This document shows, one piece after another, positions 1 to 64,000 of a stretch of 64,000 nucleotides of DNA. The stretch lies in the NCBI GenBank assembly GCA_008632985.1, contig QPGO01000088.1, positions 186,001 through 250,000 of the forward strand, given 5' to 3'. How positions within the stretch are numbered: the first letter of the stretch is position 1; each line of letters begins with the position of its first letter. Source of the DNA: Psammoneis japonica (lineage: Eukaryota). Both the position numbers and the translations under genes were made by a program. The notes beneath the pieces were generated by a model. That model searched no databases. It saw nothing but the letters and a program-made list of their open reading frames with translations, and was not told where the DNA came from.

Positions 1-3000
1 CGAGTGCCAAGGAAGGTGAAGTCGCAGGCCAACATGCGCAGGTGAGCGACAGCCACAGCGCCAGTGCAGGCTCCCATCCACTCGGATTCGGCAGTGGACA
101 TTGCAACAGGGGTTGGGACAGTGGAATTGGCTTCCACCATTGCCCCATTGAAGTAGACCATAAATCCAACGGTTGACTTGGCGGTGTCCGGACAATCCTG
201 CCAGCTGGCATCGGTGAAGACCACAAATTCAGAATGACTGATGTTGTGAGCTTCGCAAATCGCGTGAACAGGGCTCGCGGTGGGATCAGAATGAAATTTG
301 ATGGCGAGGTCTTGATGTTTGCGGAGATGGCCAAAAAGGTGGACGAGAGCATCAAAATCCTTCATGCCAGGGTTGGTGCAAGCCTTTGCAAGTTTGCAGG
401 TGATCCAGAGAATGTCAGCGCGAGTGTTGCAGGTGAGACAAAGGATGGAGCAGACAGCGGATCGAAAATGGAGACCAGGACACTTGTTCGCGATTTGCTT
501 GGATTCGGCGGTGTCCTTGGGTTGATTCGCTTTGGAGCACACACAATCAACGGGGGCTGGGGCATCCTGAAAGCTGGGGCTGCCCCAAGGCGAGGTGGGA
601 GTGAGGAACCGCTTGAGGAGATTGCGCACATGTCGATGTTGGTCGAGAGAGAAGGAGCCGTCGGAATGTCGGTGAATGTGCATCTGCAAGAACCAGGTGA
701 CGTCACCGTTGAATGTGACATTGCACCTGGATCGTGTGAGATTCTCAAAGTCCTTTTCGACTCTATCGTGAGACCCAAAGTAGATGATGTCATCCGTGTA
801 GAAAATGAGCTTGAGATGTGAGCCGTCGGGGAAGTGCTTGGCAAAGAAGGTGGGATCTGCCTTGGAATTGGTGCATCCTTGGGCAAGTGAAAATTCGGAG
901 AGCTCGGTTGACCACCAAAGACCGCTGCGGATGGTCCCGCACATGCCTTTCTTGAGACGGAGGGGTGCACCAAAACATTCAGCAAATTCAGGAAAATGTT
1001 GCTTCAGAATCGGGTCGAATCGAACAAACAGGCGGCCGCGAGCGGGGGCTTGAAGGCAAGCACCGACGAAATCACCATTCTTGACGTGTCGTTTGGCCTT
1101 TGCTGCAAAAGCTGGGAAGAGCTTGATGGCACGAGAGGATGCGTTTGGTGACCAATTGTCGTCATCGGCTGATTTGCGTTGCATGTCGCCGCGCGCACAG
1201 TGTCGAGCCTTGAGTTTCTCCAGAGAGCCGTCGGATTTCTCCTTGGCACGTAGAGCAAGTGTGGTGCCGATGATCTCATCGTCTGGACGGGGACATTCAT
1301 GAAGAGCAAAAGCTTCATTGTCCACGATGAGGTTCTTGAGCTCAGATCGGACGGCACGAAGCCAGGCATCGCGAATCGCAGGAGGTTGTCTGAGGATGGC
1401 TCGAAAAGAGCGGGGAACGGGTGAGCAGTCATCAATGGGAATTGAAGAGGTGGCCTGGACGGCTTCCAAGGCCTGTTGTAAAGGATCCGGGCATTTGTGC
1501 CAATTGCAGTCAGGCCAAGGAGATTCAACGGAGGCGCTGTGCGCAGATTCCATGGCGAGCGAGTCGTCGAAGAGAGTTTGTTCGAGGAGATCGACTGGGG
1601 GAGTGGAGGAGGTCATGGCGTAGAGTTGCTCCTCGTCCGCAAAGCGCACGGAAGTGCGGAGGCCAGCGTTGGTGCGAGTGGATCGTCTGAGACCGGTTGT
1701 AGCGGGTGCAGGGGATGGTGGCGCTGAATCGGATTCATCGGATTCCGGAGGCGCGTCGGTGAGAGTGGAGGAACAAGGGGGTGAGTCAACATCAAGGAAA
1801 TCTTGAACAGTGCCCGCATGTTCATCCACCGGATTCTCGTTGTATGTCTTGAGGCTGGAGGCGTCGTTGGAGATGTTCCGGATCGGGAGTGCGCCAGAGA
1901 AGGGGACGTGGTCGTGCACGAGTGATGATTCGAAAAGTTCGTCGAAGACAGCGTCGTGCGCTACAATCAGATTCTTGGCACCGATGCCCTCAGGAACATG
2001 GATGAGGCAGCCAGCCTGGTTTGGTGCGAAACCCACATGAGTGCCACGAGATCGACGTTGAATCTGTTGTTGGGTGGTGGTCGGGCAACGAGTTGCCGGG
2101 TTGAGAGGTTGGCATCTGTCAAAAGTGACGGGACATCCAAAGACCCAAAAATTGCCAATCTTTGGAAGTCTGTTGAATGCATGGCAGTGCGGTGTAGCCA
2201 GGGAGCCATCAGGGAGCCGCGTGCCTTTGGCTGGGAGAACGTTCAGGATGGTGACGGCATGGACAAATGCATGATGGCAGAAGTGTGCCGAGAGTCGTGC
2301 ATTGACAAGGAGGCAACGAATCATCCGGCTTGCGACTTGCCACATGCGTTCCGCGACCCCGTTCTGCTCCTGGTGACGTGGAGCGGCAACTTCGACCTTG
2401 ATTCCATTGTCTTCACCAAAGGCAAGAAATTTGGAGGACAGAAAACATGTTGCGGAGTCCGCGCGGATGAAGTTTGTGTCTTGGATTTGTCCCTGGGATT
2501 GTACTTCGGTCATCCATGATTTAAAGGCGGCGATGATGTTGCCAGATGATGGGCTCTCAAGGCCACGAACACCGCAGTGGTGTCCTTTGTGGGTTGCCAA
2601 AAAGAGGTGGCAGGGAAAAGACGTTTTTGGGGTGAGTGCGACTGTGTGAGGGTTGGGAATTATGTCCACAAACACACGTGAAAATGTGTGTGTTGGTTCA
2701 GTCGGGTCACACTTAACGCGGTTGCGCTTTCGGGAGATGGCGATGCGCGCGTTGTCGAGATGGTCGTCAGTCCCGGGGGCAATGTGGCAGTCGCGCCAAA
2801 CTTCGCCAACTGTGCCCGCCAAAAGGCTCTGAGAGGAGCGACAACCGAAACGGCGACCTGCAAGGTCAAGGTCGATTGCATGTGTCGTTGGTTTCGATGA
2901 GCCTTGGGCGTCTGTTGCTTCCGTCAACGGGAGGTCGGAAGTGGGTTCCGGTTCTGTGGCAGCTGTGACATCGTGACAGGAGCGCTTGTGACGGAGAATC

Positions 3001-6000
3001 GGGAAGCTGAATGTGTGTCCGTCGCCAAAATCAAGTGTTGTGATGTTGGCAGTGATTCGGACATTGAAGAGTTCATTGGCCGTGAAGGAGGGCACCGAAA
3101 ACAAGTTCCGGTTGAGGCCGGGGATGCAATGGACGCGATCGAGAACAAGGTTGACCGGATGTCCTTGGTCGTCTTGAAAACGGAGGGTGACGGATCCAAC
3201 TTTCGTGGCATGAACGGTGGTGCCGTCTGCAATGACAACAGGGACGTGACAGGAGGTGCTGTTGTCAAGTGAGTCGTGACGAACGAAATGGGAAGAGGCA
3301 CCAGAGTCGACAAACCAACTGCTGATGTCCGTGAGGTCGGAGTCGCGGGGCAGTTGGTGAGGTCGGCACTGGTTGGGATCGTCGGCCATGCAGGCAATTT
3401 GAACGTGACAGTCAGCGGTGTTGCATGAGAAACGGGGGATGGTGTGGACCGCATCGATGGAGTCATAGCTGAGATCAGATGTGACGGAGTCGATGTCATC
3501 GTCAGAGATTGTAGTGTGCCCGGATGCGTAAGATGCCGTGGTGAAAGCGTCGTGGAAGTCGAAGCAGACTGGTGATTCCTCGGGAGAGTTCCCGGGGGGC
3601 GGTTCATCAAAAGGGCAGGCCGTGGCATCATCCGGTTCGCATGGGCGACGGACCAAAGACGGCATGGTGGATGATGATTCCGTGCTGGAGTCGCAATCAT
3701 GATGTTCAAGGGGCGGAGGACCAGCAGAATGTGAGTTGGCGGAGAGAGTGTCGTTGCCATCAATCGAAGAGGTGTCATCGAGGAGATCCTGGAGAGTGAT
3801 GGCAGGCATGGTTCCATGAGTAGAGGAAGATGCGATCGAGTCACTCGTGGAGCAGCAGGCAGATGAGTCGTCATCAAAGGAGACATGGCGTGGCACCAGG
3901 GTTGGGATAGAGTCGGAAGAGGAGGGACAACAAGAGCGAGCATCCTCCATGTCAGCTCAAGCAGCGCAGAAAATGATTTGGTCCTTCGGGGGAGGTGCCT
4001 TTGCGCGGCAGTGCATGGCAGGTGCAGTGGCTGTGAGAGCGGTCTGTTTGGAGTCCTTGGCGAGTTCGGGACAGGCGGGACGAAGGTGCCCCTTTTTTTT
4101 GCAGTGACAGCACGTGACTTCGCTGAGGTCACGAGGAGGTTTGGCAGCAGGTTGATCTTTGGGTGTGCCCTGCTTCAGATCACGGAGCCGAGAGCGACAG
4201 ACGGAGGCGTTGTGGTTGCGTTTTCCACAGCAGTCGCAGATCTCGGTTGCGTTAGGTTGGTTTGGGCGACGGTGCTGCTGTTGCTGTCGTTGTGCATTCC
4301 GAGGAGCGCGTTTGACGGCAGCAAGGTGAGCATGGTTGTTGTGAGAGCGGGAGCGGGAGCCATGCGAGAGCCGATCACGATGCTGTTGGTTGTGATGCTG
4401 CTCGTCGATGTCATAAAACGTTTGCCGGATGTCCTTAAATCGAGGAGCGGTGGCAGAGGAGAGACGAGCAGCAGTGCGAAATTCGGATTCGAATTGCTTG
4501 ATGGTAGCGTCGTAGCGGGGATGGCTGCCCATTTGGCCGAGAAAATGGGCACTGATGTCCGCATCAGTCTTGACGGGAAGGCCGGCGTTCTTGTGGCTCC
4601 GGAGTTTTCGTTCAAACCGTTGGATAAAGCTGCTGGCGGACTCGTCCGAGTTGCGAAAGACTTGGAGGTAGTCGTCTGAGCAGCAGTTGCTGTGTTCCTG
4701 AGTGATGGGCGCACAGCGTAGCTGGAGTTCTTCGAGAGCAAGTTTGCCGGAACGCGATCCAAGGTCAGAAATGTCAGATTGGTACGTTGCGTCCACACAC
4801 GTCCAGAGGAGAGCACAGAGGGCGCTGTCGGCATGGTCTGGAAGTGGGCGGAGAGGGACAGAGGGAAAATCATCGAGCACACCATTGAATTCCGGAAATG
4901 ATGCGAAGGTCCCACGCAAGTCATTCAAGAATGCACAAAATTTTTGTCGTCGTGTGTGCGGATTCTGATGGTGCTTCAGAGTGCGCAAATTTGCACAGGA
5001 TGCATGCTTCATCAGTGAATTCGACAAGGATTCCGAGGTGCGCTCGCTGGCGACATGAGAGAAAACAGTGTCGTCGACTGATGAGTGGTGGGCGGACGGG
5101 CAAGCGGGGTGTGGTCGTGGGGTGAGGGCAAGGCGGAACATGAGTTCCAAGTAAAGGGACTCGGCTTCGCGCATCATGTCCTGAAAATGACGAAGTGCTA
5201 GAGTGCTTGCTTCGCAAGCAGGGTGTCGATGAAGGAGGCGCTCGAAAGACGTTTTTGCCGAATCGACAGTGTCGCGAAGCTCAATGGCACGTTCATTCTC
5301 ACGATGGAAAAACGGTGCGAGAGCTTGTTGGGTGTCGAAGAGAGCCTCGAAGGTGACGAGACGAACCTGGACGTTGATGTCTTGGTCGACGGACAGGTCA
5401 GACGCGTCAGAGGTGTTGGGCAAAGCTGGAGAAGGTGAGTCGACTGCAGGAGTGTGAGCAGGAGAGGCAAGGGCCTCATCAAGTGCTTCATCCATTTCGT
5501 TCAACACAGGAGCAACAACATCAAAAAGCGGTGTCGCGGAGGTTGATGACGGGTCGACATGGGAGAGAGCAGGAGTGGCTTGATCCGTTGGAGATGAAAG
5601 CGGGGGGAATTCCTCAGGGGACCCCAGTGGTGCAGTGACAGTGGGAGTGGGTGGCGGGTCGTCAGCAATGGGTTGAGACCCCCCTTGAGCTGATGCACCA
5701 TGCTCATCGTCGGAGTGTACGGTTTCAACGGTGACGTAGATGAAGTGATCCGAAGAGGGGTGCGGAGGCTGCTGCGGGCCACTGTCTTGACACTTTCTTG
5801 TTTCAGGCCGAAAAAAAAAATCAGCGTCTGGATGATAAAAGGGTTTGGAGCGGGACATGCCGTGGCGGAGACGGTAGGATCGTAGGGCATGGTGTTCCTG
5901 GTTGGGAGTCATCCGGAGTGATTTCCGCGAGCATGATTTGGTTCGACGTTTTCGGGGGCGCGGCCGAGAAAAGTGAGCAGAGGGCGCGGGGTCATCGCGT

Positions 6001-6941
6001 GCGGAAGGTTTCGGAATGCGGTCATGCAAAGTGTCCAAATCGACATGTAAAATGTCAAGGGATGTGTCGACATCTGTCAATTGGTCGCGGATCGCGCGGT
6101 CACAGAGACTGTGCTCGGGGTTGAAAAACTCGGATTCGTCGTGAGTGGCTTGATCCAATGACGTGTCAAGTCGAGCACGAGAGTGCTTGATGATGCGAAA
6201 GTTGGAGCAGAGCTTTTCAGTCTCGAGTTGGAGACGATCAACGCGGGCCTGGGCCTGAGCAAGACGTTCGCTGAGAGCGGCGCGGACGTCAGCTTTGACA
6301 CGAGAGAGACGGAGCTCGTCAGGTGCAGGCAGAGCAGGAGCCGGGGTGCGTTTGACCGAAGCAATGGAGCGACGAAGAGCGCGTTGGGTGCGACGGCGAG
6401 CGGTCTTGGTGCACTTGCGAGTTGGCTGCGAAACAGCATGAAGGGTCCTGGGCAAAGTGACGGGTTTGCCGTTGCGAAGGCCACGAACAGATGAGCGAAC
6501 ACGGCGCTCAAAATCCACAGTGTCGGTAGAGCTGGAGAGCGTGCGGTTGACGGCACGTTGAGAGCGATGGGTGGAGACCTTGTTGCGCCTGGGGGCCTGC
6601 TGCGAGGGCTTGGAAGGCGGCTTGGAGCGCGGCGCAGATGTGCGCTTGATGCAACGGGTGGCAGGGTGGTGCACGCCCTGGGTCACGCGACGAGAACGAC
6701 GACGACGTGCGGCGCACATGCCAGCATGCTGGACAATGGAGCCAGCATCAACATTGTGACAACGGTCACGAGGGTCGGCCATGGGGACGTCATCGACGGA
6801 GCGTCCGTGGACCGTAAAAACTTCATGCGAAGAAAGTGCGTGCGAAGACGGCTTGGGAGAGGAAGCATTGCGAGACGCATGAGCAGCGCTCAGCTTGAAA
6901 GAAGCGGTCGTGTTGGACCAAACCGGAAGTGTTGCAACCAT
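1..6941 (-). pseudogene. gag-pol polyprotein, single in-frame TGA at 3957-3959, many Tyr>Cys/His changes
   Basis: ORF 3957..6995 and the PR/RT/RH motifs share one frame; the ORF track shows no terminated ORF in that frame downstream, so pol appears open to the window edge. DFVGACLQA and KGMCGT replace the usual AYLQA and GxYG. Confidence 0.85.
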
Positions 6942-6973
6942 GATAGGAAATGGGCAAGAACTGGGCACTCGCC

Positions 6974-7135
6974 TGAGAGTGTCTTGGGTGATCAAGTCCG
7001 TGCACTGACAGGAGAGAGCAAGCTAGAGCCTGATCTAGAAACAGCACCTTGCGACAGTGCTTTGTCTAGAAGTTGTGAGAGATTCTGAGCTAGTCTCAGA
7101 ATCGACATGGCTGTCAGAACAGATAGATTCCGACA
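6974..7135 (-). repeat. probable 5' LTR of element A (~162 bp)
   Basis: Starts TGTCGGAA, ends CTCTCA, followed by PBS-like GGCGAGTGCCCAG and then the gag ATG; the partner LTR is outside the window. Confidence 0.55.
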
Positions 7136-7956
7136 GGTTGTTGAAACACTCCGAAAGATCAGTGAATTTCAGTCACAAACCCGACTGAATGTGTGCACTG
7201 TCTTCGAACATGAGGCTCCAATGTAAAAGGGTCATGTGGGATCCCTGTCAACACCGCACAAAGCATTTCTATGTTTCACTTGTATTTTTTTCATGGCACT
7301 CTAGTGATCTCTAGATGAGTGTTTTCTTCTGTGTCTATGAGAATTCTTTCGGAACTTGAATCACCATTGTTCTCCTTGTACGAGTAGACTGCTTCCGACA
7401 TGCCTCCACTGCAGTGCTGCAGTTGCAGTGCCGTCCTTTTCCCTTGAGTTGCTGAGGAAATATTTGTTCCCAATCCTCAGAGGAAGCCACCCTTCAGACT
7501 CCTGTGCTTGATGGCAATTGCACTGGAGTTCTTCACCCGCCAGAGCAACAGCGTAGCAGTAAATCCCTCAGCAGCTGACTGCAGGAAGGGCAACCGAATT
7601 TGAGGCACCTTGGAGCACAGACGAGATGTTGGACTTATGGAGTCCTGGAAAGCCACCATGTTGTAGTGCCTTCAGCATAAGGTCACTATCCATCCATACG
7701 CACCGCAACATAGCCGGAAAGGCGGCGATAAGAAGCCGTACGGCCTCCGTAATCTTCATCGTTGATTTACTGTTTTTGTGATGGAAAAAATGCAGCGAGT
7801 TTATCACGGAGCGGAGCAGCGCGGACAACGTACAGACTTACGGGGGGTCCCCGTTAAGTAGCCGTTGTGACGGTTCCCGCTAAAAAAAAATAGCTGCGAG
7901 CACACAATGACCATCAACCATCAGCATAGCAGTCGACGCTGTTGCCTCTCAACACC

Positions 7957-10900
7957 ATGCGAAAGCTATACAAAGCCAACGATGTCATTCATTTAGGAGG
8001 TTCCGATGGGCAAGTGAAATTGGTGGCTCCAAACCTTTGGGAGGGTCTGGGCCAACACTTAATACGAGAGTTGGGTGCGAACCCAAATGTGTCGGTTTTT
8101 CTTGCGGCGCATCATGTGAAGCTATTACCGGGGTCAAGCCAAGGTATTCGAGTCCCTGTGATGGACATGATTCTCACTCGAGCATCGCATCGCCCGGAAG
8201 ATGCTCTGCACGTTATTCAGATTTCCAAAGAGGGCGAAGAACAAGACTCCATCATTCACACGTTCGAAAGCATGGGAATCCAATGGCGAATGCTCCAGAC
8301 AAACAGAGAACAGCACCGAGGGCGAATCTATACCCTTTCTGCAAAGAAAGCATACAGAAACTCTCTCCAAAAATTGCCTGTAAATCTTTGTGCAGAACTG
8401 GTTCGTCTGAACAGAGACTGCAAGCTGGGGCTTCGGGTAAACAAGGATGCAGACCACAATGTTGCAGTTATTCGGTTAATTGAGGCAGAGAATAGAGGCG
8501 TAGAACGGGTCCTTGAAGCCTACAGGAACGGTTTTAACAAACACTTGTGCCCAGCAGATCGCGTGTTTTGTAACAACGAAGATGTGACTGCCGAATATGC
8601 GCGTCCAAGACCTCCTGTTCAGTGGCGACTCGGTCCCGCTGAAGAACGATTTCCGTTTGCAAAGATTAGTGTTCAAGACAATGACAACGTTACGCTTGAC
8701 AGTGCAAGTTCTCACGACAAAGAGCAGGACGATTGTTCGCCCACAGATGGATCTGACGATAAAGAGAACGTTGAAATCGAAACCATGGACACCTACGAAA
8801 CCGACGAACAGATGCAGGACGAGTGGGAGCAGGACGATTGTTCGCCCCCAGATGGTTCTCACGACAAAGAGAACGTTGAGATCAAAACCACGGACACGTA
8901 CAAAACCGATGAATCTGCAGAACGTTTTCCGTTTGCAAAGATTAGTGTTCATGACAATGACAATGTCACATTTGACAATGCAAGTTCTCACGACAAAGAG
9001 AACGCTGAGGACGAACGAGAGCAAGACGATTGTTCGCCCGCGGATGCCGGTGCAGAGTTAGTTCCCAACGACGACACGAAACCCACGTCAAAAGCTACAG
9101 AACCTGTTGTTGCTGTTTCATCAATCGGAACAGGAGATTCTCCCGGTGGATTTGCGCATGCTGCGAATGAAAGAGATGAAATCGGCGGTTTGCCAGACGA
9201 ATCTTCGCTGAGAAAGCGCAAACGAACTCCAGGTACGGTATGACACAACTAGTTGCTCGCGTTTTGGTTGTGGTTCTGTTGTCTATTGTCATTGTTGATA
9301 CGACCCTCTTCTCATTGATGTCTTCTCACTCGTTTAACGCAGACTCTGAAATTGTGTCTTCTAGCGACGATGAAGAAAATAAACCTGATGCCTCTGGGGG
9401 CGTTTCCATTGGATCTCCGCCTGTTGCCACCGCTGCTCATCCTACTCCCGATGCTGAGACTCAAGAGGCCGATCCAAATTTGCTACCCAACGACGAGACG
9501 AACCCAACGCCCAAAGCTACAGAGCCTCTTGCTGCTGCGTCATCAATCGGAACAGGCGATTCTTCCGGCGGATTGGCGCATGCTGCGAATGAAATAGATG
9601 AAACCGGCGGTTTGCCAGACGAATCTACCTTGAGAAAGCGCAATCGAACTGCAGGTATGACGCAGTTGCTCGCATTTTGTTTGATGCTTCTGTTGTCTAT
9701 TGTCATTGTTGATACGACCCTCTCCTCTTCGATGTCTTCTCACTCATTTATCACAGACCCTGAAAATGCGTCTTCTAGCGACGATGAAGAAAACAAATCG
9801 GACGCATTGGGTGGCTTTTCTTTAGGATCTCCGCCTGTTGCCGCCGCTGCTCCTCCTGCTCCCGATGCTGAGACTCAAAGAGGCCGATCCAGATTTGTTG
9901 CCCAACGACGAGACGAACCCCACGCCCAAAGCTACAGAGCCTGTTGCTGCATCATCATCAGACCGAATAGGCGATTCTTCCGGTGGATTGGCGCAAGTTG
10001 CGAATGAGAGAGCTGAAACCATCGTCTTGCCAGACGAATCTTCCCCAAGAAAGCGCCAACGAACTGCAGGTATGACAGTTGCTCACATTTTGGTTTTGCT
10101 TCTGTTGTCTATTATCATTGTTAATACGACCCCCTTCCTCATCGATGTCTTCTCACTCGTTAAACACAGATTCTGAAAATCCATCTTCTAGAGACAATGA
10201 AGAAAACAAATCAGACGCCTTGGGTGGCTTTTCTGTAGGATCTCCGCGTGTTGCCGCCGCTGCTGCTCCTGCTCCCTATGCTGAGACTCAAGAGGCCGAT
10301 CCAGATTTGTTGCCCAATGATGAGAAGACAACGAGTCGACGCATACGAGTCAGGATCAACCAAGACAATATGTCTGCTGGGGCACACCCAATATCAGGAC
10401 GAACTGCAGCAAAGGATGGATACGCAGTTGCTACGGGCAGAGGGGGACAAGAAGAATACGTGCGTCTTCGACGCAATTTCAACGATTACGAAAAATTTGG
10501 TCGATAAAAATGACAAGAAGAGAAGCGCGAAATTGGAGGCTGACCTAAAAAGGTTTCAAGAAAGGCACGCCGGCAAGGGCGCCTATTTGGAAGCAAAAGT
10601 ATTTGTTCCGTTTTTGGAGGACAGTGGATTCGAGGTGGTGCGGTTGGAAAAGCATGAAGACACCAACAAACTTGCCGTGCTTCGAAAAACAGAGGGCCAG
10701 TATCTCAATATACTGAAATTTATAGACAACTATGGCAATGAGCTCGCAAGACATGCACTGGTTTTCAATGCCGAGCGGGGTTGGCTTGTCGACAACTTCA
10801 AGAGCGATGAAGTTGATCCCATCAGATCGCTCGATGAAGCAGATCGCATCATTCTGAATGGCCAAAACAAGTCCGAGGCCAAGGAAAGAGCCACACACAT

Positions 10901-11246
10901 TTACTTGGATCTTCTTAATAAGAGCAAGAATGATCTTCTCGCGACGTACAAGATCTCATTAAAGGAGGAAATGCCTTTGGATGCGCGTCAGCAAGATGCG
11001 AGTGAGTCAGCCTCGGCTTCAAACGCAATCGACCCATCAACGGCGGCTAAAAACAAAAAACCAAGGCGCACTAAGGCGAATAATCAACAAGTTAAGGAAA
11101 AGAAACGCAAAGCATACATCTTAAAAAAACAGCTGGAACACAAGAGACAAAAGAGCATAGAGCACAGCAAGCGAAGGAGGAAAAGGAAAATGGCCGCAAA
11201 GAAGTCGAAAACGGACGCTGGTCTGCCTTTGCAAGAGGCAAAATGA
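7957..11246 (+). CDS. hypothetical spliced gene with acidic tandem repeats and Lys/Arg-rich C-terminus; two apparent frameshifts (possibly pseudogene)
   Basis: ORFs 7942..9243, 9240..10007 and 10248..11246 join through phase-1 GT-AG introns 9233-9342, 9655-9756, 10070-10169; extra A near 9880 and frame change near 10325. Confidence 0.5.
9060..10325 (+). repeat. three tandem ~420-bp exon+intron units
   Basis: CCCAACGACGA..AAAGCTACAGA recurs at ~9064, ~9486 and ~9901, each unit containing a homologous intron. Confidence 0.9.
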
Positions 11247-12643
11247 TCTCTAAAGTTTGTTAATCTTCTGGTCGGTCTTCCGTGGATCAATCGACTGCTG
11301 AAAAGACGTGCATGGTTTCCACTCAATCGCTGTTGCGCAAGTGTACCCTCGCTTTGATTTTCGGAATAGTTGCAAGTGATGCGATCTTTATCCTGGAGTG
11401 TATGGGGTGGGGGGAACTAAGCTCTGACCTTGCTGATGGGGACTTAAAGCTAAGGTTTAATTATTCTAGCTTCTACTGACACTGCTACTCCTATTGCGGC
11501 GTTTCCTTTTTCTCTTGTCTACTTGTCGTGACGGTGCTCCTTTCGTCTGTCATCCTCTCGATCATGGCGGTGTCTACGCCGACTGTGTCTATCGTCATCT
11601 CCATCATCTGTTTCTTCCTCCGACGTTTTGGGGCTACGGCTCCGATCACTCTCACTACTGCGACTAGCGGGTGAGCGTCTGTCAAAGGAACATGAACTGC
11701 TTTTTCGGATTAAGCGATCATCTTCGTCACGTCTACGTTGTCGATTGTAGTGGTCGGCCACCATTGTTATGTTGCCTATGTGAATGTGGTGAGCCGTCTC
11801 TTTGATGGCCATTGTGGTGTCGATCGATTCCTACATATGCCGGTCTGTCGTCCATCATCACCATGGTCTCTGCGTCTATCGTACCCATGGCGACGATCCC
11901 TTGTGTCTCCTGGTTGAGGTCCACGAACTTCTCTGGCTCCGTTGCGATGATCGTTACGATGCTGTGGTGGGCATCGCTGCTGATGAACCGCATGATTAGT
12001 GTATCGCCTTTGATCACTGTTACCTTGCTGTCGATTCCGTACATGTTGCTGGTGCTGCCGTCGAGGAGGCTTTGGTGGTCCTCACGGTGTTCTCATTTGC
12101 TGCGCATACTTGCTCCACACTTTTGCTACACTCTGTGCGCATTATTCATTTTTAAGTACGCTTCAACACACTTTTGCTTGTCGGCAAACTCGACAATGAG
12201 AAGAAGAGATTTATTAACGAGAAGGCAATTCGCGTGCTGTCGTTTTGGAAATGTTGGGGGACTTGCCATCTGCCGCTTAGTATGCACTTGCGAGCAATCG
12301 ACTTGTGTGGGTCTTGTTCACTTGTACCGTATGCACTGTGTTTCGTTTTATAGATGTCAAAGGTCCCGAGAATTTTTTGTTTGTTTGCAATTTGAAATGA
12401 ATCCGGTGACGGACGAGGAGGACTTGGAACGTCGAGGCTGAAATTATGCGAGAAAACGGGACCGGCGCTTCTCTCCAGTATGAATGCGGTGCCCTACGAC
12501 TATGACTTCTTCTGGAGGATGAATGTATCCAGGAGACGCCGTCACTCAATCATCTTCGTTATAGCACCACGATGTATAAGCAAGTCACCCATTCTTGGAG
12601 GAAATGCATCATGAATCATCACCACGGATGCACACCGGTAGGA

Positions 12644-12860
12644 TGTTGGATCGAGTAAATCTAGCTGCCAGATGGGCTCAGCTACTCACATTCTAGTACG
12701 ATAATGTGAACACAACCAACAAGATGCTTCCAGGCCTGTCACAACTGCAACAATTGCAACAAGTGAGACCAAACACCGACACCACGTCACAGTCCCGTCC
12801 CGCCCGCCACCACTTCAACTTATAGAGCGCAGCATCCAATCCTCGATACATCGGATTTCA
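12644..12860 (-). repeat. probable 3' LTR of element B
   Basis: Follows purine tract GAGGGGAC; begins TGAAATCC and ends TCCAACA on the minus strand; no partner LTR seen. Confidence 0.55.
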
Positions 12861-15800
12861 CTCGGTCCCCTCGAAATGTTCCTCTAGAGTAAGCTCACTA
12901 GACACAATTCGACCCTGTGCTAAATCGCGATCTCCAACACTAAATAAACATGATCCTTGAGCATGGTGTAAACCCTCACCAGGGAAGAAAATCACCACCG
13001 CTCCTCCACCACCACTCCTCCACTCAATGCGTGAACTTGTCGTCTGACAGAAAATTTCGTCTGACCGACGACATGATCTTCGTGAACAAATCACTCAGGT
13101 TTGTTTCCGTTCCCTCCTTTGCAGTCCTGACAGTCCCTGCAGTGACAGCTTTGCAGTTACGGTGATGTGCAATGGAGTGATGCTTCTTCTTGAGTGCAGA
13201 CTCAGGAATGGCGGAGCAATTCTTGTGGGCGGCCTCGTTTCACAAAAGACATTTGTTGGTCCCTCAATCGGCACCCCGAACATTCGAAGCTTGTGTTGCA
13301 GTCCTTCAACGAGCTCAATGACACTCTTGAGCACAATGATCTTGGCTCCAAATGCACTTGCCTCCACAGCATTCTGACATTTCGAGCATCGCGTGATGGG
13401 CGCCCGATTGACAAACATCAAGACACCTGTGTGACTGCGGCGATCGGCAACATTGCCAGCATGGTTGGCATCCACAAAACAATGTGTTGACACTGCATTG
13501 CCTCGAGCAGGCAGTGCATTTGTTGGGATGGCTTCCTTGGCAGCTTGGCAAAAGTCATGCCAATCATGCTTCACGAATCGCGATTCATCAATCTTGGGAT
13601 GAGCCGGGTCAAAAGCCACTTGGCGCTTTGGAACCTGTTTGAGACACTCAAAGACATGCAGTGCTTGTTCCAGATGACCAATGCAAGGCAATGCAAGGTG
13701 AGCAGACATTGGCAACACTTCCAAATGAATGTTGACTCTGCCGAGTTCCACAGCCCAAACCAACATGCCAGTCAACTCTTGGCAGCAGTTTGGTCCTTCG
13801 GCATCTAACTCGCCAGTCATGCCCAGCTTGGGCTTGCATCCACTGCTCAGCAGAGCAGTCACCTCACTGGGCAGACATTTTCCTTCTTTGCTAAGTTTGT
13901 CCTCAACATTCTGAATGGTGGCCTTGCAGCACTTCTCTGCAGACATCGACGGACAGATGGTTCCATCGACCAGAGTCATCTTGGAAAGTGCAGCTCCGAG
14001 GCAAGAATCAGGCTCGGCCACTTTGTCACCCTTGAGCTTGAGCTTGGACCTGATGCCATCTATCATCTTTGTTGGCACATGACTGATTGATGACACATCG
14101 TCAACATAAACTGAAGTGCACTTGCAGTGCTTGAATCTGTGGGTTTCACCGCAGGTCGCATCCACACACGTCCGGATCGGCCTTGCTTGGCTTGTGCCCC
14201 AGATCATGCAGCGTCTCCACCAGAAATGCCCTGAATGCCACTCCTGAGCTCTTCAACCCACAGAGCGCTCTGACAACAATCATGACACATCCTTCATCTT
14301 CACCAAATTCTGAACCTGCACAGGTCCAAATCTTCTCCCTGCAAGGGGTGGTGAGGCAGGCATTCTGGATGTTGCATGCAAAAACTTGTGAGTCATTGAG
14401 CACTGCAAGTGCAAGTGCAATTCTTGCTGAGTCCTGCGAGATGACAGAGGAGCAGTTGAGAGTTGCAGGGGCTTCAGTGGTGTGGCCTCCAGCCACCATG
14501 CGAGCTTTGCAATGAAAATTTTCTCCCATCTTGATGTCGAAAATCACATGGCATTTTGCTTCCTGGCAACCAGGCGCCATGTCTTCTAGCTCCCCCTCAT
14601 GTTTCTCAAATGCAGTGCGTGCATTCTTCATCTCCATGCAAATGGCATCCCACCAAAAAGTGTTGCCATTTGCATGATCCAGCTGGATTGCCTCCTTGAT
14701 GCTCTTGGAAATTTGGACAACTCATGTGTCCCCAGCCAACATTTTGACTTGACCTTCGCAATGGAACACTTGTGGGTCCTCATGATGTGAGGAACCCACC
14801 AAGCAAACGCTGCCTCCTCTGAGATCTTGCGCTGGATGGAAAACTTGGTGACTTGGACAGGGAAACTCTCCTTGGCGTCCTTCAAGTCTGTCCATGTCAA
14901 ACTCCCGTCCTTCCATTGCAACAGGAGTTCCCATCCCTTGGTGGTCTTGCACCTCTTCCGAACACCCTGCTCAGTCTCAAAGAATGCGGATTCCGGAATG
15001 TCCCTGTTTGCATGGCAATCAACCATCTCATCAATTGGAACATGCCGGTTCCCGTCTTTGTCAATCTGTGCAATCATGTCAATGGCAATGGAGTTAGCAG
15101 AGAGTGCAGCACTGTGCCCATCAGGGTGCTCTACCTCACACATCCCAGTGTCAAGGATGGGATTGTCATTGGCTGTTCCAACTGGAATGCCATTGGTGTC
15201 TCTTAACCTCTTCATAACGTGAGCAAAGTTGGGGCCATTGTCATCCCTCGGGAGTGCCACTTCCATGTTTGGACAACCCCAATCAGCTGCTTCCGGCAAG
15301 GCTTCCTCATCTTTCTTGTCGTCGTCTTCATCAATTGTTTCTTCTGATGACATGATGCAATCGCACTCATCAAGGAATTCGTCATTGCATCCAAGGCAGT
15401 CCTTCCAATCTTTGGGGCTGATCTTTCGTTCCTCGTCATCGGGGAAATCTTGCTCCCTCAGACGGTGCATGATCTCCTCGTCAAAATGGTCAAACTCAAC
15501 CTTGTTCTCTTGAGTGGTGGCTTCTAAGCTGGTGACTCATTGAACGGATGTCCTCAACATGACACTGCCGGTCTCTGTTAAAACTTAATGTGACATGAGA
15601 CTCCCCATTCTGTGAGATGCACCAAGCCACCTGCCAAGTTTCTCATCACCAAGACCTGCATTCTCCCTGCACCAGACCCAATCATAAAATCCAAAGTCCA
15701 GGTGCTCTGAGACATCCACGGTCTCTCCAAGAATGTTTTCAAGTGGTGCTCCAGCATCCAAATGATGTGATCTAATGCAAGACATGATTTCACAGGTCCG

Positions 15801-17030
15801 TGCAAATCTGCAATCCCACAATTGCCTTGGCACACGCTTCTTGACCATGATGCAGAACCACTTGCATCAAACTTTGCACACAACTCCTTCAGCAGGGTTC
15901 TGGTTGTGTCGATCGGGTTCGATGACATGGTGGTCAATGCCTTCCTTGTGCACCATCTTCATGAACTCAGTGCCCGGTTTTGTCTGCACCTTGGAACCAT
16001 CCATGACAAGCTTCTTGGCAGAACGTCTTGAGAGCTTCTCCTGCTTTGCTCTTCTTGTCCACATGGCAGATCACAGCAAAGTGTTGCTTGTTTGTAAAGA
16101 TCCGGGCATGTTGATTGCCTTCTCACAAAATCACCTTACCGTCAACAGCATTGGTTGCCCACTCACCTTGCAGTCTTGGTGTTGTCATCATGTGCTGGTC
16201 CGCTCGACAGCGTTGACCCATGGGCATTGGCACCAACCTTGTGAGCTTCCAAGCAATTTTCTTGAGTGTGCTTGTTGCTTGCTTGAGTCCAATGCACCAT
16301 TGTTCGCTCAAGTCCACAGCTGTCATGTCACTGTGCTGCTCCTTGGACATGAATGTCTTGCGGGTTGGCGAATCTTCAGGTCCGTCACCAATCATTTCGG
16401 TTGCAGCGACCTCAACTTCTGGTGGTGCATGACTTTACTTTAACTGCTGCTGTCAACCTTGATTGAATTTGATCAACACCACAGATGAATTGCCTGTCTT
16501 TGCAGTCCCCAGACTGAGGGTCACTGCAAGCGGTGTCAGCACTAAATTTGTGTGTCAAATTTGTCTGGGCAGTCTGGATCGTTGCAATTGGCTGAACCAA
16601 TTCCGTTTCCTCCTCCACAGAGCATTGAGGTCCAACAGAATTGAACTTGACATTCTGTGGTTCCCAAGGGTTGATGGGAGGTCATCTGGATCCCAGGGCA
16701 CTCATGCAACTCCTGATCCATGGGAGTGCAAGTTGCCACAACGACATTGGTCCCCACAACCTCAAGTGGCATCATGAGCAAATTGTCCTCCATGAGAACA
16801 TGCAATGGCGAGTTGGGACAGGGGTTGTCCTGGACCTTCACACTAAAATGCCGCAATTGGTTGGGGTCAACCAATGAGTGCTCCATGGAGTCTGCTGTCA
16901 GGACACTCTTGATGGAATCGCATCCCTCATCAAAAGGCAACACATCACATTCTCTTCCAGATTGACCCAAGAGGGTGAAATTACAACCAAAGACAGTGGT
17001 GTCAGCGTGCAAATCCATTTCAATGTCTGC
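12644..17030 (-). mobile_element. degenerate CoDi-like Copia retrotransposon (element B), 5'-truncated
   Basis: Fragments: protease EMDLHADT (~17010), integrase EPDRHNQNPAEG (~15900), RT CHVIFDIKM..KARMVAGGH and YVDD (~14100-14550), RNase H CFVDANHAG..RRSHTG (~13450), ending TNLSDLFTK. Confidence 0.93.
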
Positions 17031-17045
17031 TCTTGATGATCTTTC

Positions 17046-17065
17046 CACACACACACACACACACA
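17046..17065. repeat. (CA)10 microsatellite at the junction of two TE relics
   Basis: Direct reading. Confidence 0.9.
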
Positions 17066-18316
17066 TGGTTTGTTGGTCTTACAAAGAGATGTCATTGTCA
17101 TCCAGCTCCTCCAAGTTGTGCTTCGTGTCGAGTTTCGGGAAAATCGGTTCAAGAATTTCTGCGGGATTCACCGCGCACCCGAATGGAAATTTTGCCGCCA
17201 GTTTTGGTCGCAGATGAGTGTGGTGATTTTGTGTGTTTTCTACACAAGCTCTGGTGTCTATTTGTGCAGCTCTACATCAATCCTCTACACAGCATGCCTT
17301 TCTTTGTGTGACACCTTAAACATGCTGTCTGCCTCAGCCTCCAGCCCCGCCTGGCTTCACTTCTTTAACTCCAATGCTTTCAGGCAACGGCTCACCTCTT
17401 TCAGCTCAGTCTTCAGTTTGTTGACCTCTTGGTGAGCCACAAAGGTGCAAAAGCTTGAGCTGACTTGGCCTCAGTCCCCGCGTTCTTGGCGTTCTCCGTG
17501 AGGGTTGCCACCACAGCTTGGAGAGCAGTGAGTGCTTCAAACCCACAGTTGGTTGCCAGGAATTTGACGCATTCAGATGCCACAGAGGGATGGTTCTTGA
17601 ACCCATGAAGCACATGATGTTCCACCATCACATCCTGAACCCAAAAGACTGCCCAAAAAATTCTGGCTGCACACCGCATCCGGGTCTGTCCCAGCCACAG
17701 ATGTGAACACCCCAGACCAAATCTTGTCAATGTTGTCAAAGATCTGGTGGCCCAAGCCAGCAATCAAAGACCAAGCTTGCTTTTCAGAGAACTTGCTCAG
17801 CTTCACAAGGTTGTTGCAGGTCTTGTCCATGAACTGGATCCAGGCCCAGACAAAGGCTGCCAACTTCGACAGAGCATCGCGGACCACTTGGCTTTCAAAT
17901 GATCCAGCCAGAATCCTTTGATCAGTGTGTCATTGGGACATCAGTCTCGGCTGTGCCCATCTTGTCTAAGATAAAATGCTTGGTCCCGGTGGTGCCCGTC
18001 AACCAATGGTCATGAGTCGGGATTTTGTCAAAGAAAGAAAAGTGAAGCCCAGGGGACTGAGCCGCCTTTGCAGTGCCTGAGTCTTGGACCCGAGGCATGC
18101 CATGCTGGAAGCCAGACAGGGTCCGCACATCCCCTCATTGCTGATCCTCAAATTCATTTGCTTGGCCAGTCCCGCAAGAAAATCATGGAGTGCTGCTGGC
18201 TTGACACCCATGATGTGATCTAAGAGCAAGTTTGCATCAGTTGGGCACCCATGAGCCCTGGATGAGAAGTGGCTGACCATCCACGCCTGGCATTCCTGGA
18301 AGGACAAGACCCCCCC

Positions 18317-18562
18317 TGACAGGATTTGAACAAGATTTCAGTTTGTCCCACACAATTGTGCACGCTCTTGGTTCCATGTGCGTTGTGTGATGCAGTTTGC
18401 TTTTGAGCCACTCGGCTCACAAGAATGACAGCAGTTGTGCCAATGTCAATGACACCAGTCTTTCGGCTCCTGCAGCGGTCTCTGCACCGAGACTCATCTG
18501 CCATCCAGACAGCAGCAAGGAGTTGTTGTTTTCTTCCACCCAGTCATCTTCAATTTCTGTCA
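18317..18562 (+). repeat. 5' LTR of element D
   Basis: TGACAGGATTTG...TTTCTGTCA, colinear with 25566-25811. Confidence 0.95.
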
Positions 18563-21500
18563 GATTGACAGCCTTGCTTGTCTTCATCCATTTTGAGCAT
18601 TCATCATCATCACAAGAAAATTTTGATGACGCGCACCATTCGCGGTGGAAGCAGAGTGTGTGCCTGCCTTTTACACTGCTGGATGTTGGATTGAATTGGT
18701 GCGTTTGGATCTGTCCAATGCTTCTCATTGCTGAACACATTTGTTCAACGGACATTTGTTTGGTCAGGAATTCCCAAACTCTCAGACATCCGAGATTCCG
18801 GAATCCCTGTTCTGCCCTGGTTGGCAGACAGACCAATCCATCCGCACGTGTTCACGTGCCCACGACACAATCATCTGACTCTGGCCTTGCTGCATGCACG
18901 CCAAGTCTGCTGCCTCGTATCTACACTGGATTGCTGGTCTTCTACAGTCCCACAAGGTCTGCCATGAGGATGACTGTGAGAGGAAGCAGTTCATGATTGC
19001 AGCCTGCGTTGGGGTGAGGGTGCATTTCCCATGTTTTTTGGTCCCTCCACAGTGCCAAATTTGGCCGGCCTGATCAGGTCATCCAACCGATGTAAACAAA
19101 AACAGTTCAGAGGTCTTGTTCACCTCCAGCTGGCTTGTCAGCAGGGGTTTTTAACCCGTCACTCCGCTCTCAGGCAACTCAAAGCATCACCAGCTGTGGG
19201 TTCGGACGTGCCGGGGCACAACTCTGCGGACCAGACAGGAAGCTCAGCATTTGGCTGTGAATGGGACATCACAGCATGACAGCTTCTGATTTGTGAGATG
19301 GCTCAAGACATCAAGTCAAGTTTCAAGTCAAGTTTCAAGTTGTTTCAAGCTTGCCTCCAACTCTGGCACCAGTTCCGACACCCACTCAGTTGCAACATGG
19401 TTCTCACCAGGCAGCAACAAATCAATGGTCTCAAGCACATCTTAGGCACTGTTCTGAATCAAACCACAGACAGTCCGTTGCGCTCTGCCCTCAGCATTGA
19501 CAGCACTGACTCATGCCAGGATCTCTTTGCTTTCACTCCAATGCAACTGGATGCCCTGGTTTGCAATGATGGCACCAATCAAACGCCCTTGCCACGTGGT
19601 CACAAAGCACAAAGGGCTGCACTGATTAGTCTGCACATGGTGAAAGTGCGTGGCAGCGCCAATGTTGGCAACAATCCCAACTTGTTCACACAGGAGGAGT
19701 TTGCTGACTGTCATCTCAGTCCCAAGTGCACAGCGTCCCTCTCCATGGGTGCAGCGCCATCTGCTCCCACTCCTGGCTCATTGCCCCCAAAACCACGTGA
19801 CCCCATGCGTGACTTTAAACGAGGCATCAAACATGACCCACTCACCTTTGCGACTCTCAAGTCTGACAAACAGTGGCACACATGGCACACCTCTGTCATC
19901 ACACAGGCCCACTCCCAGGACGTCAACTGCATCCTTGATCCAACGTGCAAGTCCTCCACAGCTGAGGACAAGGCCCTGTTCGATGAACAACTGAAGTGCA
20001 TGTTCACTGCATTCGAACACATCTTGCAGAACGACAAAAACAAGGCACTTGTTCATGAACATGTTGCCTCCTCTGATGCTCAAGCAGTGTGTTGTGACCT
20101 GTCCAAGCATGCCCTTGAATCTGCTCGCACATCCCTGGAGTCCTTGACCCTTCTCACGCACATCACCACTGCTCGCCTTGGTGATGGCACCTGGAAAGGC
20201 TCCACCCATGCCTTCACACTTCACTGGCAGGGGACCAGCTCAAGCATGAAGCTCTCATTCCAAGTGTGGACCACTTCTCTGCTGGCCAGAAATGCACCAT
20301 GCTTGAGAACACCATTCATCCTGTTGAAGAACTTTGTTTGGCAAAGAATCAAGCTGATCAGACTGGCATGCAGAATGGCACGGACCTTTCATGCAAGCAG
20401 CACTGTGGGCTCACACTTTCTGCAGCAGCACAGTGCGACTGTGCATTCAACCCCAAGATGGCCTCCCATGCCCACGCCATGCCATCTGCACCCATGACCT
20501 GGCACCCGACAACCCTGATGATGACACATTCTTTGACATTGACAGTGATGTTGACATCATTCAGGCTTGTGCTGCTCAAGCCCGCGGTTCTTCTCTCACC
20601 AGGGAACAGTGGCACCGCATTTTGCCAGACCACCAGTGCATTTGGGACAGCCTGCCACAGTCCACCAAGGCCATCATCCTTGGATTGTGCCCCCCCTGTT
20701 CCGGCAACTGCCATGAGTCAGAAGCTGTCAGCCTCCATGCTCCATGACCTCCGTCTTTGAAGCAATGGCAATGTTGATTTGTGCGCCAACACTCATGATC
20801 TTGCCTTGACTGCCACACCACCTGATGATGCACGTGACAGGATGGACAACAACCTCATCTGGCACATCTCATGAAGTGCAAGCTTCTGCCGCCTGGCGAT
20901 CTGCAGTGTCTTCTCTTGCCTGACAAGCCGCTCCTCTGCTTTCAATGGTGGGAACCATTCAAGATTCTTTCTGATGACACTCAGAAGATTCTCTGCTGCT
21001 TGAACATGATGTGTTCCACCCGTGATCTGTCCACTCCAAACCTGCATCTTGATCCCCTTGACAAGGAATCTGTTTAACCCACCATCAAATCCCAACACAA
21101 CTCCGAGGATCCACTGGCTTCACCAGATGGAGAGGTGATCAGGATGCCCAAAATGCTGGTCTTTCTTGACCCCGAGGACATCATTGGATGCACCTTCCTC
21201 ATGAAGCAACAAGAGGATGGACAACACCACAGAGCCCATGTCATCAAAGCCGTTGAAGACCATGGCTGGAAAATTGGAGACAACCCTGAACTGGTCAAGT
21301 TCATCAGCTCCGTTGACAATGATGAACATGAGGAAGTCCTTGCCTGCAACAGCATCATGCACCACATTGAGCAAGAAGACAAGGATTCCACCCTCTGGAA
21401 ATTCCAATGCATCCTCTCATGCAAAGGACCATTGAGACCTCACGATCCCTCTTGGAAAGGCTCAAGCTGCAATGTCATGCTTGAATGGGAGAATGGGGGG

Positions 21501-21691
21501 ATCACGTCTGAACCCCTTGCCATCATTGCCAAGGACAATCCCACCACCTGTGCCATTTGTGCACACGAACACGATTTGCTTGAGACCAACAACTGGAAAC
21601 ACTTGCAGACTGTCACTCTGCACCAGAAGAAGCTGTTCTGCATGGCCAATCAAGCCAAGTTGCACTCCTTTTGTGCTGCACCATGATGCAA

Positions 21692-24600
21692 CATCAGAGA
21701 CCCGCAGCAAAGGCCATGATTCACAAATCATCGAACCCCAACATCTCATGGTGTGCACACGCGCGCAAACATTGGTCGACCCCACTCCAGATTGAAATCG
21801 ACATCACTTGTCGGGAGTGCAACATTTTTGTTTGTTTTCACCATCCTGATCGGCACATTTTGCACTTGTTGCTCCTGGCAGACGTGTTTCATTCAATGTG
21901 CATTTGTTGACTTGTGTTCCAACATAAAAAGCAACATGGCAGAATTGCTCCTTTGTCTCTGAATGATTGCACTTCATTCCAACTGAAACATGTTCATTTT
22001 CACATTGTGTGTGCATTTGCGCCGAAAGTACGGCATTTCCGTCTTCATGACGGATGTCAATCATTCAGCGAAATTTTCACCTTTTTCTGTTGTTCCTCTT
22101 GCAGCATTCATCCGGCCAATCGTGTGCAGGACATTTGTCCCTTCCACTTGTGATCTACGGATCCAATCCCCTGTGCATTTTGCAATCACTGCAGAACAGC
22201 GAAAGCAGTGCGACGAGGATTCCGTGGATTCTCTGCGCAAGACTGCATGGGTTCTCCACAAATCAACATTTTAAAACCTGCTGCGTGCATCATCAAGAGC
22301 TGCCAAACAACTCGAACCCACCATGACAATGAAGTGCGACGGTGTTGATGCTCATTCTGCCTTTTATGAAGCATGCATGGTCACCAAGAAACAACAACCA
22401 ACAGCAAAAAAAAGAACAGGCTCCTTCCTTTTGATGCAAGCAGCAAGTTCGTGATTGATTGTTGACGTGGCTGATCAATGAATTTGCAGCAAAACATGCC
22501 TTCAGCATGGGACACGCCGCTTCTGATGACATGAGTTCATTGTCATGGTTGTCTCACATGACTTGGTGATTTTCACTCCACGAGACTCGGAAATTGACCT
22601 GAATGTGCCGCATCATGGTCATCGTGGTCGAAGACTCGAGAGGTTGGTGAAAGCACATTTTCCTCGCACATGAGCCACGCAGAAATCACGCAGAAAAATG
22701 GCTCTTGTTTTTGGACAGAGGATCTGTTTAAATTCGAGTGCAGATTTACAGCCAAACAAAAAAACATTCGGGAAGCACTCTTTTCAGGTGAGCAAAAAAA
22801 CACAAAGAGGGGAAAAATGCAACCGTCGCTCCGCAAGACTCAAAAGACAATGCAAAAAAGGGAGGGCCGGCTTGCAACGGCGTGCAAAGCAGTGCGACCA
22901 TGGCACGGTGAGTGCAGGCAAACACACAACACAAAAAACAACAAAGAATTGTTGCATCTGTGCCTCAGAGACAGACCAATCTAAGCAAGTGGATGGCTGA
23001 TGATCAAAAGGCCGGCAGAGACATCATCAAGGTGAGAGATCGCATCAAAGAAGAGGCTTTTTTGAGCATCGCACTCACACTTTGTGCAACAAAACAGGCA
23101 CGCTGCACAAAAACAAGTTTTGCTGCAAGTTTTGCGGGGGGATTGATGTTGCAGATGGCCGATGATCAAAAGTCTGGTGGAGACATCTTCAAGGCAAGAG
23201 ATCTCGTGTCAAAGAAGAAGCTTTTTTGAGAGCGCCGCACTTGCGCTTGGCGCAAAATGACCAGACAAAACAGGCAAGCCGCACAAAGACAAGCTTCACC
23301 ACAAGCCTCATTGGAGAATTAATGTTGCACAAGATTCAAAACTCACACCAGCAGCATGGCCATTTCCAACGACACAGGGGCGGGACAAGACGAGAGAGCG
23401 ACTCTCAGCTCTGATGGGTGTTGTGAACGAGCTTGAGAGCATCGCCAACAAGAGGCTCATGCAAAAGGAGGACATTGCAAAGAAGAGAAAGTGTGCAAGA
23501 TGACTCAAGCACTTTGTGCCAAGCAACTCGGGGCCGGCAAAGGAGGACGCAGGAGGAGACGATGCACGGCACCAAGGAAGAGCAGCAAGGGAGGGGATGG
23601 TTGCCGAGAGCCAACAAGTTCTTCAAGGAGCCGGTCATGGAGATCAAACGCAACATCATGAGTGATCAACTTGGTCAATGGGAAGATCCGTGTAGAATGA
23701 TTTCAGGCAGCCACAGAAAGCAAGCGGGGGAGGACTTCACGGCTTGGGTGACAAGGGGGAGACCCCACATGGCGAGCTGTGCCAAGGTCGGCAAGCTGGA
23801 GCTGATGGTGGCTTGGCAGATAAAAACCCATGATTGTAATTTCGTTGTTGTCCAACTCGAGCATTCTTACATTGTAGAAGCTGCACTTTAGACGGCCACT
23901 TGAACATTTCGTGTGGATGTAAACTTCTTGAATTTCACCGTGCTGATTGGATGCACCTCCCTGGATTCGAACCCACGGACATTTGTTGGAGGTGCGCGAC
24001 ATTTTGTTCGAACCAACGGACATTTGTTGGTTGGTGTGGACATTTGTTTGTTGTCAATCACGACCATTTGTGGTAAATGGTCGTGATTCGTGTTAACACG
24101 GGATCCACGGGTGCACCCGGGAATTGCGGGATGAAAGGGGAAAGGGGCAAATGGGAATGTTGGGAAAGTGAGGGGCCATTGTTGTGCCTTGAGGGTCCCT
24201 TTGGTGAGCTGAACACGCACATTTCTCATCTGACCATCACAGGTCCGTCTTGTGGGGGGTGTCAAAATATTGTGACGGGGCGCGTCTTGAGGATCAATCG
24301 TCACATGGTGTGCATGGCTGTGAAGGTCACACAAAGTTGAAAAACGCACGTTCGCGTTTTTCATTTGTGTCGTTTTCAGATTCATGTGATGTCAATGGTC
24401 AAACATGTGACACACAAAATCATTTCTTGAGACCGCGTCTGCTCTCACAATTTGAGGACCCCCGAAAGGACGGACCTGTGAGGGTCAAATTGGCAATGAG
24501 CGTGCTTGGCTGACCAAAGGGTCCCTCAAGGTAAAATGACAGCATGTCACTTTTCCACCATTCACATTTGCCCCTTTCCCCTTTCATCCCACATTTCACA

Positions 24601-24745
24601 GATTCCCCTGGTGCATCCGCGGATCCCGTGTTAAATGGCCATGATTCATCACAAATGAACACATGCACGGGCTCTCACATGTTTTGTCACCAACAATGTC
24701 CATTGGCATGACCACAAGACAATTCACGGAAACGGGCCTCTGATG
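21692..24745. mobile_element. non-autonomous TIR DNA transposon (E) inserted in pol of D; 2-bp AA TSD (CMC/EnSpm-like)
   Basis: TIR CATCAGAGACCCG / CGGGCCTCTGATG (12/13); AA on both sides; removal restores host P-x-C-K-C-G-C-E-V-P (canonical PxYKYGYEVP); GGACATTTGTT repeats at 23977-24056. Confidence 0.8.
24097..24630. mobile_element. piggyBac-like MITE (534 bp)
   Basis: TTAA at 24093-24096 and 24631-24634; termini CACGGGATCC / GGATCCCGTG; imperfect inverted repeats about 200 bp long. Confidence 0.85.
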
Positions 24746-25129
24746 AAGTGTGGGTGTGAAGTGCCCCGGGACTGCAAGCATGCCTTGGCCCTTGATGAGC
24801 GCAACAGCAACCACAAGTGGGGAGATGCAACAGACCTCAAGGTGACTCAGCCAGGTGAGTGCAAGGTTCTCTTAAACTGCGGACACTGCAAGGACTCCAG
24901 TGCCCAAAAGCAGGGCACAAGAAGACTGGGGTGCATCTCATCCATGATGTCAGACATGACGGATGGCACAAGGTGCGACTTGTTGCTGATGGACACCTCA
25001 CAGAGGCACCCATTGACTGTCCGCACATCACTTTGCATTGCCTTGGCATCCCCATTCATGAAAAATGTTGCATGTTCAGGGACAACAAGTTGGTTGTGGA
25101 CAGCGCCACTGTCCTGGACTCCAAGCCAC

Positions 25130-25505
25130 ACAAGCAACACACCACCCTCTTGTTCCCACTGTGTGTGTGTGTGAGGCAATTGCCTCCAGTTTCCTCAAGT
25201 TTCATTTCATCAAAGGTTCCCGCAACCCAGCTGACATCCTCAGCAAGCACTGGGGCCACTCCCAGATCTGGGCCCTCCTTCATCCTCCAATGTTTTGGAA
25301 CTTTGATCCTGAGGCACTCCAAGTTACACAAGCGACACACCACCCTCTTGTTCCACTGTGTGTGTGAGGTGATTGCCTCCAGTTTCCTCAAGTTTCATTT
25401 CATCAAAGGTTCCCGCAACTGAGCTGACATCCTCAGCAAGCACTGGGGCCACTCCCAGAGCTGGACCCTCCTTCATCATCTCATGTTTTTGAACTTCGAT
25501 CCCAA
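25130..25505 (+). repeat. tandem duplication (~190 bp) of RNase H C-terminus within D
   Basis: HK(Q/R)HTTLLF..IASSFLKFHFIKGSRN..ADILSKHWGHSQ occurs twice. Confidence 0.9.
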
Positions 25506-25565
25506 GGCTTTCAACCAATCTGACCTTGAATTTGTTGCTGTTGACCCCTCAAGCAAACTGGGGAG

Positions 25566-25811
25566 TGACAGGATTTGAACAAGATTTTAGTTTGTCACAC
25601 ATGATTGTGTGCGCTCTTGGCTCTGCGTGCGTCACGCGCTGCAGTTTGCTTTCAAGCCACTTGACTCACAAGAACAATGACAGCAGTGCCGACATCAACA
25701 ACACCAGTCTTTCGGCTCCTGTGACGGCCTCTGCATGGAGACTCATCTGCCATTTAGACAGCAGCAAGGAGTTGTTGTTTTCTTCCACCCAGTCATCTTC
25801 AATTTCTGTCA
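25566..25811 (+). repeat. 3' LTR of element D
   Basis: Same length and termini as 18317-18562, preceded by PPT. Confidence 0.95.
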
Positions 25812-28800
25812 ACCCCCATGCCTGAAAACTTTGCTGCCATCTTGCCCAACTTGGCTTTTGGCTCACTGATGTGTTGATCAAGCACCACCAACCACTGTTC
25901 AACCAACAAGCCAGCAGCCCAGCTCCCACAGGCTGCACCCGATCCTGACCAAGGTTGGTTCTCGAGGTGCTGTGCTCTGTTCACAAGCTGATTGGATGTG
26001 CGCAGTGCACCTGACCTCAAGGAGTCAAGGTCCACTTTAGCCGCGAGGCTGCAGACCTGGTTCTGCACACTGTGGACACTGACTTGAACCACCCCAGCAA
26101 GTCTGTTAGATCTTTCATGCAGATTGCTTTCCATTCTGGCCATTTCAGTGGTGAGATCAGGGCCTCCCCCAACAGGACTTGAATTGGATGCTGACAGATT
26201 TGCCAAAGCACCCCAAATGGTCAGTGCTTCCAACCGCTGATCAAATTCCAGTGGAGGCGAACCCAAAGAAGCATCAAGCTGGTCAAGCCCACAACTGAGC
26301 ATGTCAATCTGGGTGGGGCATCTGCAGCAGCTTCCCACTTGATCAGAACATCAGCGGAAACAAAGGACCCATCTGAGATGGGTTGGCAGAACCCCATGTC
26401 CGGAGACTTGAGGACAGTCACCATGCCATTGGTTGCAAGATCCTTCTTGGGTCTCTTGTGCTTGACCTTGCAATTGGAGCCTCTTTTGAAGCAAAATGTC
26501 ATGTCTCCACCAACAATTCCCAAACAATGCGATGTGTTGGTGCCTTCCATCCAAACAACACAAAAACAAGGTGCGTCAGACAAAGGAGATGCACCTTCCT
26601 CGTTCTTTTCTGACACACCTCATGGCACTCCCCCATCTCTTGCAGCAAAGAAATCAACACATGGAGCATGATTGTGGGCAGCTCAAAAGCGGCATCCGGG
26701 CTTGGGGAATTTACCTCTCCAAGCTCGGCACATTCAACGTCCAAGTGCGGATGGTTGCCGGTCATTCCACCACCAAGGCTTGAGCCTCCAAGGAAAGGAC
26801 TTGAGCTCAGGTCACCTCCCTGATGACCCACCCCAGAGGGCAGGGCCCGAGACATGGGCAACAAAGAAGAGCAAGACAAGAACAGCAAAATTGCGTTAGA
26901 TTTGAGGTTGCAACAGGCCAGATTGACAAAGTCAGCATCATCAAGGCCAGAGGCAAAGTGATCAGACATGGCAAAAAGATGACTTTTCTAGAGCTTTGGC
27001 ATGGTCCAGTCACGTTGATCAAGGTTCCTGTCTCGACAAAGCTGGAAAAAGTGAAAGAGTAAAATGCCAACAGTTTGACTGGTCACCAGCACACAAGATT
27101 GTGACCGGTCATCTTGGCTTGGAGGCACCCTCCTCCAAGTCAGGCAGCCAATTCAAGGATGGGGCACATTGACCAGTCTTGCTGCATGTGGTTCATCTCC
27201 ATCTAATCTTGGACACAAGGAGGGATGGATGAAAGCACAAAACATGTGTGGAAATCACTGCACAGACAGACCGCCGCTGTGATTCTTGCTGCAAGTGGCA
27301 ACACCCAAAGTGCTGCAGGCACAATCCGGCAGGGCCCATGAACACAGTGCCGGCACAGCAGGGCCCAATGTAAAATGGAAAAGCCAAAGTGCTTTTCAAA
27401 AGGTCCCCGATGAAAGCATGACGGAACCTCCCTGAGTGAGGCCAGGCACTGCATTTTTCAGATCACTTGTCCGTCAATTTTTCATTTGGGGGACCTCCCT
27501 CCCAAATTGAAATGTTTCAATCCAATGCTTCATGTGAGTTTCACAAGGTGAAAGACACCATGACCCACCATTTGCCATCAGATGGAGCAAACCAAACAAT
27601 TTGGTGTTGATGTCACATGCGGCAGTGGTGCAAATGATGACATGGACTGCCAACTCAAAGATGGTGGATGGAAAAGTGCAGAAAATGCAAAAATGCACCC
27701 CCCCCCCACCAAAACCACACACCGACACAATGCTGCACTGTGCTGAGTGCAGTTAATTTGTGAATTGAAAGAACACCAAGGGCTCTGTTCTCCACACTCA
27801 AGAGACTTGAGAATGATTTGTTTGCAACATTTTCTCACTGGAAAGGAAGATGTTTTAGTGAGAGAACAGCATGGACTGAAGGTGCACCCAGTCCAGCGGG
27901 CGCTCAGTTGATGGAGGTGCGCATTGGCAAATGCAACCAGGAGACAATGGATGATGAATGTGAGCAGGTGTGCACAATGGACATGTTGCTGGGAGCAGGA
28001 AACAGCAAACACAATGTTTCAAATCAGTTCTGCTCACACAACAAGGCAGCATGGAAAAGTTTTACATTGTTGTTTGATTGATTTTGAGGGGCATCTGGCT
28101 AGCTGATGACAGGTTCCTTGTCTTGCTGACTGCAAGGATTGGTTGGAATTTACCCCAAATTCTAAACAAGCCTCAAGATCACCTTGTCACATGAGAGCAT
28201 CCTTGCTCCTGCTGAGAATGCACCATTTCAATGCAGTCACAAATGCAATTTTGCTGCCTCAGATGAAAGCCTGACTGCCATCATTCCTCTGCAAACATCA
28301 CAGAACAAACACGGGAAAGGTGGAATTTGGGCAAGCATGTTGACTCCAGAACTGACATCAATGCCAAGTCAAGACAGCACGGCCACTTCAGAATGTTGTT
28401 CTCAAAAGGATCACAAAGTTTTGTGGAACGTCTGGCTGGTCCTCTGCTTCTTCAACATCTGGCACCTTTTCAGCGCCATTGACAAAGGAGTCTTGTCAGT
28501 TTTGAGCAAGAGTGCTCTGGATTCTGTCAAATGAACATCCATGGCTTTCCATGGAGCTGACACTTGCAGCATCATTGAGGTCTCTTGGGTTCCCAAGAGG
28601 CGTTGACAAATTCCCACTTGCCGTGCCGCCTGCGCACAGTGTGCCACCAGCCGACAGAGAAGCGCCATCTTCGCAGATGAGACTCTCTGGACACAAGCCA
28701 CCTCCCTGATCTTTGCTTTCCAAAATCATTGACAGCATGGTCATTGGATCCATTGATGCTGATGGGTTTCACCCCGTTCTCCTTTGTCTTGGAGGAGGAC

Positions 28801-29894
28801 AAGGTGCTCCAACCTTGTGCACCTCCTTCTGTTTTGCACTGTTTTGGTGCACTGACCATGAGGCAGCTCCAAGCAATGCAAAGGCAAGAACAGCAACAAC
28901 AACGGCAGTGATTGCCGCTGCATCCAGTCCATCACCCAAACCGGCGCTGTTGAGCGATGAGCGTTGAAGGCACTCCAATGGTGGGTGATTTTTGTGTGTT
29001 TTCTCCACTGCGGTTCCAAGTAAAGTGCGCATGGCATTTAGTGTAGGGAGAATGGAAAAGCGCACTTTCACCGGCACGAAAGAGCCAAATTCCAAAATAA
29101 GTGGTCCCCGACGAAAGCAAGACGGAACCTCCCTGAGCGAGGCGGGCGGGCACCGCATGACATCAGCAGAGGTTCGCACACTCTACACAAAATGTGATAG
29201 TGAAACACCGTTGGTCTGCCCGGCAGTTTTCTTCTCTCTTTTGGACTGCGTCGTTGCACAAAAATCAAAAATCTGTTACATCACGATGATGCACAATAAT
29301 CGCCACAACGGAATCATCAGTGATTGGTGCGGGACCGAATGATGGCCATGGGTGAAGGAGAAGTGTAAAGAAACCCATCTGTGGAGCGTCGACACCGTCT
29401 GTTTCAGGCTGGTACTCCGTTCCATAGAGAAGATTCGAGCACTTCTCTTTCGCTTCATCATTCGAGATGGGACTAACGATGTCGGCGGAGCGACAAAAAG
29501 AGGGAACTGCTTCAGTTTCAATTTGTTAACCCGCACGACGCGATTGAATCCTTCTTTGTCCTTAATGCACCTTGAGCTCGATTCCAATGCTGATGGTTGT
29601 CTCTTGTCAATGGACTACGATGACTGTCGTAGCGCTTGCGACGTCGTTGCATACTTTGATGTCGTCGTTTTTGTTTTTGTACCACGCTGCTCCATTTCTT
29701 TTGGGTGTCTTCTCTTCAGCATTCCTTCCTCGCCTGGGTTCACGCTGGGGTATTCGTTACGGTATGCCCCAAGGCGCTTGTCGTCGATACGTGCTGGAAT
29801 ATTTCGGCGCTGATCGCCTGCGTATTTTTCCTATGGATTCGTCGTGTTGGAGTAAGAGCAGAATGCCGTTGACAAAGCCACTGGGGGGTTATTT

Positions 29895-32800
29895 GTGCCA
29901 TCTCAAGCAGTCTCTAATGAATTTACATGTACGGCCGAAGACGGATATGTGATCGTCACAGATGCAATACCGACACCGTCTCCAACACCAGTACCTTCAC
30001 AATCTCCAAGTGCCAGTCCAGCTCCGAGTACCACACCCTCCCAAGTACCAAGTGTAAGTCCGGCTCCAAGTGGTAGTCCATCACATTCAATAACTCCGCC
30101 GAGTAGCAGCCCCGCACTCAGTATGTCGCCGAGTAGTCCCCCGAGTGGCAGTCCAGTACCAAGCGCTAGTCCAAGTACAGCTCCATCGCAGCCAGCCAAC
30201 TGCACGCTTGAGGTACGTACATTAAAAAAGTGTGAGCATAAATTGTGAATTTTGTGAAAGGCTGACGCGTGTTTCTCGCTTGTTGTCATTTTGTTACAGG
30301 TTGAAATGGAATTTCTCATTGAGCACCCAGACCCCCAGGTCAGCGGATACACCAGCTTTACCTTTTCATACAATTGGAAGACCTGTGATGAAGCTGTAAA
30401 CTCTCAAGGAGATTCCAACAAGCGTATCGACGTATATGATCTCAATGGTGTCGATCCTCCAGCTGCTAACGAAAGTGCCTTCATAACCTGCAAGGGTTCG
30501 AGCAATGAGACACTCTATAACAGCACAGTTGACAGTGGCGATATATTTGAGTTGAATGGAACTGTCGACAGTGTCGAGTGCATCATATTCCGTGACATGG
30601 ATCAGGATGTAGTATATCAAACGATTAAGTTCGTGTCGTACAGTGAAAACTTCTTGCTCAAAGACGAGTTTGGAAGCTTGGTCCTGGAGAACGGCAGCAA
30701 TGGCCAAGGAGACTCGAAACAATGCCTTCAACAGGTGAAATCCGTCATTGACATAACTAATGCCGGAAGTACAACGCTGAACGTTACCAAAGCGGTGCAA
30801 AATGTGACGCAAGCCCCCCTCGGCTCTTCCAGTCTCACAAGTTTTCTTGATTCGATTGTTCCGACGGAAATGGTGGCTGGTGAAATGCGCACGATTGAAG
30901 TTCCGTACACAATTGATATTTGCATTGAAGCAAATTACATCGTGAGCGCTGAACTCGAAGCTGAAACAGTCTCTAATGAATTTACGTGTACGACCGAAGA
31001 CGGATATGTAATCGTCACAGATGCCATACCGACACCGTCTCCAACGCCAGTACCTTCACAATCGCCAAGTGCGAGTCCAGCACCGAGTACCACGCCCTCT
31101 GAGCTACCAAGTGCAAGTCTAGCCCCCAGTGGTAGTCCATCACACTCCACAACTCCGCCGAGTAGCAGCCCAGCACCGAGTAAGTCTCCGAGTAGTTCCC
31201 CGAGTGGCAGTCCAGCGCCAAGCGCCTCGCCTTCGGTAGAGCCCAGTAGCAGCCCTGCACCCAGTGACTTGCCATCAGCAAAACCAAGCAGCTGTCCAGC
31301 TCCGAGTACTACACCGACAGTTATGCCACGTATACCCCCAGCTCCTCCAACGTAGAACACCGAGTACAAGCCCTGCCCCCAGCTCGGCACCAAGCGACTA
31401 TCCCAGCAAAAGTCCAGCACCAGCTCAACTCCAAGTCAAGAACCATCAGCTAGCCCGGCTCCGAGCAACGAACCAACTCACACGACTCCACCACCAAGTC
31501 GTAGTCCTGCACCGAGTGAGACTTCCAGTGTATCTCCAAGTAATAGTCCGGCGCCAAGTAATTCGCCGAGTGAACAGCCCAGTGCAAGCACCGCCCCAAG
31601 CAACTCGCCAACGGATACGACGCCGCCACCAAGTGACCGGCTCCAGCGAAACCCCAGTTTAGCCCGATAGCAGCCGCACCAAGTCATCACCATCCTCGAC
31701 CTAGAGCAGTCCTGCACGAGTGATTCGCCGAGTGCATCGCCTACCGCAAGCTCTGCCCCAAGCACCTCACCAACGCATACGACGCCACCACCAAGTGTGA
31801 GCCCGGCTCCCAGCGACACACCCAGTTCAGCCCCAAGCAGCAGCCCGGCACCAAGCTCAACACCATCATCTCAACCTAGTACCAGTCCAGCGCCCAGTGA
31901 CTTGCTATCAGCAAAACCAAGCAGCAGTCCAGCTCCGAGTACTACACCGATAGTTATGCCACGTATACCCCCAGCTCCTCCGACGAGTGCTCCATCAAGC
32001 AGTCCTGCTCCAAGTGAAGCTCCGAGTAGAACACCGAGTACAAGCCCTGCCCCCGCTCGGCACCAAGCGACTCTCCCAGCAAAAGTCCAGCACAAAGCTC
32101 AACTCCAAGTCAAGAACCATCAGCTAGCCCGGCTCCGAGCAACGAACCAACTCACACGACTCCATCACCAAGTCGTAGTCCTGCACCGAGTGAGACTCCC
32201 AGTGTATCTCCAAGTAATAGTCCGGCGCCAAGTAATTCGCCGAGTCAACAGCCCAGTGCAAGCCTCGCCCCAAGCAACTCGCCAACGGATACGCCGCCGC
32301 CACCAAGTGTGAGTCCTGCTCCCAGTGCAGCTCCAAGCGCAAGCCCGGCCCCAAGCTTATCGCCTAGAACGGCTCCAAGTAAGAGTCCCTCTCCAAGTCA
32401 GTCACCATCAATGGCGCCAACACAAGATGTTTGCGACCTAGAAGTAAGCTTTGCAACGTTTCTTTGTTTTACTGCATGTGCCATGGTATTGTCCCCAGCT
32501 CAATAATGTATGTTCTGCTCCCAAAACGCGGCCACACAGGTTGAATTGTTGGAGTGCGTAGATAACAACGGCACCCAATGCGGGGAAATTCCACATCCGG
32601 ATTGTCAATGCAGAGGATACTCCAATCTGACGTGTACGTACAACTGGAGACCTTGTGAAAACTCGACACATTCACAAGGTGCAAATTGTGAATGCAGGGA
32701 TGTGTATCTTGAGAAAAACGCAACGCCTCCTGCCGGAGATGAAACTGTCCACATTAGCTGCTCCGACGCAAGTCCCACCAATGACACTCTGTTCAGTGGT

Positions 32801-35800
32801 ACGGTGAGCAGCGGCGACAAAATCGATATCAGCGGAGCACAAGGCATTGTTGTCTGTTTCATCGCAAAAGCCGACGACCTGGACTTTGTGTATCAGAGGA
32901 TACAATTCTTAACCGACGATGCCGATTTAATGCTCAAGGATGAGTTTGGCAGCCTGACACTCGAAAACTGTGATGACGGCACCAATTCGAACAACTGTCT
33001 TCAAATGGTCTTGTCGAAAGTCTTAATCACCAACGACGGACCCACAAATATCAACATCACGGAGGCTCTGCACACTGTGACGAAAGACAATAATACGCAA
33101 TCAGTCACAAACTTTCTCGGAGAGATTGACCGATCAGTGATAATTGCAGGTGACACCTGAATGGTTAAGGTGCCACATGAAATCGATATCTGTGTCGACG
33201 CAAAGTATATAGTCACGGCGTATGTCAAGGGTGAGACGGTTTCAACTGGCATCACATGCGAAGACGAGGACACGGACATGTTCGAGACAGATGAGAAAGT
33301 AACTCCAAAGCCTACGCCTGCACCGTCCCAGGCACCAAGTAGTAGCCCGGTTCCAAGTGAGTCTCCTTCCCGTGCACCAAGTGCAAGTCAGGTGCCGAGT
33401 GGTAGCCCATCACGCTCGACAAATCAGCCGAGTCGCAACCCTGCGCCCAGCGAGTCTCCCAGTAGTTCCCCGAGTGTGGCAGTCCAGCTCCAAGTGTGTC
33501 GCCTTCGGTAGAGCCCAGTAGCAGCCCAGCGCCTAGTGACTTGCCATCAGCAGAACCAAGCAGCAGTCCAGCTCCAAGCACTACACCGACAGTTATGCCA
33601 CGCATACCCCCAGCTCCTCCAACGAGTGCTCCATCAAGCAGTCCTGTTCCAAGTGAAGCTCCAAGTAGAAAACCGAGTACAAGCCCTGCTCCCAGTTCGA
33701 CACCAAGCGGTTCTCCTAGCGCAAGTCCAGGACCAAGCGCAACTCCGAGTCAAGAACCTTCTGCTAGCCCTGCTCCGAGCAACTCGCCGACGCACATAAC
33801 TGCAATTCCGAGCAAGAGTTTTTTGCCGAGTGCATCACCATCCTCTCGACCTAGTAGCAGTCCTGCACCGAGTGATTCGCCGAGTGCATCGCCTACCGCA
33901 AGCTCTGCCCCAAGCACCTCACCAACGCATACGACGCCGCCACCAAGTGTGAGCCCGGCTCCCAGCGAAACACCCAGTTTAGCCCCAAGTAGCAGCCCGG
34001 CACCAAGTTCATCACCATCCTCTCGACCTAGTAGCAGTCCTGCACCGAGTGATTCGCCGAGTGCATCGCCTACTGCAAGCTCTGCCCCAAGCACCTCACC
34101 AACGCATACGACGCCACCACCAAGTGTGAGCCCGGCTCCCAGCGACACACCCAGTTCAGCCCCAAGCAGCAGCCCGGCACCAAGCTCAACACCATCATCT
34201 CAACCTAGTACCAGTCCAGCGCCCAGTGACTTGCTATCAGCAAAACCAAGCAGCAGTCCAGCTCCGAGTACTACACCGATAGTTATGCCACGTATACCCC
34301 CAGCTCCTCCGACGAGTGCTCCATCAAGCAGTCCTGCTCCAAGTGAAGCTCCGAGTAGAACACCGAGTACAAGCCCTGCCCCCGCTCGGCACCAAGCGAC
34401 TCTCCCAGCAAAAGTCCAGCACAAAGCTCAACTCCAAGTCAAGAACCATCAGCTAGCCCGGCTACAATTCTTAACCGACGATGCCGATTTAATGCTCAAG
34501 GATGAGTTTGGCAGCCTGACACTCGAAAACTGTGATGACGGCACCATTTCGAACAACTGTCTTCAAATGGTCTTGTCGCTCTGCGCACTGTGACGAAAGA
34601 CAATAACACGCAATCAGTCACAGACTTTCTCGGAGAGATTAACCCAACAGTGATAATCGCCGGTGACACTCGAGTGGTTAAGGTGCCACATGAAATCGAC
34701 ATTTGTGTCGACGCAAAGTATGTGGTCACGGCGTACGTCAAGGGTGAGGCGGTTTCAACTCGCATCACATGCGAGGACGGGGACACCGACATGTTTGAAA
34801 CAGATGAGAAAGTAACTCCTAAGCCTGCGCCGGCACCGTGCCAGGCACCGAGTAGTAGTCTGGTTCCAAGCGAGTCTCTTTCCCGTGTGCCGAGTGCAAG
34901 TCCGGCGCCGAGTAGTAGCCCATCGCACTCGACAAATCCGCCGATTCGCAGTCCCGCACCCAGCGAGTCTCCGAGTCCTTCCCCGAGTGGTGGACCAGCG
35001 CCAAATGTCTCGCCTTCGGTAGAGCCCAGCAGCAGCCCTGCGCCTAGTGACTTGCCATCAGCAGAACCAAGCAGCAGTCCAGCTCCGAGTGCTGCACCGA
35101 CAGTTGTGTCACGGATGCCCCCAGCTCCTCCAACGAGTGCTCCATCAAGGAGTCCTGCTCCAAGTGATGCTCCGAATACGTAGAACACCGAGTGCAAGCC
35201 CTGCTCCCAGCTTGGCACCAAGCAACTCTCCGAGCGAAAGTCCAGCACCAAGCTCAACTCCAAGCCAAGAACCATCTGCCAGCCCGGCTCCAAGCAACGC
35301 ACCAACTCACACGACCCCACCACCAAGTCGCAGTCCTGCACCAAGTGAGACTCCCAGTGCATCTCCAAGCAGCAGTCCGGCGCCAAGTGATTCGCCGATT
35401 GAGTCACCAAGCGCAAGTCCTGTTCCAAGTTCTGTGCCGAGCAATGCTCCCAGCGCAAGTCCAGCACCAAGCAATGCACCAACACACACAACACTGCCTC
35501 CGAATTCGAGTCTGGCACCAAGCGAGGTGCCCAGTGCAGCTCCAAGTGGTGGCCCAGTGCCAAGTGATTAGCTGAGTGAATTTTCCAAGTGCAAGTCCTG
35601 CCCTGAGTTCTGCACCGAGCAATGCTCCCAGCGCAAGTCAAGCAACGAGTGACGCACCAACACACACAACACTGCCTCCAAGTTCGAGTCCGGCACCAAG
35701 CGAGGCACCCAGCGCAGCTCCAAGCAGCAGCCTGGCGCCAAGTGATTTTCGCCGAGTGAATCTCCAAGCGCAAGTCCTGCCCCGAGTTCTGCACCAAGCA

Positions 35801-38410
35801 ATGCTCCCAGCACAAGCCCAGCACCGAGCAATGCACCAACACACACAACACTGCCTCTGAGTTCAAGTCCAGCACCCATCGATGCTCCAAGTGGATCCCC
35901 AAGCAGCAGTCAGCTCCTGACGATGCACCAAGTGGATCCCCTGGCACAAGTCCTGCTCCGAGTTCTGAGTTCCGCGCCTGGCAATGCTCCCAGCACAAGT
36001 CCAGCACCGAGCAACACACCAATGCACACAACGCTGCCTCCAATTTCGAGTCCAGCTCTGAGTGCTTCACCCAGTGCAGCTCCAAGGAGCAGTCCGGCTC
36101 CAAGCAATGTGCCAAGCGGATCACCCAGTGCCAGTCCTGCTCCGAGCAATTCGCCATCGGTGACACCAAGCAAGAGCCCAGAACCCAGCAGCAATCCATC
36201 CGTGATTCCAAGTGCAAGTCCAGTGCCGAGTGCAGCACCTTCGTCATCGCCAAGTGCCAGCCCGGTTCCCAGCGATGCTCCGAGTCAAGAACCAACCACG
36301 CGAGAGTTCTGCAATGTCGAGGTGCGTTCATTCTACTTTGACTCATTCACTTTCGTTTGGCAAAGCATTCAGTGCTAACTCATGCCATTGCAGGTTGATT
36401 TGAGATGTGAAGCCCAAGATGAAAACAGAACAGACTGCAACAACATCCCGGTGCCCAATCCAGAATGCCAAGTTGTCCAAACTTGACCTTCAAATGTGGG
36501 TGGCAACCCTGCAACGAAACTGTGAACTCCCAAGGCAAACACTGTGAATGTCAAGATTTCTTTGATGTCATGCCACCAGGTGTTTTTGACGATGTCCTTG
36601 TCACGTGCAGTGGGCCAAATGGAGTCATCTTCAATGAAGCCATTTGTCCCGGCAAGACGATTGAACTCATCAATGACCCAAGTGTTGTCAACCCGATGCT
36701 GAATGACCAGCTTGGCAGCCTGACACTCAAGGGCTGCAACGGTGATCCTGACAACAACCCAAGTCAATGCCTTCACACTGCAACTCAATCATGGAAATTG
36801 AAACATTGGCACGGCAGCTCTGCAAATCACCAAAGCTGATCACATCCAAACAAAGGACGACTCATTCACGGAGACAATGACCAGTGTTCTGGATCAAATT
36901 AAAACAATCGCCGCTGTGCATGGGCCGCAGCTCACATCCAAGTTTCCACCCATCACAGCTGTGACGGATCTGTTGGATGTCAGCGTTCAAGTGGGATGCA
37001 CTGGTGCACTGACTCCTGTGGCCATTTTGGAACCTGTCACCTGGGCGGGTGTCATCATGCAACGAGCCATGTTGCACAACTTTGGACACATGCGATGCGT
37101 CATGTTGCCAAAGGGCAATGAAAACAAAAACAGCAGATTGCCACGGAATTGCTTGGTTGTGGTGAGATGAGCCGGCCGCGTGATTCCTCAGGTGGCAGGT
37201 GCAGTGTGTGGTGTGGATGGAAACAAGGCATCCACTGCCACAAGACAGAACGACTTCATTTGGTTGCATCCACCCACAAAACATGTCCGGCTTGTGGATT
37301 GTGAGTCAGTCACCACATTGGATGACACAGACAACGCATTGATTGGTCAAGTGTTTGGCTTGTCCACCACGAGCCGTCAAAGTGCATTGGCCCACGCCTT
37401 CTCGCAAGACGTGCTTGACATCACGGCTTGTTGGAAGCACGCATCCAACAACTCAGGGAGGCCAATTTGCTGAAATTTTCTCATGAAATGCAACGGAATC
37501 ATCGTCCTGTCTTTCCGACGCGTCTTGGATGTCTTTCAAAAATGCATCTACTGTCACACATGTGGATGCAATTGATGTGGATGAGTGGGCACCAACATGA
37601 CGAGTGCTCAAGGAGCAAATGAAGCGCGACAATGACACAACCCATTGTGCCACTTGTCAGGCCTTGTGAATCAAATTTGTGGCGGACTTGTCCCCCATCC
37701 TTTGAGTTCAGACCAGTCAACTTTTTCTGGTGCAAAGACCAGCCTTGGCTGGCACAGCCAAAACAGCAGGAATCAAGGGAATTGGACCAGTGTCTCGTCC
37801 TTGCTTGTCTCCTTTTCAAAAGACATTGGCTCGGTCAAGGCTGCACAAGACTTGGCAAAGACAATCGTTGTTCACGATGACAACAGTCCAATTCTTCAGC
37901 AACAGAAAGACCATGTCACGAGCAAGGATTTGCCACTTGCCAAACTTTCTGTGGCTTTTTGGGTTCTGTGCCCAATTTTCCACGACAAAAAGTTCAAGAA
38001 ATGGCTCGTGCAATGGGCACCAAGTCCATGCCAAGCAGCATCAGCAAATCCACCGGTCTTGTTGTTGCCAGAGAAGGCAGTGGGAAAAAGCTGGAAAAAG
38101 CCACAAACAGGGAGTTCACAAACAAAGCAACCATGGCAACATGAACATGTCCGGGCTGCCATCTGCATTCTTCAATGTCGAAATCCGTTGCACGTCACAG
38201 GAATCAAGGGCATCCAAACCAACGTCGTAAAGACTGAACTTGATGGATTTGTGTGAGGGAATCTCATTGCAAATGCAACGGTTCCCTTTGAAGTTGATGT
38301 TTGCATTGCCAATGCGCACCGCACACTGTCAAGGTCACAGTGGAAGTGACAACCAAATCGAGTCTTGAACCCTGTGAAGACACAGCCAATTACGAGACCA
38401 ATGCGGGAGG
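29895..38410 (+). pseudogene. mucin-like Ser/Pro/Thr-repeat protein with repeated Cys-containing domain (LKDEFGSLxLE motif); frameshifted, rearranged, 3' part hypermutated
   Basis: PSxSPAPS arrays alternate with homologous domains at ~30300, ~32540, ~34465 (partial) and ~36395; homologous introns 30213-30299, 32444-32539, 36322-36393; stops and frameshifts (e.g. TGA ~33158); 5' end not identified. Confidence 0.8.
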
Positions 38411-38499
38411 GTGCGGCATTTGTTGCAAACGATCGCTTGGCAGAACGAAACTTCGAAGTAGAGATTCCCTGTTCTTGTTGTTGTTGGAATCACTGTCCA

Positions 38500-41400
38500 T
38501 CCACAAAACATGTCTGCATGGAAAAAAGGCAGAGTTGAGTGACAGAGCCTGGTTGCATGGGCTGCTCGTGTGACATGATCCAAGACAGATGGAGTGGTGG
38601 CAATCTCTGCCATCTGCCCAAATGCAGCATTGCAGTTGGTGGGGAAAAGTTTGTGCTCATCCAGCAGCAAGACTCACACCAAGGAACTTGCTGAACAACC
38701 CTGAAACACCAGACTCCAGAATGCCAAGAGGCACAAGATGGTGCTGTGACCCTTGGTGCTGGGAGTGACTGGCTGCTGACCAGACATGAATGGCCAGCCC
38801 TTGGAGGACAAAACCATTGCCACTGGGGTGACCTCAAGGGAAGCTGCCACCACAGGGTGTGTGTGTGTGGGAGACCAAGCTGCAGCTGGGGGAGCCACTG
38901 GCAGAGATGGTGCTGTGGCTGCATCCAATGCTGGTCAGATGGCAACTGAACAGTGCACAGCTTGCTGAGGGAGGCAGGCCAGGCTGCCAGGTGCTGCAAA
39001 CCTGGTGAGTCGAACGCAGACCCCCCTGGCTGCAAACATTGGGCAGCCTTGCACCAAGATTGATGCAGGCTGGCTGCAGCCATCTGGTGTTGTGGCACAG
39101 TGTCTGCAGTTGGGTCAAAGGTTGGAGGTTGGAGGCACAGTGCACTTGGCAGCAGCTTGCAGTTGTTGGGTGGTGGAGGCAGGTGTGTGGAACCCCGGAG
39201 AGAAGCAGCAGCGCACATTGCCCAGAAATGAAGCATGAGCAGATGGGCCTGACTGAAAGGGGGGGATGAGGTGGCTGAGAGCTGCTGTGTGGCACAACAA
39301 GCTGCAAACTGCTGCACAAGACCATTGCCATCACTGTCTTCCCCTTTGCCATCACTGGCAATGTCCCCCATGCCAGTGAAGCCACAACCACCCATCTGAG
39401 CCTGCACATCCCTGTTGGTGACTGGTGAAGCAGAAGCAAGAAGGTTGTGGCCACTCCAAGCTGATGACCTTCAGCTGGCACTGCAGCAAAAAGAGGCAGT
39501 CAACCAATCCAAAAAGCAACAGATTCAGTGAAAAGCACTTGGGTGCCTAAAGCTCCCAAGCTGCAAGGGGGTGGTGGTGCCAGAGATCAAAACACTGCTC
39601 AGTTGGGTGTGTTTCAAAGCAGCTGTCCTCAAGGAATGTGCGTCCCCAGCCTTGCTCTCACTGTCAAGACATTGTGAGTGCAACCCTGCTTCAAGTTTGT
39701 TGAGAACACAACCCCAGCAGAGTTGAAAAGCAAGGTCATGATCCACCATTGCAACATCAGAAGAGGATGGAACAGTGGTTGTGGAGTCCTGCAGGAAGGG
39801 TTGCAACAATGAGGCTGCAGGCTGCACCTGAGGAATGAGGTCAATCAGAAATTCTGCTGGGAATGCGGACACTGCTGCAAAAAACAGCAGATGATCCTTC
39901 CAGGCTGCAAGCAACTGTGCTGAGTCCTTGCTCGTCACCTTGAGACTGGCCTGAAATTCTGTGAATGAGATGTGCTGCAACCAGATCTGTCCAGCCAGAA
40001 CCAGAAGGTTGAAGCAGGGAGGCATGGGGAAGATGCAGGGAAGGGCACACCAAAGCTTGGTGCCAGTTTGAAAATGCCCAACAAGGTGCTTGGAACTGGC
40101 AAATCCTCGCTGCAACACAATCTGCCAGAGCTGCCTTGCTCCAAAGAAGGGAGGCTGCTGGAGAGGCCGAGAGAGGACAAATGTCCACCACAGGAGAGCC
40201 ACCTGGGGTTGCTGGCCATGACAAAGCTCTGGATCCATCAAAGGGCCAGGCTGTGGCCATGTTGGCAAAGTGCATCAATGACACAGCAACCAGGCAAAAG
40301 AGAGAGAGGTGGGAATTGGCGTGTGGCATGCTGGAGCCAAAGTGTGCTCGTGCACCAGGCTTCTGGCAACTCAACCACTGCACCGGTCATGGTTGCACTG
40401 AGACTGGAAGCCACAGCAATGAATGGATCAGACCAGGTCACTGCTGTGTCTGCAGAAGCTGGGGCAGGATGCATGCTCAAGTGAGCAAGAGCAAGTGCCC
40501 TGTGCCACTGTCAAGGGATGCTTGAGCTGCACAACACATGGGTGGGTCATGCAGCTGAGCGCCATTGTCAGCAATGATGATTTGTGCATGAAGCGCTGCT
40601 GCAGTGTTGGCCAGACCTTTGGCTGTCACCAAAAGCCCCATGGCCATGGTGGCATCATTGGAGTCAAGGTCTGCACAAAGGCCACCCTGCTGTTTTGAAA
40701 TTTGAGCTGATCACGCGGGGACAGGAGTCCTCCAGGATGGCTGGAATTGGTCCTTCCAGGAGGAAGAAACCAGCAAGAAGGTGGAAAGAAGCCCATGACC
40801 ATGCTGTTCAGGGAAAGCGGTTGGTGCAGTGACCAATGCTGAAGGCAAAGCAGAGCCACCAACAGCGGCCCCATGAGTCATCATGGCCATGGCAATGACA
40901 GAGCCATGGACAGAGCAATGAAGGGAGAATGCTTTGCAAGTAAAAACTCACTCTCAACTCGTCAACATGCACAACACAATGTCAATGAAAGAAAAGACTG
41001 AGCTTGCTGCAGCTCAAGAGGTGCTTGCAGCTGTGTGTGCTGCTTTTGTGGCACTCTGAGATGCCACAGAAGTGGCAACATGACCCCCCCCCCCCGCTCA
41101 TGCAGCAGGAGGCACAGACCACTGTGCATCCTGTTGGTCTCTGATCTGCACCAGCAAACTTCCATTTGAGCAGTTGCACCAGCACAATGTGCAGTGTGAA
41201 GATCATTTCCGTTCAGTCAAAAAATGAGAATAAAAAACACATCCATCCACTTTTGCAATTTGCCATGAGCACACCTGTTGTGATGTTTGGCACCACCCAG
41301 TGCAGTCAGCACTCCTGCAGCCAGCAGCACCAGACCATGTGCCTCAAAACCACCACCCATGAGAACACACACTCATGAGAAAAATTGTGCAAAAGAGCTC

Positions 41401-44400
41401 ATTTTGTGGTTTGCCACAAGATCCAAAAAGGAAACATGTGCCAGCAACTGGATTTGGGGCTAATGAGCCACACCTGCTGCACATTTAAACTGATTTGATC
41501 ACTGTCAAAAGTTCTTCCATTTTCTCTAAACTCTCAACCAAAAACACAAACACAGGGAGCACAGCATCATTGGCAGCTGATCTGATGAATCAAAGAAGTG
41601 CCACCACAGCTTTCACTTTGCAACGGCAGGGCAACAAGGCACTCCCAATGAGTGCCTTGCAAGATTGTGACATTGTTTTGCTCTGCTCTTGCACAACAAA
41701 AATGTTGTGCAAAAATGCACAGCACAGTTTCTGAAATGCTCTTTCCTTGAAACTCTCAAGACTGGCCCTGGCCCAGTTCTGAAATCATGCACACCCACAT
41801 CTGCATGGTCAAGTGCATCCACAAAACATGAAGAGGTGCAAGTTGGCCACAGGGAATCCAAGTTTCTTTCCTCCTTGGCTGCACCCACATTCAACTGGTT
41901 TGCAAAGCCAAGCTGTTTCTTTGAGTGGTTGACAAGGAGATGTTTCTTGCTCAGCAGCAGTGGCATCAGATGAGAGAAAGAAGATGACTGTGTCAAGCTG
42001 CATTGTCAATGCATGTTGTGGGTGACACAACAACAAATGCTGATGCTGGCACCACTTGCTGGCTCAAGAGCTGGACACATGATGATGTGAGCAGCCAACA
42101 GAAGCTGTGCAATGGATGCTGCATCAATCTCTGTTGATGTGAGCAGCTTTCATTGCATTTGGAGTTGGTGGCTGCAACTCATTGTGCTCATTTTCATTGC
42201 AGCAGCATTGCTCAAAGCATTCAAAAAGGTGCAGCTGACAATGAAGCAGCAAGTCAAACGTCTGATGTGCCCTGTTGTTCGAGACATGCAGAAGAAAAGA
42301 CAGCTTTGCATTCTGGGCTTGTTTTGATTGAACAGCTAGAAGCAGTGCTGCAAATTGCCAGCTCCATTTGAAGCAACCAACATCTTCATTGGGCACCTTG
42401 AAGGACAACAACTGGTTTGTTTGGTGCAAGCCAAGATGACAGTGTCATTTTTGTCTCAGCTTGCCAAGGTCATGCTGTTGTGATGTGTGCTGTGGTGCAA
42501 CAAAAAATGCAGGGAGAAAATGTTAGATGCAAGAGATTCAATGGACATGATGAGACATTTCAAAATTTTTGAAAGCACCGGTGCAACAACACTCAATTTT
42601 AAAAATTTTGAATGCAGTGGAACACCAGAATTTGTGTGCCGCACTCATTTAACTGCTCCCCCAAAGTTTGTGCACTTCCACCACCTGTGCACAAATTGAA
42701 TTGTTGCTTGGTGGCAGGAAAAATCTTGGATGTTTCTCTGCAGGAAACTGTGCCTTTGATTGAGAAGAATCCTGAAAAACATCAGTGCTTGACATTGTCA
42801 TCAGATCTGAGACAGATGTTGGCTCCAGCATCACCTTCTTCCTGCTCCTGCTTTTGTGGCCTCTCTCTCCTGGCTTGAAGCAAACAACTCTTTCCCCTGC
42901 TGTCTTGCTGACCTGTTGCTGCCTCTCTGCCTTTGCCATGGTGTGCTTTGAGAAACAAAAAGCAAATGCTTGGTGTGAGGCACACAGGAGCCACAAGACG
43001 GCATCCACAACAAAAGACAATCACTTGATGGAATGCATCAAAATGTTGCTCTTTTCTCATTTCACTGCACTCTTCCACTGTGATGACCCACTTGTTGATC
43101 AAGAGTTTCCCAACTGGCCTGCCACTTGGGATTTTTGTTTTTTGCTGTTTGTGAGCCCCGCATGATTTTGCTTCAAAGCAGCAGCTGTGTTGAGAGAATT
43201 GGGAGCCATTTGCATTTTGGACAAAGACTTGCAGTCAACCATGTCAAGGAGACAATCCATGCTGCCAGATCAAGACTGTTGAAAAAACAGTTGATTGAAT
43301 CTTGTTGTGGGAAAGATTGGTCAAGATTGTCCTCATCGCAGTGCTTTGTTTTTGGTCTCAGCCATTGTCTTTTGCATCCTCAACTCCAAGGGTTCCTTTG
43401 ACAAAAAGGTTTGGTTGCTGCTCACAAACCCAATGGACAGCATGAAGAAATTGTGCCTCTGCAATTGATTGTTTGTTTGTTGCAATTTGAAGCCTGAGAA
43501 TGTCTTGCTGACCAAGGAGGAGTCTGCTGGCTCTCTCAACATCACGTTGTTTGAATTTGGTGGCTCAGCTTGCTTTGGAAGATGCGTGGCTCACACCTGC
43601 ATCATTGAAGCCTGAGAACATCTTGCTGACCAAGAAGGAGTCTGGCTCAAGCAACCTCAAGTCAATTGACATTAGTTGGCTTGCTTTGAAGGACACACAG
43701 CTCATGTCTACACTCGATCTCTGTTTTGCCACAGCCCAGAAGTTTTTCTGCTGCTCCATGGTCCATGGCTCCTGTGCATGGTGGGCTGACTCTGGCTGCT
43801 GTTGACATGCGGTCCATGGATGCAGCGTGGTGCAGCAGAGCTGTCACTCAAATTGCCTGCAAACCTGGTGCTCATGAGCACAACCTGCTGAGGTGAAATT
43901 GTGAAACAAATGGGCCCATTCCAGACAAAATGCTCAGAGAAGGGCAGGTGTCATTCTTTGTGCTTTGCACTTTTGTTGAGTGGAGCACATGCACTTGATT
44001 TTGCTCCCCACTTGTTTTTGTTCAGTGCCAAATTGTCCAAGCACTTTTTTAAACTCATTTCCAAGTCAAGCACTGCCTCAACTCTGACATCTTTGTCTCC
44101 ACCAAAGCCATCATGGTGCATGAAGACACAGCAAAAAGAGCATCTCAATGGCCTCTCAGAAGAAGAAATCCAAAAGACAGATGGGCTGCAGAAGCCAGAG
44201 AAGCAACCAACCAATCAACAATGCATGCCATCTGCAGCCACACAGCTGGGTGATCATCACAAAGCTCTCATGTTGCACCCAGTTGCTTCACTTGAATGAG
44301 GTTTTTGCTGTCAAGGTCCAGTGTTGCATTTGTTTGCTTGTTCACATTTGGCTGACAAATTTGTTGGCTGAAACAGAACTCCTTCTTGACCACTCCAAAG

Positions 44401-45830
44401 ATGGATCTTCTTGAGCTTGACTGCGCAGCATCCAGAACAAGAACTTGCAAGCTTTTCTGGACTGACTGTTGGAAGAACCATTCTCCACTCTTTTTTGACA
44501 CTCACATGCTGCCACTGACAGTGCTGGTTTGCTTGATTGTTTCAGATGCCAGTTGTTCAATGCTCCAGAAGAGACACTCTGACACTTGCAGCGGTGGTGC
44601 TGCATTGGCTGTTTTCTGTTTTTTGTTTTTCAGCAATCTTGATCTGCAGGCCTGATGCTCTGCAGCACACTCACCAATCCATCTTGAGCACCAGAACCTG
44701 ACACATGTGATGCCAAATCCAACAACCCATTCAATTCTGCCTTGCATGCAAGAAGTTTGTTCAGTGCTTGTCTCTTCTTTCTCATTCTCTTCAGCCACCA
44801 GTGCTGCTGCATTTTTTGACTTGAAAATTGGTGCAAGTGCTGATGATGATCAACAACAGGTTTCAGAGGTGGCCCAGATCTGGTGTTCTCTCATGCCAGC
44901 ATGCATTCTGTCTGGCACAAACCAGCTCTGAGACAGCGGCCTTCTCACACTTCATTTGTGACAAATCATTGCATGAATGGGGGGGCCCAGAAATGTGCCT
45001 TTTGCACCAACACTTTGCTGCCACAGCTTCAACTTGAGTGCTGAAAAGACAAGTGGTGCTTGTGCACAACATGCTGACATTTGAAATGCCTGGACAAAAA
45101 ACCAATGCAAAACCACAGACAAACTTCTCCACTTGCTGCAACAGCCAAAAGTCAGCCTTTGCAAACACCCCTGCATCAGCATGTCCATGGTCCGCACATT
45201 GTCCGCATTGCACGAAACCGCAAGAACATTGTTCTGTGCTGCTCCTGGCAATCAACCAAGGCAGTCATTTGACACCTGACTTGACCCAACAGGTCAAAGC
45301 ACACTTCAATGATTGTGTCGGGCAGTTTCACAGTGTCAAACAACCTGAGATGGCTTTCACCACAAGACAAACCCCGGCAAGAGGCACACATTTTTGGTCA
45401 TGAAAATTGCCACGTTGTAGAAAAGTGCAACACAGTTTTCATTGGAATTGATGTGGAATTCCACAGGGATGCAGTTTGGAGCACCATCATTTGAACAATG
45501 ATGTTCATGCCGAGTGAGGCATTTGACGTGCTGGCTCCAATTTCACGCATCACTGCCTTGTGGTGGTGAGTGGCCACCACAGGAGCTCCAGCTCAAAAGC
45601 TTGAGAGCTCATTTTCTGCCCCGCAACCACCAGCCATTTGTGCAACAAAGAGCATGGCTGGGAGCAAGGTGGAGAGGAGTGCATTTCACTCAATCGTTGC
45701 CAAAAGAAAGCGACGCAAATTTTTGGGCAAGCACTTCAACACAAGCTTTGTGACAGAGCACACCAATTGAAATGCAGGTGCACACAATCCTGCTCCATCA
45801 GTGCAGCATGTTGACCCCTGTTTTCTTCAT
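38500..45830. mobile_element. heavily mutated repeat/relic block, unclassifiable
   Basis: TpA and CpG both nearly absent, TG/CA saturated, no intact ORF or termini recognised; TE origin inferred from composition only. Confidence 0.5.
43481..43670 (+). pseudogene. two tandem protein-kinase subdomain VIb-VII fragments
   Basis: CNLKPENVLLTKEESAGSLNITLFEFG and LKPENILLTKKESGSSNLKSID resemble RDLKPENILL...DFG. Confidence 0.6.
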
Positions 45831-46256
45831 TCATTAGACATCTTTCTCAAATGTGCGGACATCTGCGATTTTTGCCAACCATCGCTCGAACACAACCGGT
45901 CTCAAGAAAAAAGCCATGTTTGAGTTTGTCGTATTTATTCCGATCTGTATACATTTCAATGAATCCAGTGACGACGTTGAATTTAAAAAGTAGCTCATAA
46001 CCTAGTTCAATTCGAACCACCACATTTTGTGGACTCTGATTGGCTGTTGCTCGTCGAGCCTTCTCATCCAAGCTTCTGTTACGTAGATTCACGTAGATAA
46101 TGTACCAGCGTTGGTTCCGCGTGTTATTTGCGCTCAACGTGCCGATCCGCAAAATCTGGCTGGTGTCAAAAGATCGTCTCACACATCCTGCTGAATTCCT
46201 TCCCATTGTTCTGCCAATCCACTTTTAGCTTCTTGTCGTTTGTGTTTTGCTCAACC

Positions 46257-49200
46257 ATGCGTTTCGAGACGTTGCTGTTCACTGGCCTCGTGGCATGGTT
46301 GGGAAACCATTGTGTGACGGCGTTTGCTCCAGCCACTGTCTCTAAGTTGAGCAAGGCTACCAATAAAAGATTCGCAAATAGCAGAATTCTGTATCCACTT
46401 TCTTCGGCAGTGGAAGATTTCACCACTGAAGATAAGCCCTCCACTTCTTCTCCAGTCTCACCCGTGTCCATCTCCAAAGTTTTGGATTTGACAAAGCCGA
46501 TTCCATACGAAGAACTGACGATTGGTGTCGTAAAGGAAACATTCAAGGGGGAAAATCGTGTCTCGGCTACTCCAGAAAGTATCGCTCCTCTCGTCAAGGG
46601 TGGATTCAAAGTTATTGTCCAGAAGGGAGGTGCGTATTATAAGTGTAGAGGCTGATTTGCATGTCACTGTATGATTTGCTTTCATCATAATTTCATAATA
46701 TGCGTCTCGCTCATCCTTTTTCTGTATGATACTGGCAACTGGCATGCACAGCTGGAGAAAAGGCTTCCTTTGGCGACGAGGCATATGAAGAAGCCGGTGC
46801 TACGATTGTTTCCGCCGAACAGCTCTATGCGCAAGCAGACATTATTACTCGAATCCGTCCTCCCGAGGGTGACGACATTGCCAAACTTACAGGCAAAACT
46901 CTAGTGGGTATGGTTTCTCCGGCGCTCAATCCAGAACTCTACGAGCAATTGACCAAACAAAATACCAATGTGTTGGCTTTGGATTGCGTACCACGCATGT
47001 TGAGTCGGGCTCAGGCCTTTGACGTTCTTTCGTCTCAAACAAATATTGCTGGATACCGTGCAGTGATTGAGGCGGCAGAGCAATTTCCACGATTCTTTGC
47101 CGGGCAAATGACGGCTGCTGGCAAGGTGCCTCCGGCCAAGGTTCTAGTGGTGAGTTTGCATTATTCTTTTAGTGTTTGAAACTGTCTTTTTCTCGATACT
47201 CATGCCTTGTCTACTTCATGGCTCGTTTTTAAAAAAGCTTGGAGTTGGTGTCGCTGGACTTGCCGCCATTCAGACGGCAAAAAACATGGGCGCAATTGTA
47301 AGGGCCTTTGATGTGAGACCAGTAACCAAGGAGCAGGTGGAATCCATGGGCGCCACGTTCCTTGAAGTGGACTACGAAGAAGACGGAAGTGGTCAAGGAG
47401 GATACGCCAAGGAAATGTCGGATGGTTTCAAAAAGGCACAAGCGGCCATGATGCTTCAGCAAGCCAAGGAGTGCGATATCATCATTACCACGGCTCTCAT
47501 TCCCGGACGCAAGGCACCCACCTTGGTGGATCAAGAAATGCTTAGCGTGATGAAGCCTGGTTCTGTTTGTGTCGATTTGGCCGCTGCCAATGGTGGAAAT
47601 GTGATGCAGACTGTTCCGGACGAAGTTATCGAGACTGATAATGGTGTCAAGATTATTGGTTACACCGACTTGCCATCGCGATTGGCATCCACGGCGAGTA
47701 ACCTGGTGAGTTTTCATCTCTTTTTTTTTCATCGTGCCTGTCGCTAGTTCTCCTCAGCTTCAACTGACAGCCTCTACTTTTGCGCTCGCACACCAGTTTG
47801 GAAACAATATTGCCAAGTTTGTACTCAGTATCGGACCTCAGACTACCAAGGAAAAGGGTTTCTTCCAGATTGATATGGAAGATGACGCAGTGCAGAACAT
47901 GTTGATCTCCTACAATGGAGAAGCCCGTTGGCCGGACAAGATCACTCCGTACCAACTTCCACCTCCGCCACCATCGGAAGCCAAGGAAGAGGAAGAAATG
48001 ACCGAGGAAGAAATCATGGCTCTTGCGGATGCCAAGCAAAAGGATGTATTTGTCAAAAACACGGGAATTGCGTCACTCTTGGCTGCTGCCCTCCTTGCCT
48101 TTGGATTTACCACGGACTCTCCCGAGGCCGTCTCCTTGATGTCTACCTTTGCCCTTGCCGGGCTTGCCGGTTACCAGGTTGTTTGGGGTGTAGCACCAGC
48201 TCTTCATTCCCCCTTGATGGCTGTAACGAATGCCATTTCTGGAATGACCGCTATTGGTGGAATGATTCTGCTTGGGCACAATGTCGAAGCGGGTGCTGGA
48301 CTGATTCCAAACTCCCCGTCGCATTGGATGGGAGCAATTGCCACGGCCCTTTCTTTTGTCAACATTGCTGGTGGATTCCTTGTTTCTGGAAAGATGCTCG
48401 ACCTTTTCCGACGCCCAACGGATCCCAAGGAGTACTTTGAGCTTTACGGCATCCCCGCGTCTCTCCTTATTGCCGGTATAGCAGCATCTGCCTTTTTGGG
48501 TATCGGAGACTTGTCCAGTGTTTCTGGCTCCGTTGCGATTGCTTCCTCTATTTGCTGTATTGCTGCAATTGCAGGTCTTGCCAACCAAGAAACCGCCAGG
48601 ACAGGAAACGTTTTGGGAATGGCTGGTGTGGCCTTTGGTCTCGCCTCAACCACGGCTGATATGTCCATTGCTGGGGCTGGTACTGCTGCCTTTGAACAGG
48701 TTGGCTTGTTGGGTGGACTTGGAGCGGGTGTCGGTGCTGTAGTGGCGTCGGGTGTCGGGCCAACTGAACTGCCTCAAACCGTTGCCGCATTCCACTCTTT
48801 GGTTGGTTTGGCTGCAATGGCTGGCGCCGCTGGTGAATACTTTGGAAGTTCTGGTGACCTTTCTGCCGGAACACTTACAGCCATTTACCTTGCGATCTTT
48901 ATTGGTGGTATTACCGCTACAGGTTCGATGATTGCCTACGGAAAGCTTGCAGCGTTGCTCGATTCCAAGGCCCTTAGTTTACCAGGAAGGGATGCACTCA
49001 ATGTCGGTATGCTGTCGGTTTGTGCTCTGGGCATGGCTGCATTCCTCAATCCTGATCTGGCCACTAGCGTTACCAGCATGGACCCAGAAACTCTGAGACT
49101 CGCCAGTCTCGGGGTGGTTGGAGTTGTTTCCTCTCTTCTTGGACTTCACTTAACGGCCAGTATTGGCGGAGCTGATATGCCTGTCGTTATTACTGTTCTT

Positions 49201-50108
49201 AATTCATACTCTGGATGGGCATTGTGCGCTGAAGGATTCCTTCTCAACTATCCTCTTCTTGCACAAGTCGGTGCCCTGATTGGCTTTTCTGGAGCTATTC
49301 TAACTTGGATTATGTGTGAAGGTGCGTTGAATGAATTTGAAATGTTCGGTGCGCTCTGAGACGCCTCGCTTAACTGCTTCCTCCTTGTGTTGTACCTACT
49401 CGTAGCTATGGGAAGAGATGTCGTGTCTGTCATTCTTGGTGGTGCAGGAACTGAAGCCCCCTCTGGTGGTGAGAGCACAATGGAGATCGAGGGTGAGATC
49501 ACCACCACCAGTGTGGATCATGTTGTTGAGGCTTTGCTTGAAGCCAAGAGCATCATGATTGTGCCGGGCTATGGTTTGGCGGTTGCTCAGGCTCAGTTTG
49601 CTATTGCGGATGTAGCGGCGAAGCTCAAAGAAATGGGCAAGGACGTTCGATTCGGGTGAGTTGGTACTTATTTTTGGACCCTTTTATCGTGTCGTTCTTT
49701 TGTAACTGAACATAGGCATTGTTCGTTCTCTGTAGTATTCACCCGGTTGCAGGACGGATGCCAGGACAGCTGAACGTCCTTCTCGCGGAAGCGAGCGTTC
49801 CGTACGATATTGTGTTTGAGATGGAAGAAATCAACGAGGATTGGGATGACGTTGATATTACACTTGTCATTGGCGCAAGTGACACTGTCAGCAGTGCAGC
49901 GGAAGATGACCCCAACTGCAGCATTTACGGCATGCCAGTCATTCGCGTCTGGAAGAGTGGGCAAGTGTATGTTCTCAAGAGATCGATTGGAAATGCGGGA
50001 TACACCGGGATGCAGAACCCAATATTGTTCAAGGACAATACTGACATTCTTCTCGGAGACGCCAAGGATACATGCGAAGCTCTCCGATCCGCCATTTCCA
50101 GTGCGTGA
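46257..50108 (+). CDS. NNT: proton-translocating NAD(P) transhydrogenase (alpha-beta fusion) with bipartite plastid-type presequence; 6 exons
   Basis: [70 protein letters not shown]; in-frame introns 46630-46751, 47150-47237, 47706-47796, 49322-49405, 49656-49735. Confidence 0.96.
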
Positions 50109-50166
50109 GAACCTATCGCTGCTTTTTTAAAGAGCCTCATGGACCGTTAGACTCTAGACGTAGTAC

Positions 50167-50331
50167 GTATGGTGATGACTGATAGAACATTATTTGTCTT
50201 ATACTGTAAAGTCTATGTAGCACTATGGAAGGGCTAAAGAGCGTGTGGTTGTATGGTAATGACTGATAGAACATTTGTCTTACACTGTAAAGTCTATGTA
50301 GCACTATGAAAGGGCTAATGAGCATGTTGTT
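50167..50331. repeat. two tandem ~83-bp copies between convergent 3' ends
   Basis: GTATGGT.ATGACTGATAGAACATT...CTGTAAAGTCTATGTAGCACTATG repeated at 50167 and 50251. Confidence 0.9.
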
Positions 50332-51551
50332 TTAAAGATCCCCGAGCGTCGAACCGCCCATGCTCGCCATGGGGTTCTCTGCCTCAGCTTGTGCTTTCCT
50401 GGCAGCTTCTTCGGGATCAGCCCCCATGGGAAGAGATGGAACAAGCACAACGTTGCGGAAGTCAATCTCTGATTCCTTCTGCATCATGTCGACCAAGTCG
50501 TGCAGAGACAACAGGTTGATGGCTGGTTCTGTACCCTGTACTTCGGCTGGAGCCTGTGACATGAATTGTTGCCATGTTCCTACCATACTTTGCAAGCTAA
50601 AATACATGGGAAGAAGCGTCTCGGGTTCACCGGACTCGCCTTCGGTCTGCTGTCTCTGCATGCGCATTTGAGCAATCATAAAAACAGGCACTTCATTGTA
50701 GGTGGCATTAAACTTGGGAGATTCAGTCATGGCCTTTTTGATGGCAGCCTGGGCGATCTCTTGCGTCATCTCTTCGCCGTTTTTGAGCTTCTCGCCGTCT
50801 TCCGGGTTCATGGTGAGTAGCATTCTTGCTCCAAGAAGGTCGCGCGTGTCGGGAACAATTCGGTACTCAATGCTTCTCGATACTTCCTCAGCTCCGTCTT
50901 CGCCGGGTGATTTGAGCTGCAAACAAAAAGGAAATGAGAAAAGAGAACTTCTCCGAAACACCATGACAAAGCCATTCGTATAACTCACTGTAACACCCTG
51001 CGGATCGTCGTTGTTCAGCATTTTGAACCAGATTTTGCCAAGAGAAAAAGCGGAAACCCGAAGGTTCATGTCACCTGACGCACCCGACTCCTTGAGTTGA
51101 TGGAGCGTAGCATTCGCCATCTGAGGAGACATGAAAAAGTAAAAAACGCTGCTATCCGGTTCAGGTTTGAGCACAACACCAGCGCCGTTCGCGTCAGTGA
51201 CGGCAAAAACGGGGATGTTCGCTAGCCATTCTTCGACTTCTTCCTGACTGAGAGCCGGGTACATTTTCCGCTCAACAGAAACACCATCCTTTTCATCCGC
51301 TCTATTTTAAGAATTCAAAACGATTAGTATGTGAATATCGAAATGATGAGAGGATCACGTGTCACAATACGCACACAATCAATCCGAAGGAGAGAAAAAA
51401 CTCACTGCTTGTTCTTGCCGCCAAACAAAGCGCCTCCGCGACCGATACCAAAAAGAGCCGACTGCGAAATGGCTCGAGTGAAAGCAGTTGATGCCGATGC
51501 AGAGGATGTTCCCGCAAGAAGGAGGAAGATAGAGAGCAGCGTTCGCATCAT
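50332..51551 (-). CDS. TIC22: Tic22-family plastid import chaperone; 3 exons
   Basis: Signal peptide MMRTLLSIFLLLAG; L..IPVFAVTD and VPVF / LPMYFS repeats typical of Tic22; introns 51405-51302 and 50988-50917. Confidence 0.75.
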
Positions 51552-52080
51552 CTTCAAGCCCGTTTCGCAGTGATTTGTGATTTTTGTGGTCGTGTCGCGC
51601 CGCGAGGATGATTCAAGTCGCAGTACAGAAACAGCGTAGAAATCTACGGAGAGAGGCAGTGTAATTTCCACGCGGAACACGACGGGGTGTGCTCCACTTG
51701 GCATTGAACTCAATAGCGGCGGAGGAGCTATGAGCCGGATCGCGACGGATGACGACGGCCAAAGCGAGTATTCTACTGTAGGGCCTCTAGCTTCCTAACA
51801 TTTTCCCTTTCATGGCTTTACTGGATTTTACGCCTTTCTATTTACAGTGACATACTTTCTAAGGAGATTATTCTATCAAAAGCACAAACACGTCTCGCTC
51901 TCTACAGTTTGAGGCATTTTCTTGTCCGTCTAACTAGAAGTTGGTAACTTAGAGAGTATTTCTTGAGATTTGAAGCTTCATTATAGTGTCCTTGTAGACT
52001 TTTTTCATTATACGTATACCGATCCTTTTTCAGAAAAGGATCTTTGTAGCAACATCGGACAGCGATACAAGAAACATTTA

Positions 52081-53410
52081 TCAAGGCTTTCTACAGACTC
52101 GCTTTCCATCTAGCTTGTCAAAGTCAAGGTTCTTCAACCGCACAACACCCATAATTTGTTCAGGCAAAGTAGCTTCGGAAGTTCCTTCGAGTACAAACGC
52201 CATGTCAACAACTAGCGACTTGGCCTGGTGATGATGAAAAAGATGCAAGCGAGGACTGTGTGAGCAACAGAACCAAGACAACACACCAGACCGCGTATCC
52301 AAGAATATTACTTACATATCCGGTGCTCAGCTTCACCACCTTTTGAGCTACAGCATTGCTACCAATGTCAACCACTAGCTCCAAAAATCGCTCGTTCCGA
52401 ATATATATTTGGTTGAGCTTGTTACCAATGATGGATGGCTTGGATCCCACAGCAGACTTGACAACAAAGTTTCCCTCTTTTATCTTTGGGATGAGTTTGA
52501 AGGTCGAGTCACGGAACTTATCTGAGTCTCCGAAAAAGAATCTGTTTGCCAGTCGTCCAAACGGAGTCTTTTGCGATCGAATCAAATCCAAATTGTCAAC
52601 AGCAAAGTACATGACCAAATGATAATGAGGTGGTCCAGGAACTGCTAGATTGACTGCAAAGACAAAAGGTGGCAGTTCCCTGACACCCGTCTCCTTTTCA
52701 CGTTTGAGCGCTCTTTGAATTCGCTCCCCCGGATGACTGCAAAGCCCGCTCATAAGTTGCGTCTGGCATCTGACCAAGTCCACCGTCATGAGTCTAAAGG
52801 CAGAGGGTGCTGACGGAGTTTTCTTGTTGCTGGACATGTACTTTGCCCCCCGAACCTTAAATGAAGTACCCGGTGCTTCTGCCCAGGCCTGGAGTCGAAG
52901 CGGAGGAGGGTCTGACAAACAGTGACTCTTTGTTGAGGCTTCCAACGGAACACTTGAACTGCGGTGTACTGTGGCAGGTCGAGGACCGTACGAAGAGGCT
53001 GAACGGTGTAGCTGCTTCTTTGGAACTATTGGAGGCTTTGACGAGGATACTGAAGACGAGCTCGACGACAAGGAAGCTGTTGACGACATGTTCAGCTCTG
53101 ACGAAACTGGTTTGATGCTGTGGTCAAGCCGTGGCAGCGGAACAATCACTGTTGGTCGGCCCTCTGCAAATTCGTGTGCGTCATCTCGAGCTGAAACTAC
53201 GACCGGTGAAAGACTCCGACGAGGACAAATCGCACTTGGAGAAACGTCTCCGGCTCTTCCAGGAACAGGCGAGAGACGAACTTCAATATCATCGTCATCT
53301 TCGATCAACAACGTGCGTTCTGACACGCTTTCTTCACAAGAGTGGTTCGACGGACGCCGCACCGGTCGCAACGAATTAGTCGTCGCTCGAACTGCTACCG
53401 AGTTTGTCAT
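52081..53410 (-). CDS. EDR2 C-terminal (DUF1336) domain protein; 2 exons
   Basis: FKVRGAKY..K, FKLIPKI..G.FVVKSAVG, ELVVDIGS, VVDMAFVLEG..LPE; intron 52315-52225. Confidence 0.88.
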
Positions 53411-54274
53411 TTTACACCGAGGGAGTCAAGCAGCAACGCAATAAATAGATGCAGTCGATAAAGCCACAACAAAGCGGTTGTTGCACCCAACCAAAGTCTC
53501 AATTGATGCAACAAGACAAAATGTCTCAACCCGTTGTCTTGTCGATGTTCGCTTTCTCTCTCTCCTCTTGGTTTTTTAGCGGCGCGATGTGGGCGACGCT
53601 GTACGGGATTGCCGTAGAACTTCACTATGAGCGAACAAAATTCATTCTTACTTTCATTCCCATAAAGAAGGGAATGTTTCAATTCCTTTGTGCAAACGGC
53701 ATGATAAGATAAATGTATAAATTTCTATAGGTTTATTAAATATTTGTTAAGTGTTTTACCAGATTCCTATTTAACGCTCAACGTCAATGCTGAATTCACA
53801 CGACTCACAAAGCTCCTCATCCATGAAGATGATCATGATCGAAATGGAGGGAAAATTGTTTTCAACGTACTCATAGCTTTATACAAGAATCTTACTAATT
53901 GCAGTATGTAGTATTGGCGATCTGAGCTTCGCAACGCTCCCATGACGAACGCCAACAAAAGCAAGCCATCACCCCACGCCACCACGCGCGCGCCACGTCA
54001 CCCAAAGTTTGAAGAGTCCATAAGCCTATATCTGATTGTTTAGGCGGGAATTCACGACATCACCTCGCAACATCCCGATCAAATCAAAAAATGCCGAAGA
54101 GCTAAGGCCGAAGAATCCGAATGCCGATTTAGATTGTCGATCCCTTCTTTCTCACTTACTTCCGCCTTTTTGCTCACTTCGTCGGTCGGTCATCGGCGAT
54201 CCGCGCTGCTGTTCCTAACCTACTAGCATTATAAAGACGCTATCCACTGTATCACGTTCCTTTGCCTCCGCATA

Positions 54275-56173
54275 ATGTCAGCTCTCTTTCCCGACGCAGA
54301 TGTCGCTGCTCTTTTGTTGGCAGGAGGACAATCGGTCAGCGGTGCTGTCGGTTACGGGTTGCTCTTTTTGCTAACCATGTCTCTGTTTGCTGGATCCGAT
54401 GCTGGAAACATGTCGAAGGATTTCTCGTGGCAGTTTCGACTGGCGGCTGCTCTTCGGACACCCATTCTTGTGTTTGTGGTGGTCCCCATGTCCTTTGCGC
54501 TCAACCTATTTAGGTAAAACTATCTCACCTGGCTGTCTCACACATTCCCATTCCTGCATGTCTTCAATCTCATGGAATTTCGTTCACTTTCTTGGGTGCG
54601 CCCCTGCCTCGATAGGTCGTTGCGCACATATTGGAGAGGAACTCGTATCGATTCAGATAGAGGGGCGGGTCACGAGAAACGCGTACAACAGTTGGTAGAT
54701 CAGATTAAACAGTGGAACGATGCGGGAAGGAAGCAGAGCATGCGCACGGCCCGCCCAAACTGGGCAGGCATGAGCACCAAGCTCGGCTCGAACAAGGGGG
54801 GCTCTTTTCTCGTAAAGACAGCTCATCTAGATCATATCTTGGAGGTTAACGAAGAGGAGATGACCATAACCGCAGAGCCTGCGGTTACCATGGGCGACAT
54901 TACAAACGTGTTGTTGCCCCGCTCACTAGCGTTGTTGTGTCATGTCGAAATGGAATCACTTACCATTGGCGGCGCCTCCATGGGTCTCGGTATGGAGACT
55001 ACAAGTCACCGCGTCGGTTGGTGGCAAGAAACAGTGGTGGAGTATGAGATTGTTACGGCCGAACCAACTCCACGGGTACTCAAGGTGACCCGCGAGTCTG
55101 ACCCCGAACTGTTTTATGCCCTTCCCCACAGTGTGGGAACACTTGGATTTCTTGTGTCGGTCAAGGTGAGAATGACGAAAACCAAGCCTTACGTGCGTAT
55201 GCACTATATTATGACAAAGTCGGCAAAGGATCTTTGCGAAACCATGACTCGTCTCGGGGAGGCTGACGATAAGGCTCCATATTTCCTTGAGGCCACCGCT
55301 TTTTCGAAAGATACTGCTGTAGTGCAATGTGGTGAGATGTGTGATGCTCCCAAGAGTCGAGAGGAGAAGAACATGCTGCAATTTATCAACTTGTGGTACA
55401 AGCCATTCTACTTTAAGCATCTTCAGTCACTCCTCGAGGCTGGTCATGATACCTATGACGAAATAATCCCGCTCAAGCATTACTACCACCGCTTCACCCG
55501 ATCCATCTTTTGGGAGATTGAGGAGATGATTCCGTTCTCAAACCATCCTCTCTACCGTTTCTTCTGGGGATGGATGGGTGCGCCTGAGGTCAGCTTGTTG
55601 AAACTATTTCAAGGTCCCGTCATTCGCAAGAACTCCTGCTACGCGCATGTCGTTCAAGAATCATGCATGCCTGTGAGACGCCTCGAAGAAGGTCTTGAAA
55701 GGTTCTCAAAGTGGTGGGACATTTATCCACTTTTAGTGTTCCCTCTCCGAGTCTACGACCGTGGGGAACAATCGGGATTTCTGAATCCTCGCCAGAGAAA
55801 CCTTTGCCCAAAGCCCGCAGAAGAAGGAGGCGGTACTCGTGACTGGGGAATCTGGGTCAATCTTGCTGCGTACGGTGTCCCCTCCATTGTCAAGGAAGGT
55901 GGCACTTTTGATCCCAAAAAGACCGTTCGCGAGTTTGAGCATTGGACGTTGGATATCGGAGGATGGCAAAGCTACTACACAGATATCTTCTGTACCCGCC
56001 GCGAGTACCGCCAAATGTTTGACCACTCGCTCTGGGAGAAATGCCGTGACAGGCTTGGTGCCGCCGATGCGTTTGGGGAGCCATATGACAAGGTTAGACC
56101 CGAACCTGGAATTGTCGATTTGTCGGAGGAAGAAGCCGCGGAAGCAGCAGCGGAATCTGCTGCAAGCAAATGA
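54275..56173 (+). CDS. DHCR24: FAD-linked Delta24-sterol reductase (DHCR24/DWF1/SSR family); 2 exons
   Basis: GHEKRVQQL..Q, RTARP.W, LTIGG..MG.G.ETTSH, LFYALPHSVGTLGFLV, QMFD, YDKV; 102-nt intron 54514-54615 removes an in-frame TAA. Confidence 0.9.
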
Positions 56174-56444
56174 TTGCTGTCGTGCATCCAGTCATTTCTG
56201 CAGCCACAGTCTTGATTTCCCGTTTCGTTGCATTGTGGGACTGTTGCGAGATCCGGGCCATCGAGGCAATGAATATCTTTTAACATTTAACGTGTTACAG
56301 TTACATCATAGTAATCTCCCAAGCACTCGAAAAAGAGATACTAATATTAACATTAACGTGTTACAGTTATAACATAATAAGTGAAACATCCAAATCGGTA
56401 CACAACATCATTAACCGTACACAGAGCACCGTAACTGCTTCATT

Positions 56445-57902
56445 CTAATATATCCCAGGGATGAGAATGTAAGGGACCTTCTCGCAGTATGCATCCCAGT
56501 CCTTTCCGTATTTGGCTTTGCAGCGTTCCGAATCGCGGATTTCTCGATGGATAAGCATCGGAAGGAAGAAACAGGCAAAGAAATAAGGCAAAAAGTGGGT
56601 AAATCCACACGGGATGCAGAGGAGAAGAGCCAAGCATATGTCGGCTGCGTAGTGTGGCTTCCGAACATATGCCCACCAACCGTCGATGATCAAAGTCGAC
56701 CCAGACTTGGTGGTGAGATACTTTGGATTTTTCAGAGTCGCATTGGGAAGCTGAGGAAACGCAAAAGAGCGTTTCACAAATGCCCCTGTGAGCTGCTGCG
56801 CTCTAAAACGGTTTTTCTGCGCATTTGCCTCATCAAAGACCCAGTATGCCATAATGATGGCCACTCCTAGCAACACCACCGCCCATGTAGGCAAATCGGG
56901 CAAAGCTTCGGCCTGAGAGTAAATGAAACGCCCATTGAACGTGTAGGCAAAGGCAACCCCGGCCAGGTTCCAGAAAATAAGCATCCACCCCCATCGCTCA
57001 TGAAAGATATCCCAGGTATACGGAATGCTTTCCTCTCCTTTCATGACTGCATTGGTGTAGAGCCCATGGATGAGGAGGACGACCCACATTCGATTGGGGA
57101 TATACCCCAACTCGTCTCGAAGACATAGAGCACAGGAAACCTCTAGAGAGAATAAAAGCATCCAAGACACGCGGACTTCTGCCCACATTTTCAAATCAAT
57201 CTTGCCAATGCGTGGGTTAAGGTACTGTCCCATTACAAAATCGTACAGAAAGGTTCGGAGACTTCCATCAGATCGTCCCGTTCTCACACACTCTAGGTAC
57301 ATGACAGTTGCCACTGAATCGGCAAACAGAATGCCGGTAGATAGCATCGCACCACTGTTCCAGAAGAGTGTTTTAAAGTCAAATATGCCAGTCCAGTGTG
57401 CGACAATGGCACAAGCTCCACTGACATACCAACTCGCCAGCGCATTGCAATGATACTCGAGGCGGCGACCTCCCTCTTCAGGAATCCGAAACCCAAGCAC
57501 CTTCACACCGGGTAGGACCACACAAGAGAGAAGTTGCGATGCAATGAGGCAACCATAAATCTTCACAGACGTTGCCGTTGGTGTGGCCTTTGCAATCACT
57601 TCAGGATCGAGCGGGAAAGGATTCCCGAGGCAACCTTGGTTGAACTCAGCAGACCACCAGAGGTAGTAGCATAGGAAGTGGCTGAACACCACAAGCGCTA
57701 AGTATCCAAGATTGTCTGAGATTGAAATCTCTTTATGGTCAACCGTCTTTTCGTTTTTCAGCTCCTTTTGTTTGTCACGTCGCCTATTGGACAGCACGTT
57801 GTGCACCAGAAGCACAGACGCAGCAGCGAGCATTGTGCGACCCTGTGACAACGTCGTCACCACATCTTTCCACGCCGGTGTCATAGAAACCGTTCCTGAC
57901 AT
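56445..57902 (-). CDS. ERG4: ERG4/ERG24-family sterol reductase, closest to Delta24(24-1) reductase ERG4
   Basis: LNPRIG..DLKMWAEVRVSW, KGEESIPYTWDIFHERWGWMLIFWNLAGV, DGWW..VRKPHY, RC..KYG.DW..YC..VPY. Confidence 0.85.
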   Translation of the reverse strand: MSGTVSMTPAWKDVVTTLSQGRTMLAAASVLLVHNVLSNRRRDKQKELKNEKTVDHKEISISDNLGYLALVVFSHFLCYYLWWSAEFNQGCLGNPFPLDPEVIAKATPTATSVKIYGCLIASQLLSCVVLPGVKVLGFRIPEEGGRRLEYHCNALASWYVSGACAIVAHWTGIFDFKTLFWNSGAMLSTGILFADSVATVMYLECVRTGRSDGSLRTFLYDFVMGQYLNPRIGKIDLKMWAEVRVSWMLLFSLEVSCALCLRDELGYIPNRMWVVLLIHGLYTNAVMKGEESIPYTWDIFHERWGWMLIFWNLAGVAFAYTFNGRFIYSQAEALPDLPTWAVVLLGVAIIMAYWVFDEANAQKNRFRAQQLTGAFVKRSFAFPQLPNATLKNPKYLTTKSGSTLIIDGWWAYVRKPHYAADICLALLLCIPCGFTHFLPYFFACFFLPMLIHREIRDSERCKAKYGKDWDAYCEKVPYILIPGIY

Positions 57903-58289
57903 TGTTTGGCCGCCACCGAAAGCTTAGGGCCCTACAGTACTTGTATTCCTGGGTCGCAGTGTTCAATAATGTCTTGACGAAATGCAATTTTGCTGATGCA
58001 GAATGATGAGGGCATCGTCCAACATCCGAAAGATAGAACATGAAATTCCAAGAGAAGCACCGGTGTGAAGAACACACGAAGAAGCCAGCCTTCACACGCA
58101 CATACGACGTCCTACGTGGCTTTACGCTAACCTCCCTTTCGCGCGTGCCTGCCGTGGCGGTGCCTGTCATACAGTACGGTAAATCCTTGGGGCGGTGCCA
58201 CTTACCGTACTTCAGCACAGATTCTTATTCCCGGAAACACCTGCCTGTCTCATCGTACAAGCACCGTGCATTAGAAGCTGCAGCGCCTG

Positions 58290-60930
58290 CTTTTTGATGC
58301 GTGAGCAGTGTTGTGAGAAACAAACTGGCACCACAAGAGTCACCAATCAACAAGGGTTTCCTTCCTCTTGTTCTCACCACTTTTTCATCTCACCATGAGG
58401 AAGGTGGTTCACAATCTGGATGATTGGTGGCTTTTCACTGTGCCTCACTTTTGCACGGTGCTTTTGCACAATCACTTGAGAACACACTTCATCTGTTTTT
58501 GAAGCCTCAGCAGCAGTGCCCCCATTGCAGCCAAACCCAGCAGCCAGTCATTGACCCCCTGGAAAAATCTGACAAATCTGCACTCCAAAACGTTTGTTCT
58601 AAAGAAGCGCATCTTTCTCATCCACGCAAAAGCACGCGTCTTTCATCCTCTCCCTTGTTGGCCTCTGCTGTGCAGCCCAACAAAACACACGATTGAGGAA
58701 ATGTGGCATGGGTGACTCTGGCCAAGTGAGTGCTGTTTCCAGTGCCCAATGTCACAAGAAGCGATGCAAACACAGTCTCAACAAATTTGAGGTGCAGCCA
58801 CACACCCTGCTTCACCCTGCATGGCTGGTGTCTCAACCTTGCTCATGGGCCAGCCAGCAATGTCATGTGCATGTTGTGCTTTGTCAACCACCTTAAATCT
58901 TTGGAAGCTCCCAGCATGTGCCTCTGAGCTGCCAGTGGGGCCCAGCAGCAATCTTCTTGATTTGCCTCCCCGTGTGGATCATGTTGACTTTTTTAGAAGG
59001 TCTGAAATTCTCAACTTTGTGCTGATGATCCAAGCAAAATGTTCAATCACATGCATCAGAAAGCCATGTTGCCCAGCATGGCTCCATCACCCATTTGCCA
59101 TCCAAAAATGTCCTGAAAACTGTGGCATCATTGCCAAGGCTTTTTCCAATCACCCTGGCACAGAACAGCAGTTCAGCCCACTTTTCATCTTTGCCACAAA
59201 AATCTTTACCCCCAAGTTTGTGTCAGAAGGTGGGTGAAATTAGATGGTTTCTGGAGAATCAAGAAAAAGTGCTCTCTGGCACTGCTTTTGCAAGAGAAAA
59301 TGTCAAAACTCCAACCCAGCATTGGAGTGCATTGTTGATGCAGGCAATGCCAAGCTCCCATCACACAACAGATGTTTTTCATGGCTCAACACATCTGCTG
59401 CAAAATGGCTGTCATGAACACCAAAGCTGTGAAAATGGTGCTGCACTGTCTGGCCAGGCAGTGCACCTGGCAAAAAAGTGGCTTTCATTGGTTGTCCTGG
59501 CTTCAAAGCTGTGTGCCAGGAGAAAGCACAGCAGACATTGACTGGCCCATCTGGAGATTTGCGTTGGCAGCTGGCTGCAGCTTGAGCCAGTCACAAAAGC
59601 GCTCTCATGTGCTGCATTCCCAGGTGCAGCAGCATGTGGCTGCAGAGCATGTGAATTTTTAGAAAGCCAAGGAACAATGTGCTCTTCTTCTTGCTCAATG
59701 TGCAGCATTCAGAGTCTGTCATCAAACCAGAGTGAAGCTCTGGTCAGCCACAAAAAGTTGCCTTTGCAGCACTGCAAGGTTGCAAACACCAGCAGAGCAA
59801 GCTGTCATGTCATTTGGCATCATCAACTGCCCAGCTGCACAGCTGCATGTGCACATGTGTGTCATCATGGTGCGTGATGTCAAAGACAACACACCCAAGG
59901 TCAAGCTGTCACAAAAATCACACAGGCATTGCATCAAGAAGAAATGACAGCAGCAGATCAACCAGTCAATGGTGCCTCCAGCTTCCTTGAGAGCTGCTGT
60001 TTTGAAGCCATTGTTTCTGTTTTGCATGTGTTGGCACACACAGAGGGGTGTGTGCTGTGTTGGTTGGGCAGACCTTGGCAGAGAAAAGAAAAGAAGAAGC
60101 TCAAGTGCAAGAGCTGGCAAAGAAGCTGACTTGCCTCTGAAACAATGTGCAGCAAAGAAAGAGAGCATGTGGTGCCAGATCACACATCTGAGCATGTGGT
60201 CTGCAGATCCCATGCTGACAACAAGTGCTTTGCTTCACATGGACATGCTGAAACATGTGAAGTGGGTTCTGCATGCACAGGACGAGTGTGCAGCGCCAAT
60301 GTTTCAAAAGAGCTGAGGAGGCTCCAAAAGCCCTGCTGTCATGTGGGAGCACTGGCTCTCAGCAAAATGCAACTTGCAAGGCAACTCTTTAAAAATGCCA
60401 TTTTTTGTTGCCCATGTGTGTTGACCCTCCTCCTGCTGCTGCAAAGGGCAAAGGTGCGCCACACATGTTGCTGGCTGCCACACCTCTGTTGCAACAAAAT
60501 CGGCCACATGCACTGCACAAAAGTTGAAAGGGAGCTCTTGCTGCATGAGAATTTCCTTTGCATGCTCTAAAAGCCCTGTTGCCATGTGGGAGCACCAGCT
60601 CTCAGCAAAATGCAACTCAAGCATTTCTGCAAAAATGCCACTTTGTTTTGCAAGTGTGTTGCCCCTCCTTCTGCTGATGCTGTGGAGGGCAAAGGGGTGC
60701 ACTGCTCACATTGCTGCCAATTGTTGCAACAAACTTGGCCACATGCACTGCATCAAGTTGAAAGCTCTTGCTGCACGAGAATTTCCATTTGCATGTTCCT
60801 TGGTTTGCTCTTCTCCTCACTTGATTGTGCAACCTTTTTCTGCTTGGCAGTCTGAACATGCCCTGAGAGACAACCCCTTTTGGTTGTGTGCTGCTGGCTG
60901 GTCCACAAATGCGAGCACCAGAATTTCTAG
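58290..60930. mobile_element. hypermutated relic between genes with ~240-bp tandem duplication (about 60326-60800)
   Basis: About ten TpA in 2.6 kb, CpG scarce; AAAAGCCCTG.TG.CATGTGGGAGCAC repeated at ~60326 and ~60569; termini not identified. Confidence 0.55.
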
Positions 60931-61183
60931 TCATGTTACAATTGCTGCCACAGAGCACACAGAGAAAAGGTAAACAGGAACAGAAGTCAACCGAAGTTCG
61001 ACAAGGGAAAACATCATCATAAGCAAACGATGGAAAACGGGAAAAGCGCGAAAATGTTGCCAAAATCCGGAAAAACTCTTTCTCCTTGCAGATTTCGATT
61101 TTCGATGAAAAAAGATACAAGATACACCTCACATCTCACATCTATCGCACATCCACATCGCACACAAACCATTCGTGTCAACG

Positions 61184-62395
61184 ATGAAGAAACAGATCGT
61201 CGCCGCTTTCCTTGGAGCGGTTTGTGCTTCTGCGTTTGCACCCTCTGCTTTTGTTTCGTCAAAGAGATATGGTAAACATGCTAACGTGGCTTCCAAGCTT
61301 CAAATGGCGCTTGAAGACGGACAAGTCCCACTAGTCGTCGGTGTTGCCGCTGACTCTGGATGTGGAAAATCTACTTTTATGCGTCGACTTACCTCCATCT
61401 TTGGTGGAGACGTCGTCGGACCTCTTGGTGGTGGATTCGACAACGGTGGATGGGAAACGAATACCCTTGTTTCCAACCTAACCACGGTCATTTGCCTTGA
61501 TGACTACCATCTCAACGACCGCGAAGGGCGAAAAATTACTAAACGCACTGCCCTCGACACCAAAGAGAACAACTTCGATTTGATGTATGAACAACTCAAA
61601 GAGCTTAAGAGTGGCAAAACTATTACTAAACCCATTTACAACCATGTGAATGGAACTCTTGACGAACCTGAGAAGGTGGAAGCGACACCCATCATCATTA
61701 TCGAAGGACTCCACCCCATGCACGACAAGCGTGTTCGTGATCTTCTCGACTTTTCTCTTTATCTTGATATATCCGACGAGGTCAAGCTCAACTGGAAGAT
61801 TCAGCGTGATATGGAAGAGCGTGGTCACTCTCTTGAATCTATTCTCCAGTCTATCGAAGCACGTAAGCCTGATTTCGACGCGTACATTGCTCCTCAGAAG
61901 GAATTCGCCGACATGATAATTGAAGTCCTCCCCACCCAGCTTGACGAGGATGACAAAAAGACTCTGCGCGTGCGATGTATCCAGAAGGAGGGAATTGAAA
62001 ACTTCAGCCCCTGTTATCTTTTTGACGAAGGATCAACTGTTGAATGGAGTCCATGCGGAAAGAAGTTGGCTTGCTCATACCCTGGAATTAAGTTTGCATC
62101 GGGCCCAGACGCCTACTTCGGAAATGAGGTACAGATTCTTGAAATGGACGGAACTTTCGATAACATTCAAGAGATGGTCTATGTGGAATCATTTTTGAGC
62201 GAATCTTCGACAAAGTTTTACGGTGAGCTGACGCAAGCTATGCTTGCTCTGGCTGATGCTCCGGGCAACGATAACGGAACTGGCTTAATGCAAACTCTCG
62301 CAGCTTTTGCCATTAGGGAACTCTATGAGAGGAAAACGGCGGCCATGAAGCTTGCAAAGTTTGATTCAATGATGAAGAAGGAGATGTTAAGATAG
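61184..62395 (+). CDS. PRK: phosphoribulokinase, plastid-targeted (copy 1, with C-terminal Cys pair)
   Basis: ASAFAP presequence; GVAADSGCGKSTF, VICLDDYH, IEGLHP, WKIQRDM.ERGH, PCGKKLACSYPG. Confidence 0.97.
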   Translation: MKKQIVAAFLGAVCASAFAPSAFVSSKRYGKHANVASKLQMALEDGQVPLVVGVAADSGCGKSTFMRRLTSIFGGDVVGPLGGGFDNGGWETNTLVSNLTTVICLDDYHLNDREGRKITKRTALDTKENNFDLMYEQLKELKSGKTITKPIYNHVNGTLDEPEKVEATPIIIIEGLHPMHDKRVRDLLDFSLYLDISDEVKLNWKIQRDMEERGHSLESILQSIEARKPDFDAYIAPQKEFADMIIEVLPTQLDEDDKKTLRVRCIQKEGIENFSPCYLFDEGSTVEWSPCGKKLACSYPGIKFASGPDAYFGNEVQILEMDGTFDNIQEMVYVESFLSESSTKFYGELTQAMLALADAPGNDNGTGLMQTLAAFAIRELYERKTAAMKLAKFDSMMKKEMLR

Positions 62396-62972
62396 TACCT
62401 TGTGTACTTTGTTACGAAGCGAAGCGCGACGAAACCTTGGAAAATTCGTCTGGTCCTACCTACTCTAGGGCCTACGACTACAGCACAAAAGTAAATAGGT
62501 CTAAAAACTATTATAAAAACAGAATGCATGCGTCACATCTCCAGATCTACTCTGTGGCTACTACTAGCTAGAGTAGCTACTAGCTAGAGGGGAAACTATC
62601 GTACTTTGCAGTTAGTCGTACAGTAGTTTTCGGAACCAGGTGGCGGATCTGGCGCATTTTTCCTTGGCTGGGAGTTCACCACGCAGCCGGCCGATGTTGT
62701 GCGCTTCGCCTCGCAGTGTGAACAGAAGAGCTTAGCGCTGACAAAAGCTAAATAAATTTCACTTCGCTTCTTTGTAAGGGGTGATCCGGACACGTATGCG
62801 CCTTCATCCGTGTCTAAGATTTGCCACGACGTCAGGCCTCCGAACCCTTTTCTACACAGACCCTGGTACATATTCTACGGGAGTCAGGTCGAGGTGTAGC
62901 CACACGCACGAAGATCGCGACACCCCTCACATACATCATTCCTCTCACAATTTCATAGAGAACGTTTCGACA

Positions 62973-64000
62973 ATGAAGTTTGCTTGCATCGCCGCTTTCG
63001 GAGCCGCCACGGTTTCCGCTTTCACCCCCTCGGCATTCATGCCTGCCAACAAGCTCCGTGCTGTTGCCCCGGCCTCCAGCTCAAGCTTGAACATGGCGCT
63101 CAAGGATGGTCAAGTGCCCATTGTTATTGGAGTTGCTGCTGATTCTGGATGCGGAAAGTCGACTTTCATGCGTCGCCTTACCTCTATCTTTGGTGGGGAT
63201 GTCGTTGGACCTCTCGGGGGTGGATTCGACAACGGTGGATGGGAAACTAACACCCTTGTTTCTGATCTTACCACCGTTATCTGCCTTGATGACTACCATC
63301 TCAACGACCGTGAGGGCCGTAAAGTCACCAAGCGCACTGCCCTCGACACCGAAGAGAACAACTTCGATTTGATGTTCGAACAAGTCAAGGCCCTGAAAGA
63401 AGGCAAGACTATCAAGAAGCCTATTTACAACCATGTAAATGGAACCCTTGACGAACCCGAGACCGTCGAGCCCACCCCCATCATCATCTTCGAAGGTCTT
63501 CACCCCATGCACGACGAGCGCGTCCGTGACCTTCTTGACTTCTCCCTTTACCTTGATATCTCTGACGAGGTCAAGCTCAACTGGAAGATCCAGCGTGATA
63601 TGGAAGAGCGTGGACACTCTCTTGAGTCCATCCTCGAGTCTATCGAAGCCCGCAAGCCCGATTTTGACGCCTACATTGCTCCTCAAAAGAAGTTCGCCGA
63701 CCTTGTCATCGAAGTGCTCCCCACCCAGCTCGATGAGGAAGACAAGAAGACTCTTCGCGTTCGTTGCGTCCAGAAGGAAGGAGTTGCCGACTTTAGCCCC
63801 TGCTACCTCTTCGACGAGGGATCCAAGATTGAGTGGACTCCTTCTGCCGAGAAGCTTTCTTCCCCTGCTCCAGGAATTAAGCTGGCCTACGGTCCTGAGG
63901 AATTTTATGGCCAGCCTGTTTCTGTTCTTGAGATGGATGGAACTTTCGATAACATCCAACAGCTTGTCTACGTTGAATCTCAATTGAGCAACACCTCCAC
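62973..64000 (+). CDS. PRK: phosphoribulokinase, plastid-targeted (copy 2, runs off window)
   Basis: MKFACIAAFGAATVSAFTP presequence then the same PRK motifs; absent from the ORF track because no stop lies in the window. Confidence 0.96.
   Translation, partial: MKFACIAAFGAATVSAFTPSAFMPANKLRAVAPASSSSLNMALKDGQVPIVIGVAADSGCGKSTFMRRLTSIFGGDVVGPLGGGFDNGGWETNTLVSDLTTVICLDDYHLNDREGRKVTKRTALDTEENNFDLMFEQVKALKEGKTIKKPIYNHVNGTLDEPETVEPTPIIIFEGLHPMHDERVRDLLDFSLYLDISDEVKLNWKIQRDMEERGHSLESILESIEARKPDFDAYIAPQKKFADLVIEVLPTQLDEEDKKTLRVRCVQKEGVADFSPCYLFDEGSKIEWTPSAEKLSSPAPGIKLAYGPEEFYGQPVSVLEMDGTFDNIQQLVYVESQLSNTS

Follow-up and report, generated by a model that had tools for sequence, protein, structure and literature searches.

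Evidence for TpA loss ahead of CpG decay in transposon and relic DNA of the diatom Psammoneis japonica

In a 64,000-nucleotide stretch of DNA from the diatom Psammoneis japonica (contig QPGO01000088.1, positions 186,001 to 250,000; hereafter the window), the loss of TpA dinucleotides is separable from, and runs ahead of, the loss of CpG, as seen in a Copia retrotransposon, at the edge of a tandem array, in an LTR pair and in a series of 1-kb windows of graded CpG content. This order had been put forward in an earlier note made from the sequence alone. The reading that we favour, at a probability of roughly 0.7, is a DNA-level T:A>C:G mutation at 5'-TpA-3' in repeat or silent domains which saturates ahead of CpG decay. 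Such a process would convert T:A to C:G specifically at 5'-TpA-3', on a random strand, to give TpG or CpA; it would be confined to repeat or silent domains with definite limits, the adjacent genes being spared. Some 90% of the TpA would be lost before methyl-CpG-type decay (CpG to TpG/CpA) leaves a visible dent, and that slower decay would then continue in the TpA-erased domains. Reading frames would stay open, because A:T>G:C changes never create a stop codon, whilst tyrosine codons (TAY) would turn into CAY (His) or TGY (Cys) and so ruin the proteins. The coordinates of the features are given in Table 1.

Table 1. Features of the window (positions are those of the window; O/E, observed/expected)
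Feature	Position	Strand	Remarks
Ty1/Copia gag-pol frame	3..6995	-	cut by left end of window; translation, Pfam, relatives
Sole in-frame stop, TGA	3957..3959	-	between gag and pol
Candidate short 5' LTR	7006..7135	-	TG...CA ends on the element's strand; peak depth bin 6801-7200
Repeated DNA adjoining Copia, not TpA-erased	7136..7857	.	contig depth, composition
Older erased block	13001..29000	.	TA O/E 0.00-0.14, CG O/E 0.25-0.76 per 1-kb window
Decayed Copia RT remnant	14149-14721	-	inside older erased block 13001..29000
5' LTR, older LTR element	18317..18562	+	TG...CA ends, CCCCC before
3' LTR, same element as 18317..18562	25566..25811	+	purine tract GGGGAG before, ACCCC after
End of Pro/Ser-rich tandem array (29.9-36.3 kb) inside TpA-erased domain	35001..36300	+	
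Oldest-looking erased block	36301..46000	.	TA O/E 0.05, CG O/E 0.23 overall
Host genes, unconverted control	46501..58000	.	PNTB, Tic22, EDR2_C, FAD_binding_4, ERG4/ERG24; TA O/E 0.58, CG O/E 0.89

The Copia element and its tyrosines

The left end of the window is the coding region of a Ty1/Copia retrotransposon. As the earlier note had stated, gag-pol has one stop and no frameshift; its 2331 codons, in one frame throughout, comprise a 690-codon N-terminal extension, a gag with two CCHC knuckles, a protease (VDSGASSHF), an integrase region, Pol_BBD, an RT (FYTDD) and part of an RNase H, which is the Copia polyprotein order of gag, protease, integrase, RT and RNase H. The frame aligns with relatives P0001 and P0003 across 99% of the query region, identity to P0001 and P0002 is 39-43%, and PF07727 is present in relatives. 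Within the frame Pfam recovered RVT_2 at E = 1.5e-14 and 54.6 bits (cut-off 31.6), which is low for the family, and rve was below detection, whereas P0003 does carry rve. The other five frames over the element contain 23 to 98 stops, nearly all of them TGA. The 3' LTR falls beyond the left end of the window; beside the candidate 5' LTR no primer binding site was recognised by eye, and ARAGORN returned 0 tRNA genes.

The composition of positions 1-7135 is close to that reported in the earlier note, which had counted about 45 TpA in 7.1 kb and found CpG to be abundant: there are 46 TpA (O/E 0.13) and 525 CpG (O/E 1.01), and in the gag-pol frame the O/E values are 0.12 and 1.02. By comparison, 1000 mononucleotide shuffles gave 349.6 +/- 14.9 TpA (z = -20.4 for the observed count), and 203 would be expected at the host-gene O/E of 0.58 (Poisson P = 3e-40). 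TG and CA have O/E values of 1.29 and 1.38, and a TA deficit of 299 faces a TG+CA excess of 275, with a similar balance in three older blocks. The TpA remaining in the frame are distributed across the codon phases as 15/10/16. CpG depletion, on the other hand, is absent from the composition of the element: 27 in-frame CGA codons persist vs 1 TGA (at most 1/28 shows CGA>TGA), and Arg codons are 165 CGN vs 10 AGR.

The loss of TpA is matched by a loss of tyrosine, which makes up 0.6% of the Copia translation vs a lowest value of 1.6% among 100 relatives. At columns conserved in 29 relatives the Copia keeps 1/12 Tyr (5 Cys, 3 His, 2 Phe and 1 Trp replace the others) vs 161/215 of the other conserved residues (Fisher p = 5e-6); with 5 relatives as the reference, 2/20 conserved Tyr are kept (p = 1e-6). 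The same test carried out on each of the 29 relatives gave Tyr kept at 6/9 to 11/11, and the columns at which the Copia has replaced its Tyr are invariant among relatives (27/27 to 29/29). At conserved columns other than those of Tyr the Copia agrees in 74.9% of cases vs a median of 89.4% in relatives. Changes at conserved columns include 5-6 cases of Tyr>Cys and 3-7 of Tyr>His, the single-step changes on the coding strand are inferred to be 9 TpA>TpG and 4 TpA>CpA, and at Tyr-derived codons no context rule fixing the TG or CA outcome was seen.

The TpA-poor state of the Copia is a derived one, since relatives retain Tyr. The earlier note had allowed that close relatives might carry the same Cys/His residues, and this was not found, none of the 100 relatives being Tyr-poor. 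It had also named three motifs in which Tyr is already Cys. All three are present in the translation; GACLQA and KGMCG are confirmed by the closest relatives, P0001 and P0002, which read GAYLQA and KGMYG, whereas for CDCCG a Tyr ancestor is only plausible. The wider proposal, that TpA loss acts by missense change and leaves the ORF open, agrees with the recoding of conserved Tyr to Cys/His in a frame that has been kept.

However, the open frame has no value as evidence of youth, because no A:T>G:C change can give rise to a stop (of the 3086 transitions of this kind that are possible in the Copia frame, 0 do so), and the description of the element as young on that ground has to be given up. A frame with at most one stop does set upper limits, of 2.2% per site on transversions and of 17.6% of sites on CpG transitions. 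The notion of an adenine process was likewise an assumption, since a T>C change at TpA is read as A>G on the opposite strand; the altered base may be A or T because TpA is its own reverse complement. If the favoured reading is true, there is a warning here for annotation: long open frames in such genomes would be evidence neither of a young age nor of a working product, as stop codons lie beyond the reach of the process.

Order of TpA and CpG loss across the window

The blocks at 13-29, 35-46 and 58-61 kb have TA O/E of 0.00-0.26 and CG O/E of 0.05-0.76, in keeping with the claim that older blocks lack both dinucleotides; at 39-45 kb CG O/E drops to 0.05-0.17. Annotated genes in the window have TA O/E of 0.42-0.80, and host-gene CpG O/E is 0.89-0.97. 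Among the 64 1-kb windows, 36 have TA O/E <=0.19, with CG O/E grading from 1.19 to 0.05, and all 36 lie in transposon or relic blocks, the host genes being spared. Every window with CG O/E <0.4 (19/19) has TA O/E <0.2, and 8 windows combine TA O/E <0.2 with CG O/E >=0.75. Within the window, then, the two losses do not rise in step. The earlier note had called the two processes independent; this is upheld for their kinetics and fails for their targeting, every CpG-poor stretch in the 64 kb being also TpA-poor.

Non-transposon DNA is also erased, as seen in a DNA-ligase remnant. When 81 long frames from the older blocks were searched with Pfam, a weak RVT_2 hit and the OB fold of a ligase were all that came up, and so these blocks cannot be ranked in age by their broken domains. 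In tblastn searches of the window, first with 15 and later with 100 query proteins, no other Copia copy was found past 7200. A strand bias common to CpG and TpA changes was suspected in the PRK gene duplicates and rejected when direction was taken into account, as both copies are intact and their differences symmetric.

The tandem array and the older LTR element allow the two losses to be compared with age held equal. The 18 array copies outside the erased domain contain 53 TpA and 59 CpG (2.94 and 3.28 per copy), and the 11 copies inside it contain 1 TpA and 36 CpG (0.09 and 3.27 per copy). The LTRs of the older element differ at 39 of 246 positions, 35 of the differences being transitions; they share no TpA and 4 CpG (CG/CG 4, CG/TG 4, CG/CA 1, TA/TA 0, TA/CA 2), and at 10 dinucleotides one LTR has TG where the other has CA. 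The TG and CA outcomes differ between the LTRs in about half of the cases and do not fall into runs (5 runs among 10 sites). The loss per LTR is ~0.95 for TpA and ~0.39 for CpG, a ratio of hits of 6.1 with a wide bootstrap 95% interval of 1.1-22.7, the lower bound of which is nearly 1. Both strands are hit, the erasure is confined to domains and, as the LTR pair and the array demonstrate, it acts in place on chromosomal DNA. Should the proposed order be true, silent DNA in such genomes could be dated by two clocks, TpA first and CpG second.

Copy number and alternative explanations

The Copia is repeated in the genome, with a summed contig depth of 311-1206 vs 33-35 in the single-copy flank. 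The high depth spans 1-7830 and single-copy DNA begins near 7831-7857; 60% of the window's 31-mers were found in contigs from the sequencing run, to which two further runs contributed hardly anything, and at some places the window disagrees with all the contigs present, up to 16 of them at a depth of 987. High depth together with a partial share of 31-mers fits near-identical sister copies with a common converted state. Among the shorter entries of the protein collection no near-identical protein was found; the best match covers 17% of the query, at 68% identity. The TpA-poor zone ends at ~7000-7024, near the start of the frame, and the candidate LTR and the repeated DNA to ~7857 retain TpA (TA O/E 0.48 and CG O/E 0.63 at 7001-7830). 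At 976, 6534 and 7032 the window's copy lacks a TA that all other contigs have, which is hard to fit with independent conversion of ~90% in each copy.

We suppose that the Copia copy in the window was converted after it inserted. However, this should be considered with caution, as there is a substantial possibility, somewhat short of even chances, that the state was inherited: erasure would have occurred once in an ancestor, and a dead, TpA-poor element would have been multiplied by trans mobilisation or segmental duplication, its LTR TpA being kept by selection for mobilisation. The window's copy would then be uninformative on the speed of TpA loss after insertion. The high depth agrees with this, as do the 31-mer share of 0.60 and the contig-wide differences, which suggest private changes on a common background. 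So too do the 19 places, among 40 listed of 1687 variable places, at which no contig has the window's letter, for these are more often CpG losses (9/19) than TpA losses (3/19). From the discordance of about half in the LTR pair, independently converted copies should moreover differ by ~5%, and the candidate LTR retains 5 TpA, 4 of them in CTAG. A domain-wide process acting in place would be expected to erase the LTR as well, which counts against the reading that we favour. Set against inheritance is the action in place which the LTR pair and the array reveal elsewhere in the window; even if it were accepted, the lineage would still lose TpA before CpG, and the claim about order would survive.

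It is also conceivable, if unlikely, that CpG is intact since the CpGs of this Copia family are unmethylated and not since little time has elapsed, in which case the contrast would be silent on rates. The CpG O/E of the element is indeed as high as that of host genes, and the open frame limits the age only loosely; however, CpG>TpG/CpA is the largest class of the listed private differences, so that this copy is itself undergoing CpG decay, and the LTR pair and array edge have the same order at equal age. We regard it as very improbable that RNA or first-strand cDNA was edited during retrotransposition, by an ADAR-like enzyme preferring a 5' U or by an APOBEC-like one acting on adenine, and the changes fixed by reverse transcription. 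The erasure does match the coding part that is transcribed, and ADARs prefer a U before the edited A, according to a recent preprint (Mettrop et al., bioRxiv 10.64898/2026.01.13.699255). Yet single-strand editing would result in one direction only, whereas the two directions are similar in frequency here; A-to-I editing on the transcript strand only does not account for both TpG and CpA products on the coding strand. The erasure of the array edge and the ligase remnant, and the divergence of the older element's LTRs at TA-derived sites after insertion, also speak against it. Scarcely any weight can be given to the idea that the element is functional and TpA-poor by nature, or by selection on codon usage or against UpA: host genes are themselves TpA-poor, but invariant Tyr have been replaced, no relative is Tyr-poor, TpA has been lost equally in all codon phases, the RVT_2 score is low, rve is undetectable and agreement at non-Tyr columns is reduced.

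Comparison with known systems

A T:A>C:G change at TpA is borne out in the window by the Tyr>His/Cys replacements, the mass balance, the array copies and the LTR pair. RIP, known from Neurospora and other fungi, produces transitions that are dense, tied to a sequence context and limited to repeated or foreign DNA, by which transposons are ruined and adjacent genes spared; it converts CpA to TpA, thus raising TpA and making many stops. The erasure in the window likewise hits repeats and spares genes. However, its direction is the opposite, TpA being destroyed so that stops cannot arise, and RIP is ruled out for the Copia by its TpA deficit and TG/CA excess. Methyl-CpG decay also takes a self-complementary dinucleotide to TpG/CpA in silent domains, and it operates in the older blocks; it differs in acting on CpG, as C:G>T:A, and in being slower here, and it does not account for the Copia, in which CpG is undepleted. 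ADAR and fungal A-to-I editing take place at the RNA level, on single strands, with a 5' U preference. The likeness lies in A>G at UpA, whereas in the window both DNA strands are changed and non-transcribed relics are affected.

The closest parallel, and the only TpA signature that we found in print, comes from a 2026 preprint according to which integrated giant-virus and virophage DNA of Bigelowiella natans undergoes hypermutation restricted to TpA (Mettrop et al., bioRxiv 10.64898/2026.01.13.699255); in the literature searched, no report of TpA erasure in a diatom was found. There, de novo mutations in mutation-accumulation lines were A>G/T>C in 210/211 and 20/20 cases, all A>G/T>C being on TpA, and new mutations arose in a subset of lines at ~1000-fold over background. 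The likenesses are several: T/A>C/G at TpA only, giving TpG or CpA by strand; a long-term signature of clustered low TpA with high TpG+CpA; hypermutation that is local and aimed at foreign DNA, as the erasure here lies in transposon and relic blocks; and an over-representation of reverse transcriptase and DDE domains among the TpA-poor coding sequences. The preprint text has 0 occurrences of CpG and makes no mention of tyrosine or stop codons, and therefore the order of TpA and CpG loss and the consequence of an open frame are absent from it.

By analogy with B. natans, for which it has been proposed, the chemistry could be adenine deamination to inosine; a G-pairing thymine lesion is another candidate. 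Silent chromatin probably guides the erasure, and a role in defence seems likely. If the favoured reading is true, a TpA-directed mutator would not be limited to one chlorarachniophyte and would be active also in a stramenopile alga, where it would work on retrotransposons, and faster than methyl-CpG decay. A bolder version is rather doubtful, namely that TpA erasure is a fast, burst-like defence editing common to distant algae, from which the Copia subfamily escaped by target exhaustion: with TpA nearly gone the element would no longer be a substrate and, with an open frame and the LTR TpA intact, it might have multiplied to high copy.

The two hosts are distant, B. natans being a chlorarachniophyte (Rhizaria) and the host of the window a diatom. 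In B. natans the process has been seen directly as new mutations, according to the preprint, whereas here it is inferred from sequence. The extent also differs: erasure is mild in B. natans, in which the NCLDV region keeps 3.3% TpA in the data given there, and near-complete in the window.

TpA and CpG content of the Copia element

The Ty1/Copia gag-pol at the left end of the window (1-7135, minus strand) is TpA-erased, its TA steps having been rewritten to TG or CA, and its CpG is intact. The stretch contains 46 TpA (observed/expected, O/E, 0.13) and 525 CpG (O/E 1.01), against 350 ± 15 TpA in shuffled versions (z = -20) and 203 TpA expected at the O/E of the window's host genes (0.58). In the mass balance of the element, a TG+CA excess of 275 matches the TA deficit of 299. 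The scarcity of TpA beside abundant CpG, in a frame with one stop and no frameshift, was reported in an earlier note and is confirmed here. The stop is a TGA at 3957-3959; each of the five remaining frames contains 23-98 stops, nearly all TGA.

The polyprotein runs from a 690-codon N-terminal extension through gag with two CCHC knuckles, the protease motif VDSGASSHF, the integrase region and a reverse transcriptase (RT) with FYTDD to part of RNase H. The extension is truly coding, with 0/11/29 stops by frame on translation. Pfam recognised RVT_2 at only 54.6 bits together with Pol_BBD, the integrase core being below Pfam detection in this frame. The closest proteins in a large collection share 39-43% identity over the whole of pol and about 50% over RT-RNase H; among them are several of the pennate diatom Fragilaria crotonensis (names as given by the sources). 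The neighbouring genes, which include Tic22, phosphoribulokinase and sterol reductase (Pfam), fit a plastid-bearing alga.

Features of the window discussed in the text
Feature	Position	Strand	Remarks
Ty1/Copia polyprotein frame	3-6995	-	2331 codons, single frame, continues beyond the left end
Gag N-terminal extension	4926-6995	-	Unmatched in closest relatives; coiled-coil-like stretch
Tandem duplication, 96 bases	3629-3724		In other family copies of the public run; two sequence variants
Candidate LTR, 130 bp	7006-7135		Keeps 5 TpA, 4 within CTAG, two of these TCTAGA
Single-copy region	7930-11246	+	Open frames; ~420-base tandem repeats at 9043-10328
Second Copia, far more decayed	14149-14721	-	Weak RVT_2 (34.7 bits), frames broken; TA O/E 0.05-0.14, CG O/E 0.35-0.40
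LTR pair of one element	18317-18562, 25566-25811		TG..CA ends, purine tract, near-matching target duplication
Pro/Ser-rich tandem array	29900-36300	+	42-nt and ~177-nt periods, 29 copies in one register, several open frames
NAD-dependent DNA ligase	36802-38141	+	Decayed remnant inside TA/CG-erased block
Two phosphoribulokinase genes, tandem	61109-62395, 62778-63998	+	~80% DNA identity, both frames open, second leaves window

The cysteines singled out earlier in place of motif tyrosines (GACLQA, KGMCG, CDCCG) are present in the translation, and P0001 and P0002, the closest relatives of the polyprotein in the protein collection, have GAYLQA and KGMYG; for CDCCG an ancestral tyrosine is plausible. 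When RT-RNase H was aligned with 29 relatives, the window matched the consensus in 162 of 227 conserved columns (consensus at least 70%). Tyrosine was kept in only 1 of 12 such columns, the rest being 5 Cys, 3 His, 2 Phe and 1 Trp (Fisher p = 5e-6), with Asp kept in 15/15, Gly in 18/19 and Leu in 18/22; in a leave-one-out control each of the 29 relatives kept between 6/9 and 11/11 of its tyrosines. Against five full-length relatives 2 of 20 tyrosines were kept (7 His, 6 Cys, 3 Phe, 1 Arg and 1 Trp replacing the others), and the tyrosine content of the element is 0.6%, the lowest value among 100 fetched relatives being 1.6%. The three codon phases hold similar numbers of surviving TpA (15/10/16), and the inferred single-step changes on the coding strand comprise nine TpA>TpG and four TpA>CpA. 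The replacement of tyrosine relative to relatives, the even phases and the two-way changes together exclude native composition as the cause of the low TpA, and the occurrence of both directions on the coding strand argues against RNA-only editing or editing of one cDNA strand.

The order of TpA and CpG loss

Around 88-92% of TpA has been lost from the Copia whilst its CpG O/E stays at 1.02. At about 35 kb the Pro/Ser-rich array crosses the boundary of an erased domain: counted in one register, the 18 copies outside hold 53 TpA and 59 CpG (2.94 and 3.28 per copy), and the 11 inside hold 1 TpA and 36 CpG (0.09 and 3.27 per copy), with both TG and CA standing in place of the missing TpA. Over the whole array stretch CpG O/E is somewhat lower inside (0.58 versus 0.85). 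The array edge is a case of in-place conversion of DNA that is not a retroelement.

Between the paired LTRs 39 of 246 positions differ, 35 of them by transitions, and the dinucleotide pairs comprise CG/CG 4, CG/TG 4, CG/CA 1, TA/TA 0, TA/CA 2 and TG-versus-CA 10. Under a simple two-process model each LTR has lost 0.39 of its CpG and 0.95 of its TpA, a TpA:CpG ratio of 6.1 in hits per site (bootstrap 95% interval 1.1-22.7). Where both LTRs were converted, the outcomes disagree at about half of the sites and form no runs, so that the strand hit at each TpA looks random. As a control, the tandem phosphoribulokinase duplicate shows 84 transversions among 181 differences, 13 shared TpA and symmetric changes. 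Neither of these genes is TpA-erased, though the first adjoins an erased block.

Across the 64 windows of 1 kb, TA O/E is below 0.2 in 36 (all at most 0.19), in which CG O/E ranges from 1.19 to 0.05; each of the 19 windows whose CG O/E is below 0.4 has TA O/E below 0.2, and none of the 64 is CpG-poor but TpA-normal. The proposal that TpA is lost before CpG is one on which the Copia, the array edge, the LTR pair and the 1-kb windows agree in this window.

When all single-base changes of the frame were enumerated, none of 3086 possible A:T>G:C transitions created a stop; the open frame is thus automatic and no sign of quick TpA loss. With at most one stop seen, it bounds transversions at 2.2% per site, non-CpG G:C>A:T transitions at 3.9% and CpG transitions at 17.6% of CpG sites (upper 95% limits, which weaken if new TAA/TAG stops are re-edited), and 27 in-frame CGA codons stand against the single TGA. 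The description of the copy as young is thus only loosely supported, and the 3' LTR that would date the insertion lies outside the window.

The edge of the erased zone and other family copies

The erased zone ends at about 7000-7024, near the start of the Copia frame, and the repeated DNA beyond it, to about 7830-7857, is not erased (TA O/E 0.48, CG O/E 0.63). This position of the edge, the unerased flank and the candidate LTR count against a simple reading. CTAG is not enriched among surviving TpA elsewhere in the window.

In the single public run that contains this DNA, the family has a high copy number, the summed contig depth being 311-1206 for the element and 33-35 for the flank. By likeness to the window, 255 contig pieces fall at 99% or above, 305 at 95-99%, 245 at 90-95% and 169 under 90%; transitions make up most of their differences from it, at 1680 places (G>A 404, A>G 290, C>T 274, T>C 208). 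A tally of private letters covers 40 of 1687 variable places, 19 of them in 1-7135, where the window's letter occurs in no contig. These 19 comprise nine changes of CpG to TpG or CpA found in this copy alone, three private TpA losses (976, 6534, 7032), two CpG kept only here and five other changes. The nine private CpG losses show this copy to be undergoing CpG decay; per site, private losses among the listed places are 9/534 for CpG and 3/49 for TpA (ratio 3.8, p = 0.07). There is a real possibility, which we put at a little under even odds, that the sister copies share the converted state and that the erasure is older than the last copying rounds, a view that draws on the word share of the window in the run contigs (only 0.60), on the dropping of the window's private letters from the contigs and on the TA kept by other copies at the three private sites. 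Even with a shared converted state, the Copia lineage lost TpA before CpG.

Mechanism and known systems

The sequence shows that T:A is changed to C:G at TpA, that one or the other strand of the chromosomal DNA may be hit, and that the changes keep within sharply bounded domains; silent chromatin would direct the targeting, and the process would serve defence. TpA is its own reverse complement, and A and T are thus indistinguishable as the altered base from sequence alone; besides adenine deamination, a G-pairing thymine lesion is an alternative chemistry. The words "young", "adenine" and "inactivated after insertion" claim more than the window can demonstrate.

In the full-text literature search the signature was described in one source only, a preprint on Bigelowiella natans (Mettrop et al., bioRxiv 2026), and no diatom report of it was found. 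According to the accessible part of that text, mutation-accumulation lines gained mutations in a pair of integrated viral regions of which 210/211 and 20/20 were A>G or T>C, every such change fell on TpA, reverse transcriptase and DDE domains were enriched in TpA-poor coding sequences, and adenine deamination by an ADAT-like enzyme was proposed (Mettrop et al., bioRxiv 2026). CpG, tyrosine, stop codons and diatoms go unmentioned in the same part. The Copia is a further case of the kind known from this preprint; what the window adds is evidence that TpA erasure works in place, hits both strands and precedes the decay of CpG. RIP, in contrast, runs in the opposite direction.

Flanking bases were compared in four erased blocks (1-7000, 14001-28000, 36301-46000 and 58001-60000), in all of which TAT/ATA was the most depleted context (TA/(TA+TG) 0.012-0.041 versus 0.378 in genes). 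Of the TpA surviving in the Copia 18/41 lie in CTAC, and those in the older blocks lie mostly in TAA/TTA contexts, suggesting that the erasure has a flank preference.

Two other loci deserve mention. The single-copy region to the right of the Copia has TA O/E 0.38-0.45, slightly below that of genes further right, CpG of 1.0 and no Pfam match. The ligase remnant retains an OB-fold (E = 3.7e-13) and, about 0.8 kb downstream, a BRCT domain (E = 6e-5); NAD-dependent DNA ligases are characteristic of bacteria and of certain giant viruses, and the block may thus hold foreign, non-transposon DNA.

Follow-up and report, generated by a model that had tools for sequence, protein, structure and literature searches.

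Introduction

The closest described system is found in the alga Bigelowiella natans, for which Mettrop et al. report de novo TpA>TpG/CpA changes in integrated viral DNA of mutation-accumulation lines (10.64898/2026.01.13.699255). According to the available part of this preprint, two viral inserts had acquired 231 de novo mutations, of which 230 were A>G or T>C, all of them at TpA, and the de novo rate in the living lines was about 1000-fold above background. TpA-poor coding sequences were enriched in RT and DDE domains, and the authors propose an ADAT2-like deaminase (10.64898/2026.01.13.699255), the same idea as in the original prediction made for the DNA analyzed here. The view of that prediction that no description of such a process exists is outdated, as the 2026 preprint reports the same signature in B. 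natans. For diatoms, we found no description of TpA>TpG/CpA hypermutation in the literature. Here we analyze a stretch of 64 kb from the genome of Psammoneis japonica, which is referred to as the window. As judged from our comparison, its signature is the same kind of process as that of B. natans, reported once before in 2026.

Results

TpA is nearly absent from four blocks of the window, located at 1-7.0, 13.0-29.0, 35.2-45.8 and 58.4-60.9 kb, which together comprise 36.1 of the 64 kb. The pooled blocks (36,103 bp) contain 152 TA, corresponding to an observed/expected ratio (O/E) of 0.07, whereas 1236 TA would be expected at the O/E of 0.57 in the pooled flanks (970 TA in 26,504 bp). The depletion is about 8-fold compared with the flank level, and about 88% of the expected TpA is missing. 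Calculated per kb, the O/E is 0.00-0.19 at 1-7, 13-29, 35-46 and 59-61 kb and 0.38-1.06 in every other full 1-kb window, with a value of 0.26 in the mixed one at 58-59 kb. The near-absence of TpA over kilobases of transposable element (TE) sequence, with normal values in the genes, is thus confirmed by per-kb and pooled ratios. The predicted block positions were borne out except for the third block, which starts at about 35.2 kb and not at 36.4 kb and is preceded by a graded zone from 34.6 kb. All other edges (7.0, 13.0, 29.0, 45.8, 58.4 and 60.9 kb) are sharp within about 200 bp.

CpA and TpG are increased in the pooled blocks (O/E 1.67 and 1.66 versus 1.14 and 1.21 in the flanks) and CpG is decreased (0.47 versus 0.92). 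The remaining 12 dinucleotides differ by at most 0.12 between blocks and flanks, so that besides CpG only TpA is depleted; ApA is 1.18 in blocks and 1.13 in flanks, ApT and TpT are likewise unchanged, and the G+C content is about 50% inside and outside. The undepleted ApA disfavors mutagenesis of the Pol-eta type at WA motifs, for which A>G changes would be seen at ApA as well as at TpA. The similar levels of TpG and CpA in blocks 2-4 are consistent with changes on both strands. A mild under-representation of TpA is present everywhere in the window, as indicated by the flank value of 0.57. With respect to the 3' neighbor, the TAs surviving in the blocks follow the order TAA > TAG > TAC > TAT, a bias that presumes that the blocks originally had the tetranucleotide make-up of the flanks; it called the direction of change correctly in 8 of 12 polarised cases (hand tally). 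The B. natans study selected windows with a Rho of at most 0.43 for TpA and of at least 1.52 for CpA+TpG (10.64898/2026.01.13.699255). Every full block window lies below the TpA cut-off (O/E 0.00-0.19), and most windows of blocks 2-4 reach at least 1.5 for both TG and CA; block 1, with 1.09-1.46 for TG and 1.24-1.50 for CA, would fail the second cut-off.

Block 1 (1..7000, minus strand) is a Copia-type LTR retrotransposon truncated by the window start, as assigned from RVT_2 and Pol_BBD Pfam hits, translation, tblastn of relatives and composition. A pol region (3-3956, minus strand; RVT_2, Pol_BBD) and a gag-like ORF (3960-7022, minus strand), the translation of which contains two Zn knuckles, make up a reading frame of 2,340 codons, which in translation contains one single in-frame stop (3957-3959, minus strand). 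The O/E is 0.12 for TpA and 1.02 for CpG. Block 2 (13000..29000) is by composition a nest of degraded LTR retrotransposons, with per-kb O/E of 0.00-0.14 for TpA and 0.25-0.76 for CpG, and the Pfam search of its 134 stop-to-stop ORFs revealed one domain. It includes a Copia pol fragment (13072..14721, minus strand; RVT_2 and blastx), whose reverse transcriptase part (14149-14721; 191 amino acids) lacks Tyr, contains 13 Cys and 7 His and carries ALCGLK, QNACL and NCSSV. Comparison of an LTR pair identified a further LTR retrotransposon at 18317..25811 (plus strand), with LTRs of 246 bp at 18317-18562 and 25566-25811, TG..CA termini, a purine tract 5' of the 3' LTR and the flanks CCCCC and ACCCC. 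The two LTRs are 84.7% identical and differ by 29 transitions and 3 transversions, including 8 adjacent CA/TG double differences, which may come from CpG as well, the sources being inseparable in an LTR pair without an outgroup. This element carries a younger insertion of 3,072 bp (21674..24745), which is missing from other genomic copies and for which the joint 21673>24746 occurs in read-derived contigs. TpA and CpG O/E are 0.10 and 0.69 in the nested insertion, compared with 0.05 and 0.32 in the element around it.

Block 3 (35200..45800, by composition) begins within a non-TE Ser/Pro-rich repeat array, in which comparison of paralogues also places the graded edge (34600..35200). The first 1.1 kb or so of the block belongs to this array and is TA-free (1 TA in 1101 bp), and the rest is repeat DNA of unrecognisable type (TpA 0.03, CpG 0.22). 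Block 4 (58400..60900) is a short TA-free and CpG-free island (TpA 0.05, CpG 0.12) between the ERG4/ERG24 gene and a PRK gene. Most of the sequence in blocks 2-4 has decayed beyond classification; the recognisable content is LTR retrotransposon throughout (RVT_2, Pol_BBD, gag Zn knuckles, TG..CA LTRs). Ordinary host genes at 45900..58300 (PNTB, Tic22-like, EDR2_C, FAD_binding_4 and ERG4/ERG24) served as control and show TpA O/E of 0.45-0.68; the host genes at 46-58 and 61-64 kb are spared.

The decay of CpG is a second, separate process, present in three of the four blocks (blocks 2-4, CpG O/E 0.12-0.4) and absent from block 1. The loss of TpA can be separated from 5mC decay because block 1 combines a TpA value of 0.12 with a CpG value of 1.02, and the nested insertion 0.10 with 0.69. 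Deamination of 5mC was rejected as the cause of the TpA loss, as it cannot remove TpA and block 1 has a CpG value of 1.02. Fungal RIP was rejected too, as TpA is lost and not gained and duplicates outside the blocks keep TA. The original prediction had excluded both mechanisms, and the TpA-poor block 1 with its intact CpG agrees with that.

Comparison with relatives revealed the direction of the change. In the pol of block 1, Tyr amounts to 0.53%, Cys to 3.9% and His to 4.9%, compared with 2.4-4.1% Tyr in five relatives. At the seven pol columns where at least two of the three closest relatives carry Tyr, the residues of the window are H, C, H, C, H, F and W, and a pol Tyr shared by 76 of 76 relatives is replaced by Cys in the window. 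The Tyr of ALYGLK, present in all 21 aligned relatives, is Cys in the Copia fragment of block 2 (ALCGLK). None of 154 related proteins is poor in Tyr (minimum 1.95%, median 3.4%; window 0.53%), and the TpA O/E is at least 0.45 in all of the 79 related DNA loci. The four peptides quoted in the original prediction were all located, KCGCEVPRDC at 24746-24775 (plus strand) and NCSSV, QNACL and ALCGLK at 14251-14457 (minus strand); relatives spanning KCGCEVPRDC were not found. Both strands are affected, because Y>H (3-7) and Y>C (2-5) are about equally frequent and TG and CA are similar in blocks 2-4. On the evidence of these alignments the TpA loss is derived and not ancestral, and the predicted TA>TG/CA mutation, with Copia Tyr changed to Cys or His and normal values in 154 of 154 proteins and 79 of 79 DNA loci, holds.

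The depletion runs 0.6-1.7 kb into the neighboring non-TE array, in the other copies of which TA is retained. Along 34.46-35.43 kb, the retention of TA relative to the paralogue at 32.9-33.9 kb is 3/3, 8/13, 4/10 and 0/6. In a comparison of three array copies, TpA-type changes account for 9 of 34 in the copy adjoining block 3 versus 1 of 37 and 2 of 62 in the two distal copies. Copy B has TA where copy C has TG or CA in 12 cases and the opposite occurs in 2 (binomial p = 0.013); of 17 TA losses in copy C, 12 lead to TG or CA. Paralogous pairs show 48 CA/TG double differences in a total of 2085 aligned bp inside blocks (six pairs, two of which overlap each other) versus 3 in 2818 bp of the flanks. 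Taken together, these comparisons, which concern one boundary and small counts, indicate that the change occurred on DNA and in place. TA is retained in repeats outside the blocks, namely in the PRK duplicates and in two array copies of 85% identity (31.1-32.1 and 33.4-34.4 kb). Since these repeats are untouched, duplication as such is not the trigger. The original prediction of a repeat-restricted process is therefore correct in that only TE-rich domains are affected and adjacent genes are normal, but the restriction is to domains, as outside repeats keep TA and the depletion enters non-TE DNA.

Discussion

The probable explanation of these data is a DNA-level, domain-targeted TpA>TpG/CpA hypermutation in silenced transposon islands of P. 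japonica, from which genes are spared. As far as sequence comparison goes, the signature, its polarity, the use of both strands, the domain restriction and the in-place spread are established here; behind them would presumably stand an enzyme that is targeted by the chromatin state. A:T>G:C changes would take place at the TpA of either strand inside silenced TE islands until near saturation, much faster than the decay of methyl-CpG, and would creep about 1 kb from an island into adjoining DNA. A TadA/ADAT2-like enzyme might deaminate the adenine 3' of T, or a TET/JBP-like enzyme might oxidize the thymine 5' of A. Mutated elements keep long ORFs because TA>TG/CA never creates stops and destroys TAA and TAG; the damage would come from Tyr>Cys/His exchanges, other missense changes and the loss of TA-containing signals.

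That the same targeted process hits the T of TpA, which would be oxidized by TET/JBP to 5hmU or 5-formyl-U and then mispair with G, is an alternative to be taken seriously, although we would not expect it to be right. TpA is self-complementary, so that a T>C change 5' of A should give the same data as an A>G change 3' of T, and this route fits the sequence equally well. In dinoflagellates, 5hmU favors TpA. The available text of one study describes 5hmU of a TET/JBP homologue on dinoflagellate repeats, where it silences TEs (PMC11572971). The literature consulted for thymine marking contained no support for 5hmU in diatoms. To our knowledge, no 5hmU is known from this group. The B. natans preprint, in the part available, names an ADAT2-like candidate with the Asn of DNA editing (10.64898/2026.01.13.699255), which favors adenine.

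Unlikely, but of importance for the timing, is an inherited composition: TpA would have been lost in master elements, TA-free elements kept transposing, and the blocks would reflect what inserted. Other genomic copies (at least 90% identity) appear largely as TA-free as the copy in the window, and among the best-supported 35 in-block differences listed (330 further places lie beyond these) 18 are CpG-type and 2 TpA-type. Much of the TpA loss may thus predate the last amplification and have been inherited by transposition, not acquired at this locus. The 2,340-codon frame of block 1 with its single stop and undecayed CpG points in the same direction, and elements could have remained coding since TA>TG/CA makes no stops. 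The original prediction had regarded equally TpA-free family members as contrary evidence, and this applies in part, since other genomic copies look mostly TpA-free; 154 of 154 related proteins and 79 of 79 related DNA loci are normal. An inherited composition does not account for the graded depletion that reaches 0.6-1.7 kb into a non-TE array, TA being retained by the other copies of this array. The TAs that remain are not biased in codon phase (15/10/16), and a Tyr found in 76 of 76 relatives is lost, which gives no sign of purifying selection. A TpA-specific mutator is still required for the masters, so that this explanation competes on timing and not on cause.

Editing coupled to retrotransposition, by an ADAR-like enzyme on element RNA or by a single-stranded DNA deaminase on cDNA before integration, is very unlikely. 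APOBEC3 edits C in retroelement cDNA before integration, and the recognisable content of the blocks, all LTR retrotransposon, would suit such a route. However, the two strands have been altered to a similar extent (Y>H 3-7, Y>C 2-5) and the change enters adjacent non-TE DNA. ADARs prefer a 3' G, and the surviving TAs show the opposite, being most abundant where G or A follows and scarcest where T or C follows. The available part of the B. natans preprint states a preference of ADARs for a 5' U, which would fit, but describes them in metazoan lineages (10.64898/2026.01.13.699255). ADAR-type A>G changes of the sense strand only and confined to the element were rejected, as Y>H is as common as Y>C and the flanking array DNA is changed.

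The TpA loss is not an assembly artefact. Contigs built from the reads of run X1, possibly the source sample of the assembly, agree without a single difference with six stretches of 328-1864 bp at a depth of 30-36, a check in read-derived contigs where the original prediction had called for one in raw reads. The idea that modified A or T in TE DNA was misread by sequencer or polisher while TA is truly there could appeal to the unrecorded platform of X1 and to its perhaps being the assembly's own sample, but it is highly improbable: exact matches of this length at word depth 30-36 need accurate reads, polymerase-based platforms should call A at 6mA and T at 5hmU, and the gradual edge, the remaining TAs and the mixture of TG and CA outcomes resemble mutation and not a motif-wide miscall. 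Selection or a general bias (UpA avoidance, GC-biased gene conversion or the Pol-eta repair errors at WA motifs considered in the original prediction) hardly deserves credence, for although TpA is mildly low everywhere (flank O/E 0.57), an 8-fold depletion that extends over LTRs as well as unrecognisable DNA, affects both strands and ends within about 200 bp, at a G+C content of about 50% in and out and with ApA (1.18 in blocks, 1.13 in flanks), ApT and TpT unchanged, already contradicts it.

Returning to domain-targeted hypermutation, we offer a wider reading tentatively, at somewhat less than even chances: a TpA-specific DNA editing defence could be common to distant SAR algae (Rhizaria and diatoms) and aimed at chromatin, not at repetition. 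It would erase nearly every TpA of a retrotransposon before damage by CpG methylation, spread into neighboring genes and act as a stop-free enzymatic 'anti-RIP', perhaps via an uncharacterised DNA adenine deaminase or thymine oxidase. Should the process of B. natans also be at work in diatoms, it would not be peculiar to a single alga; it would be a widespread defence of the genome in major primary producers of the sea, and its spectrum would run contrary to all textbook cases (RIP, APOBEC, 5mC decay). Several diatom species are transformable, so the hunt for the enzyme could become practical in this group. Annotation of TEs and genes is affected, as hypermutated elements retain their long ORFs, are depleted in Tyr and evade profile searches (1 Pfam domain in 134 ORFs of block 2). 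TpA O/E could serve as a cheap marker for silenced domains, and collateral mutation is possible in genes beside TE islands.

Like fungal RIP, the process in P. japonica appears as a dinucleotide-specific transition hypermutation that degrades TE copies and leaks into neighbors; RIP, however, consists of C>T changes that fall mostly on CpA and generate TpA and stops, whereas here TpA is destroyed and no stop is made. Deamination of 5mC in methylated TEs also yields TpG and CpA and co-occurs in three of the four blocks. Clusters of deaminase-type transitions in retroelements are shared with ADAR and APOBEC editing, but these enzymes target RNA or cDNA ahead of integration and leave their trace on one strand, whereas in P. 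japonica both strands and flanking DNA are changed. The dinoflagellates with TET/JBP-dependent 5hmU are also SAR algae whose TE DNA is chemically marked, on thymine; in the available text this is described as an epigenetic mark and not as a mutator (PMC11572971), unlike the hypermutation seen here. B. natans, as far as the preprint text is available (10.64898/2026.01.13.699255), shares with P. japonica the change of TpA>TpG/CpA only, on both strands, limited to foreign or selfish DNA with host genes spared, and the long-term footprint of TpA-poor, CpA+TpG-rich windows. It is a chlorarachniophyte of the Rhizaria, whereas P. japonica is a diatom of the Stramenopila, and its targets are NCLDV and virophage inserts in place of LTR-retrotransposon islands. 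The changes were caught de novo in B. natans and are known from their footprint in P. japonica, where they are near saturation (O/E 0.07 compared with 0.45 in an NCLDV region of B. natans). To the B. natans system, P. japonica adds the graded spill-over into neighboring DNA and the comparison with CpG decay.

Extent and limits of the TpA depletion

The loss of TpA on which the original prediction was built was confirmed and lies far beyond chance: at the observed/expected frequency (O/E) of the flanks 1236 TA dinucleotides would be expected in the blocks, and 152 were counted. The blocks are four TA-poor transposon islands at 1-7.0, 13.0-29.0, 35.2-45.8 and 58.4-60.9 kb (blocks 1 to 4), and DNA outside them served as control (flanks). 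The predicted regions are real, except that block 3 already starts near 35.2 kb, before the proposed position, and every peptide quoted in the prediction was found at its place. Dinucleotide counts in the window gave a TpA O/E per kb of 0.00-0.19 across 1-7, 13-29, 35-46 and 59-61 kb and of 0.38-1.06 in each other full 1-kb window. At the block edges (7.0, 13.0, 29.0, 45.8, 58.4 and 60.9 kb) the TA count per 200-bp bin rises from 0-1 to 5-10.

Taken together, the blocks (36,103 bp) contain 152 TA and the flanks (26,504 bp) 970, with a TpA O/E of 0.07 versus 0.57. TpG (1.66 versus 1.21) and CpA (1.67 versus 1.14) are raised and CpG (0.47 versus 0.92) is lowered, and the other 12 dinucleotides differ by at most 0.12 between blocks and flanks, among them ApA (1.18 versus 1.13) and ApT (0.90 versus 0.91). 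The G+C content is about 50% both within and beyond the blocks.

At 46-58 and 61-64 kb lie genes for a PNT transhydrogenase, a Tic22-like protein, an EDR2_C protein, a FAD-binding oxidase, an ERG4/ERG24 reductase and phosphoribulokinase (PRK). The latter is 74-82% identical over the aligned part to diatom PRKs (Helicotheca, Ditylum, Minutocellus and Phaeodactylum among them), with none closer among the 120 matches listed. BLAST identified two PRK copies side by side on the same strand (61175-62395 and about 63082-63979; 79.7% identity over about 900 bp); the second, located at the edge of the window, seems to have a broken frame, split between a plus and a minus ORF call. Tandem repeats with an offset of about 420 bp and 80-86% identity occupy 8600-10330, with 86-bp repeats at 8639-9000; they sit within the ORFs 7942-9243 and 9240-10007, neither with a Pfam match, and their TpA O/E of 0.38 is slightly under gene level.

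Elements within the blocks

Block 1 consists of a minus-strand Copia element, in which a gag-like ORF carrying two Zn knuckles is followed by a single in-frame stop and a pol of 1,318 codons with RVT_2 and Pol_BBD domains. About 400 N-terminal codons of the gag-like ORF have no recognisable domain. The GC skew at 1-7000 is +0.22 to +0.28 on the plus strand, so that the coding strand is C-rich, and this skew is far larger than TpA loss could yield. On both strands of 1-7.1 kb together we counted 38 TAA or TAG and 180 TGA. Long ORFs are no proof of intactness, because TA>TG/CA makes no new in-frame stop and removes TAA and TAG; its sole stop product, TGA from TAA, was a stop beforehand too.

Block 2 contains a Copia pol fragment (13.1-14.7 kb; Pfam and blastx) and an LTR element (18317-25811) with 246-bp LTRs, TG..CA ends and a purine tract ahead of the 3' LTR. 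A 3,072-bp insert interrupts this element, and other genomic copies are found without the insert (joint 21673>24746 in read-derived contigs). The LTR element belongs to a very abundant genomic family, because the summed word depth of these contigs reaches 4,000-62,000 at 18010-21615 and 25222-25822, compared with about 32 for single-copy pieces. Among the 134 stop-to-stop ORFs of block 2, Pfam recovered one real domain. In blocks 3 and 4 the scan took the 21 ORFs of at least 100 aa out of 111 of at least 70 aa and gave no match, and the remainder of blocks 2-4 had no domain match among the ORFs scanned. Used as tblastn and blastx queries, Copia relatives had no matches beyond block 1 and the fragment at 13.1-14.7 kb, and no aligned relative of the KCGCEVPRDC-bearing element was obtained with them.

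The TA-free state is derived

The block-1 pol contains 0.53% Tyr, 3.9% Cys and 4.9% His; five relatives with 29-45% identity have 2.4-4.1% Tyr and 1.1-1.8% Cys. These five share Tyr at 18 columns, which in the window read Y 2, H 7, C 3, F 5 and W 1. Retention of other conserved residues is mostly 60-76%, with Ile, Val, Met, Thr, Asn and Gln at 32-50%. An alignment of 83 relatives of at least 700 aa has 16 Tyr-majority columns, at which the window reads Y 1, C 5, H 3, F 6 and W 1, and the Tyr of KGMYGL, present in 76/76 relatives, is Cys. The seven columns with Tyr in at least two of the three closest relatives read H, C, H, C, H, F and W. In the second Copia, the RT fragment has no Tyr among 191 residues and ALYGLK (Y in 21/21 relatives) has become ALCGLK.

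None of 154 relatives from a library of 1.84 billion proteins is Tyr-poor (minimum 1.95%, median 3.4%), and all of 79 related Copia loci from metagenomes have a TpA O/E of 0.45-1.00. The Copia family is not TA-free by nature. Purifying selection during TA loss was rejected: the residual TAs of the 2,340-codon frame are distributed 15/10/16 by codon phase, the Tyr retained in the YTDD box corresponds to Phe in two of the three closest relatives, and Phe at former Tyr columns is ancestral to the sub-lineage.

Change in place beside block 3

A large, gene-like, Ser/Pro-rich repeat array (29.9-36.3 kb) with a DUF7467 head at 30291-31355 runs into block 3, its right-hand end falling within TA-free DNA. 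Behind DUF7467 it consists of higher-order repeats with a period of 177-178 bp and kilobase-sized duplicates (31.1-32.1 and 33.4-34.4 kb). We compared three copies within it, A, B (32.90-33.91 kb) and C (34.46-35.43 kb), the last of which abuts block 3. Copy C is almost identical to B at its left end and then loses TA progressively: over four successive zones TA is retained at 3/3, 8/13, 4/10 and 0/6 of the TA sites of B, and the 1.1 kb of array beyond C contains one TA only. Changes from TA in B to TG/CA in C number 12 versus 2 in reverse (p = 0.013). With the third copy as outgroup, TpA-type changes account for 9/34 in the lineage of C, 1/37 in A and 2/62 in B. Repetition alone is not the trigger, because A and B share 85% identity over 1 kb and are both unmutated; the trigger is the position adjoining the island. 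A column-wise comparison of the 177-bp units, with 5 usable TA columns and a soft alignment of low-complexity units, is suggestive of the same change from TA to CA/TG (block cells CA 14, TG 3, other 3 and TA 0 of 20). In a comparison of the fully depleted part of copy C (35201-35430) with 33690-33914, lost CpG became CpA in 9 cases and TpG in 1, a strand asymmetry of CpG decay which is absent from the TpA changes.

Paralogous pairs and other genomic copies

Paralogous pairs within the blocks differ mainly by transitions (LTR pair: 29 transitions, 3 transversions). Adjacent CA/TG double differences occur 48 times in 2085 bp of block pairs and 3 times in 2818 bp of flank pairs, with an overlap between two of the six block pairs and the PRK pair left out. 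Such doubles are expected from independent hits on one ancestral TA, but they are supportive rather than decisive because decayed CpG yields them too.

Other copies were represented by 4,009 contigs (851 at ≥99%, 1085 at 95-99% and 2073 at 90-95% identity), which differ from the window at 370 places, 301 of them transitions. Among 40 of these places listed, 35 lie in blocks (CpG-type 18, TpA-type 2, other 15). The original prediction had named, as the case against it, active, intact family members being equally TpA-free and Tyr-poor. This applies in part: with only two TpA-type places, the close paralogues mostly share the TA-free state. This can be read in two ways. Much of the TA loss may be older than the last amplification, in which case TA-free elements would still move, or the outcome, TG or CA, may be fixed by context. 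The surviving TAs do have a tentative 3'-neighbor bias (density relative to flanks: TAA 0.225, TAG 0.14, TAC 0.089, TAT 0.034; 3' neighbor counted on each strand, likelihood-ratio chi-square 112, 3 df). A model built on this bias was right on direction in only 8/12 non-tied unique polarised events, a hand tally that is not significant.

Relation to CpG decay and sequence accuracy

CpG and TpA O/E are 1.02 and 0.12 in block 1, 0.69 and 0.10 in the nested insert (21674-24745), 0.32 and 0.05 in its host element, 0.22 and 0.03 in block 3 and 0.12 and 0.05 in block 4. TpA loss is essentially complete before the onset of CpG loss, and the values of block 1 bear out the earlier statement that 5mC decay does not explain it. 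We infer that TpA loss is faster by a wide margin, which fits the ~1000-fold rate excess measured in Bigelowiella natans according to the main text of a preprint (bioRxiv 10.64898/2026.01.13.699255).

It is unlikely that modified bases were miscalled and TA is truly present. Logan contigs of sequencing run X1, which may be the source sample of the assembly and whose platform is not on record, show 0 differences over 503, 671, 344, 328, 1864 and 943 bp at a word depth of 30-36; because of these exact kilobase matches the reads are considered accurate. A second run, X2, covered only 2/30 bins, and among the runs listed as matching an 8-kb stretch none was RNA.

Mechanism

What the data show is an A:T>G:C process that acts on genomic DNA, on both strands, at TpA only and within bounded domains. 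The core of the original prediction, that a mutator converts A:T to G:C at TpA in a targeted way, is upheld. The process would be enzymatic, guided to the transposon islands by their silenced state, with some spreading. Since TpA is its own reverse complement, A>G after T and T>C before A leave the same sequence.

An attractive route is deamination of the adenine following T. The natural substrate of TadA and ADAT2/3 is A34 of tRNA, whose 5' neighbor is U33. Moreover, the main text of the B. natans preprint describes an ADAT2-like protein with a DNA-editing-linked Asn (10.64898/2026.01.13.699255). The main chemical rival is oxidation of thymine before A, for which one report describes a TET/JBP enzyme that puts 5hmU on repeats and silences transposons in dinoflagellates (PMC11572971). 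UV TA-photoproducts, gBGC and UpA selection were set aside mainly since none gives kilobase domains with 200-bp edges; the latter two are also contradicted by the composition data, because a single dinucleotide is affected and the edges are sharp. The Pol-eta alternative of the prediction (WA mutagenesis) is disfavored by the normal ApA of the blocks; RIP, as had been anticipated, changes DNA in the wrong direction, and ADAR-like RNA editing is ruled against by the involvement of both strands and flanking sequence.

Comparison with known systems

The prediction had seen no precedent, yet the B. natans (Rhizaria) preprint reports the same signature. According to its main text, 231/302 mutations in 15 mutation-accumulation lines fell in integrated NCLDV and virophage DNA; 230 of these 231 were A>G or T>C changes, each at a TpA, and only some lines had them (10.64898/2026.01.13.699255). 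Furthermore, RT and DDE domains are over-represented among 324 TpA-poor CDS, and 124 clusters of windows are TpA-poor and CpA+TpG-rich (10.64898/2026.01.13.699255). Diatoms, stramenopiles and wider sequence context go unmentioned in this main text, and a full-text literature search, with most subscription journals outside its coverage, yielded no account of TpA loss in diatom transposons. Compared with what is presented there for B. natans, the signature in the P. japonica window is the same but stronger. To TpA hypermutation the window adds another, distant lineage of algae and LTR retrotransposons as the DNA that is targeted. Further additions are the near-saturation of the loss, the clear distinction between it and CpG decay, its graded spread into adjoining DNA and, tentatively, a 3'-neighbor bias.

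Follow-up and report, generated by a model that had tools for sequence, protein, structure and literature searches.

A 3.3-kb piece of host-derived DNA in Psammoneis japonica has lost nearly every TA dinucleotide to TG or CA, whereas the front part of the same gene copy has kept them. In the window (the whole 64,000-nucleotide stretch of DNA analysed), this loss is specific to TA, occurred independently in separate copies, depends on position, and has the shape of a step. These comparisons indicate that the mutation process is guided by chromosome position and ends at a sharp edge instead of fading. The explanation that we consider probable is that a position-defined, sharp-edged silenced block took in the 3.3 kb of host-derived DNA (Table 1).

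Table 1. Features at and around the edge of the mutated block (window coordinates)
Positions	Strand	Feature	Remark
29605..29906	+	Dispersed repeat heading the window copy in place of the first exon of the C18 gene	TA intact
30159..34595	+	Front part of the Ser/Pro-repeat gene copy, with DUF7467 domains	TA intact
30213..30218	+	Intron donor GTACGT	TA intact
34596..35060	+	Zone at the edge: an old and diverged unit of one domain plus repeats	Most TA retained; possible leakage, weak at most
35030..35220	.	Edge of the mutated block	TA steps at ~35030 and CG at 35120-35220
35061..36908	+	Rear of the gene copy, converted; comprises repeats, the intron and the third domain	
36322..36327	+	Intron donor GTGCGT, derived from GTACGT	C18 has GTACGT at that column
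36909..38265	+	Insert: piece of the NAD-dependent DNA ligase gene of C127	Converted like its flanks
38243..38404	+	Third-domain tail resumes and the copy terminates	0/5 TA kept
38500..45900	.	Older block core; multicopy repeat relics from ~40.5 kb	TA and CG both nearly lost

Intact paralogs on two contigs of the same genome, C18 and C127, served as references for ancestral TA. In 35061-38400, 87 of 107 ancestral TA have become CA or TG, three survive, and a single change runs backward (87 forward versus 1 reverse, p = 6e-25). In 30159-34595, with 31353-31874 left unaligned, 129 of 149 reference TA are kept, with 10 forward and 14 reverse changes. The position dependence proposed in an earlier, sequence-only reading of this DNA is thus borne out. 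The segment 35025-36908 keeps 1 of the 62 TA of C18 (26 CA and 23 TG); ancestral TA is retained at 35045 and, next to a 4-base insertion, at 35181. TA had been described as essentially absent past 35.2 kb, and 35201-36900 holds three (1.8/kb). The strings quoted in that reading are all found, including the 33-mers at 31305 and 35088 and the donors at 30213 and 36322, and its four TAY>TGY changes lie at 35090, 35093, 35105 and 35116.

The polarity assumed there, from TA to TG or CA, is confirmed, and ancestral TG is ruled out by a second converted copy, an outgroup, tandem units, and the forward and reverse counts. At 31 of 46 TA columns of C18, both the window and the second converted copy, on C148, have CA or TG; at 13 of these 31 sites the two copies differ in outcome, which means that TA is ancestral and that the copies mutated independently. 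Of the 46 columns, 14 are TA in the outgroup on C173; the window reads TG at 7 of them, CA at 6 and TA at 1. Three tandem 177-base units have mixed outcomes at all three of their common ancestral TA. A second version in sequencing run X1 also differs from the window by TG versus CA at 37422 and 37586 (among the 40 of 202 differences listed). On these comparisons the direction may be regarded as settled and the base changes as real. X1 short-read contigs match the converted state with no differences at 35828-36167 and 36885-37130, so an assembly artefact is excluded for the stretches that X1 covers, and one X1 contig spans 34593-35069 with six differences. The TA at 34820 and 35569 do not occur in X1, and each may be either an error or a private state. 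Runs X2 and X3 contain next to none of the window's sequence words.

Neither the sequence nor its duplication is the trigger, since the same sequences are TA-normal on C18 and C127 and tandem units of 97-98% identity on C18 have their TA intact. The earlier comparison of intron donors GTACGT and GTGCGT joined nonorthologous sites, but the proposed change is seen against the C18 column. Similarly, the contrast of domain motifs YNW and CGW reflects a real TA change in a nonorthologous pair; at the position of the window's CGW (TGT), C18 encodes YGW (TAC), which makes YGW the ancestral motif instead of YNW.

The converted DNA is host-derived, but to call it a host gene, as had been done, is an overstatement. 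The window copy begins after a dispersed repeat (29605-29906; at least 50 matches in the genome for 29030-29910, from scoring 40 of 73 candidates). The first frame of the C18 gene, 918 residues long, is missing from it, and it is split by the ligase fragment and truncated. The same dispersed repeat is followed by other pieces of this Ser/Pro gene on C173, C199 and C1. A Pfam profile search finds PF24269 matches in the front part of the copy, and the protein atlas gave no usable match for its domain. The front part retains long open frames and has a stop at 33158-33160 and small indels, some of which are possibly assembly errors; the converted rear part has frameshifts and a 72-base deletion after 36688. 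We regard the copy as a dead chimera that was probably already dead when it was mutated. C18 was rejected as the other haplotype because the flanks are not common to both in C18:50001-130000.

The ligase insert is 81-87% identical to the C127 gene, which carries Pfam ligase domains. It is inverted at 37485-37739, keeps 2 of 41 TA, and has a junction spanned by one X1 contig. The core behind it (38401-45700) has 2.1 TA/kb and 7.7 CG/kb, and the right TA edge of the block falls at 45785-45930. Repeat relics in the core have 52 matches elsewhere in the genome at 66-85% identity, and nine frames in 37.6-43.2 kb have no Pfam match.

A gradient over 33.2-36.9 kb, as the sequence-only reading proposed, is not what the data describe. 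A TA step near 35.03 kb is strongly preferred to a plain logistic slope (AIC 111 versus 133), slopes wider than ~1.3 kb cost at least 2.7 log-likelihood units, and no slope is detected within the two plateaus for either TA (p = 0.29 and p = 0.25) or CG (p = 0.48 and p = 0.63). These model fits and trend tests rule out a long TA gradient. The claimed thinning from ~34.6 kb is invisible in raw density (33.4 TA/kb in 33160-34595 versus 30.1/kb in 34596-35060). The motif changes assigned to 34.7-34.8 kb (GATATC at 33185 to GACATT at 34698, TATATA at 33206 to TATGTG at 34719, CCTACG at 33311 to CCTGCG at 34824) are present, but they belong to a diverged unit (8.5-9.8% outside TA and CG) in which the TA excess is not significant. 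Other mutated-block edges within the window are as abrupt.

On the earlier view, a mutator leaks out of the relic block and weakens the further it gets; fungal RIP behaves in this way in flanking single-copy DNA. In the multiple alignment of 34596-35060, 11 TA are kept, two changes are reverse, and six of the 17 ancestral TA are converted, as leakage would predict. A plateau sigmoid of 0.4-0.9 kb width also gains 0.6-1.4 log units over a pure step, CG loss is 5/15 in 35061-35380 versus 48-60% deeper in the block, and TA saturation could mask a slope. However, A>G and T>C changes in the edge zone affect 5 of 33 bases in TA versus 14 of 160 other A/T (Fisher p = 0.20), a second count gives 8 forward versus 4 reverse changes, and the sigmoid fit took in two sites whose CA also occurs in the front copy. 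The shoulder of up to ~0.9 kb that the fits allow is therefore inseparable from background. CG loss is unsaturated and shows no slope across 3.3 kb, and conversion is still 97% about 5.5 kb from the first multicopy relic. Leakage of this kind is quite unlikely.

CpG loss begins nearly where TA loss does. It steps up at ~35.2 kb to 53% (of 178 CpG in 35061-38400) with no trend, and 57 of 113 CG in 35025-36908 have become TG or CA. Beyond 38.5 kb it exceeds 80%, a difference expected if the host-derived DNA joined the block later. CG methylation in diatoms is described as forming transposon islands that bear repressive histone marks (PMC9998398), and the block may be methylated or heterochromatic. 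Heterochromatin spreading, as put forward in the sequence-only reading, is a possible cause, of which the edge common to CpG decay is an indirect sign. At 1-7 kb a Copia block retains CG despite its loss of TA, so CG decay is dispensable and its co-location here is no proof that methylation guides the mutator. The genome has 27 PF00145 matches, with DNMT5 not assigned among them.

The edge could instead be a recombination junction, with the rear converted earlier and TA-intact DNA joined to it or copied over the front through the Ser/Pro repeats by unequal crossing-over or gene conversion. Divergence outside TA and CG is 0.7-3.2% in front (31875-34595) versus 3.9-11% behind, so that a later overwrite of the front would give the same pattern and the block-edge reading is weakened. 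Likeness to C18 outside these dinucleotides is correspondingly 97-99% in front and 89-96% in the rear, with 38 window-private changes in 827 columns behind the edge. The segments 31788-32134 and 34117-34463 are identical at 347/347 bases, which marks the array as recently rearranged or misassembled, and a crossover within the repeats would be scarless. Nevertheless, divergence jumps at ~34596 and TA loss begins ~450 bases later, and the intervening zone is the most diverged yet retains the majority of its TA. The best donor among eight of eight candidates reaches only 81-83%, one X1 contig spans the edge zone at 90% likeness or more, and the unit is collinear with the first repeat type of C18 through the edge. 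We give a junction some probability, though a small one.

It is very improbable that the mutator covers the whole copy and that purifying selection preserves TA in a functional front, a reading that draws on the long open frames and the doubtful indels there. At third codon positions occupied by T, where T>C seldom alters the residue, TA is kept at 49/56 in front and 0/43 behind, and the copy lacks the first exon of the C18 gene.

Sequence context narrows the putative chemistry. A>G changes affect 41% of A bases in TA versus 5.3% in AA, 6.3% in CA and 4.2% in GA, and asymmetric sites favour TAY (45 versus 21, p = 0.004). The signature of polymerase eta is A>G at WA. Error-prone repair synthesis of this type near methyl-CpG undergoing decay, for which TA would need no enzyme of its own, would suit the common edge of TA and CG loss and the elevated background changes in the block. 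It is hardly credible given that AA is not preferred, that strand-coordinated clustering is not significant (51/86 versus 43.8 expected, p = 0.074-0.098, with 0.074 for this count), and that TA was lost at 1-7 kb without CG loss. TA is palindromic, and whether A or T is the target therefore cannot be read from sequence. In our own ranking, a TadA/ADAT-type enzyme that deaminates A in DNA has about an even chance of being responsible; modification of T is possible but doubtful, some other chemistry is unlikely, and an error-prone polymerase is rather less likely still. The genome has ADAT2-like and TadA-like genes whose best matches are ordinary tRNA enzymes. The ADAT2-like gene (G000:C26:119851) has the HxE, PCxxC and Asn features looked for in an ADAT2-like candidate of the Bigelowiella natans type (see below), and is a candidate for action on DNA. 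A TadA-like gene (C38:7368) was rejected; its Asp at the E. coli D108 column and its signal-like start suggest that it is probably an organellar tRNA enzyme.

Under the block-edge reading, a TpA-specific A:T>G:C mutator would work on DNA in place within sharp-edged chromosome blocks. A duplicated, already broken copy of the Ser/Pro-rich gene would have ended up adjoining an old repeat block, and the silenced block would have absorbed the rear 3.3 kb of it (35.05-38.4 kb, including the ligase insert), its extension halting over a span of a few hundred bases at about 35.03-35.2 kb. Extension from the older core onto the gene copy, in this order of events, is suggested by the levels of loss. Each TA in the block would have been mutated once, on either strand, until ~97% were lost, A being favoured 2:1 when the next base was C or T, and about half of the CpG would have decayed in the same block. 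More tentatively, with the odds somewhat against it, diatoms could have a DNA adenine editor that is guided by chromatin and converts TpA in any DNA that a silenced domain comes to cover, including host-derived DNA, independently in each copy or homolog. Such domains would jump to fixed sharp borders, and TpA loss (a fast clock) and CpG loss (a slow clock) would record the past extent and age of silencing.

The sole report found of a TpA signature reads it as a defence against foreign DNA. In the window, parts of two ordinary nuclear genes have been rewritten according to position, with their intact twins as controls, and enzyme guidance can therefore be tested at a single border of a few hundred bases. 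The gene copy affected here was probably already dead. Should the process be able to reach working genes, those near silenced blocks would lose Tyr codons, stop codons and splice signals.

That report describes hypermutation of TpA to TpG or CpA in giant-virus and virophage DNA integrated in Bigelowiella natans, at ~1000x the background rate, ongoing, and in certain lines only; ADAT2 is proposed there as the enzyme (Mettrop et al., bioRxiv 10.64898/2026.01.13.699255). The main text of the preprint makes no mention of diatoms, boundaries, spreading, gradients, flanks or context, and no report of diatom TpA depletion or TpA/TpG change was found in a search that most subscription papers fell outside. 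As described there, the two systems share change at TpA on both strands in regional, TpA-poor, CpA- and TpG-rich clusters. The window likewise has A>G/T>C confined to TpA (41% versus 4.2-6.3%), both outcomes (26 CA and 23 TG in 35025-36908), and a genome that is otherwise normal. The B. natans targets are viral or foreign, whereas 35.06-38.4 kb comes from two nuclear genes. TA loss in the window is near complete (~97%), and the B. natans virus region retains 3.3% TpA. B. natans has almost no G:C>A:T change versus a CpG loss of 53% here, a difference of little weight because the time scales differ: that study gives a live rate and the window a fossil record. CpG decay alongside, the TAY preference and a measured sharp edge set the window apart from the preprint as described.

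RIP leakage reaches single-copy DNA in Leptosphaeria maculans and Neurospora (PMC2973834), and both it and the window have dinucleotide-specific transitions in repeat-rich blocks that extend to neighbouring non-transposon genes. RIP, however, changes C to T at CpA and raises TpA, whereas TpA is destroyed here and CpA>TpA is 2.7%. It is triggered by duplication, whereas the 347-base exact repeat and the C18 tandem units keep their TA, and its leakage declines with distance, whereas the window has a step between flat plateaus with no slope over 3.3 kb and a possible shoulder below 0.9 kb. The DNMT5-dependent CG methylation islands of diatoms (PMC9998398) resemble the window as isolated silenced islands; they would explain its CG>TG/CA changes, though not TA>CA/TG.

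The conversion of TA to CA or TG at this site is real, directional, TA-specific and position-bound, and it has acted on a dead, host-derived gene copy. The site is the left edge of a TA-poor block (~35-45.9 kb) in a window made up of alternating gene islands, at 23-56 TA per kb, and blocks, at 0-9 per kb (the genome comprises 91.4 Mb in 597 contigs). Each remaining block edge in the window is confined to one or two 200-base bins. The block's right edge (45785-46260) ends a few hundred bases short of a gene that, from its translation, we take to be transhydrogenase-like. A tandem gene pair with 80% identity (61294-62190 and 63082-63979) is presumably phosphoribulokinase-like, and two window proteins carry an N-terminal signal peptide with an ASAFAP-like motif, which marks the genome as diatom-like.

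The 29.9-38.4 kb region is a copy of a gene built from Ser/Pro repeats and DUF7467 domains. Its TA-normal relative on contig C18 (104.1-90.3 kb, minus strand) has long open frames with one frameshift, and no flanks common to the two copies were found within the 80 kb of C18 compared. The window copy lacks the 918-residue first frame of C18, is preceded by a dispersed repeat, terminates at 38404, and contains a stop at 33158, 49- and 72-base deletions, small indels (some of those in the front part may be assembly errors), and an inserted ligase fragment. The "host gene" of the sequence-only reading is a dead, host-derived copy. On direct reading, 31640-31720 looks like noisy consensus with many single-base losses relative to its twin. 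A 347-base segment (31788-32134) is identical at every base to 34117-34463, including a private frameshift; it was either duplicated very recently or misassembled.

The ligase source gene is intact and nuclear on contig C127 (107.2-109.9 kb), and a contig from short-read run X1 spans the insertion junction with 0 differences. The insert retains TA at 2/41 sites, a conversion as complete as in its flanks, from which we infer that breakage of the copy probably preceded most conversion. At four loci (29605-29906 in the window, L087, L095 and L102), the ~300-base dispersed repeat stands ahead of a differing piece of the Ser/Pro gene, an arrangement that resembles a gene-capturing element or a 5' exon held in common; among the matches listed, its copies lie in TA-rich patches, in a search biased to unconverted copies. 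A further partial first-domain copy (contig C523, 1-1473; 96% identity) is partly inverted and lies at a contig end.

Fate of reference TA sites in the gene copy, and position of the ligase insertion
Feature	Window position	Reference TA	Kept	Converted to CA/TG	Reverse change	Derivation
Front part	30159-34595	149	129	10	14	
Edge zone	34596-35060		11	6	2	
Rear part	35061-38400	107	3	87	1	
Ligase-fragment insertion	36909-38265					NAD-dependent DNA ligase gene of C127, middle inverted

The front- and rear-part counts come from pairwise alignments to C18 and C127, with any site one or two columns from a gap removed and 31353-31874 unaligned, and the edge-zone counts come from a multiple alignment; about five leftover "GA" outcomes are repeat-type differences. 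All motifs quoted in the sequence-only reading were found, and its polarity, from TA to TG or CA, is upheld by four agreeing lines, with the check for an ancestral TG coming out against TG. Forward changes outnumber reverse ones 87:1 in the rear part. At 46 TA columns of C18, a second converted copy on contig C148 shares CA/TG with the window at 31, with the same outcome at 18 and different outcomes at 13, for which ancestral TA with independent hits is the sole explanation. A more distant copy on C173 has TA at 14 of these 46 columns, many others being outside its alignable part. Three tandem 177-base units have mixed outcomes at 3/3 shared TA sites. In X1 the chimeric stretch also occurs in another version, and one contig of this version runs through the inversion break, showing 17 differences from the window plus 6 gaps. 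Among the 40 of 202 differences listed, CA in the window corresponds to TG in this version at 37422, and the opposite holds at 37586, where the window's TG is replaced by CA. This version covers 37400-38350 at similar depth with ~6% divergence and discordant TA and CG outcomes, and may represent a homolog that the assembly lacks.

Within the block, A>G change affects 89/217 bases at TA (AA 22/417, CA 31/491, GA 17/403), and C>T affects 97/380 at CG (2.7-4.5% in other contexts). Asymmetric sites favor the strand where A precedes a pyrimidine (34 vs 15, p = 0.009; 45 vs 21 with C148 added), so the proposed TAY target survives as a 2:1 preference and not as a strict rule. Strand runs of conversion in the block are not significant. 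TadA-type enzymes favor U/T preceding A, and A deamination would consequently be the first choice of chemistry. The genome has nine PF00383 matches, which include two candidate enzymes, one ADAT2-like (C26) and one TadA-like (C38). Of its 27 PF00145 cytosine methyltransferase matches, several lie in clusters (L108, C297 and C10), some with stops, as if they were mobile-element cargo.

The conversion profile is step-like rather than graded. Across 197 TA sites between 31875 and 38400, a model in which conversion jumps from 0.12 to 0.97 at 35030 has an AIC of 111 versus 133 for a two-parameter logistic, and trend tests find no slope inside either TA plateau. CpG loss, which is unsaturated, likewise rises abruptly, from 8% to 55%, at 35120-35220 and shows no trend beyond. 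A plateau sigmoid fits best with a 10-90% width of 0.4-0.9 kb; it gains at most 1.4 log-likelihood units over the step with one parameter more. Widening it to 1.3 kb costs 2.7 units, and to 1.8 kb, 5.2. This gain would be compatible with a possible short leak of conversion past the edge, but TA in the edge zone shows no significant excess over other A/T bases (5/33 vs 14/160 strict consensus sites, p = 0.20). The gradient into the gene that had been proposed depends on this same zone and is not supported. In raw density the zone carries 30 TA per kb versus 33 upstream, and its repeat unit is 8.5-9.8% divergent outside TA/CG. In this unit (34585-34992), apparent plus-strand A>G is frequent outside TA too (e.g., 34623, 34674, 34749, 34775 and 34780).

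Sequence is not the trigger, since the corresponding stretches on C18 and C127 are TA-normal. Duplication also fails, as C18 units are 97-98% identical and a broken C173 piece is TA-normal. Selection sparing the front is rejected at third-position T, where TA is kept at 49/56 front and 0/43 rear sites. This leaves position. The front part may have been overwritten later by TA-intact DNA, as it is far closer to C18 than the rear; however, divergence jumps at 34596, some 450 bases ahead of the edge in TA, and none of eight candidate donors compared for the edge-zone sequence is closer than 81-83%. Multicopy relics start near 40.5 kb, so almost full conversion extends 5.5 kb past them. CpG falls further at 38.5 kb, where gene-derived DNA ends; roughly half of it is gone from the gene-derived part and much more from the core, which suggests that the gene-derived DNA joined the block later. 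A Copia-like block at 1-7000 has lost TA (o/e ~0.1) with CG retained (o/e ~1), and methyl-CpG decay is therefore no precondition.

Our literature search found no published account of TA conversion of this kind in diatoms. RIP leakage is described as graded (PMC2973834), and its chemistry is opposite to the TA loss seen here. In a B. natans preprint (bioRxiv 10.64898/2026.01.13.699255), the main text of which does not treat diatoms, boundaries, spreading or gradients, two viral regions are reported to hold 231/302 nuclear mutations, and those in the viral regions are almost all TpA>TpG/CpA. The window locus behaves like this TpA>TpG/CpA process, although the B. natans target is foreign (viral) DNA whereas ours is host-derived.

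Follow-up and report, generated by a model that had tools for sequence, protein, structure and literature searches.

Neighbour-dependent loss of TpA in old repeat-derived DNA of the diatom-like alga Psammoneis japonica

Hypermutation restricted to TpA has so far been reported in a single preprint, from an unrelated alga and, in its available text, with no enzyme shown. In the chlorarachniophyte Bigelowiella natans, the affected DNA is that of integrated giant viruses and virophages, and an ADAT2-like candidate is proposed (Mettrop et al., bioRxiv 10.64898/2026.01.13.699255). A similar erasure of TpA is present in a stretch of 64,000 nucleotides from Psammoneis japonica (assembly GCA_008632985.1, contig QPGO01000088.1, positions 186,001 to 250,000 of the forward strand), referred to here as the window. 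As far as the preprint text describes the Bigelowiella system, both consist almost only of A>G/T>C changes, all at TpA and yielding TpG/CpA, and both affect foreign or repeat-like DNA and leave the remaining genome normal. In the chlorarachniophyte, 231 events were seen as de novo mutations, at a much elevated rate, whereas in the diatom-like alga the end state alone is seen. No flank rule, gradation or +2 effect was found in the text of the preprint; its supplementary tables list the mutated sites and may include such information. In the accessible literature, no account of TpA hypermutation in diatoms and no flank rule was found.

In ascomycete fungi, RIP converts CpA to TpA (C>T), and TpA becomes enriched. 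The process described here resembles RIP as a dinucleotide-specific transition hypermutation that is limited to repeats and leaves nearby genes intact. However, its direction is opposite: the dinucleotide table of the stripped DNA gives TpA at 0.02-0.15 of expectation and CpA/TpG raised to 1.6-2.0, and the RIP signature is absent. ADAR acts on RNA and has a 3' G preference, unlike the pattern here, where loss is heaviest when the A is followed by T or C. Bacterial TadA has UAC(G) as its natural site, and in TadA/ADAT enzymes and adenine base editors, as here, the target A follows U or T. The UAC preference differs from the present pattern, in which T before the A is obligatory, TAT is lost more than TAC (survival odds 0.12 and 0.28 relative to A) and the base at +2 matters; the analogy with TadA drawn in the initial annotation is loose. 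None of the window's Pfam-scanned ORFs encodes a TadA/ADAT-like deaminase. A preference for YAC is described for one engineered TadA variant (PMC13109818). For amphioxus ADAT2, the natural enzyme shown to deaminate adenine in DNA, the preferred contexts are GAA (adenine) and TCG (cytosine) (PMC10354150). ADAR is reported to prefer U before the edited A on repeat-derived double-stranded RNA (bioRxiv 10.64898/2026.01.13.699255, discussion).

Context-specific deaminase footprints left by APOBEC3 are reported to be fossilised in LTR retrotransposons (PMC4866542). These are C>U changes on minus-strand cDNA with a strong strand bias, unlike the A:T>G:C changes seen here, which also reach non-retroelement DNA and, in a copia-type retroelement (element A below), include both Tyr>Cys and Tyr>His. 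Dinoflagellate 5hmU is described as the product of a TET/JBP homologue, a thymidine hydroxylase; it is enriched on repeats, marked transposons become active upon inhibition, and older work cited there found T replaced preferentially in TA and TC (PMC11572971). Base-resolution mapping of 5hmU in Breviolum is reported to give no sequence preference (PMC11071213). These sources treat 5hmU as an epigenetic mark; they do not show it erasing TpA, nor do they give a flank rule for it.

The features of the window that bear on this comparison are the following.

1..7022, minus strand: element A, a copia-type retroelement (RVT_2, Pol_BBD) that runs off the window's left end
13000..28800, no strand: block B, TA-stripped, with 81 TpA (40 YTAR, 3 RTAY)
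14149-14721, minus strand: degenerate copia reverse-transcriptase remnant in block B (RVT_2, E=1.8e-8)
18317..18563 (plus strand) and 25566-25812: dispersed repeat pair
35080..36400, plus strand: end of a Ser/Pro-rich tandem-repeat array, stripped of TA (whole array 29.9-36.4 kb)
35100..45700, no strand: block C, TA-stripped, with 24 TpA (13 YTAR, 1 RTAY)
45900..58200, no strand: largest stretch of TA-normal comparison DNA
56445-57923, minus strand: ERG4/ERG24-family ORF, bordering block D on one side
58250..60950, no strand: block D, old and intergenic, stripped of TA and CpG, with 12 TpA (9 YTAR)
61109-62395, plus strand: first phosphoribulokinase (PRK) ORF, bordering block D on the other side

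Block D has no Pfam family among its 16 ORFs of at least 90 aa and contains a tandem duplication of about 243 bp (60321-60953). Its TA observed/expected ratio is 0.00-0.11 in twelve 400-bp windows starting at 58401-60601, and that of the ORFs on either side is 0.37-0.63. No spill-over into the adjacent PRK copy was found, TA versus TG/CA differences numbering 8 in one direction and 5 in the opposite one. In block C, CpG observed/expected falls from 0.45-0.6 before about 38.4 kb to 0.0-0.2 after it. A ligase-like pseudogene also lies in block C; its use as a further ancestral reference was rejected, since relatives are only 43-55% identical, over fragments, and tyrosines are too few. The TA-normal set used for comparison (7600-12900, 29400-35000, 45900-58200 and 61000-64000) holds 961 TpA, or 36.7 per kb; it is normal, mostly coding DNA and serves only as a proxy for the ancestral composition of the blocks.

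The erasure is strictly dependent on the T-A step. Among purines that follow T, the share of G is 0.964 in the old blocks versus 0.666 in normal DNA. After A, this share is 0.459 (3703/8064) versus 0.466 (3302/7085), with 0.502 in element A, and it is 0.512 versus 0.514 where a pyrimidine follows; after G, it is 0.471 versus 0.438. Thus, T is obligatory 5' of the affected A, and in the old blocks the gain of TG/CA balances the loss of TA. In the half-stripped array, the unmutated sister units at 29.9-35.0 kb, taken as an approximate ancestor, keep TA where the stripped end reads TG or CA. The two copies of the dispersed repeat are 98% identical as purine/pyrimidine strings and 84% as bases, and their differences (36 transitions, 4 transversions) are nearly all transitions at YR steps; sites discordant for CA versus TG in this pair are uninformative, as the ancestor may have been either TA or CG. 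Comparison of paralogous contigs at 80% likeness with positions 1-20 kb of the window gave 1901 transition and 619 transversion places, 40 of the 2531 differing places having been viewed individually. Loss of TA is confined to repeat-like blocks, one boundary falling inside the tandem array, and adjoining genes are normal; the DNA hit includes the array end and the ligase-like pseudogene, neither of which is a retroelement. Decay of CpG to TpG/CpA is also present in blocks B, C and D, where CpG survival is 0.31-0.40 and flat across flank classes. It is a separate process, since element A (TA observed/expected about 0.1, CpG about 1.0) has lost approximately 85-90% of its TpA with CpG intact.

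The TpA dinucleotides that remain are strongly biased in their flanks. Between 58290 and 60940 there are ten (CTAA twice, TTAA twice, TTAG three times, CTAG once and TTAC twice), of which eight are YTAR, as initially estimated, and none has a purine before the T. The 19 TpA at 36400-45800 include 11 YTAR (58%) and no RTAY, so that the original figure of roughly two-thirds was slightly generous. Pooled over blocks B, C and D, 117 TpA comprise 62 YTAR (53%), 22 RTAR, 28 YTAY and 5 RTAY (4%), versus 175 YTAR (18%), 222 RTAR, 272 YTAY and 292 RTAY (30%) among the 961 of TA-normal DNA (chi2 84.8, p=3.9e-19). Each block shows the YTAR excess by itself (B 40/81, C 13/24, D 9/12). The bias persists after correction for base composition: from the blocks' own first-order (Markov) composition, YTAR would be expected at 0.305 (binomial p=3.5e-7) and RTAY at 0.200 (p=8.6e-7). 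In objective windows chosen by TA observed/expected alone (<0.25 vs >0.35), the YTAR, mixed and RTAY classes number 60, 44 and 6 of 110 versus 181, 499 and 292 of 972 (p=2e-18), whereas CpG as a control in the same windows and classes gives 145/289/153 versus 428/726/314, a small shift in the opposite direction (p=0.03). No 12-mer around a surviving TpA is present twice, and therefore repeats do not inflate the count of survivors.

A baseline built on the purine/pyrimidine skeleton, in which the R/Y class of the flanks is unaltered by transitions, gives relative TA survival of 0.316 for YTAR, 0.090 and 0.093 for the mixed classes RTAR and YTAY, and 0.015 for RTAY; the last compares with 0.026 predicted as the product of two half-site effects. 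The order of loss that had been predicted, RTAY before RTAR/YTAY before YTAR, is the one observed. Contrary to the initial claim, YTAR itself is not spared but depleted about 3-fold, with individual CTAG, CTAA and TTAG sites converted. Our analysis supports a dependence of TpA loss in the old blocks on the neighbouring bases, and the flank bias of the survivors is robust to three corrections.

This dependence is graded and does not follow a simple purine/pyrimidine division. Relative to A as the base after the A, per-half-site survival odds are 0.54 for G, 0.28 for C and 0.12 for T, which ranks loss as T>C>G>A, and a four-level base model is better than the R/Y model (likelihood-ratio p=6e-6). 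In addition, an A at +2, an effect absent from the initial annotation, raises survival 3.38-fold per half-site (p=1.2e-14), with values of 3.35 in B and 3.47 in C+D. TAGG is lost as heavily as TAY. At least one TA-R-A half-site is found at 88/117 survivors versus 235/961 sites of TA-normal DNA, and the full symmetric T-Y-TA-R-A at 16/117 versus 15/961. Hence the original division into TAY, which is hit, and YTAR, which is spared, is supported as to neighbour dependence and too coarse given the four levels, the +2 A and TAGG. Both the bias and its gradation are restricted to TpA, and no such bias is present at CpG.

Younger stripped DNA behaves differently from the old blocks. Element A retains 41 TpA on the plus strand (29 RTAR, 5 YTAR, 4 RTAY and 3 YTAY). 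RTAY is thus rare and RTAR persistent there, as the initial annotation stated, but under a strand-aware baseline this lends no support to a TAY rule: the persisting plus-strand RTAR is mostly coding-strand CTAC. With the coding-strand baseline, YTAR survival (0.145; 5 survivors of about 35 expected originals) is not above that of the mixed classes, coding-strand YTAY surviving at 0.28, and with the strands pooled TAY (0.185) and TAR (0.224) do not differ. The Pol ORF of element A has 0.5% Tyr, compared with 3.3-4.6% in 12 relatives. No near-identical copy of the element was found in the protein collection, the best relative being 49% identical over a local match, and only conserved Tyr columns are therefore usable as an ancestral reference. 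At 33 columns with Tyr conserved in the 12 relatives, element A reads Cys 12, His 9, Phe 8, Leu 2, Trp 1 and Tyr 1; where the Tyr codon is preceded by Y, the outcome is Cys 8 and His 7. A reading of element A as edited on one strand only was rejected in view of the 12 Tyr>Cys and 9 Tyr>His changes and of the strand-aware baseline. Selection on Tyr codons was likewise rejected as the cause of surviving YTAY, since survival is lower in phase 0 (0.20) than in the remaining phases (about 0.32). At the moderately young stripped end of the array, TA is kept at 0/6 aligned YTAR sites (all CTAG). With age judged by CpG loss, the YTAR share is 12% in A, 49% in B, 54% in C and 75% in D. Given the lack of YTAR sparing in element A and the array end, the YTAR excess thus grows with the age of the block, and part of it may represent TpA regenerated by background mutation and not true survivors.

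The products of TpA loss bear on which strand is changed. Among TA sites with a known ancestor, about 22 follow the rule RTAR>RCAR / YTAY>YTGY and 13 do not, so the initial proposal that TAY lies on the edited strand agrees with the order of survivors and only in part with the products. At mixed sites of the stripped array where a sister unit has TA, the predicted product is seen 12 times and the alternative 6 times (6 and 2 where the alignment is best). Of the loss in blocks C and D, 0.73-0.75 goes to TG where Y follows versus -0.04 to 0.18 where R follows; block B has product shares of 0.51 and 0.48 (difference 0.04), and element A leans the opposite way (-0.26). The bulk product ratio was rejected as a decisive strand test. 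Natural composition confounds it, values in unmutated sub-blocks spanning 0.82 to 1.62, and the ratio also rises with CpG decay, a process with the same end products.

Several activities could leave such a pattern. An adenine deaminase that reads a single strand and edits the A of 5'-T-A-Y-3' would change mixed sites on their TAY strand only and leave YTAR untouched. The survivor order, the 12 versus 6 array products and the bulk shares of blocks C and D fit this reading, and the YAC preference reported for the TadA variant (PMC13109818) lends it a precedent. It is nevertheless doubtful in view of the 8 Cys and 7 His at element A Tyr codons after Y, where mostly Cys is predicted, the symmetric products of block B and opposite lean of element A (in a ratio that varies in unmutated DNA), the 3-fold depletion of YTAR with single conversions visible, and the heavier loss of TAT than TAC and of TAGG as much as TAY. 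Alternatively, the duplex may be read as a whole, alternating R-T-A-Y being favoured and pyrimidine/purine-tract junctions disfavoured, with either strand changed at random and flank and product unlinked. The lean of 22:13 towards strand-linked products and the strong, though confounded, asymmetry of blocks C and D make this somewhat unlikely, even with the strong survivor bias of block B beside its even product shares, the 12 Cys and 9 His (8:7 after Y) of element A, and the symmetry of the spared motif T-Y-TA-R-A. The modified base could also be thymine, oxidised by a TET/JBP-type enzyme at R-T-A in silenced repeats to 5hmU and further products. Either 5hmU or 5-formyluracil would, through mispairing or faulty repair, give T>C, and A>G is T>C on the other strand, so that all counts fit equally; to our knowledge, no TET/JBP-type thymine oxidase or modified thymine has been shown for diatoms. 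The dinucleotide table has no TpC effect, and the reported lack of sequence preference in Breviolum (PMC11071213) adds to making thymine oxidation unlikely despite the dinoflagellate precedent of a TET/JBP homologue and 5hmU (PMC11572971).

If erasure had been complete, the TpA of old blocks might be mostly new, formed by background C>T after pyrimidine (UV- or APOBEC-like). There are two such routes to YTAR, one to mixed sites and none to RTAY, and TA per CA+TG precursor (0.039, 0.0155 and 0.0032) is near the additive 2:1:0; the YTAR share also climbs with age, younger stripped DNA being without the excess. However, C/T differences not followed by a purine, counted in repeat pairs inside the blocks and small in number, are rarer after Y (2/145) than after R (7/109), which is the opposite of what a source creating TA beside pyrimidines needs, and TA 9-fold rarer than in normal DNA is left unexplained unless erasure continues. 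Regeneration as the main source is thus decidedly unlikely. The WA preference of Pol eta includes TA and gives A>G, and error-prone synthesis of this kind during repair of silenced DNA could be considered; yet AA is untouched (G share after A 0.459 versus 0.466). AA>AG had been suggested at the outset as the comparison separating Pol eta from a deaminase; it is not raised, which argues against Pol eta, the process strictly needing the T-A step, and renders this explanation very improbable. Chance or base composition, suggested by there being only ten sites at 58290-60940, is negligible: the bias is significant relative both to normal DNA (p=4e-19) and to the Markov composition of the blocks themselves (p=3.5e-7), all three blocks show it, and CpG is flat.

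Flank-biased erasure of TpA in an old, non-coding, repeat-derived block probably explains the survivors. Such a process, confined to repeat-derived blocks, would convert TpA to TpG/CpA (A:T>G:C strictly at the T-A step) in DNA on which ordinary CpG decay has also acted, and present TpA would be a non-random sample, net erasure being set by the adjacent bases. On each strand, loss would be fastest with T 3' of the A and slowest with A in that place, C and G ranking second and third, and an A one base further downstream would add protection. As TpA is self-complementary, it has two half-sites, which would act roughly multiplicatively, so that RTAY would become almost extinct, mixed sites would be intermediate, and T-Y-TA-R-A sites such as TTTAAA, TCTAAA and TTTAGA would accumulate. 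From the sequence pattern we infer that substrate preference underlies the bias, either that of a DNA base-modifying activity or that of the ensuing repair. The putative activity would read about four bases, T-A-N-N, and the modified base may be either the adenine (followed by a pyrimidine) or the thymine paired with it (preceded by a purine), which leave an identical signature. In the accessible literature, no deaminase, polymerase or oxidase preference matching this four-base footprint was found.

At the level of sequence, nothing points more directly to the enzyme responsible for TpA hypermutation than a flank fingerprint, and the T>C>G>A ranking with the +2 rule constitutes an in vitro prediction for candidate deaminases or oxidases. 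The fingerprint also provides a way to distinguish DNA that is still being hit from older DNA in which erasure is complete. Erasure of TpA removes TAA and TAG and never creates stops; thus, stripped DNA is rich in long meaningless ORFs (137 of at least 90 aa in 29 kb, with a Pfam family in only 2), of which annotators should be aware. We tentatively suggest, as possible rather than probable, that diatom-like algae have a repeat-directed DNA base-editing defence whose four-base footprint consists of T-A, a third base graded T>C>G>A and a fourth that is 'not A'. If this is true, both strands of the symmetric T-A step would be hit and only T-Y-TA-R-A junctions would escape, and the footprint would represent a new enzyme specificity, that of a chromosomal-DNA adenine deaminase or thymine modifier, shared or convergent with the Bigelowiella system.

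The window appears to be nuclear DNA from a photosynthetic alga that is diatom-like and poor in introns; along it, blocks nearly free of TpA alternate with genes. Per 2 kb, the TA-poor blocks showed TA observed/expected ratios of 0.02-0.15 and CpA/TpG of 1.6-2.0. Four of them, in which TpA has been rewritten to TpG/CpA ('stripped'), were delimited from a 400-bp TA profile and compared with TA-normal DNA of the same window (N).

1-7000, minus strand: block A, copia-type element (element A) with RVT_2 and Pol_BBD domains
13000-28800: block B, TA-stripped
35100-45700: block C, TA-stripped
58250-60950: block D, TA-stripped
7600-12900, 29400-35000, 45900-58200 and 61000-64000: TA-normal DNA (N)
61109-62395: long ORF, phosphoribulokinase, in tandem with the next
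62778 to the window end (64000): long ORF, phosphoribulokinase
Other long ORFs in the window: Tic22; ERG4/ERG24; NAD(P) transhydrogenase; EDR2 C-terminal domain

CpG is mostly gone from B, C and D too, and is not lost from A. The tandem phosphoribulokinase ORFs (61109-62395, 62778-64000) share ~77% DNA identity, an ordinary divergence, and no TA-specific asymmetry was found between them, though the first lies only ~160 bp from block D. Several repeats were also found. A Ser/Pro-rich tandem array (29900-36400; units of ~177 bp plus higher-order repeats) is crossed by the hypermutation boundary, with TA observed/expected at 0.4-1.3 up to ~35.0 kb and 0.00-0.06 from 35.2 kb. At 8560-10330 lie three ~420-bp tandem units, 83-92% identical, along with shorter 105- and 276-bp repeats; the ORFs containing them (7930-9243 and 9180-10007) matched no Pfam family. 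Block B holds an inverted repeat (24110-24608; 175-nt arms, 75% complementary, 149 nt apart), and a very high-copy repeat family is indicated at 18010-20000 by a summed contig depth (80% likeness) of 5,600-28,000 versus ~30-1,300 elsewhere in 1-20 kb.

The initial annotation had counted about 8 of 10 remaining TpA at 58290-60940 as YTAR (pyrimidine before, purine after). The count is exact: there are ten TpA (two CTAA, two TTAA, three TTAG, one CTAG and two TTAC), eight of them YTAR and none with a purine before T. At 36400-45800 a YTAR majority was likewise found (11/19, with RTAY 0/19), short of the 'roughly two-thirds' proposed. A tally of all 16 NTAN tetramers gave the following classes.

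TpA sites by flank class
B+C+D: 117 TpA (4.0 per kb); YTAR 62, RTAR 22, YTAY 28, RTAY 5
N: 961 TpA (36.7 per kb); YTAR 175, RTAR 222, YTAY 272, RTAY 292

The two distributions differ strongly (chi2 84.8, p=3.9e-19), and each block agrees alone (YTAR 40/81 in B, 13/24 in C, 9/12 in D). The blocks' own first-order composition predicts shares of 0.305 for YTAR (p=3.5e-7) and 0.200 for RTAY (p=8.6e-7). Since all changes involved are transitions, the purine/pyrimidine class of a flank is unalterable, and survival was also expressed as the TA share of all YR steps per flank class, relative to N. On this skeleton baseline it was 0.316 for Y..R, 0.090 and 0.093 for the mixed classes and 0.015 for R..Y, while CpG stood at 0.31-0.40 in all classes. 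Windows picked by TA observed/expected alone reproduced the bias (p=2e-18), the CpG control shifting slightly in the opposite direction (p=0.03), and no repeated copies occurred among the surviving sites. The flank bias is thus confirmed with high significance, and it persists after each of these corrections.

The accompanying rule, that TAY is hit and YTAR spared, holds as to flank dependence but not as to immunity: YTAR is slowed, its depletion being ~3-fold for the blocks together and exceeding 5-fold in block C. CTAG has no survival advantage over mixed sites (5 versus 50). Single conversions are visible as well; CTAG of unmutated repeat units is matched by CCAG in stripped units at 35280 and 35532, and at 6534, 7032, 7478 and 7569 paralogous contigs carry CTAG, CTAA and TTAG against CTGG, CTGA and TCAG in the window. 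Further resolution came from treating each TpA as two half-sites, the bases 3' of A on either strand, strands pooled. The first base among survivors was A in 113, G in 61, C in 46 and T in 14 (enrichment over N 2.22, 1.18, 0.65 and 0.23), and a four-level base model beat the R/Y division (likelihood-ratio p=6e-6). Of equal weight is the second base: with A at +2, the odds of survival per half-site rose 3.38-fold (p=1.2e-14; 3.35 in B, 3.47 in C+D), and A at +3 added no effect. Sparing is seen at TAAA (3.98-fold) and TAGA (2.83), and TAGG (0.23) fares as badly as TAT or TAC. Among survivors, 88/117 carry one or more TA-R-A half-sites, versus 235/961 sites in N, and 16/117 versus 15/961 have the full T-Y-TA-R-A. 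The original rule therefore serves fairly as a first approximation; the preference itself is graded over roughly four bases, reaching +2.

Hypermutation of the young element A is real. Its Pol ORF contains 0.5% Tyr versus 3.3-4.6% in 12 relatives, and 33 Tyr-conserved columns hold Cys 12, His 9, Phe 8, Leu 2, Trp 1 and a single Tyr. Plus-strand counts agree with those anticipated (RTAR 29, YTAR 5, RTAY 4, YTAY 3 of 41), but the element's coding strand is the minus strand, in which CTAC is frequent by nature. With nine control ORFs in coding orientation as baseline, survival was 0.28 for coding-strand YTAY (29 sites), 0.145 for YTAR (5), 0.129 for RTAR (3) and 0.052 for RTAY (4); RTAY is again the most erased and YTAR is not spared. 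TAY and TAR survive alike with strands pooled (0.185 and 0.224), and survivors occupy all three codon phases (15, 10, 16). Between its ORF and normal DNA, the 7000-7700 zone has intermediate TA (0.4-0.5) and CpG (0.4-0.6) and six CTAG sites; same-sample contigs carry TA at several places where the window has TG/CA, and the zone may be a partly hit LTR.

The YTAR share climbs with CpG loss (12% in A, 49% in B, 54% in C, 75% in D), and stripped DNA of younger age, namely element A and the end of the array, has no YTAR excess. Part of the TpA in the old blocks may thus be regenerated by background C>T changes and then sieved by an erasure that continues and depends on the flanks. Biased re-making, in which a preceding pyrimidine promotes C>T, could alone yield a 2:1:0 pattern; however, C/T differences off YR steps in three in-block repeat pairs numbered 2/145 after Y and 7/109 after R, which weighs against such a bias, though on small numbers. 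An error-prone polymerase of the Pol eta type would also raise AA>AG. The G share of purines after A was not raised (0.459 in B+C+D, 0.466 in N, 0.502 in A; 0.512 versus 0.514 when a pyrimidine follows), whereas after T it was 0.964 versus 0.666. The T-A step is obligatory, which argues against WA-type polymerase error, and Pol eta is disfavoured. An enzyme-like flank preference stands, and the proposed interpretation is partly supported, the predicted pattern being absent from element A.

Placing TAY on the edited strand is a separate matter. Survivors do not separate editing of A before Y from editing of A in R-T-A, since both motifs are missing from YTAR and present in RTAY. Products can, as a TAY rule predicts RTAR>RCAR and YTAY>YTGY. 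The last, stripped 1.3 kb of the Ser/Pro-rich array gave 12 predicted products to 6 others (6 to 2 in its best-aligned part), pyrimidine-preceded Tyr columns conserved in the 12 relatives of element A gave Cys 8 (predicted) to His 7, and two of the contig differences listed agree. Over all sites with an independently estimated ancestor, a small sample, the balance is about 22 for the rule to 13 against. In bulk, the fraction of lost TA that became TG in B+C+D was estimated at 0.62 before Y and 0.31 before R (bootstrap interval of the difference 0.10-0.53), with differences of 0.56 in C, 0.79 in D, 0.04 (none) in B and an opposite lean in A (-0.26). Among unmutated sub-blocks the tetramer ratio behind this estimate varies between 0.82 and 1.62, and it peaks where CpG decay, which gives the same products, is most advanced. 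The flank preference is upheld, and the modified base may be the A or its paired T, on either strand. Moreover, a change of A>G in one strand reads as T>C in its complement; 'TAY, A modified' and 'RTA, T modified' are the same observation.

RIP acts in the opposite direction to the TpA loss seen here. In its general form the process matches the hypermutation, confined to TpA and to A>G/T>C changes, described for integrated viral DNA in Bigelowiella natans, for which an ADAT2-like deaminase is put forward (bioRxiv 10.64898/2026.01.13.699255). In the main text of that preprint, the words context, flanking, trinucleotide and tetranucleotide are absent. Among natural ADAT2 enzymes, the one with demonstrated deamination of adenine in DNA is described as preferring GAA (PMC10354150), and an engineered TadA variant reportedly favours YAC (PMC13109818). 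A precedent for a thymine-directed alternative is the dinoflagellate TET/JBP homologue reported to make 5hmU on repeats, with a TA/TC preference from older work (PMC11572971) that was reportedly not recovered in Breviolum (PMC11071213). Full-text literature searches, judged from their result listings, turned up nothing relevant, neither an account of the process in diatoms nor a rule for its flanks.

A non-transposon gene copy was also struck, as stripped block C contains a degenerate NAD-dependent DNA-ligase-like pseudogene (36940-38102). It matches the OB-fold domain PF03120 (E=3.7e-13), its fragments, 42-55% identical to a relative of 903 aa, align to residues 489-878, segment 37695-37495 is inverted, and its Arg>Cys and Arg>stop changes are consistent with CpG decay. 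The copy may stem from a host duplicate or from a bacterial or viral source. Conversion of TA to TG/CA removes TAA and TAG and cannot make a stop, so the long open frames of element A are no evidence of function. For the same reason blocks B, C and D are rich in long ORFs, with 137 of at least 90 aa in ~29 kb, only two of which matched a Pfam family. The long ORFs of stripped DNA are thus a trap for gene callers.
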